Source: Candidatus Poribacteria bacterium
GTDB lineage: Bacteria; Poribacteria; WGA-4E; WGA-3G
Length of the DNA stretch: 53,261 bases
Assembly (NCBI GenBank): GCA_022822215.1
Contig: JAJECD010000218.1
Coordinates: 1 to 53,261, forward strand
Direction of reading: 5' to 3'
Part shown: positions 1-53,261 of the stretch, one piece after another
Numbering within the stretch: position 1 is the first letter of the stretch
Layout: each line of letters opens with the position of its first letter
The notes under the pieces: model-generated
What the model was told of the DNA's origin: nothing
What the model saw: the letters and a program-made list of their open reading frames with translations, nothing else
Database searches by the model: none
Program-made: the position numbers and the translations under genes

Positions 1-255
1 TTCGATTTTCAAACGCGCATATCCCGTGTGTTCGCTCTCGGCACCGATATATTCCAGGGGTTTCCATGCGATGCTGAGAATATCGCTATCTGGAGCGTCT
101 GGGTTCCGCCCGGGTCTGCGGTCTTCAGCATTTGGAAAATGCGTATCGTAGATAACTTTTATCATTTTCTGAACCACACCTGCGACGGTGAGGAGGGTGC
201 GAGGTTTATTTTTCAGTTGCACCGCATGGGTTTCTAAAGTATACTGGAGTTCCAT
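1..255 (-). CDS. 5' part of an ORF running off the left edge; possible IS-type (IS4/IS5-like) transposase N-terminus
   Basis: Not in the ORF track because there is no stop in the window. ATG at 255..253 with AAAGGAG 8 nt upstream. 85 open codons: MELQYTLETHAVQLKNKPRTLLTVAGVVQKMIKVIYDTHFPNAEDRRPGRNPDAPDSDILSIAWKPLEYIGAESEHTGYARLKIE. The RPGRxP...SDxDIL...LEYxGxxSE stretch resembles the conserved N-terminal segment of many DDE transposases. Family call is by eye only. Confidence 0.35.
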   Translation of the reverse strand, partial: MELQYTLETHAVQLKNKPRTLLTVAGVVQKMIKVIYDTHFPNAEDRRPGRNPDAPDSDILSIAWKPLEYIGAESEHTGYARLKIE

Positions 256-344
256 CCTTATGTCTCCTTTCGAGTGTTGTGTAACTCATAAGGATAGCAT
301 AAGGATGGACTTCTTCAAATAGCAAAAATAATTAGCACAAGTCG

Positions 345-440
345 TTACCTTAGAGTGAACACACGGTTGTGACACGCCACTATCTCGGTGAAATGACAAC
401 GAAGGAGATAGGTAACTTCTTAGGTGTGTCGGTAAACATA
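345..440 (+). pseudogene. Remnant of an ECF sigma-factor region 4 (HTH), about 95 nt
   Basis: DNA and peptide (..HYLGEMTTKEIGNFLGVSVNIV) are clearly homologous to 2318..2410 (..LYYLGELTTKEIGKYLGVSADTI). Homology stops abruptly on both sides. No region 2 and no complete ORF. Confidence 0.55.
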
Positions 441-471
441 GTTATCCTGTTTGTGTTGATGGGAGGGATCA

Positions 472-1563
472 ATGATGTTCAAAACGCGCCAGTATCCACG
501 ATGGATTATTGTAGGATGGACTGTTGCAGTTCTATTTTTCGTCTTAATAGAAAGCATTGTTGCGGACGGATGGGAGATTATCTCTCAACTTCCAACACCG
601 AGGTGGGGTTTTTCGACTACCGTCGTTGATGATGAGATTTATCTCATCGGCGGCACCCTTTTTGAAAATCGGAATGGTCCTTTTGGACTTTCAATTGTGG
701 AAGTCTATAATCCGCAGACCAATAGTTGGCGAAGAGTTGCGGATATGCCAACGCCTCGATCACTCTCAGAGGCAGCGGGAGTGAATGGAAAAATCTATGC
801 CGCTGGTGGTTATAGCGCGATAGACAGACGTATTGCAAATACTAAGATTCTGAAAGTCGTTGAGGTGTACGATCCGCAAACCGATATGTGGATCAGAAAA
901 CAAGACATGTCCATTCCTCGTAGAGAGTTTGGCATCGGTGTGGTTGCTGGCGAAATCTATGTCATTGGTGGATCACTGAATTTCTTTGAGGAACCATGGC
1001 GACTCGATCATATGGAAGTCTACAGCCCTGCCAGGGATACTTGGGCAAAGCGAGCAAAGATGCCAACCAGACGCTCTGGTGTTGAGGCAGCGGTTGTTCG
1101 GGACACTATTTACTGCATCGGCGGATCCGGGTGGCCGCCAGTAGACCGTGGGGGACCTGTGCTTGCCACTGTTGAAGCGTACCATCCCCAAACGAACCGA
1201 TGGCGTAAGAAACCTGACCTGGCGAATCTCAAAACTGGATTTTCGACGGTTGTCGTTGATGATGAAATCTATCTCATTGGAGGTCACGGAGGTGTTGTGT
1301 TTGAAGAGTACTTAGCGACGGTAGAAATCTATAACCCAAGGACTGAGAGATGGAAGGTAGGTGTACCAATGCCAACTGGAAATACTCCCTTTGGTGCCGC
1401 GACAGTCAACGGCAAAATTTATATCCTTGGCAGCGAAAGAGAGAACAGAGAACTTTCGCTGGATATTGAGGTGTTTGATACTGGGTTTCGCGCTGTCACA
1501 GTGATCGGTAAACTGTCTACACGTTGGGGTGAACTTAAAGCGCAACACTTAACCCAACCTTAG
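472..1563 (+). CDS. Secreted Kelch-repeat beta-propeller protein (about 6 blades) with C-terminal GKLSTRWGELK tag
   Basis: GGGAGGG RBS. N-terminal hydrophobic signal/anchor. Repeated IYLIGG / IYAAGG / IYVIGG / IYCIGG plus Y(N/D)PxTxxW blade signatures. Confidence 0.85.
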   Translation: MMFKTRQYPRWIIVGWTVAVLFFVLIESIVADGWEIISQLPTPRWGFSTTVVDDEIYLIGGTLFENRNGPFGLSIVEVYNPQTNSWRRVADMPTPRSLSEAAGVNGKIYAAGGYSAIDRRIANTKILKVVEVYDPQTDMWIRKQDMSIPRREFGIGVVAGEIYVIGGSLNFFEEPWRLDHMEVYSPARDTWAKRAKMPTRRSGVEAAVVRDTIYCIGGSGWPPVDRGGPVLATVEAYHPQTNRWRKKPDLANLKTGFSTVVVDDEIYLIGGHGGVVFEEYLATVEIYNPRTERWKVGVPMPTGNTPFGAATVNGKIYILGSERENRELSLDIEVFDTGFRAVTVIGKLSTRWGELKAQHLTQP

Positions 1564-1623
1564 ATATCTAACCACTTGTAGCCGATTTTTTTACGTCTTA
1601 GAGATTGTTCGTATTAACAAAAC

Positions 1624-2065
1624 ATGGAGAAATTACCGATGTTGAACGTAATGACTTCTAAAAAAATTATGGTTATTGTTGTCTTCATTTTCTTGCTTAT
1701 GCAAATGGAAGCTCTTGCTGGTGGGGATTGGGAATTGATAACTGAGTTGTCAACTAAGAGACTCGCTTTCGCTACTGCTGTTGTAGAAGGGAAAATTTAT
1801 CTTATCGGTGGTACCCTATGAGTATTTAGCGACGGTGGATGTATATAATCCACAGAAAGAGGCGTGGCGCGATATTCCAGCAACACCAATACCACTTTTA
1901 TCTCATGGTGCAGCGGCGGTTAACGGCAAAATCTATGTTTTCGCAGGTTATCAACAAGGTGGGGTACTTTTTTCAGACGTTTTCGTATTTGATACCGGAT
2001 TTCATGCCGTTGAAGCAAAAGACAAACTTTCCACGCGCTGGGGAGAACTCAAAGTAGGGCAGTAG
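1624..2065 (+). pseudogene. Collapsed Kelch paralog (signal peptide and blade 1 joined out of frame to the last blade)
   Basis: ORF 1624..1821 ends ..GKIYLIGGTL*. ORF 1808..2065, in another frame, continues PYEYLATVDVYNPQ..GKIYVFAG..DKLSTRWGELKVGQ. This mirrors IYLIGGHGGVVFEEYLATVEIYNP in the intact neighbour. Confidence 0.7.
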
Positions 2066-2181
2066 AAACATCCTTATAGAGACTGAAATCATTTACAACT
2101 GTCTAAATTTGTGAAAACTGGAGATTCTTGTGAAGAAATACATATGAATCAGAGGATGTTTCAACTGACAATGCGATGTAA

Positions 2182-2634
2182 TTGCTGGAGGATGCACCAA
2201 TGACAGGAGAAGGACTATCTTCACATACTCGTTATATACCAGAGCGGTGTACGACGAATGCAAGCGAGGATAGCTATAAACTCGTGAAAAAAACGCTGGA
2301 AAGACTGCCAGAGAACGAGCAAACGGTCGTCACACTCTATTATCTCGGCGAACTGACAACCAAAGAGATTGGGAAATACTTAGGTGTGTCAGCGGATACA
2401 ATTGCAAGTAGGCTTCAGCGGGCGCGAAAACTTTTGCAAAAGGATGAGTTGCACCTCATTCAAGAAGTGTTCGGTGGTGTGCAAATATCTGAAAATGTAA
2501 CGAAGAACGTTATGAGACAGGTCGCCGCTATGAAATCGACCCCCTTTTCAGTGAGGAGGCGGTTCCTTTTTATTTTTTCAACAATTTTGGTAATCGCAAT
2601 GATAGTTGCTTTAGTGATCAAACTGCTATGGTAG
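2182..2634 (+). CDS. Sigma-70 region-4-only HTH protein with a C-terminal TM helix (truncated ECF sigma, or sigma/anti-sigma-like remnant)
   Basis: LPENEQTVVTLYYLGELTTKEIGKYLGVSADTIASRLQRARKLL is a region 4.2 HTH. C-terminal FLFIFSTILVIAMIVALVIKLLW is a TM segment. No region 2 upstream. The likelier start is the ATG at 2200, after GGAGG. Confidence 0.5.
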   Translation: MLEDAPMTGEGLSSHTRYIPERCTTNASEDSYKLVKKTLERLPENEQTVVTLYYLGELTTKEIGKYLGVSADTIASRLQRARKLLQKDELHLIQEVFGGVQISENVTKNVMRQVAAMKSTPFSVRRRFLFIFSTILVIAMIVALVIKLLW

Positions 2635-2661
2635 ATTTTAGAATTACTGATACATGCGCTT

Positions 2662-2688
2662 GTAGGGGCTGGGTTACCCAGCCCCTAC
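2662..2688. repeat. GTAGG...CCTAC palindromic (REP-like) hairpin, 13-bp arms
   Basis: GTAGGGGCTGGGT-t-ACCCAGCCCCTAC. Related copies at 21718..21741 and 17320..17346. Confidence 0.8.
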
Positions 2689-2918
2689 GGGTACGGTTGA
2701 GTGTATAGACAATTATGGGCTTTACTATAACAGACATGGCGAGGTATTGTCCCAGCTATCCTTCCCTGCTTCCATCCACCGTTCATTCCTAACAAACTCC
2801 CCCAATACGCCAAATAACTGCCGACAACCTGAAACTCTGATAGTTATAAAATTTTGCCATCCACAACCGACCGCTGAAAGCCGAAAATTGAATGCGTCTG
2901 GCATTCTTGAGATTTTTC

Positions 2919-2947
2919 TTGACTACACGCCACTTTTCGTGTAAAAT
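2919..2947 (+). promoter_or_regulatory. Sigma70-type promoter upstream of ruvX
   Basis: TTGACT (2919..2924), 17-nt spacer, TAAAAT (2942..2947), about 80 nt upstream of the ruvX ATG. Confidence 0.5.
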
Positions 2948-3029
2948 TTCTAAGAGTGATGTTGTCGGACTTATAATTTCTTGATGGCGTTAGAAGAATG
3001 CCTCGAAAATTGAGATAGAGGAAACGGTT

Positions 3030-3476
3030 ATGGCGATTTTACTTGGCTTAGACATCGGAGATACACGCATTGGGGTCGCAATCAGTGATGCACTTGGCGT
3101 TGCGGCGCACCCGCTGTGTACGCTGACTCGGAAAAATCGCCAAGTCGATCTAATTGTTATCTCAGACCTCGTCTCTATTCACGAAGTTGAGTGTGTGGTC
3201 ATCGGTCTCCCTATTTCACTTGATGGCTCTCTGGGTCCGCAGGCGGAGACGGTTCAGAAGTTTGCGAAACGCTTAGAAGGTGTACTTGACGTTCCGATTG
3301 CGTTTCAGGACGAACGCTTCACGACTGCTGAAGCGGAAGAGATTCTGCGTGAACTTGGCAAAGACGCAAGGGAACAAAAGGGGATCATAGATGAGGTGGC
3401 GGCGGTCCTGATTCTCAAAGATTATATGAATCGCTGTCAGGAGAGTGTTTCTCCAGCGTCGGTAGAGAACGTCTAA
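3030..3476 (+). CDS. ruvX: Holliday-junction-resolvase-like / pre-16S rRNA nuclease YqgF
   Basis: LGLDIGDTRIGVAISD N-terminus, size 148 aa, and typical YqgF layout directly upstream of mltG. Confidence 0.85.
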   Translation: MAILLGLDIGDTRIGVAISDALGVAAHPLCTLTRKNRQVDLIVISDLVSIHEVECVVIGLPISLDGSLGPQAETVQKFAKRLEGVLDVPIAFQDERFTTAEAEEILRELGKDAREQKGIIDEVAAVLILKDYMNRCQESVSPASVENV

Positions 3477-3486
3477 TTTCATTTGG

Positions 3487-4551
3487 ATGTTGGGCTATTG
3501 GGATGTCGCTCCTGCGAGACAAATGTTGACGATGAAAAGAATCGGAAAGATGAGAATAGCTTTATTAACGTTGTGTAGCCTTGCTATTCTTTGCCTTGTT
3601 GTCTCGTTGATAGGGGTGTTTTTGATGTCCGCTCCGTCTCCTTCAGGCGTTGTTGTCAATTTCGATATACCGACTGGGAGCAATTCGCGAACGATCGCGA
3701 AACAGTTGGCTGCAGAAAAGTTAATCCGAAGTGAATATGCTTTTCGTTTGCTTGTTCGACACAGGGAAATAGGTAGACGTTTGCAGGCGGGAACTTATAT
3801 CCTACAGCGGAATATGTCTCTATCAGATATACTTGATGCGTTTGAGAAGGGACAGGTTACGCTTGTGAGTTGGACGGTGCCAGAAGGCTTAACAGTAGCC
3901 GCGATCGCGAAACTTTGGGAAGCCACTGGCTTTGGGACTGCTACGGCGTTTGAGGAAGCCACCGAAGCCGATGGTTTATTGGAACGGTATGGGATACCTG
4001 AAGACAAAACGGTGGAGGGGTATCTGTTTCCGAATACCTACAAGTTTGCGAAAGGCACAACGGTAGAGAAAGTTGTTGAGATGATGCTTGGTGAATTTGA
4101 AAAGCGTTGGAGTGAGACGTTTGATGTTGAGGTGCGCGATTTGGGGCGGACCCGTCATGAGATTGTAACGCTTGCTTCGATTATTGAAAAAGAGGCGCAG
4201 TCGGCATCAGAACGCCCTCGGATTTCGAGCGTTTTTCATAACCGGCTCAAACGGAATTGGCGGCTTCAGGCGGATCCAACGGTGCTTTACGCCTTAGGAA
4301 ACCCGGAACGCCTTCTGACGAGAGCGGATCTGAGTGTGGATTCGCCTTATAACACATACAAGTCTAAAGGTTTACCGCCGGGTCCGATTGCGAATCCGGG
4401 GATTGATTCAATCATGGCAGCGCTGCGTCCCGAAAAAACAGATTATCTTTATTTTGTGGCAAGAGGCAAGGGAAAACATCATTTTTCAAAGACGCTTTCA
4501 GAACATAATAGGATGGTGAGAAAAATGCGGCGTGCCTCTCGGAACCGGTAG
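3487..4551 (+). CDS. mltG: Endolytic murein transglycosylase MltG (YceG-like)
   Basis: N-terminal TM anchor, YLFPNTYKF, ASIIEKEA and LQADPTVLYA motifs. The start could instead be the ATG at 3532 (MKRIGK..). Confidence 0.85.
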   Translation: MLGYWDVAPARQMLTMKRIGKMRIALLTLCSLAILCLVVSLIGVFLMSAPSPSGVVVNFDIPTGSNSRTIAKQLAAEKLIRSEYAFRLLVRHREIGRRLQAGTYILQRNMSLSDILDAFEKGQVTLVSWTVPEGLTVAAIAKLWEATGFGTATAFEEATEADGLLERYGIPEDKTVEGYLFPNTYKFAKGTTVEKVVEMMLGEFEKRWSETFDVEVRDLGRTRHEIVTLASIIEKEAQSASERPRISSVFHNRLKRNWRLQADPTVLYALGNPERLLTRADLSVDSPYNTYKSKGLPPGPIANPGIDSIMAALRPEKTDYLYFVARGKGKHHFSKTLSEHNRMVRKMRRASRNR

Positions 4552-4695
4552 TTTAAACGATTGCTTCTGAGCTGCTGTGTCCGTTGTCCTGGCAGTTTTT
4601 TAATCGTTAACGAACCGTCTAAAACCTGAAATAGATTTTACCAATTTTGTGTCCGCGCCGACAACGGAGGCACGGCCCATATTGAATAGGGAAAA

Positions 4696-5982
4696 ATGAC
4701 AAAGGCAGATTCACAGCAGACGATTCAAGGGGAAATAACAATTACGGGAAAGGGGTTAATGTTAGGGGAACCTGTAACACTAACCTTGAAACCCGCAGCA
4801 GCAGACTTTGGGATTGTCTTTCGGCGTATCGATATAGCGGACGCGCCAGAAATAAAGGTGTGTCCCGATAATTGGGCAGACGTTCTACCAAGATGCACCA
4901 GTTTACGCAGTGGTGAGGCGACGGTTAGCAGTGTGGAACATATCCTCTCTGCGCTTGGTGGCTTAGGTGTTGATAACGCAATAATCGAATTGGACGCACC
5001 AGAGCCGCCGGGGCTTGATGGTGGCGCGAATCGGTATGTTGAAGATATTCAAGCCGCAGGGCTTGTTCCACAGGATGCCCAACGCAACTATATTGAGGTT
5101 GCTGAACCATTTTCACTTTCTGCTGGGGATAGGCAGCTCGTTTTACTTCCCGCTGACGCGCTGGCGGTAACTTTTGTTTATGCGCATCCGCAAACGAACT
5201 CGCAAGTCTTAACCCTTGAAATAACGCCGGAGTCTTATGCACGTGATATTGCACCGGCTCGAAGTTTCTGTTTTGAGAATGAAATTGAAGCCCTTCAGGC
5301 ACTCGGTATCGGTAAAGGCGCGAGTTATGATAATGTCCTCGTTATCAATGAGAGTGGAGAACCCAGTGTACCACTCCGGTTTGAAGATGAGTTTGTCCGA
5401 CACAAAATCCTTGATTTGATTGGGGATCTTTATTTGGCCGGTCGTTTGCCAAAGGCGCAGGTTATCGCGATGCGGACGGGACATACGTTCCATGCGGAAT
5501 TTGTGCAAGCCCTCGCTGAAGCTGGACATCTTCAACAGGTGCCCGTTCAGGAACCTATTGAGGTGATGGATATTTATGAAGTGTTACCGCATCGCCATCC
5601 GATGTGTATGGTCGATAGGGTCATTGAATATGAAAGTAAAAAGCGTGCTGTTGGTATCAAGAACGTGACGTATAACGAGCCTATTTTTGAAGGACATTTC
5701 CCCACGCAGCCTGTGATGCCGGGCGTGCTACAGATTGAGGCACTTGCACAACTTGCGGCGTGGCTTGTGCTACGGGATATCGGTAAGGAAGGCGAACTCG
5801 GTTATTTTCGCTCTATCAGCAAGGCGACGTTTCGTCGTGCCGTTATTCCGGGGGATCAGCTTCGGTTGGAGATAGAGGTGGCGCAGCTAAGGAGCAGGAT
5901 TGCACGCATCGAAGGGCGCGTTTATGTCGGCGATCAACTTGCCACAGAGGCGGAACTCTCAATCGTATTAGCGTCTGTTTGA
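4696..5982 (+). CDS. lpxC: Bifunctional UDP-3-O-acyl-GlcNAc deacetylase / 3-hydroxyacyl-ACP dehydratase (LpxC-FabZ fusion)
   Basis: LpxC motifs SVEHILSAL and FVRHKILDLIGDLYL. FabZ motifs LPHRHPMCMVDRV and FEGHFPTQPVMPGVL sit in the C-terminal ~140 aa. Confidence 0.9.
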   Translation: MTKADSQQTIQGEITITGKGLMLGEPVTLTLKPAAADFGIVFRRIDIADAPEIKVCPDNWADVLPRCTSLRSGEATVSSVEHILSALGGLGVDNAIIELDAPEPPGLDGGANRYVEDIQAAGLVPQDAQRNYIEVAEPFSLSAGDRQLVLLPADALAVTFVYAHPQTNSQVLTLEITPESYARDIAPARSFCFENEIEALQALGIGKGASYDNVLVINESGEPSVPLRFEDEFVRHKILDLIGDLYLAGRLPKAQVIAMRTGHTFHAEFVQALAEAGHLQQVPVQEPIEVMDIYEVLPHRHPMCMVDRVIEYESKKRAVGIKNVTYNEPIFEGHFPTQPVMPGVLQIEALAQLAAWLVLRDIGKEGELGYFRSISKATFRRAVIPGDQLRLEIEVAQLRSRIARIEGRVYVGDQLATEAELSIVLASV

Positions 5983-6052
5983 ACTATAGTCCTTATTAAG
6001 ATTAACTGGCAGACCTTTTTGTATGGGATGGCGAGATTAGGAGGGAAATTTT

Positions 6053-6877
6053 GTGATAGAAACTAACATTCACCCTACGGCTATTATCTCTCCAAAAGCG
6101 ACATTGGAAGAAGGGGTTAAGGTTGGACCGTACAGTCTTGTCGGTGAAGATGTTCATATCGGGCGTGGCACTGAGATTGGTCCACATGTTCAGATTGAGA
6201 AGTGGACGACTATCGGTGAGGCATGCAAAATCTACTTCGGTGCGACCATCGGTAATGAATCTAAAGACCTGAAATACGGGGGTTGGCGGAGTTATGTCAA
6301 GATTGGCAACCGCAATATACTTCGTGAGTACGTCTCTATTTCCAGATCAACGTTTGAGGAGGGTGCAACGGTCGTTGGGGACAACAATCTGTTGATGAAT
6401 TGGGTTAACCTTGCGCACGACACTATCGTCGGGAATAGGACGATTATGGCGAACTTTGTTTCACTGGCTGGGCATGTTGTAATTGAAGATGATGTTCGGT
6501 TGGGCGCGCATGCAGCGTTGCACCAATATGTCCGCGTTGGTAAGATGGCGATGGCGGGCGGTTTCTCGAAAATTGTTCAAGATATTCCACCGTTCGCGCT
6601 TTCTGCTGGGCAACCGGCGCGTGTGCGGAGTCTCAACCGACTCGGGATTCGGACCTCACGGATTAATCCTTTATCACAACTCACGCCTGAAGCACTGGCG
6701 GCACTCAAAAAAGCGTTTCGTATTTTGTTCCGCTCAGGACTCCCGCTCAGACATGCTGTCACCAGAGTCAAGGAGGAGCTCGAAACGACCCCGGAAGTTG
6801 AATATCTACTCCAATTTATCGAAACTTCTAAACGTGGTATTGGATTCAGCCAACCCAATCGTGTCTTGAGCAGCTGA
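6053..6877 (+). CDS. lpxA: Acyl-ACP--UDP-GlcNAc O-acyltransferase
   Basis: GTG start after GGAGGG. IHPTAII N-terminus, left-handed beta-helix hexapeptide repeats, helical C-terminal domain. Confidence 0.85.
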   Translation: MIETNIHPTAIISPKATLEEGVKVGPYSLVGEDVHIGRGTEIGPHVQIEKWTTIGEACKIYFGATIGNESKDLKYGGWRSYVKIGNRNILREYVSISRSTFEEGATVVGDNNLLMNWVNLAHDTIVGNRTIMANFVSLAGHVVIEDDVRLGAHAALHQYVRVGKMAMAGGFSKIVQDIPPFALSAGQPARVRSLNRLGIRTSRINPLSQLTPEALAALKKAFRILFRSGLPLRHAVTRVKEELETTPEVEYLLQFIETSKRGIGFSQPNRVLSS

Positions 6878-6915
6878 TTTCTCTTGGTACGACACCGATA
6901 CTGGGAGCGTAAGCG

Positions 6916-7719
6916 GTGGAAAAACTCGGTATTATTGCAGGCGCAGGCGAGCTGCCGGTGCTGTTGGCACGTGCCGCTGTTGCTCATGAACGACAACCTG
7001 TTATCGTCCAAATTACGAAATCTGACGCGCAGCGTTTTGCTGGGATCACCGATGAACTTCACACCTATGGCGTTGGTCAGATTCAAAAGATTGCCCGGAC
7101 GCTTCTTGATTCAGATGTAAAAGAGGTTGTAATTATCGGGAAAGTCGAAAAAAATATTCTACTCCGTCCATTTCAGATTGATGCGACGACCATCAGGATT
7201 TTAGTACAAAACCGACGTAAGAGACCCTCCGCTATTGTTAGCGCAGCACTTGCCTATCTTGAATCCGTTGGGCTGACAGTCCTCACCCAAGATCAGTATC
7301 TCCACCATCTTCTCCTACAACCCGGCGTTTTAACGGCGCGACAACCTACAGCAAATCAATGGGCAGATGTTGAACTCGGTATTCGTACCGCTCGTCAGAT
7401 AGCGAATATGGATATCGGGCAGACGGTTGTCGTTAAAAATCAGATTGTGATCGCTATGGAAGCCATTGAAGGGACGGATGTAACAATTCAGAGGGGTGGC
7501 AATTTGGGAAAGAAAGGAGTTGTGGTTGCGAAGGCATCGGCGGGGCACCACGATTTCCGTATTGATGTGCCAACGGTCGGTATGCAAACGCTAAAGGTGT
7601 TGCATCAGGTTGAAGCGAGTGTGCTTGCGGTGGAAGCACGACGCACTTTTGTTATGGACGTTGATGTGCTTGTTAAGGAAGCGGATCGGTGTAAGATCGC
7701 GCTTGTTGCTGTGGAATAG
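6916..7719 (+). CDS. lpxI: UDP-2,3-diacylglucosamine pyrophosphatase LpxI (DUF1009 family)
   Basis: LGIIAGAGELPVLLARAA N-terminus, ~267 aa, position directly after lpxA. Confidence 0.7.
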   Translation: MEKLGIIAGAGELPVLLARAAVAHERQPVIVQITKSDAQRFAGITDELHTYGVGQIQKIARTLLDSDVKEVVIIGKVEKNILLRPFQIDATTIRILVQNRRKRPSAIVSAALAYLESVGLTVLTQDQYLHHLLLQPGVLTARQPTANQWADVELGIRTARQIANMDIGQTVVVKNQIVIAMEAIEGTDVTIQRGGNLGKKGVVVAKASAGHHDFRIDVPTVGMQTLKVLHQVEASVLAVEARRTFVMDVDVLVKEADRCKIALVAVE

Positions 7720-7723
7720 CAGT

Positions 7724-7745
7724 CAGCGGTCAGAGCTGACCGCTG
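7724..7745. terminator. Perfect 10-bp inverted repeat between convergent lpxI and the selenoprotein gene (hairpin; no U-tract)
   Basis: CAGCGGTCAG-ag-CTGACCGCTG. Confidence 0.4.
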
Positions 7746-7766
7746 ATTGCCAATCGCCGATAGCCA

Positions 7767-8000
7767 TTATGCTGCTGCGTCTATAGCACTTGTTATCTGC
7801 TCTGTCGTCGGAAACTCTCGAGTTTTTAATTTTGAATAGAGCAGTGTCCGGTTTAACGAAACTTCAAAAGCCCCACCACTACCCGGAATTAAATCGACAG
7901 TTATAACCCCGGCACCATATTTCTGTTTCAAGGCATCTGCCAAACTGGCTGCCCGTGGTTGGTAGTTTCAAGCGGTGCAGTATTCAATCCTGACTTCCAT
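7767..8000 (-). CDS. SelW/Rdx-family thioredoxin-fold selenoprotein (CxxU), with in-frame UGA at 7970..7968
   Basis: GGAGGAG lies 6 nt upstream of the ATG (8000..7998). Read-through translation: MEVRIEYCTA-U-NYQPRAASLADALKQKYGAGVITVDLIPGSGGAFEVSLNRTLLYSKLKTREFPTTEQITSAIDAAA*. The pattern IEYCxxU..RA..L(x)nL.PG.GG.FEV..(x)nSK..(x)FP matches Rdx/SelW-like proteins. Absent from the ORF track because of the TGA. Confidence 0.75.
7931..7954 (-). promoter_or_regulatory. Candidate bacterial SECIS hairpin, 13 nt downstream of the UGA
   Basis: mRNA GGGCA-GCCA-GUU-UGGC-AGA-UGCCU: 5 bp + 4 bp stems, a 3-nt bulge, and a GU-containing apical loop. Confidence 0.5.
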
Positions 8001-8254
8001 GGGTTTCTCCTCCTGATTCATTTCTTGACGTTACCTATCAAAGTGAATTTCGATTCTTCCTTTTGAAATTCTATCATACATACTGAAAAATTGCAAATTT
8101 TTCGCGACTCGGAAGCGTTTTGTAGCGTAAACTGTTAGTTTGTGTGTCCGCGTGATTCCCGAATCTCAGATGAAAACAAAAGGCTTGCGTTGTGAGCGCA
8201 TTCCACTTATAATCTTTTCTACAAAATCTAAGTGGTACGAGGGAGATAAGAAAT

Positions 8255-17847: not shown

Positions 17848-18846
17848 TTAATTATACCCTAATTCTTCCATAATTTCATAGAAAATTAAAGCGATTTCTG
17901 GGTGAATATCAAACGGTTTTCGTGCCGGGACGGGATGCAACGTCTGTCGTGCGTATGCTTGAAATGTAGCATCTGTTGGCAGCTCACAGAAATCGCATAA
18001 CGCTGCAAGCACTTCGTCTGGTTTTGCTGTTAAATCCTCAAAACGGACGAGATGCGTACAATCCGGGGAGGTCTCCATTAGACGGATCCCTGCGCGCATG
18101 GTGACGATCCATTCTACTGCCGCTCTGTCCAAGTGTCGCTCGAAATGTTCTATTTTATCGGCAACTTCAGAGAGAGCGGGATCTGTTTTGACGAGTTGTT
18201 CGACTAAGAGTCGCCACTTCCGGTCTTCGACCCCCCACCAGTCGTGTTTCTCTCCGTTGCGATGAACCCCGAGTCGCTTTGACCAAGTTGCGATGGATTG
18301 ACACGTATCCCATCCGTTACGGACAAGAAAAACAAAGCGTGCGTCGGGGAATATGGCACGCACGAAATCTACTCTGAAGATGAGTTCTGGATATTTGTCG
18401 ACGAGGCGTTTTGAACGGGTTGTTGACAGATAGGCACCGAACATCTGGGTGGCACGGTGGCGCATTTCGTCTGTCGCATCTTCTGCGGTGAGACGGTATT
18501 TTGCGTGGCTTTGGCTGTAGTTTCCGATGACATCTTCATGCGGATGAATGAGGTGCCATATCGCTTTGGGTTCGTTGAGATAACCGACCTCTCTGTGCAT
18601 GGAGAGGACGATGCCGAGTATTGTGGTACCGCTGCGTCCGGTCCCTAAGATGAAGATCGGTTTTTTAACGGGTTTGTATTTACTATTGTTTGCGGCGACC
18701 TTTTTCAGGATGGAAAAGACGAGCGGATTTATCCAACGTCCTTTTGTCGTCACGGGTCGTCCTTCAAAGAAGGCGTAACTCATGAGGCGTGTTAGGACCT
18801 TCGTCGGGCGGGTTTTGATGTAAAGTGGATTTATTTGTGCAATCAT
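17848..18846 (-). CDS. Sulfotransferase family protein
   Basis: PAPS 5'-phosphosulfate loop ILGTGRSGTT; downstream FLVRNGWDTCQS; 332 aa. Confidence 0.75.
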   Translation of the reverse strand: MIAQINPLYIKTRPTKVLTRLMSYAFFEGRPVTTKGRWINPLVFSILKKVAANNSKYKPVKKPIFILGTGRSGTTILGIVLSMHREVGYLNEPKAIWHLIHPHEDVIGNYSQSHAKYRLTAEDATDEMRHRATQMFGAYLSTTRSKRLVDKYPELIFRVDFVRAIFPDARFVFLVRNGWDTCQSIATWSKRLGVHRNGEKHDWWGVEDRKWRLLVEQLVKTDPALSEVADKIEHFERHLDRAAVEWIVTMRAGIRLMETSPDCTHLVRFEDLTAKPDEVLAALCDFCELPTDATFQAYARQTLHPVPARKPFDIHPEIALIFYEIMEELGYN

Positions 18847-18982
18847 TTTTTAAGCTATTAAATATGGTCACTGCTCCACTATGTTTCGCAGTGGTTTTCA
18901 GCGAGTTTCGACCTGCTTTGGGTGTTTGAAGGTTTCTGCCTTCACGGGAAACCATCGTTTTAAACGGAAGTACAGATCAGAT

Positions 18983-20020
18983 TTAATCGTTAAAAACTCT
19001 TCTTTTTAGGGTTTGGGGGATACTCTTCATGCGATCAAGGTTAAAAAGGAACGCCCCTCCCAATTTTACGGGAAACGTTAATAGATGAAGTATCAAACTG
19101 GCGATATTCGGCTGAATTGACACGGGACTGTAGTTATGTTTCTTCATAAGGGCTGCGGTTATGGTCTGATTGAGATAAATTTCAGCGGAACTGAGTTCGC
19201 CTTTTTGCCAACTGTGGGCACGATGTGGGTTTATTCCCAATTCCTGCGGTTTGTCTTCTGCGACGGAAGAACCTACCTGTGGGACTTGGAGCATTGTATT
19301 GGTATATGAAATATTGGCGAAGTCACAGACTGCTTTGACGGTGGCTTCTGGATGTGTAAGAAGTTCCTCAAAGTAGATAGAAATGACCCGCTCATGATTT
19401 GCAAACTGATCTGCAGCGTTGACAGCGGTCCGCCAGATGTGGCTGATGGTGATTGGGTGATAATTGACCCAATCGCGAAACGTTTCTTTTATCGGCATAT
19501 CGCTCCCGCCAAGGAATCGGCGTTTCCACTTCCGCTTTTGGGATAACAGGACATCGCGCGGATCTCGGATCATGTTGATAATTCGTGCCTCTGGATAAAG
19601 CTCAAGGATGTCCTTGATGTAAAATACATTGCGCGGTGTTTGATCGCAGGGAATAGTTTTGTCGTTTTCGGCTGCTTCATGATGGAGAAATGCTAAGAAG
19701 AGGCGTGCTGGTGTTTCAGGATATACGGTTAGACTGTCAAGAAATATTTCTGCCTCTTTTAGGAAACGACGCGGGTTTCCCTGTGTGCGGTAACCTTCCC
19801 GTTGGACGCAGCAGAGTGATGCTGCGAGTTTTGATGTGTTTATTTTCGGCAGTTCAGATGAAAAGGGTGGGGCGCATAACTGTCCAAAGAAATGGAGTTC
19901 ACCAAAGGTATAAACGTCCGGATGTTTTCCTAAGATGCGTCCCATCATCGTTGTGCCACTGCGACTGTTACCAACAACAAATACCATGTTTTTAACTATT
20001 AAATCTGGGCATCGTTCCAC
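18983..20020 (-). CDS. Sulfotransferase family protein
   Basis: VVGNSRSGTTMMGRIL (5'-PSB) and IRDPRDVLLS (3'-PB). Confidence 0.8.
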   Translation of the reverse strand: MERCPDLIVKNMVFVVGNSRSGTTMMGRILGKHPDVYTFGELHFFGQLCAPPFSSELPKINTSKLAASLCCVQREGYRTQGNPRRFLKEAEIFLDSLTVYPETPARLFLAFLHHEAAENDKTIPCDQTPRNVFYIKDILELYPEARIINMIRDPRDVLLSQKRKWKRRFLGGSDMPIKETFRDWVNYHPITISHIWRTAVNAADQFANHERVISIYFEELLTHPEATVKAVCDFANISYTNTMLQVPQVGSSVAEDKPQELGINPHRAHSWQKGELSSAEIYLNQTITAALMKKHNYSPVSIQPNIASLILHLLTFPVKLGGAFLFNLDRMKSIPQTLKRRVFND

Positions 20021-20104
20021 TACATTCCACGATGGTATTTGATGAATTCCAACGCGACTGGGAAGATGTACTTTCTAAGCGGATAGGGACAAGACCTATC
20101 CTGA

Positions 20105-21802
20105 CTATCTCTTTATACTGAGGATGCCAAAACTATTTTTAGGGGTGACGAGTTCTGTCGTTTTTCCTGACCATTCCTGAATGCGTACTTCGATTTCGCC
20201 AGAGCCTTCCATTTCGGCATTGCCCCCGTTTGTTGCCTTGAGTCTTTCATCGGCGACATAACGATACGTGACATCACCTTTGTAATGTTTGCCATCAATC
20301 ACGATTTGTGGCGTGTGTTGTTCACCTGTGCGATTGCTGATGAAGACGGCGAGGTATTCCGTTTCATTTGCGTCATTTTTCTTACCAACGGCTTGTGCCT
20401 GGATACCGGGCATCTGTTGCTTTGCATAAGTGATAGCACCTTCAAAGCGGGGTGGGTTTTTGATTGACACGGTGAACTGTGTGTCTGCTTGCGCGAATGC
20501 TTCGCCGATGAGTTGGAAAGTAGGATAGACGGCGCGCCGGATGGTGTTACCGAAATCTGATTTTGGTTCGCCACCGTATTTCCAAAAGGTTCCGGGGGTC
20601 GGAGGCGTTATCGGGGAAAATACAGGAAATCCTTTACCGGGCCCAGCGATGACATGAAAGTTCGCTTGTGTGATATTAGGTATCGTTAGCATTTTTAGGA
20701 AAAAATCGCCAGCAAACATTGCATGAAGTTGTGTATTGGCGACGCGGTTCGCAGGGTTCGCGATGTTCCATTCGGTTATCCACATCTCCTTGTTTGGAAA
20801 AAGTTTCTGATAGTAGTCGAGAGCCTCTGCGACCCCGAAATGAATCCATCCCATGAGGTAGTGCCGCATCTCCTCTATCTCTTTTTTCTGAACTGCTTTG
20901 TAGGCATAAGCGTGAACGGTGTAAGCGTCGTAAAAACTGCTGTCCGCTGCAAGCCCTTCGTCCCATTTCCGTTGCTGTCTTTTTACCAACCACCCTTCTT
21001 TGTGGAAGCCGAGAGGCGTGGCACAGACGGATACTTTTATGTCGGGGTTAACAGCTTTCATCGCTGCGGCGTGTTTCTTGGCTTCGGCGATGTAGTTTTT
21101 GACTGTTTGGTATTTGTTGAGATAGTGTGGCAGATAATACTCGTTGCCGAGTTCCCAGTGTGTAATGTGATACCCTTTGCTTTTGGCGTAGCCGACCCAT
21201 GCTGCGCTCTCTTCTGGGCTGCCTGTCCATAGATTCACGACAACAACAGGGGTTATCTGTAGTGTGTTACACAACTGCATGAAATCGTCAAAATCGATTT
21301 TACCGTTTCTTCGCTCCTGAAGTTTAACGTAATTGTCTTTGTTTCGTTTATTAAGTTTTGGATTGAGCGTTGAGTCCATTTCATTCTGAAAAAAGCCGCT
21401 GTGTTCCCAATGGTAGAAGTTACCTACCGTACCCCCTGGAAACCGTAAGGTCTTCGGCGCGAGTGCTTTGGTTAAGTTAACAAAATCGGTATCAAGGTAA
21501 CCATAATCACCGCTTATCATGTTTGTATTGAACCCATAGAGTGCGTGCCGGAGCGGTTGCGTCGTGCGTGTGTCAATCTCTAAGCGGAGTGCATCAGGTG
21601 GTGGTGCTTGCTCTCGACAGCCGATGTTCAGAGACAATAATATCGCAACGGCTATCAGCGGTTTGTAAATAGCGGATAACAGATAGTAGAGATAGGGGTT
21701 CTCTGCCCGTTGGTCAGGGGGTTGGGTAACCCAACCCCTACGATGGATAATGGAGATTCTGTATAGCAACCCCCATCGGGGCGACTTATGTGATGTATTC
21801 AT
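20105..21802 (-). CDS. Clan GH-A glycoside hydrolase lipoprotein (GH79/GH51/GH39-like)
   Basis: LRFPGGTVGNFYHW; WELGNEYY (acid/base NE); WITEWNIA (nucleophile). Lipobox-like LSLNIGC. The start ATG overlaps the upstream stop (ATGA). A REP-like hairpin is embedded in the N-terminal extension. Confidence 0.7.
   Translation of the reverse strand: MNTSHKSPRWGLLYRISIIHRRGWVTQPPDQRAENPYLYYLLSAIYKPLIAVAILLSLNIGCREQAPPPDALRLEIDTRTTQPLRHALYGFNTNMISGDYGYLDTDFVNLTKALAPKTLRFPGGTVGNFYHWEHSGFFQNEMDSTLNPKLNKRNKDNYVKLQERRNGKIDFDDFMQLCNTLQITPVVVVNLWTGSPEESAAWVGYAKSKGYHITHWELGNEYYLPHYLNKYQTVKNYIAEAKKHAAAMKAVNPDIKVSVCATPLGFHKEGWLVKRQQRKWDEGLAADSSFYDAYTVHAYAYKAVQKKEIEEMRHYLMGWIHFGVAEALDYYQKLFPNKEMWITEWNIANPANRVANTQLHAMFAGDFFLKMLTIPNITQANFHVIAGPGKGFPVFSPITPPTPGTFWKYGGEPKSDFGNTIRRAVYPTFQLIGEAFAQADTQFTVSIKNPPRFEGAITYAKQQMPGIQAQAVGKKNDANETEYLAVFISNRTGEQHTPQIVIDGKHYKGDVTYRYVADERLKATNGGNAEMEGSGEIEVRIQEWSGKTTELVTPKNSFGILSIKR
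21718..21741. repeat. GTAGG-type palindromic element inside a CDS N-terminus
   Basis: Minus strand reads GTAGGGGTTGGGT-t-ACCCAACCCC. It differs from the 2662 copy by compensatory C/T changes in both arms. Confidence 0.7.
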
Positions 21803-23160
21803 AGGGTGATCTTCAAAGGTCTATAGGTTGAAAGCGATCTGTCGCTGGCGAACATGAGACCAGCGCAGAGCCAGAAATAGAATCCGTAACCTCGGAATTC
21901 AAGGGTTCGATTGAAAAAGAGTAAGAAGGCAGTAATGACAACGAGGCAGAGCATAATAATTGAGATTTGTCGGGTCAGGCGCGACACAGCCAATGGTGTG
22001 TTAACAGATTTCCTGTAAAGGTCTAAAGCGGCACGGAAGAGTCGGTAGAATATTAGCGCGAAAAAACCGAGTCCCAATAAGCCGTAGAAACAGAGGATTG
22101 CGACCCAATACACGTCCTTGAAACCGTTTTTGCTGAGTATTTTCAAGAGGAAAGAACGTTGGCTGGCATTCAGTTTTTCAATCGTGGTATTTTGATCTGC
22201 GCCGTAGCCTAAGATGGGTTTGTTCACAAGGACTGTTGGAACGTTTCCGATTAAGGCACCGAGTCGTTGTTTCTGTGCGACACGGACGTAGGAACCCGAG
22301 AATACGCCAGTTACGTTGCCGATAAGTCCTACCCTTGCTTTACGGGGGTTTATGTACTCAAGGTTAAAAGGGTTGACGATTGCTAAAAGGATCCCAAAGA
22401 CCATCGCGATTGATAATGCTAATTGCAGTGTCTTTTTCCAGCCGTACTGAAAGTAGAACCATGCGCCTCCGGCAAGGAGTGCCGAGAAGGTAGCCGCTCG
22501 TGAGTATGAGCGGGCGATAAAGAAGAACAGTATCGCCGCGCCGAGCAGATTCAGGTACTCCAGTCGTCTAATACGGGAGAGGTAGATGACAAGGACGAGG
22601 ATCATGAAAACCCCGTAAATCACCGTGTCGCCTAAAGTTCCGTAGACGCTCCCAATTTCTCTGCCGAGTTCAAGGAGTCTGTATTCTTTTGTGAACCCAC
22701 CTATGGTAAGTGTGGTTTCGCGCGGTAGGAAGAAATTGAATGCGGCGGGTCCACCCGCCCACTGGATGATACCTGCCCCGATTTGGAAGATACCGACACC
22801 AAGGATTATGCGTAAAAAAGTCGCAATTCGTTTTTCTGAGAGGTTGGAATTTGCGATAAGATAGAAAAGAACGATGAATCGCGCGAATGGACGGATGTTG
22901 TAAAGGCTCCCTATCAGTGGGGATCCATTGACTAACATTGACAGCAGTACGACGCTGTAAAAGCCGATAATTGGTAAGTCGATTGCTGTTTTGACGAAAG
23001 GGATGCCTCTGTAGAGTTTATGGATAACGAGTTTCCCGAAAGCCACGTAGATGAGCATCTCGCCGAAGAATCTTAAGTAGGAGTAAAGGGCATCGCTAAC
23101 GGGTAAAAACTTCAGTATAAACTCTTCAAAAGCGACGTATCCTGTCAGAAAGTAAATCAT
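21799..23160 (-). CDS. O-antigen polymerase/ligase-like (Wzy-type) polytopic membrane protein
   Basis: 453 aa, 10 or more hydrophobic helices with one larger loop, located in a glycan locus. Confidence 0.65.
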   Translation of the reverse strand: MIYFLTGYVAFEEFILKFLPVSDALYSYLRFFGEMLIYVAFGKLVIHKLYRGIPFVKTAIDLPIIGFYSVVLLSMLVNGSPLIGSLYNIRPFARFIVLFYLIANSNLSEKRIATFLRIILGVGIFQIGAGIIQWAGGPAAFNFFLPRETTLTIGGFTKEYRLLELGREIGSVYGTLGDTVIYGVFMILVLVIYLSRIRRLEYLNLLGAAILFFFIARSYSRAATFSALLAGGAWFYFQYGWKKTLQLALSIAMVFGILLAIVNPFNLEYINPRKARVGLIGNVTGVFSGSYVRVAQKQRLGALIGNVPTVLVNKPILGYGADQNTTIEKLNASQRSFLLKILSKNGFKDVYWVAILCFYGLLGLGFFALIFYRLFRAALDLYRKSVNTPLAVSRLTRQISIIMLCLVVITAFLLFFNRTLEFRGYGFYFWLCAGLMFASDRSLSTYRPLKITL

Positions 23161-23221
23161 ATTTTATTCGCTGTTAGCGGTTGGCTATTCGCTATCCGGC
23201 ATTTGTGCTAATTGCTATCTG

Positions 23222-24214
23222 CTATCCGCCACACCAAGCGGAGAGATCTCTGTTCAGTAATTCAGCTAATTGTTCGTTAAACGGCTTGAAGTATGCCATC
23301 TGTTGTTTGCGGGTTTCTGGATCCAGCGGTGGCGGTGTCCAGTTCTTATCCTTCTGAGGTTTTTCGCTCCAATTGAGGACGGCTTTTCTGAGTTTGTAAG
23401 CGGCTGCGTCCGGCACAAGTTTCCTTATGGCTTTTCTGAGTGGATTGTGAGATGCGAGGAATTGTGTGAAGAGGAAGTTGAATCCTTCCGAACGCGGCAT
23501 CGTGGCTTGATTGTGTCGTTCCCCTATTGCAGGTTTGAAATCAGCGGGGATCCGCATGTGATTGAAAACCTGTTGGCAGACGGCTTCAGCGTTTTCCTTC
23601 AAATCGTCAGTTAAGAAGCAGTGGACACGATCTGAGCCGAATTGCTCTATCAAATTCTTGATGTGTGGGTAGTAGATACCGTTGTACTGATAAGCACACT
23701 GTCTCCATTTAAACCGGTCTTCGTTCAGGCGTGCTTCCTCAGTGGCGAGTGCTGCTTCGTAGGTTTTGATGTTTTCCCAACCTCTCCGGCGTGCCCACCA
23801 ATAGGCGGAATAGGCACGGGCAACGGGTTCCCGCAAAAGAACGACGAGATGTGCCTCTGGATTGTGTTCGTAAATCCGTTGCATAACTTCTGGGAAGTGC
23901 ATCACCATCACGTTCTTAGCGATGAGTTGTTTATCCTCAATTTCCTCGTCGGGCCCTTCGCCTGCAAAGTATTTCGCGAAAGCCCGTTCATACCCTTGTG
24001 TGTATTCGTGTTCTTGAAGGAAAAAGGTCATCTCTGACTGTGGATGCGTATGAATATCTGGATGTTGTGCCAAGTAGCGGAGCAGTGAAGATGTACCCGA
24101 TTTTTGCGCTCCGACAATCATTAACTGGATTCTTTTAGTCATAATTTTTTGCCAATGTGGGGGTTGGAAAGATGGAAGGGCGGAAGGATAGGGCCCAGTT
24201 TTCCAATTTTCCAC
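23222..24214 (-). CDS. Sulfotransferase (Sulfotransfer_1-like)
   Basis: MIVGAQKSGTSSLLRYL and LLREPVARAYSAYWW. GTG at 24214 or ATG at 24142 as the start. Confidence 0.8.
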   Translation of the reverse strand: MENWKTGPYPSALPSFQPPHWQKIMTKRIQLMIVGAQKSGTSSLLRYLAQHPDIHTHPQSEMTFFLQEHEYTQGYERAFAKYFAGEGPDEEIEDKQLIAKNVMVMHFPEVMQRIYEHNPEAHLVVLLREPVARAYSAYWWARRRGWENIKTYEAALATEEARLNEDRFKWRQCAYQYNGIYYPHIKNLIEQFGSDRVHCFLTDDLKENAEAVCQQVFNHMRIPADFKPAIGERHNQATMPRSEGFNFLFTQFLASHNPLRKAIRKLVPDAAAYKLRKAVLNWSEKPQKDKNWTPPPLDPETRKQQMAYFKPFNEQLAELLNRDLSAWCGG

Positions 24215-24247
24215 CCCCTGCTCTCCCGTCCAAAATTCTCATAGAAA

Positions 24248-25168
24248 TTAAAGAGACCAGGGTAAAGGTTTCCTAATGCGTTCACTGAGGGCATGAATAT
24301 CGGATTTGTAATAGTCGGTTAAACGGCGTTGTGTCTCTTCTGACATCTGAATTTTCTTATCAGGTTGCGTGTTTAGACGGAGGTAAAGCGGTTCAATTGT
24401 TTTTCTGATTCTCCGCAGCGGTGTATGGACAATCGGTTTGTTATGTGTCCACCGTCGGAGTCGGAATCGGAAGTCTCGATATTTCCGATGCAGTTCGGAG
24501 TTTCTCATGTTCTCGGAACGGTTTGTTACTTTAAAGGCGTAGTTGCTATAAAAATCGGCATCTATCCCGGCGAAGTTGCACAATTCTGTCATGATGTTCA
24601 ACGGTTGTGCCGCGAGTTCTTCATAAAAAAGGATGTGGATGCGTGCCGGACCGAATAGATTAAAATAGGGTTCCAAATAGATAGTATAGCAGCCCTGTTG
24701 GAGTGTTTGCAAGTATTGTTCTTCCTGCTGCCCAGCGGCAAAGAGCAGATCGACGTAAGCGTCGAAACTTAGTGTTTCTGGTAATTTGCCGATTTGCTTT
24801 GCGAACCGATACCAAGAGATGAGTCTTGAGATGGGTTCGCGCAGGCTGAAGACTAACTTCGCGTGTGGTAGCGATGCTGCGATTCGTTCACGCGCCTTGT
24901 CGCAATAGAGATAGTCTGGTGTTGATTCAACCCGTAGCTGCTTTTCATCAGTGTTGGGGAATAGGTGGTTGTACGTTTCCACATCGCCTTTGTATCGGTA
25001 TTTTGAAGGGAGTGGATAATCGGTGTTGAGGAAGAAACGGGTTTCTTTATAGGTAGCAGCGCAAATAGCCGGATGGTCGGCGAGATAGGTGAATAGTGAC
25101 GTTGTTGCCGCCTTCGTTGTGCCGCCTACAATAAGATAGTGGTAATCTGCAACGTTTTTCATAACCAT
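24248..25168 (-). CDS. Sulfotransferase (Sulfotransfer_1-like)
   Basis: LIVGGTTKAATTSLFTYL and SLREPISRLISWY. Confidence 0.75.
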   Translation of the reverse strand: MVMKNVADYHYLIVGGTTKAATTSLFTYLADHPAICAATYKETRFFLNTDYPLPSKYRYKGDVETYNHLFPNTDEKQLRVESTPDYLYCDKARERIAASLPHAKLVFSLREPISRLISWYRFAKQIGKLPETLSFDAYVDLLFAAGQQEEQYLQTLQQGCYTIYLEPYFNLFGPARIHILFYEELAAQPLNIMTELCNFAGIDADFYSNYAFKVTNRSENMRNSELHRKYRDFRFRLRRWTHNKPIVHTPLRRIRKTIEPLYLRLNTQPDKKIQMSEETQRRLTDYYKSDIHALSERIRKPLPWSL

Positions 25169-26575
25169 TTAAAACCAAGAAACCTTTGTCTTTCGGAGGA
25201 GGCGCGTCAAGTTTCCGACAGCGAGTAGTGCGGTGATTGGGACGGCGAGTGCGACCCCTGTGAGTCCCCTTATTTCAATCAATCCATACGCCGCAATGAA
25301 ATTAAGAAACGCCATCGTTACCATGTTTGCGAAGATGGCTTTGTAAGCCTTTTGTGCGTAAAGTCCGGCATTCAGTATGGGTATCAGACATGAAAATATC
25401 AATCCTGCGCTGAGCCAAAAGAGGAGTTGTCCAATTAATTCGATAGAGGCTTGATCGGTCGTGCCTCTCCCATACAAGATCCAACTGATTTTTCCGTGGA
25501 ATATCAGCAGGATTAGGATGACTGGAGTGCCGATGATTATGGCGGTGCGTACATTTCGGTTGAGCGTGTGTCCTAATTTCTTTTTATCGTTTGCTGCGTG
25601 GTCTGTTGCCATATCGGGCAGCCCTGTTGTTGCAATGCTAATCCCGATGAGTGTTTGTAACGCCGAGAAAATCTGGAAAGCAGATTTATAAAGTGTAATC
25701 GCGCCGCCTCCGAGTTGCGAGACGAGGTATATCTCGACCAACAGACGGTTTGTGACTTGTCGAATTGCGAAACCGAGGGTTGGTAAGGTGACCGTGTTCT
25801 TCAAAGCGCGGAGTGTGTCTACAGAGATGCCTGTGAGGGTATACCGATGTCCCGTTCGATACGTTCCGATACACAACCCTCCGAAGTATATGGCAAAGCC
25901 GCCGGTGTATGCTACCGCAATCCAGTTTTCAAGGTTCTCGGTGTTCCATAGGACTAAAAATATAACCGCTGCGGTGCCAGCAGGTAGCGCGTTTCGGAGT
26001 GCTACCGTTTTAAAGCGTTGTTGGCTGTTCAGGAAGGCACCGAGGACGGTGCTACCGGATCCGAAGACAAGGATCGGCGCACAGAGTCGTAACAGGGTTG
26101 TTCCTTTTTCGACATCAACGGTCGATCTCGCTAATAGTCCGCCTGCTATCCACGGCGCGAGAAGTTCGATTAGGATAAAAATTCCGAATCCGATACTTAT
26201 TAAAGCGAACAGAAGGCTATTGGTGAAATATTGGTATTCTGCGCGAGGCATCTCCTTTTCACGTGTAACAAAGAGGGGGACAAGGCTAAATTTAGCACCT
26301 TCTCGGACAATTGTATCAACAACGAACACGATCGTCAATGCGGTTATCAGCGCGTCTGCTGTATCGCTGAAGCCGAACCGTCTTGGGATTAACAGGACAC
26401 GGACGAGGAGGCTCAATCCCATGCCAGCACACGTAATTACCATTACCCAAAGGGTTTTGTAACGGTTGTCGGTTGTCGGTTGTCGGTTGTTGGTAACTCC
26501 TTGTGGCTGTTGCGTATTTCTTGATGCCATAGTGGTCGCAAAGTTTGCAAGTTCAAGTAGCCGATGGCTATTCAC
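25169..26575 (-). CDS. MOP-superfamily flippase (MurJ/Wzx-like)
   Basis: About 12-14 TM helices. LLVRVLLIPRRFGFSDTADAL resembles the MurJ N-terminus. GTG at 26575 overlaps the upstream stop. Alternative ATG at 26442 (MVITCAG..). Confidence 0.7.
   Translation of the reverse strand: MNSHRLLELANFATTMASRNTQQPQGVTNNRQPTTDNRYKTLWVMVITCAGMGLSLLVRVLLIPRRFGFSDTADALITALTIVFVVDTIVREGAKFSLVPLFVTREKEMPRAEYQYFTNSLLFALISIGFGIFILIELLAPWIAGGLLARSTVDVEKGTTLLRLCAPILVFGSGSTVLGAFLNSQQRFKTVALRNALPAGTAAVIFLVLWNTENLENWIAVAYTGGFAIYFGGLCIGTYRTGHRYTLTGISVDTLRALKNTVTLPTLGFAIRQVTNRLLVEIYLVSQLGGGAITLYKSAFQIFSALQTLIGISIATTGLPDMATDHAANDKKKLGHTLNRNVRTAIIIGTPVILILLIFHGKISWILYGRGTTDQASIELIGQLLFWLSAGLIFSCLIPILNAGLYAQKAYKAIFANMVTMAFLNFIAAYGLIEIRGLTGVALAVPITALLAVGNLTRLLRKTKVSWF
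26463..26490. repeat. Perfect heptanucleotide tandem repeat (CGGTTGT)x4
   Basis: cggttgt cggttgt cggttgt cggttgt. Lies between the two candidate flippase start codons. Confidence 0.95.
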
Positions 26576-27609
26576 TTCCAGCTATCGGGTAGATTTTTAT
26601 GAATTTCGATGTTGGTGAACGGGCTGGAGGTCCGTGGTCCTACAGATTTTGCCCAAGCCGCCATTCTATTCAAGCCCTCTGGAAGTTCGACCTGCGATGT
26701 GTTTCCGAAGACACCGTGAAATTTTTCGTGTGAACAATAGGCGTGTTTCACCTCTTCTCTGGCGCGTACATTGATAACACTCACCTCTTTTCCCATTGCT
26801 GTCATCACCATATCCGCCAATTCGTTGACAGTCACGTATTTATCGGAGCCGACGTTAAATACTGCTCCCGATGCTTCCGGGATATCCACGGCGCGAGCGA
26901 TATGTGGGGCGACATCTGCAATATGCGTAAAGGCACGCGTCTGCTCTCCGTCTCCAAAAATTACTAAAGGTTCCTCTTGCATGATGTTGTTCATGAAAAT
27001 GCCGATGACGTTTCGGTACTTATCCCCAATGTTCTGGAGTTCACCGTAGACGTTGTGGGGTCGGAAGATGGTATATTCCAAGCCGAAGAGCCGTTTAGAG
27101 ACGGCGAGTTCCTGTTCTACAGCGTATTTGGCGATACCGTAAGAATCTTCCGGCATCGGTTGAAGTCCTTCATGCATTGGCAGCTGGTTTTCACCGTAGA
27201 CAGCGATAGACGAGGTGAACACAAAGCGTTTAACGTTATGGTTTACGGCGGCGTTTATAAGGTTTACACTGCCGATGAGGTTGTTCTGATAGTTGAATCG
27301 TTTGATAAAGTGGCTCAATCCCTCTGCCGCATAGGCAGCGAGGTGATAGATATAGTCGAATTGATGCTGCTCACAGAGTTGGTTTATCAGCGCAACGTCA
27401 AGAATGCTGCCTTCAACAAAGGTTACGTTTGAATTGAGATTTTCACGGAAACCGCCGCTGAGATCGTCAAGTGCGACGACCTCTGTGTCTCCTTGGCGGA
27501 GAAGTTCGTTAACGACGTGCGTGCCCATAAAGCCCGCACCGCCTGTAACTAATGCTTTCTTCTTCATAATATAGTTTTCAGTTTTCCTACAGAAATTGTT
27601 GATAGACAT
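26572..27609 (-). CDS. NAD-dependent nucleotide-sugar epimerase/dehydratase
   Basis: KKALVTGGAGFMGTHVV Rossmann motif and YGIAKYAVE (YxxxK). The likely true start is the ATG at 27567 (MKKKALVTGG). Confidence 0.85.
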   Translation of the reverse strand: MSINNFCRKTENYIMKKKALVTGGAGFMGTHVVNELLRQGDTEVVALDDLSGGFRENLNSNVTFVEGSILDVALINQLCEQHQFDYIYHLAAYAAEGLSHFIKRFNYQNNLIGSVNLINAAVNHNVKRFVFTSSIAVYGENQLPMHEGLQPMPEDSYGIAKYAVEQELAVSKRLFGLEYTIFRPHNVYGELQNIGDKYRNVIGIFMNNIMQEEPLVIFGDGEQTRAFTHIADVAPHIARAVDIPEASGAVFNVGSDKYVTVNELADMVMTAMGKEVSVINVRAREEVKHAYCSHEKFHGVFGNTSQVELPEGLNRMAAWAKSVGPRTSSPFTNIEIHKNLPDSWK

Positions 27610-28792
27610 TCATAATTCTTTCATAGTGAATGTCGGCGTTAAATTCCGTTTCCATTTTGTCGCGACCGATGCGTCCCATTTCTGCAGCATCGTCTTTATG
27701 CTCGAACATCCACAGTAGCCGGTCTCGTAGTGTTTCTGGTTCACCCGATGGGACGAGAAATCCGTCAACGCCGTCTACGATGAGCTCTGGGATTCCACCG
27801 ATATCGGCACCGATGACGGGTTTACCGTAGGCATAAGATTCTAAGACGGACATTGGACAGTTTTCGTACCACTCTGAGGGTAGGACTGTGCAGATGCTGT
27901 TCCGAATAAGTTCGCGGAGTTCGTCGCCCTGCTTAAAGCCGAGCAGGTGGATATGTTTGCATCCGTTTTGTTCGATGATCTGTTGGACTTCTGACATCGC
28001 TTCACCATCACCAACGATATAGATCGGAAGGTCCGTAAGGGGGAGGGCTGCCTCTATAAGCGTCAGGATGCCTTTGCTCCGATGCACCCGTCCGAAATAG
28101 AGAATATAATTCCCTTCGGAGAAGTTCGGAGTGATGTCGGAGACATCGACGAAGTTGTGAACGGTCGAGATTTTATCTTCAGGCATACCGTGAGAAATCA
28201 TCTTTTTTCGGAGGAAATGGGAGACCGAGATGAAATGGTCAAACTTCTTAACGGCACCAAGCATCTTAGAGACGTAAGACTCGGTAACACTCAACGCCGT
28301 GCGAGCGAGTGAGCCTCTATTGCATCGCTTTGGAAGGGCGCGCCAAAAGTGTTTGCCTTCGCATGCCTCGCAGATCTGGTCGTTTGAGAGATGGCTGTAG
28401 ACGGGGCAGGTGAGCTTGTACTCGTGTAATGTCTGAATAAGCGGAATTCCGTCTCTTTTGAGGACTTCCAAGATTGAGGCGGTGAGTTTACCGTAATAGA
28501 TATGGAAGTGTGCGAGGTTGATGTCTGTGTCCTTTAACAGCTGTCGGATTGATTTAACAGCGTCATGTGAATACAAAAAACGGAGTAAGTCTCCTGCGCC
28601 GGGATGCTCGAAGTCCGCGCCTCTTGGGAAATAGTTTTCCCATTCAGACGGCTCGTTATTAGGACTGGCTGCTGTAAATGGGACAACTTGGTGTCCGTGC
28701 TTTCGTAACAGTTCAGCAAGGGTGAAGAAGTACCGGTCAGAACCACCACGGACATGGTAATTTTGTGAGACGTTCAGGATTGTACGTTTCAT
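27587..28792 (-). CDS. GT4 glycosyltransferase (group 1)
   Basis: GT-B fold features: ..GRVHRSKGILTLIEA.. and LPSEWYENCPMSVLESYAYGKPVIGADIGGIPELI (E(x)7E). Confidence 0.85.
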   Translation of the reverse strand: MKRTILNVSQNYHVRGGSDRYFFTLAELLRKHGHQVVPFTAASPNNEPSEWENYFPRGADFEHPGAGDLLRFLYSHDAVKSIRQLLKDTDINLAHFHIYYGKLTASILEVLKRDGIPLIQTLHEYKLTCPVYSHLSNDQICEACEGKHFWRALPKRCNRGSLARTALSVTESYVSKMLGAVKKFDHFISVSHFLRKKMISHGMPEDKISTVHNFVDVSDITPNFSEGNYILYFGRVHRSKGILTLIEAALPLTDLPIYIVGDGEAMSEVQQIIEQNGCKHIHLLGFKQGDELRELIRNSICTVLPSEWYENCPMSVLESYAYGKPVIGADIGGIPELIVDGVDGFLVPSGEPETLRDRLLWMFEHKDDAAEMGRIGRDKMETEFNADIHYERIMNVYQQFL

Positions 28793-28870
28793 CGGTAATG
28801 TCTCCTTTTAGGATTATAAGTTATAAGTTAAGAGATTTTCCGTTACTCTAAACCTCATAACCGATAACCA

Positions 28871-29809
28871 CTAATTACTATCTAACAGTGTTGGATATGG
28901 GAAACCTGCATCGGCAATTCGTTCGTCTATGAATGGTTCGTAATAGACGGTTCCAACTTGTTTGGTAATCAACTCTCGATCGGTGGCATCTATGATGACA
29001 TTGGCTATTTCTGTAGCGTCTGAATTGCCCCACCAATTGTTGCTCGCTGTCAGGTTGAACTTTACATTTAGCCGGAGTGCAAAGATGTTTGCATTCAGGT
29101 TGTTGTTTTGGATGATAGACTGGACATTTTCACAGAAGATGCCGATCTCATTTTTGGTGATATTGTTTTTTTCGATCTGCGGACGTGTTTGGCGACCGAT
29201 GGTTCTGATACCGGTGTTATTGTCAAGAATATCGTTATGTTGGATCTGCGCGTCGCTGCCATCTAAAGCGATGGCGATTTCGTTCAGACGCAGTGTGCAC
29301 TCCGTCACAGTCGGCGAGGTTGTTTTGATGTCCAGTGCGGTTGTGGCATACTCGATGACCGTGCCTCTGATGAAGCTTTCTAAGTCGTGTGTGTGATCGA
29401 AAAGGATACCGTTCCAATCCGCGGGTGCTGGTTTGATGTTCTCCGATGTGAGATGGACAAGTTGGGTTACTTCTTCTTGTGCTAACGGGGTTCCGACCTT
29501 TAGAATACCTCTCACTGTCAGTAGGGCATTTCGTCCAAATTTGACGGTGGTACCGGGCGAGATGTTCAGAGTTACATTCTGTGGAATCTCCAGCGTGCCC
29601 TTCACGATGTAGGTCTTTTCAGGTGTCCACGTTTCGTTTTCGGTGAGTTGATGGTTTTCAAGGACGACCTCGGTGCTTTCTGTTGGGTCTACGGGGTTGG
29701 TGGTATTTTCTGTTGTGCAGCCTATGCCTATGGTTAAGTTAAGGCAGAGGATTAGCAGGCAATGTCTTAAGTGTCGAATTTTCATTTTCGTGTGTACAGG
29801 TTTAATCAT
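28871..29809 (-). CDS. Lipoprotein with right-handed parallel beta-helix (PbH1/NosD-like) repeats
   Basis: Lipobox LTIGIGC. Repeated ..I.HNDILDNNTGIRT.., ..IEKNNITKNEIGIFCEN.., ..IIQNNNLNAN.. units. Confidence 0.65.
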   Translation of the reverse strand: MIKPVHTKMKIRHLRHCLLILCLNLTIGIGCTTENTTNPVDPTESTEVVLENHQLTENETWTPEKTYIVKGTLEIPQNVTLNISPGTTVKFGRNALLTVRGILKVGTPLAQEEVTQLVHLTSENIKPAPADWNGILFDHTHDLESFIRGTVIEYATTALDIKTTSPTVTECTLRLNEIAIALDGSDAQIQHNDILDNNTGIRTIGRQTRPQIEKNNITKNEIGIFCENVQSIIQNNNLNANIFALRLNVKFNLTASNNWWGNSDATEIANVIIDATDRELITKQVGTVYYEPFIDERIADAGFPYPTLLDSN

Positions 29810-30165
29810 ATCGTGATGTAGAATAAAACGCTATTTTGTAGGGTTTGTTGCAAATTGTGTGGATTTTCATTAATATTTCTGGATATGAGGAAACATTGTT
29901 CAGAATTTGTTGAATCGAACGAGTCTTCATATTCCGGTTTACCGTTTCGTTAGTATTCACGTTGTTCTTTAAAGGCTCGGTGCAGGAAATAGACTGTAGA
30001 GATGCCGAGACCGATGAGGATAAAGAGGATAACAATCGCGGTACCGAGGCGATTTTTGATTGCGTGTCAGTTTGGATTTCGGGACATCGCGGTAGGAAGA
30101 TGAGTCCTGTTTTTTCTTATCCAAGCTGTGTAAAATTTTGAGGTTGCTGCTGAGAGAGCGTTCGT

Positions 30166-31035
30166 TTACGAACCTGCTACAGGGATAAGGGATCCAATTT
30201 TCCTTTTCACGGGGCGCCCCTGTTTAATGAAGTTGACATCTTTAATTCCCATCGTATTTAACCAAGTAGTCCAATACGTTTTGATAATCTCAAAGTCTTG
30301 TAGGTAAGGAACGCCAGAACCTTTATCGTTCCGAAGAGCAATACCAGCCATTAAGAATTTCACATTGTAAGAGCTGAAATCACTTCCTATAGGCAATAAG
30401 CCTTCGTTTCCTTGTATTTTCTCTTTCCAATGCGGATCGTTCCGTAATTTGCTAACTTTCATAGATGTTCGTTTAGCACGTTTGGCTTTGATGTTTTTAT
30501 CAAAATCAAGGTAGCCGTCGGAAAGGCAGATGATAATATTCTGATAATCTTCAAAGAAGTAATCCTCTGCTTCATATTTAAACCATTCCCAGATGTCTGA
30601 ACCTGTTTGTTGGTGTTTATTAGCAAATTCGTATAATTTGGGAATTGTTTGTAGGACTGAATCCTTTTGCTCCATGAACTCCGGATAACTGCGTCCTGTT
30701 CCCGAGTCCTCAATCGTTAGTTTCTCCATGATCTGCCGTGGAATTGAAGGCGCTGTTGGCTGATTTGGAATAACAAAAGAGAGACGGTGTGGATATTGAA
30801 TGACTTCGCTTACTGCTAAATGAGCTTTAACAAGTTTGTCAAATTGGGTGACAACCTCTGTGATAATTTCGAGGTCCCTCGCTACTTGATCCGGATGTTT
30901 CGTTTCAGAAATACGATCTGACGTATCAATGACTACAATGACATTTACACCACCTTTAGATGAGGGGAAAGCCTCTCCATTTAATAAACAGAAAAGTACC
31001 ATCCATACAACTATAATTTTTTTTCCTTTTTGCAT
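30166..31035 (-). CDS. Exported VWA-like (Rossmannoid) protein, third gene of a three-gene operon
   Basis: Signal peptide MQKGKKIIVVWMVLFCLLNGEAF. VNVIVVIDTSDRISE and IIICLSDGYLDF resemble VWA strands beta1 and beta4. The MIDAS site is incomplete. No family recognised with confidence. Confidence 0.4.
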   Translation of the reverse strand: MQKGKKIIVVWMVLFCLLNGEAFPSSKGGVNVIVVIDTSDRISETKHPDQVARDLEIITEVVTQFDKLVKAHLAVSEVIQYPHRLSFVIPNQPTAPSIPRQIMEKLTIEDSGTGRSYPEFMEQKDSVLQTIPKLYEFANKHQQTGSDIWEWFKYEAEDYFFEDYQNIIICLSDGYLDFDKNIKAKRAKRTSMKVSKLRNDPHWKEKIQGNEGLLPIGSDFSSYNVKFLMAGIALRNDKGSGVPYLQDFEIIKTYWTTWLNTMGIKDVNFIKQGRPVKRKIGSLIPVAGS

Positions 31036-31046
31036 ATAAATCTCCG

Positions 31047-32600
31047 TTACGTTCTATTATCCGTGTATTTTTTAACCGTGTCGTCTTTTAAATCTTGGAT
31101 GTCTTGAATGTGTTCACGAACATCGGAAGGTAACTCAGCTTTACTTTGTGTAACATACCGACACCATCCGCTCACAAACTCATTTACTTGTGCTTCTAAT
31201 TTCTTTACGTCAACGATCTGTTTATCGAAAGAGTCTAATAAGTCGGCAATCTCGGTTTCGCACCGATTAATTTCCTTTTGAAAACTCTCTACTTTTTCAT
31301 TCTGTTCCTTAATCTGACTCAGCAAGCTTTCTCTTTCCGTGGTTAAGCGTGCAATTTCTGCCTGAATAGGTTGTTTATGATTATGTGTAAGGATTTCCAG
31401 CTCCTGTTTGGAAGATGTCTCAATGCTATTTTCGTAGTCCATTTTTTCCTGTACTAATTTACCGACCTTTCCTTTCAAATGCTCTATCTCAGTCGCTAAA
31501 ATAGCCTTCTGAACCATACGCTCATTCTGTTCTGTTCTTTTTATTTTATCCAAGTATTGAGCTTGGACTTCATCTTCGGGTGGGTTTGCTTTTTTCCACA
31601 TTTTTAAAACAAAATGTATGCCGAAACTAAGAAATACTGAAACGGCAAAGCCTAATAATAAAACCGAGAGAATTTCTAACCAATTATCCTGCCACAGATA
31701 CTCTCCTGACTCTAATCCTCTGGCCACTTTGCTTTCATATATATTCTGCGAAATCTTGTATGCAATGACTCCATCAAGTAGTAGAGTAGACAAACCCAAC
31801 CCTAAAACTCCGAACCACCACCAACCTCCGTTTTCTAAACAGAAGTGTATTAGAATTGCGAGCATCAAAAAAATTATGGGAAAGGCAAGGATAAACAAAT
31901 TTTTAGATTCCCACGCGTTAAACAAAGCGAAAGGATTAATGAATTCGTTTAACCTTTGTTCAACAGTTCCACTACCTGCTGTGAATGCTTTATCTCCTGC
32001 AGCACTATAAAAAATAAAAAGATAAAAAACCAGTCCAAAGAGTGCAATAGTGGCGAAACCAGCAAAAATATACTCAGGAATAGAGAAACGTGAAACTGAA
32101 GTTTTGTTAAGATTCGGTGGTTTTAACTCTGATTCAGTTGGTGCCTCCAAATCAGTTTCAAGACCGGCAAACGTTACCTGTTTTTCTTCTAATACTGTAG
32201 TCCGCTCATCAATTTTGTCTTTCAAGGCATCAAGGCGAGGATCCGGGGACGGAGGATCAGCAGCCATCGGAACCTCTAATTCCACCTGGAGTTTAACTAA
32301 CTCTGTGTCTTTCTCAGAAAGGTTTTCTTTTAATGTTTTGATGTCATCCAGTCTATCCAGTTTCTGTTGTTCAAGTCGTTCCTTGTCTACATTCAACCAC
32401 TCTATTTTCTCTTTGGTCTGTGAGTGGCTTATTCCACTTGTCAGTTCCTCATTACGGATAATAATATCAAGGTGGTTTTGTAATGTGTTTGTAACTCCTC
32501 TATTCGCCGCTGCACAAGCAAATCCATTATCAGCACTATGATAAGGCGTACCGTTGAAACCGAGATCTGCACCATTTCCATGGTTATCATTCATAAACAT
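31047..32600 (-). CDS. 517-aa membrane protein: coiled coil, 4 TM helices, coiled coil
   Basis: Heptad-rich charged N-terminal (~60-170) and C-terminal (~345-500) regions flank four hydrophobic helices (IFAGFATIALFGLVFYLFIFY; LFILAFPIIFLMLAILIHFCL; WWWFGVLGLGLSTLLLDGVIAY; ILSVLLLGFAVSVFLSFGIHFVL). Overlaps the upstream gene by 14 nt. Confidence 0.6.
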   Translation of the reverse strand: MFMNDNHGNGADLGFNGTPYHSADNGFACAAANRGVTNTLQNHLDIIIRNEELTSGISHSQTKEKIEWLNVDKERLEQQKLDRLDDIKTLKENLSEKDTELVKLQVELEVPMAADPPSPDPRLDALKDKIDERTTVLEEKQVTFAGLETDLEAPTESELKPPNLNKTSVSRFSIPEYIFAGFATIALFGLVFYLFIFYSAAGDKAFTAGSGTVEQRLNEFINPFALFNAWESKNLFILAFPIIFLMLAILIHFCLENGGWWWFGVLGLGLSTLLLDGVIAYKISQNIYESKVARGLESGEYLWQDNWLEILSVLLLGFAVSVFLSFGIHFVLKMWKKANPPEDEVQAQYLDKIKRTEQNERMVQKAILATEIEHLKGKVGKLVQEKMDYENSIETSSKQELEILTHNHKQPIQAEIARLTTERESLLSQIKEQNEKVESFQKEINRCETEIADLLDSFDKQIVDVKKLEAQVNEFVSGWCRYVTQSKAELPSDVREHIQDIQDLKDDTVKKYTDNRT

Positions 32601-32979
32601 TCCTCCTATTTGGGGCCGATGTTCTACGACTCACCCGATTTTCCACTGAGTCCGCCATTTTCTGGAAACGCGTTAGAAACTGTGATGTCCACTTCCGCCA
32701 ACCGGGAACCTCCAGTTCCTGTAGCAATTGATAAGCCTCCTCAGCTGGATACTCGAAAAATTCCCGGTTTTTGTTAACACGGTGCTGCTTCAGCTTTCTA
32801 TGCATTTCAACTTCAAGTTGCTCATGATTGTCACACGGAAACTCATACGCGACCTTGAACGGTTTTGGGACCCCTGTTTGATAGAGTTCATCTGCTCGTT
32901 CGCGTGCGGTTTTTGTAGTATGCCCGATCTTTATTAGGCCCGGCATGGCTTCATTCGTCAAGATATAGACACAACCCAT
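32587..32979 (-). CDS. T5orf172 / MUG113-type GIY-YIG-like domain protein
   Basis: GCVYILTNEAMPGLIKIGHTTKTARERADELYQTGVPKPFKVAYEF...EVEMHRKLKQHRVNKNREFFE matches the T5orf172 signature (YIL..IKIG.T....R..EL...GVP.PF.V...E..lH..l...R....EFF). Confidence 0.75.
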   Translation of the reverse strand: MGCVYILTNEAMPGLIKIGHTTKTARERADELYQTGVPKPFKVAYEFPCDNHEQLEVEMHRKLKQHRVNKNREFFEYPAEEAYQLLQELEVPGWRKWTSQFLTRFQKMADSVENRVSRRTSAPNRRNVYE

Positions 32980-33315
32980 AGTATTTCCTTAAAACTGAAA
33001 TTTGGACAATTTTATGCAAATACAAGCGGAATCAGGCAATTCGACGACTGAACTGCCCTACATATTACCTGCATAGATTTGGGGTTTTGGGATGCAGCAA
33101 CACCAAAAATGTCACACTGGGGGCACGGTAAAATACCTGTGTTCACCCGTCCGAAACTCAGGGACCGTGAGGATTTGTTGGCCCTTTTTACTTCGTTTTC
33201 TGGCAGTGCAGAAAAATGGAATTCCCGAAAACTGTAACATTTTAAGGGTTTAGGACTTACGCAAACTGTGTAAAATTGGATGTTTAGATGCAAAAAACAG
33301 CGTTTTTAACCTTCA

Positions 33316-33346
33316 AACCCCCTAAATCCCCACTTATCAGGGGGAC
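33316..33346. repeat. CCCCC-TTATCA-GGGGG palindromic mini-element (intergenic copy)
   Basis: aaccccctaaatccccacttatcagggggac. Compare 45349..45379, and a partial copy at 17583..17600. Confidence 0.7.
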
Positions 33347-33478
33347 TTTAAGAGAAGCTGTCTAAGTCAGAGGTTTTTTGTTGTTCCTTGGTATTTGCCG
33401 AAATTACGCGATAAAAATAGTCACAATAGGATTATAGCAAGAAAACAGAAATTTGTCAAATTATAGCGGATCTTAGGA

Positions 33479-34231
33479 TTAATTACGTCCTCCAGTTTGT
33501 AAACGGGCGAGTGCTTCTCGGAGTCGTGCGACTTCGGCTTCAGCGTTTTCGGCGCGTTGGGTTTCTTGTTGTGCACGGTTTTCAGCGTTCTCGGCACGGT
33601 TTTCAGCCAGTTCCGCACGGGCAACTGCTAACTCCGCGGGTGTCTGCAGCCATTCATCCAAAGCAGGATCGTAAATCCCTAAACCGACATCACTCACGTG
33701 GAAGTCTAAACCCAAAGCACTTGAGCGTAAACCGCCATCTGAACCCTCCGAAATCGGAGTATACGCACCATCAACCAATGTGAAACCCATCAGCGGTGAA
33801 GGTAGATACAAACCCTCCGCATCATATAAAAAGTAGTCTTGGATACCGAGTGAAGCGTAGAGTTCCATCTTGCGGCCCAAGTCGTTTTGATACGTGCTTT
33901 CGCTGGAAAACTCCATCGCAAAATCAGGCACCTTCCCTTCGTTCCAGACGAGATACGTCCGGCGGAGTTTCTTGCCTAAACCGAAAGCGACCAAGACATC
34001 AGGGGATACCGATTTACGCGGATCCCCCTTTACATAATACATCAATATATCACCGGAGACATAGACTTCCGGTCTGTCTTGGAAATATGCGTCGAGGACG
34101 TCTATCGTCCGCGTGAGGATACGTCTATGAAGGTCGCTGACTGCCATGGGTTTTCCATCCGAGTCTGGGTAAAGTTCCACGTCCTCTGTAGGTGCGTAAG
34201 CGACGAGGTCCTCTTTTGTATAGATTCCCAT
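33479..34231 (-). CDS. Uma2-family (DUF820) PD-(D/E)xK-like endonuclease with an Ala/Glu/Asn/Arg-rich repetitive C-terminal tail
   Basis: ELYPDSDGKPMAVSDLHRRIL...VYVSGDILMYY...SPDVLVAFG...VPDFAMEFSSEST...Y..LGIQDYFLYD. Tail: AELAENRAENAENRAQQETQRAENAEAEVARLREAL. Confidence 0.75.
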   Translation of the reverse strand: MGIYTKEDLVAYAPTEDVELYPDSDGKPMAVSDLHRRILTRTIDVLDAYFQDRPEVYVSGDILMYYVKGDPRKSVSPDVLVAFGLGKKLRRTYLVWNEGKVPDFAMEFSSESTYQNDLGRKMELYASLGIQDYFLYDAEGLYLPSPLMGFTLVDGAYTPISEGSDGGLRSSALGLDFHVSDVGLGIYDPALDEWLQTPAELAVARAELAENRAENAENRAQQETQRAENAEAEVARLREALARLQTGGRN

Positions 34232-34325
34232 GGAATTTCTCCTTTTCCATAAGATGCGTGAAAACAGGTGTTAAGTATTTGGTTCAGGTCTCCAGTATGT
34301 ATTAATTGTAGCAAAAATTAACGGG
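34228..34325 (-). repeat. Leader/promoter repeat, copy 1 (5' region of the Uma2 gene)
   Basis: Aligns with 38502..38597. 42-nt core ctccttttccataagaYgYgtgaaaacaggtgttaagtattt has 2 mismatches. The repeat includes the RBS and ATG. Confidence 0.8.
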
Positions 34326-34368
34326 TCTGTCAAAGGGTTTCTTTTCGCAGTCAGCGTTGTTCAGATGC

Positions 34369-36933
34369 TTAGAGTCTTGGATCGACAGCCTCGCTTTCGA
34401 GTGCGAGAACGCCGAAAATACACTCGTGGACACGCGATAAGGGTTCACGGCGAACGAAACGCTCCAGTGCCTCAACACCCAAGGCAAACTCTCTAAGTGC
34501 CAGAGAACGTTTGTGAGAAACGCCACGGGAACGGAGACGTTCTAAATTTTGCGGCAATGTATATTCGGGTCCATAGATAATCCGCAGGTATTCACGACCT
34601 CGGCACTTTACAGCGGGTTGCACCAACCCTCGCTTGCCTCGAACGACAAAATTCAGGGGTTTGATGACGGTGCCTTCGCCTCCGTGCACCGTGAGTTCTT
34701 CCCACTGCTGAATCGCTTCCGTTTGGCTTGTGTCATCGGTCAAGTCTACGATGCCGTATCGGGTTGAAAATAATAAGCCATCTTCAGAGTTTTGACAGAG
34801 TTGGGTGAGCATTCGCGTATGCCAGAGATGGTCTTTGTCAAAATACACCTTCCCTTCCGTTGCAAGTAAGTGGAACGGTGCTAACTTCAGATCTGTAATG
34901 GATTCGACCGACCAGCAGTATTGCTGATAAGCCTTGATGTATTCGGTTACTGCCGCTGTGCGTTGGCGATAGTTTTCCAAGATACCGTCCACATCAACAC
35001 CTCGTTCAGCAGTGGTTTTTAGGGAAGCAACTGCTGCTTCCAAAGCGACACGCGCCGATGTCCCGACCGGTGCGTACTGTTGCTTTAGCAACTCCTGCGC
35101 CTTCACCGACCAAGGCATCAACTCACAGTCGAGACACATCCAATCTGTATCAAGGGTTTCCCAATAGCCGCCCTTGTCCATCGCTGCTTTTACGTTTTCG
35201 AGTAAAGCACTTTCAACCGCCGCATCATTAAAGAAAGGTCTGCCGGTACGTGTGTAACAGACACCAAGCGTGTCGTCTGCAATGCCGAATCGTTTTCTTG
35301 CGGTTTCTGGGTCGCGGCAGATAACAAGAATCGCACGAGACCCCATGTGTTTTTCTTGCCAGATAACGTTAGTTACCCCTTGCTTGTGATAATAAGCGAA
35401 GGCTTCTGTGGGATGTTCGAGCAGGTCTGGCTTGTTCGTTGTTTCGGTTGGGGACATCGTGGGCGGAAGATATATAAGCCATTTGGGATGGACGGCGAAA
35501 CGGCTAATCGCTTCTAACGCCGTTATAGCATTCTCTTCGCGGATTGTTAGGTTGCCGTGTAACCGCGTGCTGATAACGCGTCTTCCCAGTACATCGTTGA
35601 TGTCTAAGATGTCGTCGTATGCCTGTGTTTTGATGGCAGATGGTTTATCCGTTTCATTAAGAAATGGTTTCACGGGTTCGTAATATGTCCGGTGAGCGGC
35701 GACAGATACCAACTCTTTTTCAGGGTATCGCAACGCCGTGAGTTCGCCGCCGAAAACGCATCCGGTATCGATATTGATTGTACGGTTTACCCATTGTGGC
35801 TCGGTAACTGGTGTGTGTCCGTAGACGACCGTTGCAGTCCCTCGGTATTCCTCTGCCCAGTTGAGCCGGATGGGGAATCCGAACTCATCAGTTTCTCCAG
35901 TGGTTTCGCCGTACATTGCGAATTCCCGTACGCGTCCTGATGCGCGTCCCTGTAGTTCCGCTTTCATTCCGGCGTGAGCGACAACTAACTTCCCGTCGTC
36001 AAGCACATAGTGGCTCACTAAGCCGTCTAAGAATTCTGTGATGTGTGTTTTAAATTCTGTTGATTCTACCTCTAATTGTGTCAGTGATTCCGCCAGTCCG
36101 TGTGTCCGCTTCACATTTCTCCCGCGGAGTGCCCGCACCAGTTTCACATCGTGATTCCCCGGTACGCAGAGCGCTGCACCGGTTTCATGCATCCGCATGA
36201 TAAGTCGCAAGACTTCAGGGACCTTTGGTCCTCGGTCAACATAATCTCCTACGAAAACGGCTTTTCTGCCTTCTGGCGGTTCAACAGTGAGGTCTCCGTT
36301 TGATTGTGTTGAGATTTGATAACCGAGTTTTTGGAGCAATTCAACCAGTTCGTCAAAACAACCGTGAATATCACCAATAATGTCAAAGGGACCTGGCTCG
36401 TCTGTACGGTTTGACCACAAGGGTTGTCGTTCGACGCGAGCGGCTGCAACGGTTTCGGGAGTAGACATCACATAGAGGAACTGCCGGAAACCTTCGCGCT
36501 TGAGATGACGCAGGGAACGACGCAGTTGCTGGTGCTGTTGTCGGATGACGTGCGGTTTTAAGTCGCGATCGGGTCGTGTTGCGTTTCTTTCCTGACAGAG
36601 TTTCGTGGGCATGTTGAACACGATGGCGACGGTTAGGTAATGATATTCGCGCGCCAGTGCAAGGAGCGGTTTTCGTGCGTCTCCCTGGACGTTGGTTGCG
36701 TCAATGACTGTCAGTTTTCCGGCGGCGAGCCGTTTGGCAGCGATGAACCGTAGTACCTCAAACGCGTCGTTTGTCGCTGTTTGGTCGGTTTCATCGTCCG
36801 AAACGAGACCTCTACAGAAATCGGATGAGAGGACTTCGGTCGGCTTAAAATGCTTACTTGCAAAGGTGGACTTGCCTGAACCTGAGGGTCCGATGAGGAG
36901 GACGAGTGAGGGTTCAGGAATTCTTAGAATCAT
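34369..36933 (-). CDS. pnkp: Polynucleotide kinase-phosphatase (kinase, metallophosphatase, ligase-like adenylyltransferase)
   Basis: P-loop GPSGSGKST; metallophosphoesterase GDIHGC..GDYVDRG..GNHD; C-terminal nucleotidyltransferase with EKHMGSRA (KxxG). 854 aa. 4-nt overlap with hen1. Confidence 0.85.
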   Translation of the reverse strand: MILRIPEPSLVLLIGPSGSGKSTFASKHFKPTEVLSSDFCRGLVSDDETDQTATNDAFEVLRFIAAKRLAAGKLTVIDATNVQGDARKPLLALAREYHYLTVAIVFNMPTKLCQERNATRPDRDLKPHVIRQQHQQLRRSLRHLKREGFRQFLYVMSTPETVAAARVERQPLWSNRTDEPGPFDIIGDIHGCFDELVELLQKLGYQISTQSNGDLTVEPPEGRKAVFVGDYVDRGPKVPEVLRLIMRMHETGAALCVPGNHDVKLVRALRGRNVKRTHGLAESLTQLEVESTEFKTHITEFLDGLVSHYVLDDGKLVVAHAGMKAELQGRASGRVREFAMYGETTGETDEFGFPIRLNWAEEYRGTATVVYGHTPVTEPQWVNRTINIDTGCVFGGELTALRYPEKELVSVAAHRTYYEPVKPFLNETDKPSAIKTQAYDDILDINDVLGRRVISTRLHGNLTIREENAITALEAISRFAVHPKWLIYLPPTMSPTETTNKPDLLEHPTEAFAYYHKQGVTNVIWQEKHMGSRAILVICRDPETARKRFGIADDTLGVCYTRTGRPFFNDAAVESALLENVKAAMDKGGYWETLDTDWMCLDCELMPWSVKAQELLKQQYAPVGTSARVALEAAVASLKTTAERGVDVDGILENYRQRTAAVTEYIKAYQQYCWSVESITDLKLAPFHLLATEGKVYFDKDHLWHTRMLTQLCQNSEDGLLFSTRYGIVDLTDDTSQTEAIQQWEELTVHGGEGTVIKPLNFVVRGKRGLVQPAVKCRGREYLRIIYGPEYTLPQNLERLRSRGVSHKRSLALREFALGVEALERFVRREPLSRVHECIFGVLALESEAVDPRL

Positions 36934-38348
36934 GTTATCTGTTTTCCCTGATCTTCTCGGGTAAAGACTGCCATCTGCGTTGGCGCGCCAACGTCTTCAG
37001 TTGTTGGTCCGATCGGGTGAAACGTAACAGCATAGCCGAAGCGTTCGGAAATACGAGTTGCCCAAGACTGAAACTCGTCCCGTGTCCACTCAAAACGGTG
37101 GTCTTTATGTCGGAAGTGTCCGCCTTGCAGGTGCTCAAATTGGGTGTTGTATTCTCTGTTGGGTGTTGTCAGCACAACTGTTCGGGGGCGGGCGAATTCA
37201 AAAAGGACGCGTTCAAAAGCGGCAAGTCGTGGTAAATCTAAGTGTTCAATCACCTCTATAATTGCAGCTGCGTCGTATCCGGCGAGACGTTTGTCTCGAT
37301 AGTTGAGGGATCCTTGGAACAAGTGAAGTCGTTTTTTTTCATTCTCTGGCAACCGATCGTAATGAAGCCGTTCATGCGCGATTTTCAAAGCACGGTGCGA
37401 AACGTCCATGCCGACAATCTCTTCAAACTGCTTTTCATGCAAAAGCTTACGAAGAAGTTTCCCTTCACCGCACCCTAAATCGAGAACGCGTTTCGCGCCG
37501 TACTGTTTAAGTGCTTCAGTAACCCTCTGCAAACGGACTTCATTCAGACCGATTGGTGCTTCGACTTGTGCTTCTTCTGCTGCTTGGATGGTCTCGTCGA
37601 TTTGTTCAGGATCTATATCGCATAATTGGGCGAGTGCTTGATTGGTAAGCGGACGTAGATGTTTCAAGTAGCGACGGACAATGGATTCATGTTCTGGATG
37701 TGCGGCGAGCCAATTTTCACCGTGTTTTAAGAGTTTCTCAATTTCTGCCTCGTCAACCCAGTAGTGTTTTTCATCGTCAAGCACCGGAATCAAAACGTAA
37801 AGGTGCGTGAGGAGTTCGCTTAAACGGCAAGTATTTTGCAGGGTGACAGTGAAATAGCGACTCTCGCCCCAAGCCGAAAATTGTGCATCTAAAATGTGCC
37901 TTTCCACTGTTATCTTATAACCGAGTGGCTCGAAAAGTCTCCGCAACAATTGTTCGCCACCTTGACACGGGAGGATGGATAACTTCGCCTTTAAAGGAAT
38001 CGCTGTCTCGGCAAGTTCTGGGCGTTCTTTGCTTTTACTGGATAACGCACTGCTAAACACCTGCGCGATTGCGACGCTCAGGAACGACGAAGCAACATAA
38101 GGACGATCGCTGACGTAGGGTGCCAGTGCGAAATTCTCCCCGAATCGTCCATGTGGGCGGCGGGTCAGCCCAACGGTATCTATATCGAGTAGCAGCGCTA
38201 CTGTGCACTTCTCCGGGCGTGCCTCTGGATAGAAGACGTGTGCTTGTCCAAAGGCAAGCTTAAAGGATTGGATTCGCTCAGGGTGTTTGTGCAACAGATA
38301 TCCGATGTCTGTCGCTGGGGAGTATGTCGTTGATATGGTCAGGAGCAT
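36930..38348 (-). CDS. hen1: 3'-terminal RNA ribose 2'-O-methyltransferase Hen1
   Basis: MLLTISTTYSPATDIGYLLHKHPER N-terminus. SAM motif VLDLGCGEGKLL and IEVIEHLD in the C-terminal domain. 472 aa, directly upstream of pnkp. Confidence 0.85.
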   Translation of the reverse strand: MLLTISTTYSPATDIGYLLHKHPERIQSFKLAFGQAHVFYPEARPEKCTVALLLDIDTVGLTRRPHGRFGENFALAPYVSDRPYVASSFLSVAIAQVFSSALSSKSKERPELAETAIPLKAKLSILPCQGGEQLLRRLFEPLGYKITVERHILDAQFSAWGESRYFTVTLQNTCRLSELLTHLYVLIPVLDDEKHYWVDEAEIEKLLKHGENWLAAHPEHESIVRRYLKHLRPLTNQALAQLCDIDPEQIDETIQAAEEAQVEAPIGLNEVRLQRVTEALKQYGAKRVLDLGCGEGKLLRKLLHEKQFEEIVGMDVSHRALKIAHERLHYDRLPENEKKRLHLFQGSLNYRDKRLAGYDAAAIIEVIEHLDLPRLAAFERVLFEFARPRTVVLTTPNREYNTQFEHLQGGHFRHKDHRFEWTRDEFQSWATRISERFGYAVTFHPIGPTTEDVGAPTQMAVFTREDQGKQIT

Positions 38349-38383
38349 AACAGGTCTTCAAATTTTATGGGAATTTTCCTTAA

Positions 38384-38407
38384 AAATGTTACACTTGTGT
38401 AACATTT
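38384..38407. promoter_or_regulatory. Perfect 11-bp inverted repeat (candidate operator), 36-59 nt upstream of hen1
   Basis: AAATGTTACAC-tt-GTGTAACATTT. A TAAAAT hexamer (minus strand) lies between it and the hen1 ATG. Confidence 0.55.
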
Positions 38408-38501
38408 AGTGGGCAGTGGTTACTTGCGTCGAACCCAGTGACTGTAAGGGTTTATAGCACCTTCTTTCTGATTTTCCTGCTGTGAAAAAAATAATTTGTT
38501 G

Positions 38502-38597
38502 CCATGGGTATTGCTCCTTTTCCATAAGACGTGTGAAAACAGGTGTTAAGTATTTAGTTGGGTCTATATTGTGTGTTAATTATAACCGAAAATCGGG
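38502..38597 (-). repeat. Leader/promoter repeat, copy 2 (upstream of hen1-pnkp), with a 17-codon ORF remnant at 38452..38505
   Basis: Same element as 34228..34325, including GGAG and ATG. Here the ATG opens only MATNYFFHSRKIRKKVL*. Confidence 0.8.
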
Positions 38598-38613
38598 AGG
38601 ATGTCAAATGTTT

Positions 38614-39336
38614 TTATTTTCCCAACGTTATCATCCCACAACCGATTCTGGCACCACCGCCCGGTTGAATTGGCGGGACTGTTGCTGATGTGTTGGCGTG
38701 GGAATGTGGGGGTGTCCCGGGTGGGTGTTCGTGTGGTTGGACCATCTGTGTGTCCATCTCCATGTTCATGTCCATATTTTCCATATTCGTATCCATCTGC
38801 ATCTGATGTGCGTGCGGATGGGTTAGGAAAGTGTCGGCTGTTTCGTGAATCATGATTAGTTTGCCGAGGATGTCGGTGTTCGGATCTCCACCGAGGGACC
38901 AGAACGGTGTTGTAAATTCAAGCGTACCCGTGCCATTTTCGCTGACCAAAATGTTTCCGATTTCGCCTACACCGATGGGGGGTGTATCGAGTGTCGCTTG
39001 AACGACCGGTATACCCGGTGTACCTGCTGGAATTCCCATGGGATGCCAGTGCGGTCCAATATCGGTGCAGCTGCCTGTATGGAGATGCATTGCGTGTAGA
39101 CCGGCGATAGCGTTCTGGATTTCAATGCGAACGTGAACGCCGCTATCTACTTCCGTAAAGGTGGCGGTGCCAGTGATACCGCTTCCGTCTATCTCGGAGA
39201 TTGTAGCGACTGCGATTTTGTCTGCAGGTGCTGCGGTAATAACCTGTGTCGGGATTTTTTCGCAGCCGGTTGCGAAACATATTGTGATAATGAGGGTTAT
39301 TAGTGCTGTGTAGATGTAGGGTCTTCTGGTGTCCAT
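38614..39336 (-). CDS. Cu,Zn-superoxide-dismutase-like lipoprotein with a Met/His-rich C-terminal tail
   Basis: Lipobox FATGC. GLHAMHLHTGSC..GPHWHP..GEIGNI..IMIHETAD are SodC-like Cu-site motifs; the Zn loop is not obvious. Tail: HPHAHQMQMDTNMENMDMNMEMDTQMVQPHEHPPGTPPHSH. Confidence 0.65.
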   Translation of the reverse strand: MDTRRPYIYTALITLIITICFATGCEKIPTQVITAAPADKIAVATISEIDGSGITGTATFTEVDSGVHVRIEIQNAIAGLHAMHLHTGSCTDIGPHWHPMGIPAGTPGIPVVQATLDTPPIGVGEIGNILVSENGTGTLEFTTPFWSLGGDPNTDILGKLIMIHETADTFLTHPHAHQMQMDTNMENMDMNMEMDTQMVQPHEHPPGTPPHSHANTSATVPPIQPGGGARIGCGMITLGK

Positions 39337-39405
39337 AGTGTATTACGAATGCCTCCTTTCAAAAGGCGCGAACTGAGTTTATGCGACAAACTTGTGGTAA
39401 ATATT

Positions 39406-40578
39406 TTACCACACTTCAAAAGCATATTGCCAACCGGCGATGAGTGTCCATGTTAACGGCATCTGTGGTCCGTCGAGGTTCTGATAGATAGGCATCTGAA
39501 ACTCGACGGCGAATCGTTGACCTGCCAGAATTCCGCTGAGTCTGTCAGGGAAAATAAGGTTCATACCAACCGATAAGCTGCCCCGTGCACCGCTCTGAAG
39601 CTTTGGATCCATTGTTGGGGACATATATGCAGGTTGTGTGGTTCCTGCTGGTGCAGCGTGGCTGTGGTGGTCGTGTGAGGCGTGCTCATCTTCATGTGCG
39701 TGGGATTCCGTTTCGGTGTGTTCGGTGAAGGTGGTAATGTTACCCCAAGTCTCCAATGAGCCGCGTAAAGAAACACTAAGCCAATCGTTGAGTCTACGCG
39801 CGCCCCAAAGCGTGGAACCGATGGTAGGTGCTAATCTATAATCTTGACTGTTTTTGTTGAGCGGGATCGCGCTACGGGTTTGTAGACCGTAGGACCAGGA
39901 TCCGTGTGTTGCTGCAAAAGTTGCTCCGGGTCTCAGTTCAAAAGAACCCGACCCCAATTGCATCGGATAGGGTAAAACGGTTACCTCACTCCCGCCGTGT
40001 GAACCTTCTACAGTGATGGAGCCTGTTGGTATAGAGACACCGGCGTTGAGGAGAAAATCGGCGTTTGATGTGTTAAGGAGTGGAATCAGGGCAGAAAGTC
40101 TGAGGTCGCCGAGTCCAGCACTCTCCATTTCGAGGTGTCCTACTGCATGGTCGTGTCCGCCAGAAGTGTGGAGATGCGCACCTTCCATTTCCATGAAGTT
40201 GCGGCGGTAACTGGTCATTGCCATGAGCGTAATACGATCATGAGGTGCAAGCATTGCCCCGAACATGTGCATCTGCATTTGCATCGTGAGAGGCACCATT
40301 GCATAGGCGTAGAGTGCTTCTTCTGTTGGGATCGGGTCGGTCCCGTCTTGGAGACCGTCCATCGCCATCCCCATGAAACGGTAGGAGAGCATCAGTTCTC
40401 CTGCGCCGTGGGCATGATCACCCATAACACCGAGCGGGGCATGACTATCGGGACGGGTTGATGTGATTTGGTGAGTCGATTCTTCGTCTGTTGGTGTGTG
40501 GATGCCATTTGCAAACGCGTCTATAGTCCCCCAGAGAAGTAGGAGGCAGACAATCCACGCTTTTTTGGGTGTTTTCAT
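39406..40578 (-). CDS. Outer-membrane beta-barrel 'transporter'-type protein with His-rich loops
   Basis: Signal peptide. HAPLGVMGDHAHGAGELMLSYRFMGMAM N-terminal motif. HTETESHAHEDEHASHDHHSH loop. C-terminal ..WQYAFEVW. Confidence 0.5.
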   Translation of the reverse strand: MKTPKKAWIVCLLLLWGTIDAFANGIHTPTDEESTHQITSTRPDSHAPLGVMGDHAHGAGELMLSYRFMGMAMDGLQDGTDPIPTEEALYAYAMVPLTMQMQMHMFGAMLAPHDRITLMAMTSYRRNFMEMEGAHLHTSGGHDHAVGHLEMESAGLGDLRLSALIPLLNTSNADFLLNAGVSIPTGSITVEGSHGGSEVTVLPYPMQLGSGSFELRPGATFAATHGSWSYGLQTRSAIPLNKNSQDYRLAPTIGSTLWGARRLNDWLSVSLRGSLETWGNITTFTEHTETESHAHEDEHASHDHHSHAAPAGTTQPAYMSPTMDPKLQSGARGSLSVGMNLIFPDRLSGILAGQRFAVEFQMPIYQNLDGPQMPLTWTLIAGWQYAFEVW

Positions 40579-40688
40579 GAATGTCCTTTCGGGTTTTATG
40601 GTAATGTTGATTGGAGTGCTTTCGGTTTCTAAGATATTATACCTATCTTTTTTTATTTTTTCAATTGAATCGGTTTATTGATTAGGGC

Positions 40689-40716
40689 TTGACATTTCGT
40701 TGTGTATTGATACAAT
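40689..40716 (+). promoter_or_regulatory. Near-consensus sigma70 promoter
   Basis: TTGACA, 16-nt spacer, TACAAT. Followed at 40721..40733 by the palindrome AGACTA-a-TAGTCT. Confidence 0.55.
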
Positions 40717-40802
40717 GCACAGACTAATAGTCTATGCTACAAGGCTATTGAGAAGTTTTCAATTAGATAGAAATGGTATTACCTAAAGCATGGAGGAATG
40801 AG

Positions 40803-41651
40803 ATGGGATATAAATTAGATCCAAACGCGATGTATCGGATGCCGACACATTTTGGACCGAGAACGGGCCCGAGATACGGACCGGATGGCAGAAAGTTTGC
40901 GTGTAAAGATAACCCGAAATCGACATCGGTTACAGTGAGTTTTTTGACGAATAGTGAACAACTTGAGGCTTTTCTGCCACCAGGCTTCTCGCTGAATGGT
41001 GAACCCGTTGTGTCTGTGTCTGGGGGCTATATGAAAGAGATCGAGTGGCTTGCAGGACGCGGCTACAATACCCTCGGCGTTAGCTTTCCAGCGGTTTATG
41101 ATGGCGAAGTAGATAGGGCAACCGGTTCTCTGTTGACAGTGCTGTGGGAGAACTTGACAGACCCGATTTTGACGGGACGTGAGGAGTTGGGTTTCTCCAA
41201 AATTTATTGCGAACTTCCCGATCCGCTCACTTTTGCGGGTGAAACGCACTGCACTGCGAGTTGGATGGGTTTCAAGTTCATGGATATGCGCGTGAGAGCG
41301 ACGGAGCAGGTGCCGATACCCCCCGCATCCCCTCCAACGCAGCAGCCGAGCGGTGAGCAGCCCCTCACGGGGACACTCCACTATAAATACATGCCGCGGA
41401 CGGGTGAATGGGGGACTGCGGATATTGCCTACGCTGTGCTAACGCCTGCGAGCTCGCCGAACCGTGTCGTGCAGGAGCATTGGCGCGGTGAAGGGACGGT
41501 AGAGTTCCATAAAGCCCGTTGGGAAGACTTGCCGACGCAGTATAACATCGTCAACGCCTTTCACGCATTGGAAGTCAAGGAGTGGCGGGGCGCGTCTATC
41601 GTCAAAAGTGTCGGTGGGAAGGATTTGAGCGATCAACGTATCTTGCGTTAA
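40803..41651 (+). CDS. Acetoacetate decarboxylase (ADC) family protein
   Basis: ATG at 40803 after GGAGG. MYRMPTHFGP.. and GREELGFSKIY resemble ADC-family motifs. The ORF track extends to 40773. Confidence 0.55.
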   Translation: MGYKLDPNAMYRMPTHFGPRTGPRYGPDGRKFACKDNPKSTSVTVSFLTNSEQLEAFLPPGFSLNGEPVVSVSGGYMKEIEWLAGRGYNTLGVSFPAVYDGEVDRATGSLLTVLWENLTDPILTGREELGFSKIYCELPDPLTFAGETHCTASWMGFKFMDMRVRATEQVPIPPASPPTQQPSGEQPLTGTLHYKYMPRTGEWGTADIAYAVLTPASSPNRVVQEHWRGEGTVEFHKARWEDLPTQYNIVNAFHALEVKEWRGASIVKSVGGKDLSDQRILR

Positions 41652-41657
41652 TTCATA

Positions 41658-42494
41658 TCAATCCATGACCGTACCGCCTGAGACGGTAATGGAGACCCCT
41701 GTTAGGTAGGCGGCTTCGTCTGAGGCGAGGAAAGCTGCCATTTTGGCAACGTCTGTGCCCTCGGCGAGTCGCCCGATAGGGACGGCTGCCTCGGAACGGC
41801 GAGTGTATTCCGTGAGCTGCTCATCGGCGGAAAGCGTATCGGGCATGAGCACGGATGCCAGATGTCCCATGCGCTCTGTGTCTACAAGTCCGGGGCAAAT
41901 CGCATTGACGTTGACCTGATAAGGTGCGAGTTCTTGTGCGAGGCACTGTGTGAAACCGATGACGGCGAATTTTGAGGCACTGTATGCGGCGAAGCGCGCC
42001 GATCCGCGTTTTCCGGTAACGGATGACATATTGATAATTTTGCCGCCTGTTCCTTGTGCGATGAGATGGCGTGCTACTGCCTGAGAACAGAGGAATACGC
42101 CTTTGACATTGACCCGTTGCACTCGATCCCAATCTTCTTCGGCGAGATCGACGACAGGTAGGCGGTCCTTGCCAGCGATTGTTCCGGCGTTGTTAACAAG
42201 AATGTCAATCTTCCCGAAATGTGCGACGGTCTGGTCTACCATCTGTTGCACCTGTTCTGCATCCCCAACATCTGCAACGACGCTGATGGCGCGTCGTCCC
42301 ATCGCCTCAATCTCACGCACGAGGTCGGGGAGTCCTTGCCAGTCTCCTTGATCGGTAGCGTAGGGATGTTCAGCGATGTCGTTGACGGCGACATCGGCAC
42401 CTTCTTGTGCTAATCGGGTTGCGATGGCGCGTCCGATGCCGTTTCTGCCGCCTGCACCTGTTACTAAGGCGACTTTTCCGTTTAAGTTGTACAT
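41658..42494 (-). CDS. SDR oxidoreductase (FabG-like)
   Basis: KVALVTGAGGRNGIGRAIA; NNAG; the catalytic YxxxK in YSASKFAV. Confidence 0.85.
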   Translation of the reverse strand: MYNLNGKVALVTGAGGRNGIGRAIATRLAQEGADVAVNDIAEHPYATDQGDWQGLPDLVREIEAMGRRAISVVADVGDAEQVQQMVDQTVAHFGKIDILVNNAGTIAGKDRLPVVDLAEEDWDRVQRVNVKGVFLCSQAVARHLIAQGTGGKIINMSSVTGKRGSARFAAYSASKFAVIGFTQCLAQELAPYQVNVNAICPGLVDTERMGHLASVLMPDTLSADEQLTEYTRRSEAAVPIGRLAEGTDVAKMAAFLASDEAAYLTGVSITVSGGTVMD

Positions 42495-42677
42495 TTAGAT
42501 ATGGCTCCTTGGCATTGTGTTGTTTTTTGGATGTGCAGAGTATAGCAGATGCTTAAGGTGATGTCAAATTGGAGGGTCAGAAATCTTTGGTTTTTCGCTG
42601 GATCTATGATATACTTTTCCTCGTCTGCAATCTAATTTTTCCTTGTCTGCTAATCCTAAACGTGCTATTATGCACTT

Positions 42678-45600
42678 ATGCCGAAGCTGAACCTGAAACT
42701 TACCCATAAAGCAATTCGAGACTACTACGCCACGCTCCAACAATACGAACAACACGACATCAGACACGAAGGTGCTGTCAGCTCACCCTTTGATACACTC
42801 TTACACACCTGCGCGAAACAGATAAACGCTACGCTCGTGCCGCAATATCAGATGCGCGCCCCAACAGGGAATCGGATCGTCATTGACGGCGTGGTACTCG
42901 ACGAATATGGACTCCCCTTCGCCTACTGGGAGGCGAAAGATATAGATGATAATCTCCTCAAGGCTGTCCAAAATAAACGCGATGCAGGCTATCCGCTTGA
43001 TAATATCCTCTTCCAAAACCCGCAGCGCGCTGTCCTGTATCAGAATGGACAGATAGCACTGGATCTGGACATCACTGAACCGGCGCGCCTGATTGCAGCT
43101 CTCCAATATCTGTTTTCTTATGTTCCACCCGCGCTCGACAATTGGCGGACGGCTGTCTCGGACTTCAGGGAGCATGTGCCGGATCTCGCAAACAAGCTAA
43201 AAGCACTCATTGAGCAACGGCACGAAACGGATCCAGCGTTCAAGAAAGCCTTCGCGGATTTTTACGAGACCTGCCGAACATCTATTAACCCGGACCTCTC
43301 ACAAGATGCTGTCGAAGAGATGCTCATCCAGCATATCCTCACCGAGCGTATCTTCCGCACTGTTTTTAACCGATCAGACTTCACGGGTTGGAATATCATC
43401 GCTATTGAGATTGAGAAAGTTAGTGCTGCGCTCATGCGGCATGCGATGAGTCGTGATGTGTTTCTTGAACCCTTGGATCGGTTCTATATCGCTATTGAAC
43501 AGGCGGCGACCCTCTGTCGGGACTTCTCCCAAAAACAGCACTTCCTCAACACGTTTTACGAGAAGTTTTTTCAGGGGTTCTCTGAAGATGTGGCGGATAC
43601 ACACGGTATCGTCTACACACCCCAACCCATCGTCGATTTCATGGTGAGAAGTGTGGAGCATATCCTTGAAACCGAGTTTGGTCGGTCGCTGTCGGACAGC
43701 GGTGTGCATATCATTGACCCGTTTGTAGGGACGGGGAACTTTATTGTTCGCCTCATGCAGGACATTCGAGGGACGGCGTTGGCGGAGAAATACTGCCATG
43801 AGTTGCACTGTAACGAGGTAATGCTCCTGCCCTACTATATTGCCAGTCTGAACATAGAACAAGAATTTTATCAACGGACGGGAGAGTATCTGCCGTTTGA
43901 GGGGATCGCGCTTGCGGATACGTTTGAGCTGCTGGAGCAGCAGCAAGGTGAACTCTTCACGCAGGAAAATACGGAACGGGTGAAGCGGCAGAAGGCGGCG
44001 GATATGTTTGTTGTTATTGGGAATCCGCCTTACAATGCATGGCAGGTCAACGATAGCGACAATAATCGGAATCGGAAATATCCGACAATGGACGCGCGGA
44101 TTGTGGGTACTTATGCTGCAGATTCCAAGGCAACCCTCAAAAATGCGCTCTACGACCCTTATGTAAAGGCGATTCGATGGGCATCTGACCGGATTGGTGA
44201 GGAAGGGGTTGTTGCTTTTATTACAAACAACGGGTTTCTTGACGGTTTGGCGTTTGACGGGATGCGGAAACACCTATCAGATGATTTCGACGCGATTTAT
44301 ATTTTGGATCTGGGTGGGAATGCACGGAAGGGATTGCAGGTCTCCAATGCGAATGTGTTCGGCATCCGAGTTGGTGTGAGCATCAACCTTTTTGTTAAGA
44401 ACAAACAGCACCCATCGGAAAAACCCAATATCTTTTATTATCGCACCGATGACTTGTGGAATAAAGAAAGGAAGTTTAATTTTCTCGACGAACACGAACA
44501 CATCGGAAATGTGGAATGGAACCCAGTTCAACCGAATAAGCAGCACATCTGGTTAACCGAAGGTCTCCATCCCGAATTTGATACGTTTATTCCGATGGGG
44601 ACTAAGGAAGCGAAGGCACAGAAAGGTGCTGCGGTAAATGTGATTTTCACAATCTATAGTGCAGGTGTTAAAACAGGGCGCGATGCTTGGGTTTACAACT
44701 TCAATGAAAATGCACTTAGCGAGAATATTCGGGGAATGATTCGGACTTACAACGCGGAGGTGGATAGGTGGCAGCGGCGGGAGAATCAGCGAGTAAGTGT
44801 TAATGATTTCGTGGTTTACGACGATAAAGAAATCAAATGGGATCGGGAATTACGTCGGCACTTGCAACGCGGTAGGTATGCTGAATGGACGGAAAACAAA
44901 GTGAGAAATTTACTCTACCGACCCTTCACAAAATCAAATCTATTTTTTGACCGGGTTCTGAACAATTGTGTCTATCTGTTTCCATCCTTTTTTTCAACAC
45001 CTGAGACGGAAACAGAAAATCGGGTGATAATCGTCAGTGAGCACGGCTTCCGCGCAAGTTTCAGTACCTTGATGACGAATCTGATTCCTGACGTTCACAC
45101 ACTCGCGTCGAGTGATAATTTTCAATGCTTTCCTTTCTACACCTACGATGAGGATGGCACAAACCGACAGGAGAACATCACGGATTGGGCATTAGCGAAG
45201 TTCCGAACCCACTATGGCGATGGGACTATCTCCAAGTGGGACATCTTCCACTATACATACGCACTCTTGCACCACCCCGTTTATCGTGAGAAATATGAGA
45301 AGAATCTCAAACGGGATTTGCCGCGTATTCCAACCCTTCTTGCATCCAACCCCCCTATATCCCCCCTTATCAGGGGGGCAGAGATTGCCAACGATTTCTG
45401 GGGATTTGCTAAAGCGGGTGCGGAATTGGCAGACTTGCACGTTAACTATGAGTCTGTCCCCAAATACGAAGGGGTGAGATATATTGAGACAGAGGGGATG
45501 TCGGTAGATTGGCGCGTTGAAAAGATGCGGTTGTCCAAAGACAAGACGCAGCTGAAATATAACGATTTTCTGACACTGGACGGTATCCCTGCAAAAGCGT

Positions 45601-45797
45601 TTGACTATCGGTTAGGCAACCGGTCGGCGTTGGAGTGGGTGGTGGATCAGTATCGGGTCAAGACAGACAAAAGGAGTGGGATTGTGAACGATCCGAATCG
45701 TGCGGATGAGCCGCGGTATATTGTGGATTTGATTGGGCGGGTTATCCATGTGAGTCTGAGGACGGTGGAGATTGTGGCGGACTTGCCTGCCTTGTAG
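42678..45797 (+). CDS. Single-polypeptide type IIG / ISP-like restriction-modification enzyme (PD-(D/E)xK-like N-terminus, gamma-class N6-adenine MTase, ISP-type C-terminal specificity domain)
   Basis: IDGVVLDEYGLPFAYWEAKD (D..ExK). IDPFVGTGNF (motif I). VIGNPPYNAW (motif IV). C-terminus ALEWVVDQYRVKTDKRSGIVNDPN...VSLRTVEIVADLP is typical of type ISP enzymes. No helicase domain. Confidence 0.6.
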   Translation: MPKLNLKLTHKAIRDYYATLQQYEQHDIRHEGAVSSPFDTLLHTCAKQINATLVPQYQMRAPTGNRIVIDGVVLDEYGLPFAYWEAKDIDDNLLKAVQNKRDAGYPLDNILFQNPQRAVLYQNGQIALDLDITEPARLIAALQYLFSYVPPALDNWRTAVSDFREHVPDLANKLKALIEQRHETDPAFKKAFADFYETCRTSINPDLSQDAVEEMLIQHILTERIFRTVFNRSDFTGWNIIAIEIEKVSAALMRHAMSRDVFLEPLDRFYIAIEQAATLCRDFSQKQHFLNTFYEKFFQGFSEDVADTHGIVYTPQPIVDFMVRSVEHILETEFGRSLSDSGVHIIDPFVGTGNFIVRLMQDIRGTALAEKYCHELHCNEVMLLPYYIASLNIEQEFYQRTGEYLPFEGIALADTFELLEQQQGELFTQENTERVKRQKAADMFVVIGNPPYNAWQVNDSDNNRNRKYPTMDARIVGTYAADSKATLKNALYDPYVKAIRWASDRIGEEGVVAFITNNGFLDGLAFDGMRKHLSDDFDAIYILDLGGNARKGLQVSNANVFGIRVGVSINLFVKNKQHPSEKPNIFYYRTDDLWNKERKFNFLDEHEHIGNVEWNPVQPNKQHIWLTEGLHPEFDTFIPMGTKEAKAQKGAAVNVIFTIYSAGVKTGRDAWVYNFNENALSENIRGMIRTYNAEVDRWQRRENQRVSVNDFVVYDDKEIKWDRELRRHLQRGRYAEWTENKVRNLLYRPFTKSNLFFDRVLNNCVYLFPSFFSTPETETENRVIIVSEHGFRASFSTLMTNLIPDVHTLASSDNFQCFPFYTYDEDGTNRQENITDWALAKFRTHYGDGTISKWDIFHYTYALLHHPVYREKYEKNLKRDLPRIPTLLASNPPISPLIRGAEIANDFWGFAKAGAELADLHVNYESVPKYEGVRYIETEGMSVDWRVEKMRLSKDKTQLKYNDFLTLDGIPAKAFDYRLGNRSALEWVVDQYRVKTDKRSGIVNDPNRADEPRYIVDLIGRVIHVSLRTVEIVADLPAL
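45349..45379. repeat. CCCCC-TTATCA-GGGGG palindromic mini-element embedded in frame in the R-M gene
   Basis: aacccccctatatccccccttatcaggggggc encodes ..NPPISPLIRGA.. between the conserved PRIP and DFWGFAKAG. Confidence 0.7.
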
Positions 45798-45819
45798 CTG
45801 TAGGACCAATGTGACGGCA

Positions 45820-45877
45820 CGCGGCGTATGCCTACTACTGTGACGGCACACGGCGTGTGCCTACTACTATGCAAATG
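45820..45877. repeat. Two tandem 29-nt hairpin repeats between convergent genes (REP/terminator-like)
   Basis: gtgacGGCACGCggcGTATGCCtactact / gtgacGGCACACggcGTGTGCCtactact. Confidence 0.85.
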
Positions 45878-47806
45878 CTAAGGCGACCAGAGGACGTACG
45901 TTGGCATATCGAACAGTGTGCCAATCAATGCCCAACCGCCTACGAATACATAATCCCCCATGACCAAGCCTAAAAAGAATGGGATTGCGCGTTGGTGGGC
46001 GCGTAAGCCGAAGATGGAGACGATGATGAACTTTATCATCCAACCGAGATAGACGGAGAACCAGAAATCTGCGAGTCCGCCCCACGTTGCGGCGGTCATT
46101 ACATATCCGATCGGATGGAAGGGCCACCACATAAATTTATGACGCAGGAAGTAGAGAATCCACGTCATCCCTGCACCGATGCCCATAGATTGTGAGCCAT
46201 CCCAATTCGGACCCGTCGGGTTGTTAAGCCACCGTTCTAAGCGTCTGCCAAAGACTTCCTCGCCGATACCGACGATGTAGCCGTGTACGGCGAACGCACC
46301 TGTCTCGTATAGGAGGTAGAGAAACGCCCAAAACGATGCGAGTGTACCGACAATGATTGAGAACATCATCACCCAGACGAGTTTTCGACTGTTTATGCCT
46401 GCACGTTCGGCGAGTTTAAATCCCTCTAATTGGTTCGGCATGGGATGTGAAACATTGAGTCGGTTGAGCCAGTAATAGAAGGAGATAATCGTGAGGTTGC
46501 TGGTTCCGACGAATCGCGCGCCAAAGGTGACGACCATGAGTCGTGCTGGATCGAGGGCAAGGATTTCATGTGAGGGTGGACCGAATTCGGCACGGACGCG
46601 TGTTACACCGATTGCCATTACGGTGAAAATGACAATAAAACCGAACACACCTCCTAAAGACATACCTGCCTTCACTGAGAAGAGTGTAAGCCCGACGCTC
46701 CCTAAGATTAACCCGATGACAGCGACGCGGTAGGGCATCGGTTCGTTTGAATCGTCAAACGCTTTTTGGTTCATAAAACAATTCTTGATGACATCAAGAA
46801 GGTGTCGCCGGGTCCCCCATAACGCCAGAATACCGACGGCGAGCCATGCACCGCCTGCGCGTTCCGCAAAATAGAGTTCACCTTCACCCATCATTCCTGT
46901 GCGAATAATCCGTTCCGCTTTGCCAAACAGATAGAAGAACCACGCCGACATTGAGATGTCCAACGGCACGAAGAATGTCAATCCTATAATAAAGGGGAAG
47001 ATGGATAACGGGAGCCACCCAACAGCGTTCCACGGTTTGTCTGTGAATAGGTGTTGGATAGAGTAAGAACTGAGTTGGATGGCGGGCACTTGCGGGAATA
47101 GGTAGCTCAGTCCTACGAGGATTTCAATACCCGCTGCGACCGAGAAGCCTATCCACATTGTGCTGTTTCTGAAAAAGCTTTTCCGTCCTTGTGCCATCTG
47201 GAGCGGTAATTGGATGATCGGATACGCTAACTTTTCACGTTCCGTCCACTGCACACGGATGATGCTATTGAGACATATCAGTGTGAACCAGATTAGCGTA
47301 ACAAACCCTGTCCATACCAGAATTGGCACCATCCAGCCGCGTAGATGCTTCGGGAGGTAGAAGCTCAAGCCTCCTTTAAAGTAGGCATCCAATGCGGTGT
47401 CCTCAGGGACGAACCACGTCGGGATGTAACGCCAGAAGAGATGCGCCCATTCGTTTTCGATCGTGGCGAACCGGAAGGGATGGGCGAGGGTGCCAATCAG
47501 GAAGGTCATCATCGAGTGGCCGCCGATGGTGGAGACCATAACGACCATGATGTAGATAACGAGGAGTTCCTGTGTGGTCAGTGCTGTGCGGGGTGAGAGT
47601 TTTTTCCAAGCGAGGTTGAAACCGATGACGACGAAAAGGGTGAAAACTGCGTTGAAGAAGAGTGAGACGAAGTTGAGCAGGAATTGCGGCTGAATCATCT
47701 CAGCGGCGTAGGCAAGCCAGTAGGCGTTCCCAATAATCAGGACTGTTCCGATAAAAAGGGCGCGGAGGGTAATTCCGGATGTAAAGGATCCGTTAGCGTT
47801 TGGCAT
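45878..47806 (-). CDS. Large polytopic membrane protein of unknown function (14 or more TM helices)
   Basis: 642 aa, hydrophobic throughout. No catalytic motif recognised. Confidence 0.6.
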   Translation of the reverse strand: MPNANGSFTSGITLRALFIGTVLIIGNAYWLAYAAEMIQPQFLLNFVSLFFNAVFTLFVVIGFNLAWKKLSPRTALTTQELLVIYIMVVMVSTIGGHSMMTFLIGTLAHPFRFATIENEWAHLFWRYIPTWFVPEDTALDAYFKGGLSFYLPKHLRGWMVPILVWTGFVTLIWFTLICLNSIIRVQWTEREKLAYPIIQLPLQMAQGRKSFFRNSTMWIGFSVAAGIEILVGLSYLFPQVPAIQLSSYSIQHLFTDKPWNAVGWLPLSIFPFIIGLTFFVPLDISMSAWFFYLFGKAERIIRTGMMGEGELYFAERAGGAWLAVGILALWGTRRHLLDVIKNCFMNQKAFDDSNEPMPYRVAVIGLILGSVGLTLFSVKAGMSLGGVFGFIVIFTVMAIGVTRVRAEFGPPSHEILALDPARLMVVTFGARFVGTSNLTIISFYYWLNRLNVSHPMPNQLEGFKLAERAGINSRKLVWVMMFSIIVGTLASFWAFLYLLYETGAFAVHGYIVGIGEEVFGRRLERWLNNPTGPNWDGSQSMGIGAGMTWILYFLRHKFMWWPFHPIGYVMTAATWGGLADFWFSVYLGWMIKFIIVSIFGLRAHQRAIPFFLGLVMGDYVFVGGWALIGTLFDMPTYVLWSP

Positions 47807-47821
47807 GCTTGGATGGCTTTT

Positions 47822-48610
47822 CTATTCTTTCAAGGCACCCCACGTAAGTGCGAGTTTGCCTGATGGTTCGACATCTAATATTTCGTCGTCAAAGATGAGG
47901 TCGCCGTAGGCGAGTCCGTCCCATGCGCCGCCGGGCATCCATCCGATCTGATGTTGGCGACCACCGCCTTCGCAATCGTTGGCGTGGAAACTGAGTCCGA
48001 TGAGTAATCCGTCTTCTGCTTTGAACTTGTCCCCTTCCCCAGGATTCGCGAACTGCGGGTTGCCGCGCGGTTTTGTTGGGTCGATAGCGACTTCGTAGAT
48101 ATAGTCGTTGCCGTTTTTAATCAGGACCCATTCCGTATTTTCCTTGGATGCAGCGGCGGATAAGTCTTTGCCGTTTGCCCCCAGTGTCCACTGGACGAGG
48201 GTATCCCGGACCATACCGTTGGCGAAATCGAACATGAATTCAACGCTGTCATCTTCCCACCATCTGGCCTCAGGTGGGTTCGCATCTTGGAGTTTGTCGT
48301 CTGTAATTTCGACAGCGAAGTAGATGCGGGTCGGCTCTTTGGCAGTCCATGCGACTCTGCCTTGTCCGGTAAAGTCGCTGGCTTTTGGGACTCCGTCCCC
48401 AACATCTTTCAGTTCATCAAAGGCGACGATTTCGGCGCGTTTCCATTCGCTGAGATCGCCGTCTATTTTGAGGTTCGTAATCTGCTTTGCGATGTATTCT
48501 TTATCGCGTTTTGCGTTGACCGATCCGTTTATGACACAGCATAGAAACGCGATAACTGCAATAACTGCGGTAGCGTTATTGGTAGGTTTTAGAGAATATC
48601 TAATTTTCAT
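47822..48610 (-). CDS. Secreted CBM9/DOMON-like carbohydrate-binding protein with C-terminal GKLALTWGALKE tag
   Basis: Signal peptide. IDGDLSEWKRAE...RIYFAVEITDDKL...DDSVEFMFDF is typical of CBM9-like modules. Confidence 0.55.
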   Translation of the reverse strand: MKIRYSLKPTNNATAVIAVIAFLCCVINGSVNAKRDKEYIAKQITNLKIDGDLSEWKRAEIVAFDELKDVGDGVPKASDFTGQGRVAWTAKEPTRIYFAVEITDDKLQDANPPEARWWEDDSVEFMFDFANGMVRDTLVQWTLGANGKDLSAAASKENTEWVLIKNGNDYIYEVAIDPTKPRGNPQFANPGEGDKFKAEDGLLIGLSFHANDCEGGGRQHQIGWMPGGAWDGLAYGDLIFDDEILDVEPSGKLALTWGALKE

Positions 48611-48646
48611 TCGAGAACTCCCTTGTTTTTCAATTTTTGAAATAGT

Positions 48647-49780
48647 TTAGGGTGAGGGGATGTCAGTTCGGTGGTGAATCTGTTTGATGATACCGTGCTG
48701 TTCAAGCCGCCTTTGGACGAGTTCAAAGGATTTCGGGCTTAAGTCTATGCCGATCCATTGACGTTGTAGGCGTTCGGCAGCAACACATGTCGTAGCGCAT
48801 CCGCAGAAAGGGTCGAGTACCATATCATTTGGATTGCTACTCGCCCGAATAATTCGCTCTAAAAGCGCGAGCGGTTTCTGCGTTGGATATCCGATCCGTT
48901 CTTTATTTTTAGCTGTCAAATTGGGAATATCTGTCCAAATGTTATTGAGGGTTCTGCCTTTCTGTTCGTCGAGATACCGTTTATACCGTGGAACGTTTCC
49001 GGGACGTATTTGCACGATGCGCCCTGCTTTGATTTCTTTATGCATCCGCGCTTCTGCCCATCGCCATGTTCTGGTGACGCCCATAATCTCGTAAGTCAGA
49101 TGGGAATCGGGGTCTTGGGTCTGAGCGGTTAGGGAGGTATACGAGACGAGGCGGCCGGTATCGGGTTCGACGTAAGCATATTGTTTCTTGGTTTTTTCAT
49201 CCAAATTTGCCATGTCGTAGGGAATCGTAACAGCCTTGGGGTTCCAGACGAACGTGTTGGTTTTTGAATACCGGAAGATCACGTCCGAATCGCGCGCGAG
49301 CCCCTTTTTGAGGTTCCCTTTACTGGTGACTGCCCGTTGCCAGATAATCTCGTTTCTAAAGTTATCTTTCCCAAAAATACTGTCCATTACCATTTTGAGG
49401 TAGTGGCTGGCGTTATCGTCACAGTGGAGATAGAGCGTGCCTGTCGGTTTCAAGATTCGGTGCATCTCAAGCATTCGGATGCTCATCATGATGAGATAGG
49501 CTTTCATAGCCTTGCCGTGACTGAACTCAGCAGCACTGATGGTGTGATAGAGTTGGGGTTGCTTTTCTGCGAGTTCCCCGTGGGATGCGTTATCTAAATC
49601 GTCGAGTGTCCAAGAGTCTTTGAAACCTGTGCCTGCGGCTTCGCTGCTGACCGGTGCCTCAAAGGTCCGATTGGAGTTGAAAGGCGGGTCGAGATAGATG
49701 AGGTCTATGGTGTCTGTGTCAAGATCGCGTAAGACCTGGAGATTATCGTTTTCAAAGATGGTTCGGTTCTCGACATTCAT
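48647..49780 (-). CDS. Beta-class (N6-A/N4-C) DNA methyltransferase, with no adjacent endonuclease
   Basis: Motif IV DLIYLDPPFNSN precedes motif I VLDPFCGCATTCVAAERL. Start taken at MNVENRTIFENDN (49780); the ORF track extends to 49879. Confidence 0.8.
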   Translation of the reverse strand: MNVENRTIFENDNLQVLRDLDTDTIDLIYLDPPFNSNRTFEAPVSSEAAGTGFKDSWTLDDLDNASHGELAEKQPQLYHTISAAEFSHGKAMKAYLIMMSIRMLEMHRILKPTGTLYLHCDDNASHYLKMVMDSIFGKDNFRNEIIWQRAVTSKGNLKKGLARDSDVIFRYSKTNTFVWNPKAVTIPYDMANLDEKTKKQYAYVEPDTGRLVSYTSLTAQTQDPDSHLTYEIMGVTRTWRWAEARMHKEIKAGRIVQIRPGNVPRYKRYLDEQKGRTLNNIWTDIPNLTAKNKERIGYPTQKPLALLERIIRASSNPNDMVLDPFCGCATTCVAAERLQRQWIGIDLSPKSFELVQRRLEQHGIIKQIHHRTDIPSP

Positions 49781-49880
49781 TTTGTTTCCCAAACCTTGCT
49801 GGAAATAGGTGCGGTTAGAATGCACGTCGCATTTAGGCGAGTACGCCGCAAAACCGCACCTACCTATTTTAGAGAACACC

Positions 49881-50672
49881 TTATTGACGTGCTTTGATGT
49901 TGCCCCATGTTACGGCGAGCTTTCCGTTGGGTTCGACTGCGAGACCTGTATCGGACTTGAAGTTCTGGTTGACTTCGGCTTCGTCAAGCACTCGGTCGTA
50001 GACGCTGAATTCGTCGATGATACCGGTGAACATGCCGAATTCGCCGTCGGCTCTACCGTCTAAGCCGATAAACAGAAAGAGGGTTGCCCAGTCGTCTTCG
50101 GGGAATTGGGCGAGGTTGAGTATACCTTCGGAGGTCTCTTTGCCGTCAACGAAGTATTGGACACTGCTATCCTCCGGTGCCCCTGCAACAGCGATATGGT
50201 GCCATGCGTTGTCGGCGATATTTTCGGTGTCTTCAACATTGCCGACCCAACCGGTATCCATATTAAGTACCCCGTTGCGAACCCATAGCGTTTTGGGACC
50301 CTTGTCATCGGTGCCGGGTCCGCCGGTTTTGGCGAAGATGACACCGGGACCGGAACTATCGGTTTTTATCCATGCTGACCATGTGAAGTCGGCATTGAAG
50401 TCAAAATCTTCTGGGGCATCGATTTCGACGAAGTTATCTTCAAGTCCGTCGAATTCCAAGGCATCACCGATTTTGCCTGCGACTTTTTTCAGATTACCGT
50501 TGATGGTGCCGTTGTAATTGCCGGTGCCGTCCTTGACGGTCTTTCCGGCGATGTTGTTTGCGTCGAAACTCCAGTAGCTGACCAGCCCATCTTCAACGAT
50601 TTGGGCGATAGCGTTGTTTGCGATTAGCGTGATAGCAATAATGAGTATCACCAAATTAGCCTTTTGTGTCAC
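49881..50672 (-). CDS. Secreted LamG (concanavalin-A-like lectin) domain protein with C-terminal GKLAVTWGNIKARQ tag
   Basis: GTG at 50672 after AAAGGAG. Signal peptide ..LIANNAIAQ. LVSYWSFD...GNYNGTINGN...GDALEFDG is a Laminin_G_3 signature. Confidence 0.7.
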   Translation of the reverse strand: MTQKANLVILIIAITLIANNAIAQIVEDGLVSYWSFDANNIAGKTVKDGTGNYNGTINGNLKKVAGKIGDALEFDGLEDNFVEIDAPEDFDFNADFTWSAWIKTDSSGPGVIFAKTGGPGTDDKGPKTLWVRNGVLNMDTGWVGNVEDTENIADNAWHHIAVAGAPEDSSVQYFVDGKETSEGILNLAQFPEDDWATLFLFIGLDGRADGEFGMFTGIIDEFSVYDRVLDEAEVNQNFKSDTGLAVEPNGKLAVTWGNIKARQ

Positions 50673-50808
50673 GGTCTTTTTCTCCTTTAAGGTAAAGATA
50701 ATATGCAGACGTTCGTTTGTGCGTTGTAACTTAACCGTGGGTGTGCTAAAGCAGCGCACCCACACCGTTGTTCATGTCAAACGGATCCGGTGTGTGAGGC
50801 GGTTGGTT

Positions 50809-51588
50809 TTAGTAGTTTGCCTTGATCGCGCCCCAGACAGTTGGTAGTTTACCCGTTGCTTGAACGGCGAGGATCTCATCGGGTGTGCACTCGTCAGCGG
50901 TTTCACAGATTGCCCAATTGTCAAAGGAGACGATGGTTAGCGCAGGTGCGCCTCTGCTTGAACCGCCGTTAAGTCCGACTTGGCCGCTCTCTGGTCTGAC
51001 ATTCCCGAAGTCGAGTTTGCTTTCGAGAAGCCAATCTTTAGGTTCGTCTTTACCATCTTCCCAGATTTTACCGGTAAACCCCTTGTCAGATATTTCGGCT
51101 TTCATCCAATACCATTTACCGAGTTTTATCTCACCAAATGGAGGTTCGGTATCATTCTGTTTCCATGCGAGATGGTCATTGAGGAATTCCATATTATTGA
51201 GGAAATGATGAATCAGAAACGCGTAACCTGAAGCGTCCCCCGGATCGAGGCGGAATCCGAGACCACATCGGGCGAGGTCGCCGTCTCCCCAGTCATCAAC
51301 GCGGATCATGACCAAACCGGTATGCGGTTCTGGGAAACCGCCGTCTAAGACGAGATAGGTGTGATCGCCTGGGGATTCATGGGTCTGGCTAATAACGCCG
51401 CCTTTTTCTACCCAGTCACCTTCATGGTTTTTGAATTCATACTTCCCATCAATTTTTCCATCTTCAAAATCGTCGAGGTATAGCACCTCAGCGGGGCTGC
51501 TGACACCATAGACAAAAATGATGGCGGAGAGTAGCATGAAGAGGAGATTTTTTTGAAGTGCTCCACTTTTAGCAGTTATCATTTTCAC
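50809..51588 (-). CDS. Secreted DUF1080/LamG-like jelly-roll protein with C-terminal GKLPTVWGAIKANY tag
   Basis: Signal peptide. LYLDDFEDGK.. N-terminus parallels the 52464..53174 paralog. Confidence 0.55.
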   Translation of the reverse strand: MKMITAKSGALQKNLLFMLLSAIIFVYGVSSPAEVLYLDDFEDGKIDGKYEFKNHEGDWVEKGGVISQTHESPGDHTYLVLDGGFPEPHTGLVMIRVDDWGDGDLARCGLGFRLDPGDASGYAFLIHHFLNNMEFLNDHLAWKQNDTEPPFGEIKLGKWYWMKAEISDKGFTGKIWEDGKDEPKDWLLESKLDFGNVRPESGQVGLNGGSSRGAPALTIVSFDNWAICETADECTPDEILAVQATGKLPTVWGAIKANY

Positions 51589-51636
51589 AGGTCTCCTTTG
51601 GGTATCGGTTGGTTAATGTTAGGTGTGAAAGTCTGC

Positions 51637-52425
51637 CTATGGTGTTGCGCGGCGTTTGCCGCCGTCCATATAGAGCGCGCTTCCAAACATATAAGAACAG
51701 GCTTCGGAGGCTAAGAAAGTCACGACGTTCGCGATCTCCTCTGGCTCTGCGATACGCCCCGCGGGAAGTTCTTGTCCGAGTGCCTGCAACAGTTCTTCAA
51801 CATCGCGGCCTTCGCGCTCGGCTCTGGTGCGTTGCTGCGTCCGTGCGCGACCGGTGTTCGTCAATCCGGGACAGACGGTGTTTACCAAGATTCCATCGCC
51901 CGCGACGGCGTCAGAGAGTGCTCGTGTTATGTTTAGAATCGTGATATTCGCTGCACCTGTGGGTATGTTCCCACGTGCCGGGCTTGTACCTGCTGAACCT
52001 GCGATGTTGATAATGCGTCCCCATCGATTTTCCCGCATATATGGGATAACCAATTGGGACATCCGGAGGTAACTATAGGTTTTCAATGCGAGTGCTTCGT
52101 CGATGCGTTCCGGGGACAGTGCCAAAATATCGGCGTTCCGAGCTGCACCGACGTTGTTGACGAGGATATCAACACCGCCGAAGTGATTGATCGTCTCTTG
52201 CACAACTTGTTCACAACTTGCTTGTGTAGTGAGATCGACGGCAACGGCGTGCCCTTCACACCCGGTCGCGTTAAGTTCTGTAAGGACTTGATCGAGTACG
52301 TCTTTTGTCCGTGCAGCAATACAGACGTGAACACCCTCACGTGCAAGTGCGAGTGCACACTGCTGACCGATGCCGCGACTACCGCCTGTAACAATGGCGC
52401 GTTTTCCGCGCAGTCCTAAATCCAT
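51637..52425 (-). CDS. SDR oxidoreductase
   Basis: KRAIVTGGSRGIGQQCA and NNVGA. Start taken at MDLGLRGK (52425); the ORF track extends to 52491. Confidence 0.8.
   Translation of the reverse strand: MDLGLRGKRAIVTGGSRGIGQQCALALAREGVHVCIAARTKDVLDQVLTELNATGCEGHAVAVDLTTQASCEQVVQETINHFGGVDILVNNVGAARNADILALSPERIDEALALKTYSYLRMSQLVIPYMRENRWGRIINIAGSAGTSPARGNIPTGAANITILNITRALSDAVAGDGILVNTVCPGLTNTGRARTQQRTRAEREGRDVEELLQALGQELPAGRIAEPEEIANVVTFLASEACSYMFGSALYMDGGKRRATP

Positions 52426-53261: not shown

Follow-up and report, generated by a model that had tools for sequence, protein, structure and literature searches.

The SelB-binding hairpin of Escherichia coli fdhF, a SECIS element, carries G23 and U24 in its apical loop together with a bulged U17. 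A G in the loop's first or second place is a hallmark of bacterial SECIS elements (PMC1088965; PMC13582414), while those of eukaryotes are located in the 3' UTR and have a different structure (PMC1088965). Among the prokaryotic selenoprotein families of the Sargasso Sea data, the SelW-like proteins ranked first in abundance, with 48 genes (Zhang, Fomenko and Gladyshev 2005), and members bearing a CxxU motif are present in many bacterial genomes, with few Cys homologs in organisms that use selenocysteine (Sec) (Zhang 2005; Zhang et al. 2006).

Here we analyze a locus of this kind from Candidatus Poribacteria, contained in a stretch of 53,261 nucleotides that was analyzed as a whole and is called the window from here on. 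Taking together the protein family, the predicted fold, the position of the UGA, the conservation among orthologs, the constraint acting on a hairpin at the RNA level and the use of TGA as a normal stop, we consider it very probable that positions 8000..7767 hold an intact SelW-like gene of 77 residues, whose UGA is recoded as Sec via the standard bacterial pathway.

A gene of the Rdx family with an in-frame UGA

Reading the minus strand from 8000 to 7767 yields a read-through protein of 77 residues, MEVRIEYCTA-U-NYQPRAASLADAL..., interrupted by a single in-frame TGA at 7970..7968; the translation past this codon, NYQPRAASLADALKQKYGAGVITVDLIPGSGGAFEVSLNRTLLYSKLKTREFPTTEQITSAIDAAA, runs to a TAA at 7769..7767. 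A GGAGGAG is located at 8013..8007 of the same strand, with 6 nt between its end and the ATG. The program-made list of open reading frames shows at this locus only a fragment of 58 aa with a TTG start (7943..7767). An in-frame ATG located further upstream, at 8021, was considered as the start and rejected: it is not conserved, and the ribosome binding site would fall inside that frame. The features of the locus and its surroundings are collected in Table 1.

Table 1. Coordinates of the SelW-like gene, its signals and the neighbouring genes in the window.
Feature	Position	Strand	Basis or remark
LpxC-FabZ/FabA-like dehydratase fusion, single ORF	4696-5982	+	Pfam LpxC, positions 1-267 of 268
lpxA	6053-6877		Pfam; precedes lpxI
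lpxI	6916-7719		Pfam; convergent with the SelW-like gene
GC-rich hairpin in the gap of the convergent pair lpxI/SelW-like gene	7717..7752	.	dG -26.8 kcal/mol, z = -4.09; 0/200 shuffles as stable
SelW-like (Rdx family) selenoprotein CDS	7767..8000	-	77 codons + TAA; predicted Sec at codon 11; family, fold, orthologs
SECIS-like hairpin inside the CDS	7931..7954	-	Minimum-free-energy fold, RNAalifold consensus, synonymous constraint, covarying upper stem in distant genes
Hairpin lower stem	7954-7950 paired with 7935-7931	-	
Hairpin upper stem	7949-7946 paired with 7942-7939	-	
Hairpin loop GUU	7945-7943	-	
Hairpin 3' bulge AGA	7938-7936	-	
In-frame TGA, predicted Sec codon, residue 11	7968..7970	-	TGA in every Poribacteria locus read; aligned with second Cys of CxxC homologs
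Cys8 codon TGC, opening the CxxU redox motif	7977..7979	-	Same codon at all Poribacteria genome loci read
Start codon ATG	8000..7998	-	Direct reading
Shine-Dalgarno AGGAGG	8009..8014	-	8 nt upstream of ATG; kept in all orthologs
Putative extended -10, TG-n-TAGAAT	8068..8076	-	17 nt after the -35; promoter scan and upstream alignment
Putative -35 hexamer TTGCAA, with an A-tract before it	8091..8096	-	Promoter scan and upstream alignment
Short-chain dehydrogenase	8255-9001		Pfam; divergent from the SelW-like gene

For the comparisons against protein profiles Cys was put in place of the UGA. In this form the protein matched the Pfam Rdx family (PF10262) from end to end (E 3.1e-24, profile positions 1-73 of 74) with 85.4 bits against a cut-off of 22.6, the truncated ORF of 58 aa reaching 50 bits on the same profile, and scored 69.6 bits on TIGR02174 (CXXU_selWTH), whose cut-off is 34.2. 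The best-scoring NCBIfam model was NF041051 SelTWH_Campy (E 2.7e-24, profile positions 1-69 of 70); as its 85.2 bits lie below the curated cut-off of 88, the protein was not assigned to that equivalog. Sequence matches in the PDB were 2fa8 (E 6e-10), 2ojl, 3dex, 2obk, 2p0g, human MIEN1 (2ljk) and mouse SelW (2npb), and in these alignments CTA-U is placed on CTQC (2fa8, 2ojl) or on CEPC (2ljk), the U occupying the column of the second Cys.

Moreover, an AlphaFold model built on 14 orthologs (pLDDT 93, pTM 0.83) predicts a thioredoxin-like topology, beta1(2-8)-CxxU-alpha1(14-28)-beta2-beta3-beta4-alpha2, and the 23 best Foldseek matches in the PDB were all SelW-related proteins, SelW or MIEN1. 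By its profiles, its CxxU motif and its predicted fold, the protein is a member of the Rdx, or SelT/SelW/SelH, family. The preliminary description of this DNA had proposed this family, with U in its Cys/Sec column, and a 77-residue read-through of a TGA-split frame preceded by a GGAGGAG; our analysis found the gene, its binding site and its frame exactly where that description placed them and agrees with it on the family and on the column.

At codon 51 (7848-7850) the window encodes Arg (NRT); Gly (NGT) is found there in most orthologs and in every one of its closest relatives (97% identity). One change at the first codon position accounts for the difference, which falls in a loop between beta3 and beta4.

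Conservation of the UGA and the meaning of TGA in the window

When one genome was scanned for each GTDB species, 327 related stretches came up, of which the best 80 were kept; all of these belong to Poribacteria, with protein identities of 64-97%. Cys-x-x-TGA was found at codons 8-11 in 80/80 of these Poribacteria loci (best 80 of 327), and residues 1-10 and 12-77 are conserved, that is, on either side of the TGA. Where the 5' end fitted the start pattern, the ATG start and the TGC for Cys8 were present in every case (78/78 loci). No Cys form was seen at the UGA site among the Poribacteria sequences recovered. Homology therefore extends to both sides of the UGA, as had been expected of the read-through reading, and a genuine stop followed by unconserved sequence was seen in none of the 80 orthologs (best 80 of 327).

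Predicted proteins from metagenomes show how the codon has been handled by annotation. In 12 independent metagenome gene calls a W stands at the UGA site of a full-length protein, which corresponds to TGA translated under genetic code 4, and the remaining sequences, NCBI entries included, are truncations of 57-58 residues. When 1.84 billion cluster representatives were searched exhaustively, 406 relatives were retrieved, and the motif was read in the best 150 of these: CxxW was present in 77, CxxC in 43, CxxG (TGA under code 25) in 8 and WxxW in 2. Representative P0029 (3632 aa), the top match of this search, was discarded as spurious, being a repeat protein. Cys homologs at the column of the UGA, a mark of selenoproteins, are thus found in 43 of the best 150 representatives, and all solved bacterial homologs are of the CxxC type.

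One could still take the UGA for a genuine stop, the real gene being the ORF of 57-58 residues that starts at TTG 7943, or the locus a decaying pseudogene. The ORF list and the public annotations, among them NCBI entries under the name 'SelT/SelW/SelH family protein', indeed offer only 57-58 aa, and TGA works as a stop elsewhere in the window. However, the ten codons that precede the TGA, the ATG, the AGGAGG and the putative promoter are conserved in all orthologs across a protein divergence of ~35%, while TTG 7943 lies inside the hairpin described below and has no ribosome binding site. The short product would moreover lack beta1 and the CxxC/U active site, which define the fold, and it loses on Pfam Rdx the difference between 85.4 and 50 bits; as for a pseudogene, it would not retain the very same lesion in each of the 80 species recovered (best 80 of 327). 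We regard a genuine stop as very unlikely, and the gene at 8000..7767 is almost certainly intact despite its apparent disruption by a stop codon.

TGA is the terminator of 6/38 long ORFs in the window. Both lpxC/fabZ and lpxA end at TGA with their Pfam domains complete at the C-terminus; as these two genes and four other long ORFs terminate in this way, the genetic code is not reassigned. When the unassigned gaps of the whole window were inspected for further pairs of ORFs linked through a single TGA, nothing convincing was found besides the SelW-like gene.

These data bear as well on the possibility that the UGA is read as Cys, Trp or Gly, whether by near-cognate decoding, by a reassigned code or by recoding of the tRNA-ReC/allo-tRNA type. 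Gene calls under code 4 or 25 do give full-length proteins with W or G, and tRNAs have been described that recode UGA, inserting Cys at SECIS-directed sites (PMC13582414). Nevertheless, TGA terminates the six ORFs just mentioned, with complete C-terminal domains in lpxC/fabZ and lpxA, and the site itself corresponds to the catalytic Cys/Sec column, in a family with well-documented Sec forms; a hairpin of SelB type with a conserved G-U loop has been maintained, and SelA, SelB and SelD have been reported in Poribacteria genomes (see below). Insertion of a standard amino acid is consequently a highly improbable alternative to Sec.

A SECIS-like hairpin and its covariation in distant genes

Thirteen nt past the UGA the mRNA can form the hairpin GGGCA-GCCA-GUU-UGGC-(AGA)-UGCCU, which spans nt 17-40 counted from the U of UGA and has its loop, GUU, at nt 26-28. 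This is the minimum-free-energy fold. Its dG of -10.5 kcal/mol was not exceptional when compared with shuffled sequences (z = +0.29 for 61 nt and -1.12 for 46 nt, range to -1.3); as the free energy is ordinary, stability was dropped as an argument, and the significance of the hairpin comes only from comparative data.

Synonymous variation was analyzed in 76 distinct Poribacteria genes. Codons 16-23, corresponding to nt 16-39 from the U of UGA, read CGG GCA GCC AGT TTG GCN GAT GCC with almost no synonymous change (CGG 70/70, GCC 76/76, AGT 76/76, TTG 74/76), whereas equally conserved residues elsewhere in the gene use 3-6 codons each. The mean normalised synonymous entropy was 0.07 for codons 16-23 vs 0.60 elsewhere (Mann-Whitney p = 2.7e-5), this being the lowest 8-codon window of the gene, and the sites that do vary within the hairpin, loop nt 28 and bulge nt 33-34, are those predicted by the structure. 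RNAalifold run on the Poribacteria genes recovered the same hairpin.

Covariation within Poribacteria is essentially nil, the upper stem being invariant; pair 21-36 is broken (A.A) in 17/53 distinct sequences, and pair 17-40 is found as G-U, A-U or G-C. Since covariation is essentially absent, the support that Poribacteria lend to the hairpin is that of conservation, which coding constraints could partly explain. Rfam at its gathering threshold gave no match in the whole window, and it may hold no suitable model of bacterial SECIS.

Because the near-invariant stem of Poribacteria is uninformative on pairing, distant members of the family were examined. Metagenome DNA was searched with the pattern ATHGARTAYTGYNNNNNNTGAAAYTAY, in which only I-E-Y-C-x-x-UGA-N-Y is fixed and no constraint is placed on the hairpin region, and 111 distinct SelW-like UGA genes from outside Poribacteria were placed in a gap-free alignment. 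A stem formed by nt 19-24/30-35, in the same register, was paired in 91.1% of the cases vs 77.0% in shuffles, with compensatory changes at all six pairs. Cells with double changes numbered 88 vs 21.9 in shuffles, a value reached by 0/500 of them, and the covariation score was 0.455 vs 0.184 for shuffles and at most 0.154 when the partners were slid. RNAalifold found this stem independently in the 111 genes, whose loop follows N-G-U-N-Y, with G26 in 110/111 and U27 in 105/111.

The window shares with this family-wide element the pairs 22-32, 23-31 and 24-30 as well as the G-U loop. Only 3-4 of the contiguous pairs of other clades (6-7 there) are retained in the Poribacteria hairpin, where a 3-nt bulge together with an alternative lower stem takes the place of the lower part. 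The hairpin that the preliminary description had drawn at this place, and had called SECIS-like, is present, it is under strong selection at the RNA level in Poribacteria, and its upper stem corresponds to the covarying stem-loop of the distant genes. That codons 16-23 are instead held by some other overlapping signal (an internal start, a regulatory site or the target of an sRNA) or by codon bias on a conserved helix is extremely unlikely, for although the stem is conserved in Poribacteria with no compensatory change, RAASLADA is also conserved at the protein level and the hairpin is thermodynamically ordinary, the codons of the six-fold degenerate Arg, Ser and Leu are fixed, the only free positions are those of the predicted loop and bulge, and the stem in the same register covaries at six pairs in 111 distant genes where shuffle and slid controls fail.

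Residues 18 and 21 were found to co-vary (A-A, V-T, L-R, S-E, T-V) in the manner that Watson-Crick pairing of their codons requires (columns 22-24 and 31-33 of the A6 alignment, metagenome loci L084-L204). The RNA structure of the SECIS thus shapes the protein sequence at these two residues.

A subgroup of four metagenome genes (L145, L159, L167 and L194) carries IEYCEK-UGA-NYLPRVKMLIDK and a long insertion before the GAFEV motif, with no hairpin in the usual register; in these genes the SECIS, if any, is therefore located elsewhere.

Two further loci have a TGA at both redox positions. One of them, a Poribacteria-type ortholog with about 2x coverage (L083:209-225), reads TAC TGA ACG GGC TGA, and the other, a 44%-identical relative seen in two contigs (L084:286-302), reads TAC TGA GGA ATG TGA; the cluster representatives P0038 and P0072 show 'WGMW'. 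Judged by their sequences, L083 and L084 may be UxxU (di-selenocysteine) variants served by one SECIS, and because of the low coverage a sequencing error is possible in L083.

Returning to the recoding of the window's UGA as Sec, we infer actual Sec insertion, SelB binding and redox function along the following lines. The active site would be Cys8-Thr-Ala-Sec11, with the UGA at 7970..7968 read as Sec. SelB charged with Sec-tRNA(Sec) would dock on the mRNA stem-loop of nt 17-40, with its loop G26-U27-U28, and the docked SelB would supply the ribosome with Sec, so that termination does not occur. A reversible selenenylsulfide would then arise within the Cys-x-x-Sec pair, and the protein would be a small thiol-dependent oxidoreductase.

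Genomic context, host and comparison with known systems

The SelW-like gene is situated between genes of lipid A synthesis and a divergent short-chain dehydrogenase, beyond which lie a DUF983 protein, a sugar transferase and a glycosyltransferase, and the gene order around it is repeated in other Poribacteria contigs. The LpxC-FabZ fusion also occurs in other Poribacteria contigs. In two other Poribacteria loci the short-chain dehydrogenase and the SelW-like gene have a gene with a TonB_C domain between them (L001:2156-2959 and L002:8777-9613); the window has no such gene and shows instead a divergent intergenic region of 254 nt (8001-8254). In another part of the window, positions 1564-2181 comprise 618 nt with no long ORF, in which a Kelch-like fragment of 65 codons (1624-1848, +) ends at a TGA followed by only 8 codons; it looks broken or frameshifted and not like a selenoprotein.

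Upstream of the SelW-like gene, an alignment of 80 distinct sequences, the window included, shows the motif AAAAAACTTGCAATTT with >90% of its columns conserved, and the -10 consensus among orthologs is TGGTAaAAT; these elements would form a putative promoter. Downstream, the GC-rich hairpin lies in the 47-nt gap between lpxI and the SelW-like gene and overlaps the lpxI stop codon. The terminator scan passed over this hairpin because it has no T-run; a function as bidirectional terminator is possible.

The close relatives of the gene all come from Candidatus Poribacteria, which are sponge symbionts. ARAGORN detected no tRNA in the window, hence no tRNA-Sec there, and tblastn searches of the window and 82 loci with approximate E. 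coli queries gave no match to SelA, SelB or SelD. Genes for this machinery have been listed by Slaby et al. 2017 (Table S4) for Candidatus Poribacteria WGA-3G, with two copies of SelA, one of SelB and one of SelD, and the same table has the three proteins for bins 70 and 44 of Poribacteria as well. One of our orthologs with TGA (L060) comes from WGA-3G. According to the same study, most sponge-symbiont bins contain SelA together with SelB, which are enriched in sponge symbionts, and a 2026 study describes Sec-type hydrogenases in Poribacteria. In the full-text literature searched we found no paper tying Poribacteria to SelW; selenoproteins in the phylum are mentioned there only for the hydrogenases.

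Because the UGA is present in all 80 orthologs recovered (best 80 of 327) with no Cys form seen, and because the gene is always found beside the lipid A genes lpxC/fabZ-lpxA-lpxI, one might go further and see in the SelW-like protein an obligately Sec-type core protein of the whole phylum, in a family that may include UxxU variants made from one SECIS. We put this forward only tentatively, as a rather doubtful extension; if true, it would mean that Poribacteria sponge symbionts depend on selenium.

The gene provides evidence for Sec decoding throughout Poribacteria and fits the enrichment of SelA and SelB reported in sponge symbionts. For annotation the consequences are direct, as the public Poribacteria records hold a fragment of 57-58 residues with no active site and need to be corrected, while gene calls under code 4 on short contigs put a false Trp at the UGA. 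The family-wide alignment offers a clean case of RNA structure dictating co-variation at residues 18/21 and could serve to build a SelW-specific model of bacterial SECIS. The known mechanism of Sec decoding is unchanged by the finding, whose value lies in annotation and ecology.

The preliminary description overrated the novelty of the gene, bacterial SelW-like selenoproteins being known since 2005; as these have already been described, the Poribacteria gene is a correct but ordinary addition to them. What is new, in a narrow sense, is Poribacteria as a SelW phylum and the remodelled stem of the SECIS. With the described bacterial SelW-like selenoproteins the gene has in common the Pfam/TIGRFAM family, a CxxU with Sec in the second position and a small single domain, and in both the UGA is followed directly by the SECIS, whose small apical loop contains a G. 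Differences reside in the host phylum and in the stem, which in Poribacteria has 4 bp, a 3-nt 3' bulge and an alternative lower stem of 4-5 bp, in contrast to the 5-7 contiguous pairs of the others.

Structural comparison by Foldseek relates the model to the bacterial SelW-related proteins of Cys type, namely Atu0228 (2fa8), BpR68 (2ojl), 2obk, 2p0g and 3dex, with TM values of 0.86-0.92, rmsd of 1.2-1.7 A and identities of 25-33%; these solved proteins have CxxC and about 100 residues and need no recoding signal, whereas the Poribacteria protein has CxxU. Mouse SelW (2npb) and MIEN1 (2ljk) share the Rdx fold, with a TM of about 0.80 and their CxxU/CxxC in the same position, at an identity of ~27-33%. 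Finally, E. coli fdhF and the window both have a stem-loop within the coding sequence about 11-13 nt after the UGA, with a G-U apical loop. The likeness is one of functional analogy: G26/U27 of the window correspond to G23/U24 of fdhF, the loop lying one codon further from the UGA, and the stem, of different sequence, has a 3-nt 3' bulge in place of the bulged U17.

Follow-up and report, generated by a model that had tools for sequence, protein, structure and literature searches.

The synechan cluster, whose function has been proven experimentally, combines Wzx/Wzy genes with sulfotransferases, and its outer-membrane exporter is encoded at an unlinked site (PMC8205485). In a Vibrio strain, a sulfated O-antigen has been proposed (PMC11641403). 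The window analyzed here, a stretch of 53,261 nucleotides from the MAG of a sponge-associated poribacterium, carries a locus that follows the same logic as the synechan cluster. Judging from the encoded proteins, we consider it likely that this locus directs the synthesis of a surface polysaccharide with multiple sulfate groups by a Wzx/Wzy-dependent pathway. The original prediction of such a pathway gains computational support from intact PAPS-binding motifs, the Wzx/Wzy/glycosyltransferase context, synteny across five genera, the PAPS supply and a cross-phylum association with glycosyltransferases. New here is the spread across phyla of one sulfotransferase, ST_D, and its glycosyltransferase neighbors.

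Layout of the locus

A six-frame ORF listing places ten ORFs with a length of 100 aa or more, all intact and co-directional on the minus strand, at 17848-29809. Twelve co-directional genes had been announced for this region, a number that exceeds the ten to which the original list itself sums; the classes assigned to the genes all reappeared, at the coordinates given below, in the ORF listing and in Pfam/NCBIfam scans of the locus. The full locus extends over approximately 9043-29809, again on the minus strand, and includes one inserted cargo gene. Three of its genes at 9408-13214, encoding a priming transferase, a DUF1972-GT4 and a Wzi-like protein, had been described as upstream, but they lie transcriptionally downstream.

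The first gene of the cluster (28871..29809) encodes a right-handed beta-helix protein of the NosD/CASH-like type (Pfam NosD E 6.4e-7, above cut-off), for which a PDB sequence search returned no match. It is followed by a GT4 glycosyltransferase with a retaining GT-B fold (27587..28792; Pfam Glycos_transf_1 E 3.7e-30, Glyco_transf_4 E 3.1e-20), which has a mean identity of 84% across Poribacteria and is syntenic with the beta-helix gene in 20/80 loci, namely those whose flank reaches that far. The next gene (26572..27609) encodes an SDR nucleotide-sugar 4-epimerase-like protein of the GalE/WbpP class (Pfam Epimerase E 7e-53). Its best PDB match is the UDP-glucose 4-epimerase 4ZRM (E 5.6e-49), and it scores below the NCBIfam cut-off for GalE. 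Relatives align from about residue 15, which makes Met15, near 27567, the probable true start, and the 23-nt overlap with the GT4 gene is doubtful because the annotated epimerase start is probably over-long.

Translational coupling by several 4-nt overlaps had also been proposed. The ATGA shared by the wzy and hydrolase genes (21799-21802) is solid and is also seen in relatives, whereas the GTGA between epimerase and wzx is doubtful, because it requires Wzx to carry an N-terminal extension, which is not conserved in relatives. The first ~44 codons of wzx are unconserved and contain a variable (ACAACCG)x4 repeat, such that the real start is probably at 26530 or at ~26443.

At the other end of the locus, a small monotopic phosphoglycosyl transferase (9408..10124; Pfam Bac_transf E 3.2e-63), which is syntenic in relatives and has a single, strongly hydrophobic segment (residues 65-83), would act as the priming enzyme by loading undecaprenyl phosphate at the cytoplasmic face. 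The DUF1972-type GT4 (10178..11296; Pfam DUF1972 E 1.4e-11, Glycos_transf_1 E 5.7e-17) is better conserved within Poribacteria (mean 91%) than any other gene of the locus. Together with the first GT4 it would extend the primed lipid to a short repeat unit, of three sugars provided that the locus supplies all glycosyltransferases, and the epimerase would provide one nucleotide sugar. A gene for a small DUF983 membrane protein (9043..9429; Pfam DUF983 E 3.3e-9) overlaps the priming transferase gene at its end; it is syntenic in 15/80 loci where the flank reaches that far and likewise in relatives G007, G016, G002, G014 and G067.

The cargo gene stands between ST_D and the Wzi-like gene. It encodes a 1346-aa "eukaryote-like" repeat protein (13246..17286; Pfam WD40 and LRR) and is missing at that position in relative G007, where only a remnant of ~98 aa is found. 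Across 80 loci this slot ranges from 0.6 to 5 kb, and in 17/80 it holds a formylglycine sulfatase. The WD40/LRR gene is an insertion in a genome-variable slot and not a pathway gene.

Four sulfotransferases and their PAPS supply

The four sulfotransferases are only 21-26% identical in pairwise comparison (26% between ST_A and ST_B, 21% between ST_C and ST_D), and each represents a conserved orthologous group. A 5'-PSB loop had been noted in all four and a clear 3'-PB motif in three, and both observations hold. The 5'-PSB loops read TKAATTSL in ST_A, QKSGTSSL in ST_B, SRSGTTMM in ST_C and GRSGTTIL in ST_D; the 3'-PB motifs read REPISRLIS, REPVARAYS and RDPRDVLLS in the first three and, more loosely, RNGWDTCQS in ST_D. 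On proper alignment with 77-79 orthologues, the PAPS-binding residues are present in ST_A to ST_D and the motifs are near-invariant. A sequence scan found neither a signal peptide nor an N-terminal TM segment in any of them.

ST_A (24248-25168; Sulfotransfer_1 E 3.6e-12) is predicted to be a PAPS-type sulfotransferase that is located in the cytoplasm, has no TM segment at all and belongs to the heparan-sulfate 3-OST/NDST-like class, with PDB matches to 3RNL (7.7e-18), NDST 1NST (1.9e-11) and 3-OST 1T8T (2.9e-11). Its GGTTKAATTSL (5'-PSB) and REPISRLIS segments vary little or not at all among 79 orthologues, and E/D81 sits within an (E/D)STPDY motif. ST_B (23222-24214; Sulfotransfer_1 E 3.5e-11), whose real start probably lies at Met25, near 24142, appears to be a second member of this class; it matches 3RNL over its full length (4.7e-32) as well as 3-OST-1 (3.4e-11), and its two PAPS-binding motifs are near-invariant in 78 orthologues. 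However, ST_B has an invariant AKN at the position where 3RNL and 3-OST carry the catalytic-base Glu, and this absence of the Glu is a point against the sulfated-polysaccharide reading.

The other two enzymes are assigned by their matches to the Sulfotransfer_3 class. ST_C (18983-20020; Sulfotransfer_3 E 1e-29) would be TPST/NoeE/CurM-like, with further matches to NoeE (NCBIfam, E 2.9e-8) and TPST2 (PDB, E 1.6e-7). SRSGTT, RDPRDVLLS and Glu41, which occupies the catalytic-base position of TPST2, are invariant in 76-77/77 orthologues, and a hydrophobic C-terminal tail (residues 308-326) is a possible membrane anchor. ST_D (17848-18846; Sulfotransfer_3 E 2.8e-26) would be the second, TPST/NoeE-type enzyme. 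Like ST_C, it keeps an invariant Glu, here Glu92, where TPST2 has its catalytic base; this residue, GRSGTT and RNGWDT..S show little or no variation among 79 orthologues.

The four signal-less enzymes, two 3-OST/NDST-like and two TPST/NoeE-like, could place O-sulfate groups on as many as four positions of the lipid-linked unit, presumably before flipping, since PAPS is cytoplasmic. To make PAPS itself, the cell would use a stand-alone APS kinase and an unlinked ATP sulfurylase of the Sat type. As originally stated, the window holds no PAPS-synthesis genes; they occur elsewhere in the genome or the genus. A search of this MAG (84% complete) recovered the APS kinase, on contig C362, but not ATP sulfurylase, which is present in 29/30 relatives of the genus.

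The missing ATP sulfurylase raises the question whether the locus is a relic, decaying or silent, from which this organism makes no product. We consider this very improbable, given that the relatives have the enzyme, that all ten ORFs are intact, and that the catalytic motifs are invariant or nearly so across 77-80 orthologues with 59-98% identity. Furthermore, ST_B and ST_D are present in 79/81 and 80/81 genomes of one family, respectively, in single copy and almost never disrupted: ST_B shows an in-frame stop in 2/81 genomes and a two-piece match in a third, and no disruption of ST_D was found among the 81.

Proposed polymerization, export and fate of the product

The sulfated unit would be flipped by a Wzx-type protein of the MOP/MurJ superfamily (25169..26575; Pfam MurJ E 1.4e-38, plus MatE), which has ~10 hydrophobic segments and to which relatives align over 431/468 residues. 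Polymerization would fall to the Wzy-like polytopic membrane protein (21799..23160), which has at least eight hydrophobic segments. Its assignment rests on a sub-threshold Pfam match (Wzy_C E 1.5e-4, below cut-off) and on transitive homology: 14/41 sampled distant family members match Wzy_C, the best with E 9.6e-10, and only one matches anything else. A search for a relative of solved structure found none, and the AF2 model has a pLDDT of 40. We presume that the protein, representing a divergent line within the Wzy_C (O-antigen polymerase/ligase) superfamily, is the repeat-unit polymerase.

Pfam Wzy_C, however, spans ligases, polymerases and PglL-type transferases, and the match here is weak. 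The protein might then be a WaaL-type ligase or a PglL-type O-oligosaccharyltransferase, and the product an unpolymerized sulfated oligosaccharide linked to lipid A-core, i.e., a sulfated O-antigen as in the Vibrio proposal, or to proteins. Its conservation is unusually high for a polymerase and would also fit such an enzyme: it is 73-98% identical over 80 loci, with a mean of 82% versus 69.5% for Wzx, which is atypical of serotype-variable Wzy polymerases. Moreover, slots inside the locus hold secreted repeat-protein genes, and the Wzc-like co-polymerase and Wza-like exporter genes are both found elsewhere in the MAG, unlinked to the locus. Nevertheless, we regard this alternative as unlikely, because the genome encodes two further Wzy_C proteins with stronger matches, either of which could be the ligase, because a dedicated hydrolase that is exported points to a polymer as substrate, and because the conserved locus includes a Wzi-like capsule-assembly porin.

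This Wzi-like outer-membrane protein (11532..13214; Pfam Caps_assemb_Wzi E 1e-21; score 77.9 bits, cut-off 30.1) has an N-terminal signal-like segment and is syntenic in relatives at 63-90% identity. For the polymerized product that we prefer, its predicted function favors retention as a capsule over release as EPS or an O-antigen-like glycoconjugate. Export would proceed through the unlinked Wzc-like co-polymerase and Wza-like outer-membrane exporter, which we assume to belong to this pathway, and the porin would aid capsule retention.

The hydrolase (20105..21802) is identified as an exported clan GH-A glycoside hydrolase by its AF2 fold (pLDDT 78.8, pTM 0.81), by Foldseek and by an invariant Glu pair, E221 and E344, in 80 orthologues. 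The model predicts a (beta/alpha)8 barrel with a C-terminal beta-sandwich, as in GH51/GH79; the top Foldseek matches are GH51 arabinofuranosidases (E 6e-24, TM 0.57-0.68), followed by GH79 beta-glucuronidase, and in the alignment its GNE motif falls on the acid/base motif of GH51. We presume a role in trimming or releasing the polymer. The beta-helix protein, which has an N-terminal signal-like segment ending in Cys, is probably periplasmic or at the surface and glycan-binding or glycan-processing, and both proteins together may trim, release or remodel the polymer. Both had been described as lipoproteins; the sequences read LSLNIGC in the hydrolase and TIGIGC in the beta-helix protein, and neither is a canonical lipobox.

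Conservation and related loci in other phyla

The order Wzx-ST_A-ST_B-Wzy-GH-ST_C-ST_D is collinear in all but 2/80 Poribacteria loci, both exceptions being cut by contig ends, and this core is kept across five genera. The marker genes, present in 79-80/81 genomes of the one family, occur in 0/39 genomes from seven other families; for ST_D the counts are 80/81 and 0/39. ST_D is the locus gene most widely conserved across phyla, with orthologues of 52-60% identity in at least seven other phyla, including cyanobacteria and planctomycetes. In the light of these related, uncharacterized loci, the view that sulfated bacterial polysaccharides are rare needs qualifying. In 22/33 non-poribacterial loci a DUF1972-GT4 lies within the ST_D flank, mostly downstream and on the same strand, and ST_D often adjoins GT4, ST_C (50-54% identical), ST_A, ST_B or the epimerase. 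Homologues of the GT4 with 53-62% identity lie next to ST_D in cyanobacteria, Nitrospirota and Thermodesulfobacteriota. Wzx and Wzy also occur beside sulfotransferases in other phyla, as does, in one locus, a sodium/sulfate-symporter-like gene.

These neighborhoods bear on whether the sulfotransferases, or some of them, use acceptors other than glycans (lipid, peptide tyrosine or a secondary metabolite) and are mere neighbors of a conventional polysaccharide locus. The closest solved structures to ST_C and ST_D are indeed protein-tyrosine sulfotransferases and the polyketide sulfotransferase CurM, and four sulfotransferases outnumber the three glycosyl-transfer enzymes, such that some of them may use another acceptor. 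Yet among the window's homologues beside ST_D and ST_C in other phyla we found no PKS, NRPS or RiPP genes, and the two again adjoin GT4 and DUF1972-GT4 genes; no non-glycan setting came to light. In addition, the sulfotransferases of Poribacteria are interleaved in fixed order with Wzx, Wzy and the hydrolase, and the NCBIfam matches point to NoeE, which sulfates a carbohydrate, the fucose of Nod factor. We therefore hold a non-glycan role to be improbable.

The planctomycete loci are nearest to the poribacterial ones, and in a tree of ST_D Poribacteria form one clade, sister to Planctomycetota. Two related clusters occur in cultured strains, in which the prediction can be put to the test.

Gene content and conservation of the locus

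The interval 17848-29809 contains ten ORFs of at least 100 aa in a six-frame ORF listing, every one of them on the minus strand; the original prediction had counted twelve genes here, but its own list also totals ten. In the direction of transcription, the ORFs encode a NosD-like beta-helix protein (28871-29809; Pfam NosD), a GT4 (27587-28792; Pfam), an SDR 4-epimerase-like enzyme (26572-27609; best PDB match UDP-glucose 4-epimerase 4ZRM, E 5.6e-49), a MurJ/MOP-type Wzx (25169-26575; Pfam MurJ), the predicted PAPS-type sulfotransferases ST_A (24248-25168) and ST_B (23222-24214), both Sulfotransfer_1, a Wzy-like membrane protein (21799-23160), a glycoside hydrolase (20105-21802), and the Sulfotransfer_3 enzymes ST_C (18983-20020) and ST_D (17848-18846). 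Further along the same strand follow a Wzi-like porin (11532-13214; Caps_assemb_Wzi), a DUF1972-GT4 (10178-11296; Pfam), a small Bac_transf priming enzyme (9408-10124) and a DUF983 protein (9043-9429; Pfam). The Wzi-like, DUF1972-GT4 and priming genes, which had been described as lying upstream of the sulfotransferases, are transcriptionally downstream of them, being on the same strand at lower coordinates.

With respect to the gene junctions, 4-nt overlaps had been claimed. The ATGA overlap between wzy and the hydrolase gene holds, but the GTGA overlap between the epimerase gene and wzx hinges on an N-terminal extension that relatives lack. A 23-nt overlap between the GT4 and epimerase genes likewise hinges on an N-terminal extension absent in relatives, and wzx directly abuts ST_A (gap 0). 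The true starts of wzx, the epimerase and ST_B are probably located downstream of the longest-ORF starts. When 11200-30300 was scanned for promoters and terminators, their counts did not exceed those expected from shuffled sequence, which was uninformative on operon structure. Within its non-conserved N-terminal extension, the 5′ end of the wzx ORF contains four perfect tandem copies of a heptanucleotide, (ACAACCG)x4, read on the coding strand (26463-26490). In close relatives, this site shows three imperfect units, a CCAAAAC-type heptamer in three copies, or no repeat and a short MIKKLLQHKTFWVM start. The region is hypervariable, the true wzx start is probably further downstream, and phase variation is possible.

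A search with the Wzy-like protein retrieved 80 related loci, all titled Candidatus or uncultured Poribacteria save two "uncultured bacterium" assemblies; the WGA-3G single-cell genome is among the Poribacteria with locus homologues. The collinear arrangement Wzx-ST_A-ST_B-Wzy-GH-ST_C-ST_D is found in all but two of the 80 loci, both exceptions being cut by contig ends, and the core gene order is held in five genera. Within one family, ST_B is present in 79 of 81 genomes and ST_D in 80 of 81, these counts being samples of related, non-independent genomes. In seven other families of the phylum neither was detected among 39 genomes, save for one ST_B-like match of 30% identity. On the genomes sampled, the cluster is family-wide and not, as might be assumed, conserved in the phylum as a whole. 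Sulfotransfer_3 matches number three to nine per genome in the family and zero to four elsewhere in the phylum, one genome excepted.

Mean identity to the window protein is 91% for DUF1972-GT4, 85% each for the epimerase and the priming transferase, 84% for GT4, 82% for the Wzy-like protein, 73% for the hydrolase, 72-76% for the sulfotransferases and 69.5% for Wzx. Two slots in the locus are variable: one from GT4 to the epimerase (1-5.7 kb) and one from ST_D to wzi (0.6-5 kb). The latter is occupied here by a minus-strand gene for a 1346-aa WD40/LRR protein (13246-17286; Pfam), contains almost nothing in the related poribacterial genome G007, and holds a formylglycine sulfatase in 17 of the 80 loci. 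The WD40/LRR gene is of the "eukaryote-like" repeat type, and the content of its slot differs among genomes.

Sulfotransferases and their proposed pathway partners

All four sulfotransferases exceed their Pfam cut-offs, with 46.7 (ST_A) and 43.4 bits (ST_B) against 22 for Sulfotransfer_1, and 104.8 (ST_C) and 93.6 bits (ST_D) against 27 for Sulfotransfer_3. Conservation was evaluated on orthologues taken from the 80 related loci (77-79 sequences per enzyme). The 5′-PSB loops (TKAATTS in ST_A, QKSGTSS in ST_B, SRSGTT in ST_C and GRSGTT in ST_D) show little or no variation across the 77-79 orthologues of each enzyme. The same holds for the 3′-PB motifs, REPxxRxxS in ST_A and ST_B, RDPRDVLLS in ST_C and RNGWDTCxS in ST_D, in which the arginine and serine are invariant. 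A 5′-PSB loop in all four enzymes and a clear 3′-PB motif in three had been proposed from the single sequence; on alignment, both motifs were borne out in all four. One might suppose that the locus is a silent relic, but this is unlikely given the invariance of the sulfotransferase motifs. The four enzymes look active and fall into two classes.

The structural relatives of the two classes differ. ST_A and ST_B match the bacterial structural-genomics sulfotransferase 3RNL (E 7.7e-18 and 4.7e-32, respectively) and also animal heparan-sulfate 3-O-sulfotransferases (3-OST) and the NDST sulfotransferase domain (E 1e-9 to 1e-11). With the animal enzymes (PDB 1T8T, 1VKJ, 1NST) and 3RNL they have the fold family, the PSB loop and the 3′-PB motif in common. 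At the position of the 3-OST catalytic glutamate, ST_A keeps an acidic residue, E/D81, inside an (E/D)STPDY motif that resembles the catalytic-Glu motif of 3-OST, whereas ST_B has an invariant AKN where the 3-OST/3RNL alignment has Glu. Heparan-type N-sulfation by ST_A or ST_B was considered and set aside as unlikely, because the locus contains no N-deacetylase partner. For ST_C and ST_D, the PDB matches are protein-tyrosine sulfotransferases and CurM, and the NCBIfam match is the Nod-factor sulfotransferase NoeE. Both have an invariant glutamate (Glu41 in ST_C, Glu92 in ST_D) 21 residues past the PSB arginine, the same spacing as for Glu99 of TPST2, the catalytic base of that enzyme.

Pairwise identity among the four is 21-26%, which points to old, distinct enzymes and would fit four different specificities. 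Two more Sulfotransfer_3 genes are found outside the cluster in the same MAG (C407:12011-12616 and C283:3952-4323), with at most 25% identity to ST_A-ST_D. A signal peptide was predicted for none of the four locus enzymes, and ST_C has a C-terminal hydrophobic tail. Since PAPS and the sulfotransferases are located in the cytoplasm, sulfation is expected to precede flipping, such that the lipid-linked unit would be sulfated and then flipped.

With respect to the supply of the sulfate donor, the original prediction had called for a search of the bin for PAPS-synthesis genes, and this was answered in part. The source MAG (4.3 Mb, 422 contigs, 84% complete) contains a stand-alone APS kinase (246 bits) on the 2.4-kb contig C362, which holds no other sulfur gene. 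ATP sulfurylase and CysD had no match in this 84%-complete assembly, the CysN search returned only matches at the level of generic GTPases, and that for CysQ only sub-threshold matches of the inositol-monophosphatase family. The absence of ATP sulfurylase is best explained by incompleteness of the MAG, because a Sat-type enzyme is present in 29 of 30 same-genus genomes. Sulfatase-family matches in the MAG number 44.

The AF2 model of the hydrolase (pLDDT 78.8, pTM 0.81) consists of a (beta/alpha)8 barrel followed by a C-terminal beta-sandwich. Foldseek places GH51 arabinofuranosidases first (E 6e-24, TM 0.57-0.68) and then GH79 beta-glucuronidase (E 1e-16). The LGNE221 sequence aligns with the acid/base IGNE motif of GH51 (the N-E motif on strand 4), and neither E221 nor E344 (TEW) varies among 80 orthologues; going by its motif rather than by superposition, E344 would be the nucleophile on strand 7. 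The model thus indicates a clan GH-A enzyme of GH51/GH79-like type. Solved GH51 enzymes are only 12-16% identical to it, such that it may represent a separate, undescribed family; Pfam GH79n stays below its cut-off.

The Wzy-like protein is polytopic and matches Wzy_C with 22 bits (E 1.5e-4), below the cut-off of 31.7. PDB sequence and profile searches with it found no solved relative, and an AF2 model built with 21 orthologues (pLDDT 40) was too poor for a fold search. In a profile search, 475 related clusters were retrieved from 1.8 billion representative proteins. Because 14 of 41 sampled, distant family members match Pfam Wzy_C (best E 9.6e-10) and only one of the 41 matches any other family, the protein is best regarded as a divergent member of the Wzy_C superfamily, which makes it a candidate polymerase, ligase or oligosaccharyltransferase. 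The product could accordingly be a sulfated O-antigen or a protein-linked glycan, with the Wzy_C protein acting as a ligase or oligosaccharyltransferase, and the unusually high conservation of this protein would be compatible with such an alternative. The window also contains lipid A genes at 4696-7719 (a fused LpxC-FabZ of 428 aa, LpxA and LpxI), which confirm a diderm envelope with LPS and so bear on the O-antigen alternative. Two stronger Wzy_C genes are located on other contigs of the same MAG.

The remaining parts are in keeping with the most likely reading, Wzx/Wzy-dependent synthesis of a surface polysaccharide. Wzx matches MurJ with 133 bits (cut-off 27.4) and also MatE, the priming transferase matches Bac_transf at E 3.2e-63, and the Wzi-like porin matches Caps_assemb_Wzi with 77.9 bits (cut-off 30.1) over profile positions 64-379 of 392. 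The beta-helix protein had no match in a PDB sequence search. Export candidates are encoded on other contigs of the MAG, namely a Poly_export (Wza-like) protein on C189 and Wzz-domain (Wzc-like) proteins on C254 and C310, and we assume that these unlinked genes serve the pathway of the locus.

Related loci in other phyla

Through a distant representative of the Wzy family, we reached cyanobacterial loci in Waterburya, Chroococcales and Gloeobacterales MAGs, in which a Wzy homologue of 39-41% identity adjoins homologues of several other locus genes, namely ST_A (42-48%), ST_C (51%), ST_D (55-58%), GT4 (53-55%) and the hydrolase (24-25%). Scanned in full with Pfam, one Waterburya locus additionally revealed a DUF1972-GT4, a Wzx, a GT2, a response regulator and a sodium/sulfate-symporter-like gene. 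A search with the Waterburya ST_D returned 226 relatives. ST_D orthologues with 52-60% identity to that of the window occur in at least seven non-poribacterial phyla, which is unusually high for a sulfotransferase and suggests a shared acceptor structure. The carriers include the cultured cyanobacterium Waterburya agarophytonicola KI4, the anammox bacterium Ca. Loosdrechtia aerotolerans and the MAG nzgw512 among the Planctomycetota, the cultured Geothermobacter hydrogeniphilus HR-1 among the Thermodesulfobacteriota, and members of the Nitrospirota, NC10, Myxococcota, Actinomycetota (Rubrobacter) and several Pseudomonadota.

The neighbours of ST_D were surveyed in 33 non-poribacterial loci. A DUF1972-GT4, mostly downstream, was found in 22 of them (26-36% identity), GT4 in 18 (up to 62%), a Wzy homologue in 15 (23-41%), ST_C in 11 (50-54%), the epimerase in 10 (up to 54%), the hydrolase in nine (up to 37%), and ST_A and ST_B in six each (both up to 48%). 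In the planctomycete locus of nzgw512, each of the four sulfotransferase types is represented (47, 44, 50 and 56% identity), along with the epimerase. Compared with the poribacterial locus, gene order and content of this cross-phylum cassette vary: most loci carry one to three of the four sulfotransferase types, the Wzi-like gene was present in one of 33 and a beta-helix homologue in none of 33. Judging from these sequence relationships, the cassette genes are probably orthologues and not mere analogues. It might be argued that the sulfotransferases act on a non-glycan acceptor, but in many phyla their genes are interspersed with glycan genes in a fixed pattern, which makes such a role unlikely. 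In a literature search, none of the cross-phylum ST_D loci was found described as characterised.

In a maximum-likelihood tree of ST_D, the Poribacteria form one clade (100/100) with two planctomycete sequences as sister (96/84), and the cyanobacteria form another in which Gloeobacterales are basal (95/86). The tree is midpoint-rooted only, and no donor or direction of transfer was drawn from it. A recent transfer from cyanobacteria was considered but is not claimed, since each phylum has its own clade and the Planctomycetota are nearest to the Poribacteria, the root itself being unreliable. The cassette is rare in cyanobacteria (one of 301 sampled genomes) and near-universal in the poribacterial family.

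Comparison with known systems and the predicted product

To our knowledge, proven pathways for sulfated polysaccharides in bacteria are few, namely synechan and a Vibrio capsular polysaccharide. The synechan (xss) cluster on plasmid pSYSM of Synechocystis sp. PCC 6803 has been tied experimentally to a sulfated exopolysaccharide (Maeda et al. 2021, PMC8205485). Like the poribacterial locus, it is Wzx/Wzy-dependent, has sulfotransferases among glycosyltransferases, and relies on an outer-membrane exporter encoded elsewhere (PMC8205485), so that the logic of our locus would match this proven route. However, xss has two sulfotransferases for eight glycosyltransferases (about two sulfates per eight sugars), whereas the poribacterial locus has four for three glycosyl-transfer enzymes, a ratio from which a heparin-like charge density would be expected. 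Furthermore, xss has a linked co-polymerase and regulators but lacks the hydrolase, the beta-helix protein and the Wzi of the poribacterial locus, and only the latter shows lineage-wide fixation. Orthology to xss was rejected, as the best pSYSM sulfotransferase match of ST_C, in the xss region, has 22.8% identity (E 2e-7) and gene content differs; the two would work alike without belonging to the same cluster family.

The marine, invertebrate-associated Vibrio sp. KMM 8419 makes a chemically proven sulfated capsular polysaccharide and has three sulfotransferase genes in the biosynthetic region (PMC11641403). In contrast to the poribacterial locus, export is by an ABC transporter (Kps) rather than Wzx/Wzy, cysDNC lies inside the locus, and the locus is strain-specific, not lineage-wide (PMC11641403). 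Pontiella sulfatireligans F21, a marine member of the PVC group, has many sulfatases for the degradation of sulfated glycans and is also a producer of sulfated GAG-like exopolymers; it resembles our case in having a PF13469 sulfotransferase in a glycosyltransferase-rich putative GAG cluster, but differs, by its description, in having one sulfotransferase, eight GT2/GT4 and mostly N-sulfation, with no Wzy, hydrolase or Wzi described (PMC7356697). With the group 1 capsules of E. coli and Klebsiella, the poribacterial locus shares Wzx, a Wzy-like protein, a priming Bac_transf, a Wzi-family protein, and Wza-like and Wzc-like proteins encoded in the genome. In the poribacterial case, however, neither Wza nor Wzc is linked, the putative polymerase shows high conservation rather than serotype variability, and sulfotransferases and an exported hydrolase are added.

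Poribacteria have been discussed as consumers of sulfated host glycans, given their many sulfatases and glycoside hydrolases (PMC8546597). Our literature search found no paper linking them to sulfotransferases or to the synthesis of sulfated polysaccharides, and a synthesis pathway strongly conserved throughout a lineage would add the producer side to this picture. Wzx/Wzy loci that contain sulfotransferases are already known as a type of system. The present analysis adds that the cluster is confined to one family, tests its conservation residue by residue, assigns a fold to the hydrolase, connects the Wzy-like family to Wzy_C, and makes explicit the orthology with loci of other phyla, which include cultured carriers and the Planctomycetota as sister group. 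The cultured carriers W. agarophytonicola KI4 and G. hydrogeniphilus HR-1 make the prediction testable without culture of a sponge symbiont. The predicted polymer is a concrete candidate molecule for host-symbiont recognition, and the enzymes of the locus are candidates for the enzymatic synthesis of sulfated glycans.

One may go further and speculate, though we consider this rather doubtful, that the product is a heparan-sulfate-like capsule with up to four sulfates per unit of about three sugars, which mimics the sulfated glycans of the sponge matrix as a "self" badge and represents a branch of an old cross-phylum pathway. If this were true, the badge could mark the symbiont as self in the mesohyl and allow it to escape phagocytosis by host cells; the symbiont's own sulfatases, some 40 in number, would leave the capsule intact or edit it, and the secreted eukaryote-like repeat proteins or sulfatases encoded in the variable slots would act on the capsule or together with it. 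Such an ancient sulfoglycan pathway shared among phyla, if real, could also explain the unassigned "sulfated GAG-like" polymers reported from anammox granules and other biofilms.

Several other genes of the window deserve mention. Beside the cluster, at 30166-32979, lie a T5orf172 nuclease-like gene and genes for a 517-aa coiled-coil membrane protein and a 289-aa exported protein. This module is an islet of lower GC content (39% versus about 47%); in G007 it likewise adjoins the cluster, although identity is only 42-59%, and three other relatives lack it. Two genes for Pnkp/Hen1 RNA repair form a pair at 34369-38348 (PNKP ligase domain, E 4.9e-178; Hen1_L, E 5.4e-112). A 1039-aa protein (42678-45797) combines a Type ISP restriction-modification coupler with N6 methylase and C-terminal specificity domains, a helicase or nuclease domain not being among its Pfam matches. 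It is followed at 45878-47806 by a putative membrane protein known only by its DUF6785/DUF6784 domains (E 1e-152), and at the other end of the window, 472-1563 encodes a five-blade Kelch-repeat protein, another eukaryote-like repeat gene.

Follow-up and report, generated by a model that had tools for sequence, protein, structure and literature searches.

The three genes a, b and c described here are the sponge-symbiont form of a widespread and unnamed two-protein membrane module. The conserved unit is the pair b and c, not the trio, and the T5orf172 protein encoded by gene a is one of several interchangeable heads. Because the b-c module recurs with different DNA-cutting enzymes, it is a credible candidate, predicted from comparative sequence analysis, for a new anti-phage or anti-plasmid defence system.

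An ORF scan of the window (the whole 53,261-nucleotide stretch of Candidatus Poribacteria bacterium DNA that was analysed) returned three closely packed genes on the minus strand, in exact agreement with the ORFs, lengths, 14-nt overlap of a with b and 11-nt gap between b and c given by an earlier, sequence-only reading. The features referred to below are as follows.

33431..33459, minus strand: sigma-70-type promoter-like site (TTGACA-17-TATAAT, extended TG; 12/12 consensus positions), about 450 nt upstream of a
32587..32979, minus strand: gene a, 130 aa, stand-alone T5orf172 (GIY-YIG-superfamily) nuclease-like protein
31047..32600, minus strand: gene b, 517 aa, predicted inner-membrane scaffold with four TM helices and coiled coils on both sides
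32145..32495, minus strand: predicted N-terminal cytoplasmic coiled-coil hairpin of b, residues 36-152 (AF2 helices 36-109 and 121-152)
31608..32075, minus strand: four-TM core of b, residues 176-331 (Kyte-Doolittle scan), including conserved periplasmic loop 1 (~199-234)
31053..31577, minus strand: predicted C-terminal cytoplasmic coiled coil and helical end domain of b, residues 342-516 (AF2 model; invariant residues)
30166..31035, minus strand: gene c, 289 aa, exported protein with a predicted divergent VWA fold and a pseudo-MIDAS (DxSxR ... T-G-S-D ... S-D-G)
30961..31017, minus strand: signal peptide or signal anchor of c, residues 7-25, a hydrophobic segment after K-G-K-K

The database version of gene b, at 515 aa, starts two codons later than the 517-aa ORF. 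With a GC content of 0.400 against a window mean of 0.476 (sd 0.026, equal-sized windows), the module is the most AT-rich part of the window, so that the AT-rich islet perceived earlier is borne out; by gene, GC is 0.468 for a and 0.39 for b and c. The 18-nt core of the promoter-like site occurs once in the window, where 0.02 occurrences are expected by chance, and once each upstream of the module in loci L020, L024, L035 and L043, including L020 despite its different module site. This site probably drives the operon.

Judged by its conserved residues, gene a encodes an intact T5orf172 nuclease in which catalytic-type residues are kept. Profile searches matched it to both families proposed by the sequence-only reading, Pfam T5orf172 (PF10544; E 7.1e-17, 62.2 bits against a cutoff of 20, profile positions 1-99 of 101) and MUG113 (E 2.6e-15), and the core residues of T5orf172 (first-strand Tyr, K-I-G, Arg, Glu and R-E-F-F) are present. 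Among 21 stand-alone plus fused homologues the residues Y5, K17-I18-G19, T21, R28, E56, H60, R67 and R72-E73-F74-F75 are invariant. A basic and aromatic C-terminal tail (WRKWTSQFLTRF) is conserved in the stand-alone forms and absent from the fused ones, and a hydrophobicity scan revealed no TM segment in gene a. Nuclease activity has been shown for the T5orf172 protein ICP1 Odn (PMC8263062).

The four-TM core of b, which is the part of this protein best conserved between phyla, contains hydrophobic helices at about residues 176-198, 235-255, 262-283 and 310-331. Its AF2 model (pLDDT 75.6, with a low pTM of 0.37) is all-helical, with long helices at 36-109, 121-152 and 342-460, the last of 119 residues; the scan, the charge bias and the model agree with the earlier description of four central TM helices flanked by coiled coils. 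An invariant motif, D24-x-G26-F27-x-C29-A-A31, precedes the N-terminal hairpin, and the end domain carries a conserved FxSGW motif (F475..G478-W479..Y482). In profile searches neither b nor c belonged to any Pfam, NCBIfam or PADLOC family. The matches of b were 14 bits to DUF4407 (PF14362; E 0.03, below the cutoff of 31.3, with a few relatives at 16-19 bits), a weak match at 3e-4 to the NCBIfam alpha-pore-forming toxin MakE, which lies within the coiled coil and was unsupported by Foldseek or PDB profile searches, and PADLOC ZorA models at E 0.0038-0.52, confined to the coiled coil. For the C-terminal coiled coil, Foldseek and PDB profile searches gave generic coiled coils only.

Gene c encodes a protein with a divergent VWA fold, as modelled. 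Its AF2 model has a pLDDT of 90, and in a Foldseek search against the PDB the top 10 matches, and nearly all of the others, were VWA-type domains at E around 3e-4, including TRAP, TFIIH p44/Ssl1, factor B, Sec24, CMG2 and Ku; the best match was 4f1j (E 2.9e-4, TM 0.52 on target). The window protein gave no match to the Pfam VWA family, and matches to PF00092 were sub-threshold in 9 of 77 relatives (best E 0.0029). The conserved loops occupy the strand-loop positions of the MIDAS motif, which is incomplete (D37-x-S39-x-R41, T144/S146/D147 and D173), with Arg replacing the second Ser, so that the earlier description of a VWA-like protein with a signal peptide and an incomplete MIDAS proved apt. 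This Arg is invariant among 32 close and 77 distant relatives, in which the T144/S146/D147 and D173 positions are retained, and because of it classical metal-mediated ligand binding by c is argued against. The invariant Arg and the low pTM of the b model were both counted against the functional reading preferred below. In most Bacteroidota homologues a lipobox Cys stands at the signal position of c. The c family comprises 776 clusters at 50% identity, and the b and c families span Poribacteria, Latescibacterota, Bacteroidota, Ignavibacteriota and Desulfuromonadales.

Genes b and c are adjacent in essentially all of the 130+ loci examined. They stand side by side in 48 of 50 genome loci from Poribacteria and Latescibacterota and in essentially every metagenome locus with room for both, which is more than chance. 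In the Runella plasmid protein WP_164490312.1 the two are fused (b at 42-423, a TM helix at 446-464, c at 467-702), and the segment equivalent to the signal of c forms a fifth TM helix; the fusion gene is part of a type III-B CRISPR-Cas operon, with CAPP-cas2-cas1 following after 31 nt. The gene in first position varies, and the claim that the trio is the unit thus stands only for the b-c synteny.

In Poribacteria and Latescibacterota the heads are stand-alone T5orf172 (21 loci and the window), T5orf172 fused to b (6 loci, in frame, in Poribacteria), fused PD-(D/E)xK (HSDR_N_2, 16 loci, with the D...ECK motif kept) and fused SNase (1 locus); the fused enzymes lack signal peptides. Stand-alone gene a immediately precedes b, the intergenic distance being -29 to +11 nt. 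In the sister clade (most other phyla) the upstream gene encodes a TerB protein in 60 of 65 loci, and the b proteins of these TerB-type loci, of ~420 aa, are homologous to b of the window (hhalign probability 99.94%, E 5.7e-37); the window and all 50 Poribacteria-type loci lack a TerB gene. In 14 of 63 TerB-type loci (~22%) the gene immediately after c encodes an exported SNase or Endonuclease_NS, and SNase lipoproteins are often met in this place. On sequence grounds, then, the nuclease head is interchangeable, with three unrelated folds at one position and catalytic motifs that appear intact, and when the exported nucleases after c are added, nucleases of four folds accompany the b-c core.

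These arrangements also bear on topology. From positive-inside charges that fit N-in/C-in for b, N-terminal fusions of signal-less enzymes, lipoboxes in c and the extra TM helix of the b-c fusion, b is predicted to be N-in/C-in and c to lie outside. This evidence bears out the earlier expectation that the membrane separates both coiled coils from the VWA-like protein. The in-frame fusions also bear on the proposal that gene a is a selfish T5orf172 homing-endonuclease gene that landed by accident before an unrelated membrane operon. The GC content of a, higher than that of b and c, would suit such an origin, and T5orf172 genes are common mobile homing-endonuclease genes of phages (PMC10448857). 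However, a precedes b directly in 21 other loci, it bears a family-specific conserved tail, other nuclease folds replace it at the same position, and the a-b fusions effectively refute this proposal, which is very improbable.

The locus behaves like a hotspot, with fast allele turnover at fixed chromosomal sites. In related Poribacteria genomes the flanking proteins are 87-98% identical, whereas identity is 63-64% for a, 29-43% for b and 38-44% for c, and across 50 pairs of loci whose flanks share at least 85% identity, c has a median identity of 42%. Multiple paralogous copies occur per genome, decayed copies exist and decay is frequent, and in L020 the module has a different position relative to Pnkp/Hen1. 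The drop in GC over the module also suits a hotspot. Of the neighbours named in the sequence-only reading, four were identified by profile and PDB matches: Uma2 (E 4.9e-17 to the Pfam family for the homologue in L043, which shares 91% identity with the window protein), Pnkp (2.5e-168 to PDB 4drf), Hen1 (1.2e-91) and the type IIG R-M enzyme, a 1039-aa single-chain R-M protein (6.5e-194 to PDB 7lo5). The idea that the Pnkp-Hen1 and glycosyltransferase genes form a mobile defence island was rejected, these genes being conserved chromosomal neighbours in related Poribacteria.

Family-wide, most neighbours are housekeeping genes. Strong matches among 149 dereplicated neighbours, which form a raw list and not an enrichment figure, included CBASS cyclase, TIR effector, Cas1/Cas2, MADS, PbeA, AriA and type II methyltransferases. 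The module was found on one of 72,556 plasmids, on 1 of 2.9 million viral contigs and on none of 50,697 phages. The predominance of housekeeping neighbours and this near-absence from mobile elements were counted against the preferred reading.

A PADLOC-DB v2 profile search named no system for the trio, as the sequence-only reading had anticipated. The conflict or defence role proposed there is suggested by the swaps of nuclease fold, the gene fusions, the divergent alleles between near-identical flanks and the CBASS, Cas, MADS and R-M neighbours; the comparative evidence thus points the same way, with the role shifted from the trio to b and c. The explanation preferred here, tentatively and with slightly less than even confidence, is that the module serves as a chassis, anchored in the envelope, by which a nuclease is kept at the inner membrane ready to cut DNA that comes in, with a logic like that of SNIPE. 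In such a mechanism b would be an inner-membrane scaffold, probably oligomeric, with both coiled-coil arms in the cytoplasm, and c, on the periplasmic face, would probably dock on the conserved periplasmic loop of b and offer a VWA-like surface, with its modified MIDAS site, for ligand binding. The conserved C-terminal tail of gene a's product would fasten it to the N-terminal, cytoplasmic arm of b, a role taken by direct fusion in relatives, and the membrane tether would keep the nuclease off the chromosome. An envelope event, such as injection of a phage genome or other entry of DNA, might be registered by c and b, after which the nuclease would cleave the DNA at the membrane as it enters. 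That c senses envelope events and that the module has a defence phenotype are put forward on pure inference.

With the non-nuclease TerB as head in 60 of 65 loci, ~22% of them accompanied by a periplasmic nuclease, a single mechanism based on a cytoplasmic nuclease at the point of entry cannot fit the whole family. A broader proposal, which we consider doubtful, is that the b-c pair is a hitherto unrecognised, phylum-spanning 'DNA-entry sentinel' chassis, composed of a periplasmic pseudo-MIDAS VWA-like receptor and a 4-TM coiled-coil transducer with interchangeable outputs. The outputs would include TerB and DUF4258 as well as nucleases, both exported ones and cytoplasmic ones of three folds, and the chassis would stand beside CRISPR adaptation machinery (CAPP-Cas1-Cas2) in at least one case. 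If this were true, foreign DNA would be marked or attacked while crossing the envelope and might feed spacer acquisition, and the pair would be a new transmembrane immune signalling family distinct from Zorya, Kiwa and SNIPE.

Two further explanations differ from anchored cleavage in what they make of the head. In an abortive infection system, the head would sense foreign DNA, membrane stress or some similar signal in the cytoplasm, the coiled coils would relay it, the four-TM core of b would open or perturb the membrane, and c would act as a periplasmic brake or anchor. The b-c core is indeed constant while the head varies, as sensors do in some systems, and the b-c fusion in the type III CRISPR locus is headless. 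Membrane effectors are known accessories of type III CRISPR loci. The MakE match of b would also suit a pore, but it falls in the coiled coil and has neither Foldseek nor PDB profile support. Pure sensors usually lose their catalytic residues, whereas all of the nuclease heads keep theirs and SNase is a plain degradative enzyme; moreover, the exported nucleases after c have no role in this model. Although Dionysus offers a parallel, pairing a TerB protein with a 4-TM alpha-PFT-like protein (bioRxiv 10.1101/2025.09.30.679545), abortive infection is judged unlikely.

Alternatively, the module may serve envelope physiology and not immunity, with TerB-b-c acting in envelope stress, membrane homeostasis or the processing of extracellular or periplasmic DNA (scavenging, uptake control), and the Poribacteria forms using cytoplasmic nucleases for the same housekeeping task. 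TerB, the dominant head, is a stress- and membrane-associated domain, exported SNase lipoproteins are typical of DNA scavenging, and the family is widespread, chromosomal, set among housekeeping genes and hardly ever carried by plasmids or phages. However, extreme allele divergence between near-identical flanks, position shuffling, paralogous copies and frequent decay are unusual for housekeeping functions, a membrane-tethered cytoplasmic restriction-type nuclease has no obvious role in scavenging, one module is embedded in a CRISPR-Cas operon, and TerB occurs in the validated defence systems Shango, Bunzi and Dionysus (as cited in 10.1101/2025.09.30.679545). A purely physiological role accordingly seems improbable to us.

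For the logic proposed for the anchored-nuclease module there are precedents in SNIPE and Dionysus. The GIY-YIG nuclease SNIPE/PD-lambda-1 is bound to the membrane, cleaves phage DNA as it is injected, and becomes toxic once released from its tether (Nature 2026, PMC13190303). Its nuclease domain is homologous to the T5orf172 type of gene a (PADLOC PD-Lambda-1 models, 1e-7: PDLC03977 E 9.9e-8 and PDLC03976 E 1.1e-5, profile positions 356-449), and the module is proposed to resemble it in keeping a nuclease on the inner membrane, facing the cytoplasm, with elongated helices linking membrane to nuclease, and possibly in its logic, whereby a tether averts self-cleavage and DNA is cut on entry. 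In contrast to SNIPE, a single polypeptide of TM, DUF4041 and nuclease, the module has its nuclease as a separate protein or as an N-terminal fusion to the 4-TM core; it is anchored by a protein whose four TM helices are flanked by coiled coils, it has an obligatory exported VWA-like partner, its T5orf172 is replaceable by other nuclease folds or TerB, and none of the three proteins matched the DNA-binding/TMP-binding domain DUF4041 in a profile search at E<=1. PDC-S57 (PDLC05041), a single-gene T5orf172 candidate of PADLOC that has neither b nor c, matches gene a residues 2-113 at E 1.8e-33 over its N-terminal half only (profile positions 6-114 of 212), and gene a lacks its C-terminal half.

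Dionysus is a validated anti-phage system of DinA (MAEBL-like plus TM), DinB (TerB) and DinC (4-TM, alpha-PFT-like) (bioRxiv 10.1101/2025.09.30.679545). Compared by description only, it shares with the TerB-b-c form a three-gene membrane organization with a small TerB gene beside an all-helical 4-TM gene; it differs in gene order and in having DinA as third part in place of the exported VWA-like c, it is found in Gamma- and Betaproteobacteria and lacks a nuclease, and the window version has no TerB. Zorya (ZorAB plus ZorC/D) and Kiwa (KwaAB) may be likened to the module as inner-membrane complexes in which a long cytoplasmic coiled coil links an envelope event to a DNA-targeting effector, but the module has no MotA/ExbB-like channel, ZorB, KwaA or KwaB; no ZorB-like gene, the partner of MotA/ExbB-like ZorA in the Zorya stator pair, was present among the window ORFs. 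The fold of c is common to VWA proteins (PF00092/PF13519; TerY of Ter and TerY-P; BatA/BatB), from which c differs by falling below Pfam thresholds and by its Arg for the second MIDAS Ser. TerY is cytoplasmic whereas c is exported or lipid-anchored, and unlike TerY-P or MoxR systems, c has no kinase/phosphatase or MoxR partner; none of the TerY-P/Ter cluster genes (TerY, kinase, PP2C phosphatase, TerZABCDE) lay beside the module in the loci examined.

If the module acts in defence, it would be a new architecture within the recently recognised, envelope-acting, genome-entry class of immunity that includes SNIPE, Zorya, Kiwa and Dionysus, and the first in which a plug-in nuclease is joined to a two-armed coiled-coil membrane scaffold and a periplasmic VWA-like partner. 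Large as they are, with about 800 clusters at 50% identity, the b and c families are wholly unannotated, and the head swaps (T5orf172, PD-(D/E)xK, SNase, TerB), together with the b-c fusion in a CRISPR locus, provide direct experimental handles. If the module is not one of immunity, it would still represent an unknown and widespread envelope module tied to nucleases. For sponge symbionts, the present analysis documents chromosomal hotspots at which genomes that are nearly identical elsewhere exchange alleles of one system.

The trio on the minus strand of the window comprises a (T5orf172 nuclease-like), b (a four-TM coiled-coil protein) and c (an exported VWA-like protein). The arrangement described in the sequence-only reading is exactly that of the window ORF list, with a 14-nt overlap between a and b and an 11-nt gap between b and c:

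32587-32979, minus: gene a, 130 aa
31047-32600, minus: gene b, 517 aa
30166-31035, minus: gene c, 289 aa

By its sequence, gene a is a member of the T5orf172 family, as had been called, with a clear match to T5orf172/MUG113 in Pfam (E 7e-17); a PDB sequence search with a gave no match. The four TM helices and flanking coiled coils claimed for b were also recovered, as hydrophobic helices at about 176-198, 235-255, 262-283 and 310-331 and in an AlphaFold2 model that is helical throughout, with a hairpin (36-152) and a helix of 119 residues (342-460). Lys and Arg are clustered N-terminal of TM1 and after TM4 and both long loops are acidic, a pattern that fits a predicted N-in/C-in topology. Foldseek and PDB profile searches with b returned coiled coils only (Rad50, MukB, dynein, keratin, haemagglutinin), and kinship to ClyA, Hbl or MotA did not emerge from them. 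Matches of b and c in PADLOC, Pfam and NCBIfam (LmuB, JetC, PbeC, ZorA, SMC, MakE, DUF4407) were rejected as coiled-coil noise.

The c protein begins with K-G-K-K followed by a hydrophobic segment, and its AlphaFold2 model is confident (pLDDT 90, pTM 0.86). VWA-type domains made up the top 10 Foldseek matches in the PDB and nearly all of the remainder (TRAP, TFIIH p44/Ssl1, factor B, Sec24, CMG2, Ku; E ~3e-4, 8-14% identity), in agreement with the VWA-like character proposed for c. MIDAS-like loops lie at D37-T-S39-D-R41 (beta1), T144-G-S146-D147 (alpha3-alpha4) and S172-D173-G174 (beta4); the site is incomplete, as had been noted, with an Arg that is invariant in the c family replacing the second MIDAS Ser. 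Protein c has the VWA fold in its model, scores under the Pfam threshold and has an incomplete MIDAS site.

Close homologues of b and c number ~100 each; all of them are annotated as hypothetical and lack Pfam domains. When one genome per GTDB species was scanned, 50 loci were recovered, from Candidatus Poribacteria MAGs (47), Latescibacterota (2) and an uncultured bacterium (1). Gene b immediately precedes c, in the same orientation, at 48 of these loci; the remaining two are truncated. What precedes b, or is fused to its N-terminus, varies and is called here the head; head and b-c together form the module.

Heads of the module in Poribacteria-type loci
Stand-alone T5orf172 gene, gaps to b of -29 to +11 nt: 21 loci and the window
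In-frame fusion of T5orf172 to the b N-terminus (741-762 aa): 6 loci
HSDR_N_2 (PD-(D/E)xK) domain, likewise fused N-terminally to b: 16 loci
Staphylococcal-nuclease domain (PF00565, 3.7e-22), likewise fused N-terminally to b: 1 locus, L028
Head truncated or decayed: 6 loci

Since the heads are T5orf172, HSDR_N_2 and Staphylococcal-nuclease domains, three unrelated nuclease folds share one position. Catalytic-type residues are conserved both in the T5orf172 heads (Y5, KIG, R28, E56, H60, R72-E73) and in the PD-(D/E)xK heads (E...aDV...ECK...QLKxYL). Stand-alone a proteins carry a conserved basic and aromatic tail (WRKWTSxFLTRF) that the fused forms lack, from which we infer that the tail may dock a on b or on the membrane. 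As judged from these comparisons, what is conserved is the b-c core, into which a variable head is plugged, and the T5orf172 trio is the Poribacteria variant of this unit. The earlier proposal of the trio as a defence module therefore pointed in the right direction, but its unit needs to be re-scoped to the b-c core plus a variable head.

The module in which HSDR_N_2 is fused to b has on each side a gene for a ~150-aa protein with no Pfam match (MNYYYINTDTDALGYSPHAKWIKH...GDxLFMY...GVVAAG; cluster 11: L031 5128-5598 and 8976-9437; also L033, L036, L039, L042 and L048), and at several loci the upstream copy runs 4 nt into b. This protein may be an additional module component or a duplicated flank, and by eye it looks like a candidate PUA/EVE-like protein. 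A 427-aa T5orf172-TPR protein is encoded at L038 2120-3403, ~2 kb upstream of a T5orf172::b fusion.

Restriction of the family to Poribacteria was rejected by a profile search with the c alignment, which gave 776 clusters at 50% identity (E<=1e-10 for 548). Named members come from Chryseobacterium, Bergeyella, Soonwooa, Saprospiraceae, Ignavibacteriales and Desulfuromonadales, and most are exported lipoproteins, because a lipobox Cys follows the N-terminal hydrophobic segment. In cultured-genome and metagenome loci alike, c is again preceded by a protein, here of ~420 aa, that is homologous to b over its full length (hhalign probability 99.94%, E 5.7e-37) and has in common with it an N-terminal xGF motif, the TM core and a C-terminal FxSGW motif. 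At 60 of 65 loci in this sister clade, the gene before b encodes a TerB-domain protein of ~134 aa, with a gap of ~4 nt; Pfam TerB was confirmed in all 35 of the upstream proteins tested, and a DUF4258 protein takes its place in one lineage. A hidden TerB was searched for in the Poribacteria loci, with no match.

Directly after c, 14 of 63 non-redundant TerB-type loci have a fourth gene that encodes a nuclease, of the SNase family in 12 (gap 0-11 nt in seven of these) and Endonuclease_NS in 2, with a signal peptide or lipobox:

L086 1555-2052, L087 5550-6047, L096 5891-6385, L098 1772-2281, L131 5881-6369 and others: exported SNase lipoprotein genes
L053 7031-7795, L094 2871-3488: secreted Endonuclease_NS genes

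TerB-b-c with an exported nuclease is a four-gene variant with its nuclease on the periplasmic side. Four nuclease folds accompany b-c, and their placement is either cytoplasmic, as an upstream gene or N-terminal fusion, or periplasmic, as an exported lipoprotein.

Further features recur in the wider family. A small DUF6804 membrane protein is encoded within ~1 kb downstream of c in 13 TerB-type loci, near-duplicates included (among them L051 8912-9199, L056 6910-7206, L070 5923-6240, L072 1708-1995 and L107 6007-6309). Some c homologues have C-terminal extensions of 130-250 aa with no Pfam match, giving proteins of 480-540 aa (P0239, P0264, P0269, P0290, P0319, P0360), and a conserved C-terminal domain (…LPNLRAKF…ILDGSV…) is common to P0264, P0290 and P0319.

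With a b protein as query, tblastn against plasmids found a single match, on Runella sp. SP2 plasmid pSP2_2:

NZ_CP031032.1 57373-59487 (L139/L141): b-c fusion gene, encoding WP_164490312.1 (704 aa)

HMMs place b at 42-423 (6e-47), a fifth TM helix at 446-464 and c at 467-702 (4e-45). The fusion confirms that b and c work together, and its fifth TM helix puts the C-terminus of b on one side of the membrane and c on the other. This relative topology agrees with the signal peptides or lipoboxes of unfused c proteins, with nuclease heads that lack signal peptides, and with the positive-inside charge distribution and even TM count of b; the earlier placement of both coiled coils on one side and the VWA-like protein on the other is thereby substantiated. 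The fusion gene lies within a complete type III-B CRISPR-Cas locus, with cas6, cmr1, cas10, cmr3-6, csx2 and a WYL gene upstream, and CAPP-cas2-cas1 adaptation genes (CAPP, CRISPR-associated primase-polymerase) beginning 31 nt downstream on the same strand. The membrane module may be linked there to CRISPR adaptation or type III accessory functions.

In the window, the module has the lowest GC (0.400 vs 0.476, sd 0.026, in equal-sized windows), as expected from the AT-rich setting reported for the trio, and four of the neighbours that had been named (Uma2, Pnkp, Hen1 and a single-chain R-M enzyme) are present:

33431-33459, minus: sigma-70-type promoter-like site, TTGACA-17-TATAAT, perfect consensus
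33479-34231, minus: Uma2 gene, neighbour of the module
34369-38348, minus: Pnkp-Hen1 RNA-repair pair (PDB matches 2.5e-168, 1.2e-91)
42678-45797, plus: DrdV/LlaGI-like single-chain R-M enzyme (PDB match 6.5e-194)

Identities of 87-95% among related Poribacteria genomes mark Pnkp-Hen1 as a stable neighbour on the chromosome and not part of a mobile island. The idea that the Pnkp-Hen1/Uma2 surroundings are a defence island carrying the module was dropped, as those genes are conserved syntenic flanks. Uma2 itself is an insertion polymorphism, present in the window and in L043 (91% identical) and missing from the corresponding position of L024 and L035. In a second chromosomal context the module is likewise flanked by Uma2 copies (L009, L011, L027). 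The promoter-like site is a perfect extended one (TTGACAAATTYCTG...TATAAT), ~450 nt upstream of gene a, and occurs once in the window. It is found upstream of the module elsewhere (L020 5831-5848, L024 5337-5354, L035 5334-5351, L043 3388-3405) and travels with the relocated module in L020. Comparison with related loci revealed no other conservation in the leader upstream of gene a, and an Rfam scan of the window gave no match.

The Poribacteria module was found in at least four different conserved chromosomal contexts:

G1 (the window's): Hen1, Pnkp, (Uma2), module, NosD-like, glycosyltransferase
G2: PhyH, TIM barrel, RraA, (Uma2), module, CysK, PAPS reductase, ThiS, JAB
G3: small unknown proteins, module, sigma-54 activator
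G4: AAA_35/NERD, module, XPB, DUF790

Several genomes have two module copies with different heads. Between the window and L024, L035, L020 and L043, flanking proteins are 87-98% identical, whereas the module proteins are only 63-64% (a), 29-43% (b) and 38-44% (c) identical. Several of the 50 loci match the window in gene order as well as at 87-98% protein identity, on which ground its contig almost certainly comes from Poribacteria. Across 50 locus pairs with flanks >=85% identical, c identity had a median of 42% (range 37-98%). In L020 the module lies on the opposite side of Hen1-Pnkp and the Pnkp/NosD-like junction is empty. Decayed copies, in which 75-273 aa of b or a 104-aa piece of c are left, occupy otherwise conserved sites:

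L008 7599-7826, L030 7619-7963, L032 5805-6626, L045 7233-7898, L050 7983-8297: decayed module copies

Taken together, the exchange of alleles between conserved flanking genes, a low GC content, paralogous copies and decay match the pattern of defence cassettes in chromosomal hotspots.

When 149 dereplicated neighbours within 4 kb of module loci were scanned against PADLOC, strong matches included a CBASS cyclase (7e-149), a TIR effector (2e-119), a type II methyltransferase (1e-105), Cas1/Cas2, MADS components, PbeA, AriA, HEC-01A and PDC-S03; the majority of neighbours are housekeeping genes. The association with known defence genes is suggestive only. A phage- or plasmid-borne module was dropped as a candidate, the family being essentially absent from both: no member was found in 50,697 phage genomes, 2.9 million viral contigs gave one match, at a contig end, and the Runella match is the only one among 72,556 plasmids.

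The earlier statement that the trio matches no named system held in the PADLOC scan and in membership tests, by which the module is neither Zorya nor TerY-P, nor a full PDC-S57, and the literature searched on DUF4407 and on T5orf172 with vWA holds no description of it. The nearest mechanistic precedent is SNIPE/PD-lambda-1, a membrane-bound GIY-YIG nuclease that cleaves phage DNA during injection and turns toxic once its membrane anchor is removed (PMC13190303). Its nuclease models match the domain of a; the module lacks DUF4041 and differs in architecture, and so is not SNIPE. Dionysus (bioRxiv 10.1101/2025.09.30.679545) consists of TerB, a four-TM helical protein and a membrane protein, and in broad outline it looks like the TerB-b-c clade. 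Beyond the nuclease domain, none of the components is a member of any described family.

Our leading, still tentative, reading of the Poribacteria module is a nuclease tethered to the membrane, where it attacks DNA on its way into the cell. It would form an envelope-spanning complex in which b is an inner-membrane scaffold with two cytoplasmic coiled-coil arms, the nuclease is attached to the N-terminal arm, and c sits on the periplasmic face, where periplasmic loop 1 of b, among its best-conserved segments between phyla, would be the obvious docking site; c and b would provide localisation and/or the trigger. It is rather unlikely that the roles are reversed, with b a membrane-perturbing abortive-infection effector and the head its sensor. 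A non-immune system for the envelope or for DNA processing, to which the TerB majority and the housekeeping surroundings might point, is in our view likewise improbable, and the notion that the T5orf172 gene is an accidental selfish insertion is contradicted by the fusions and is hardly credible.

Because the logic of a membrane-tethered nuclease has precedents and its function is a candidate one only, the module is not categorically new but would fall within envelope-associated nuclease defence. It represents a large family, unannotated and spread across phyla, whose comparative-genomic signatures are unusually clear and which offers direct handles for experiments.
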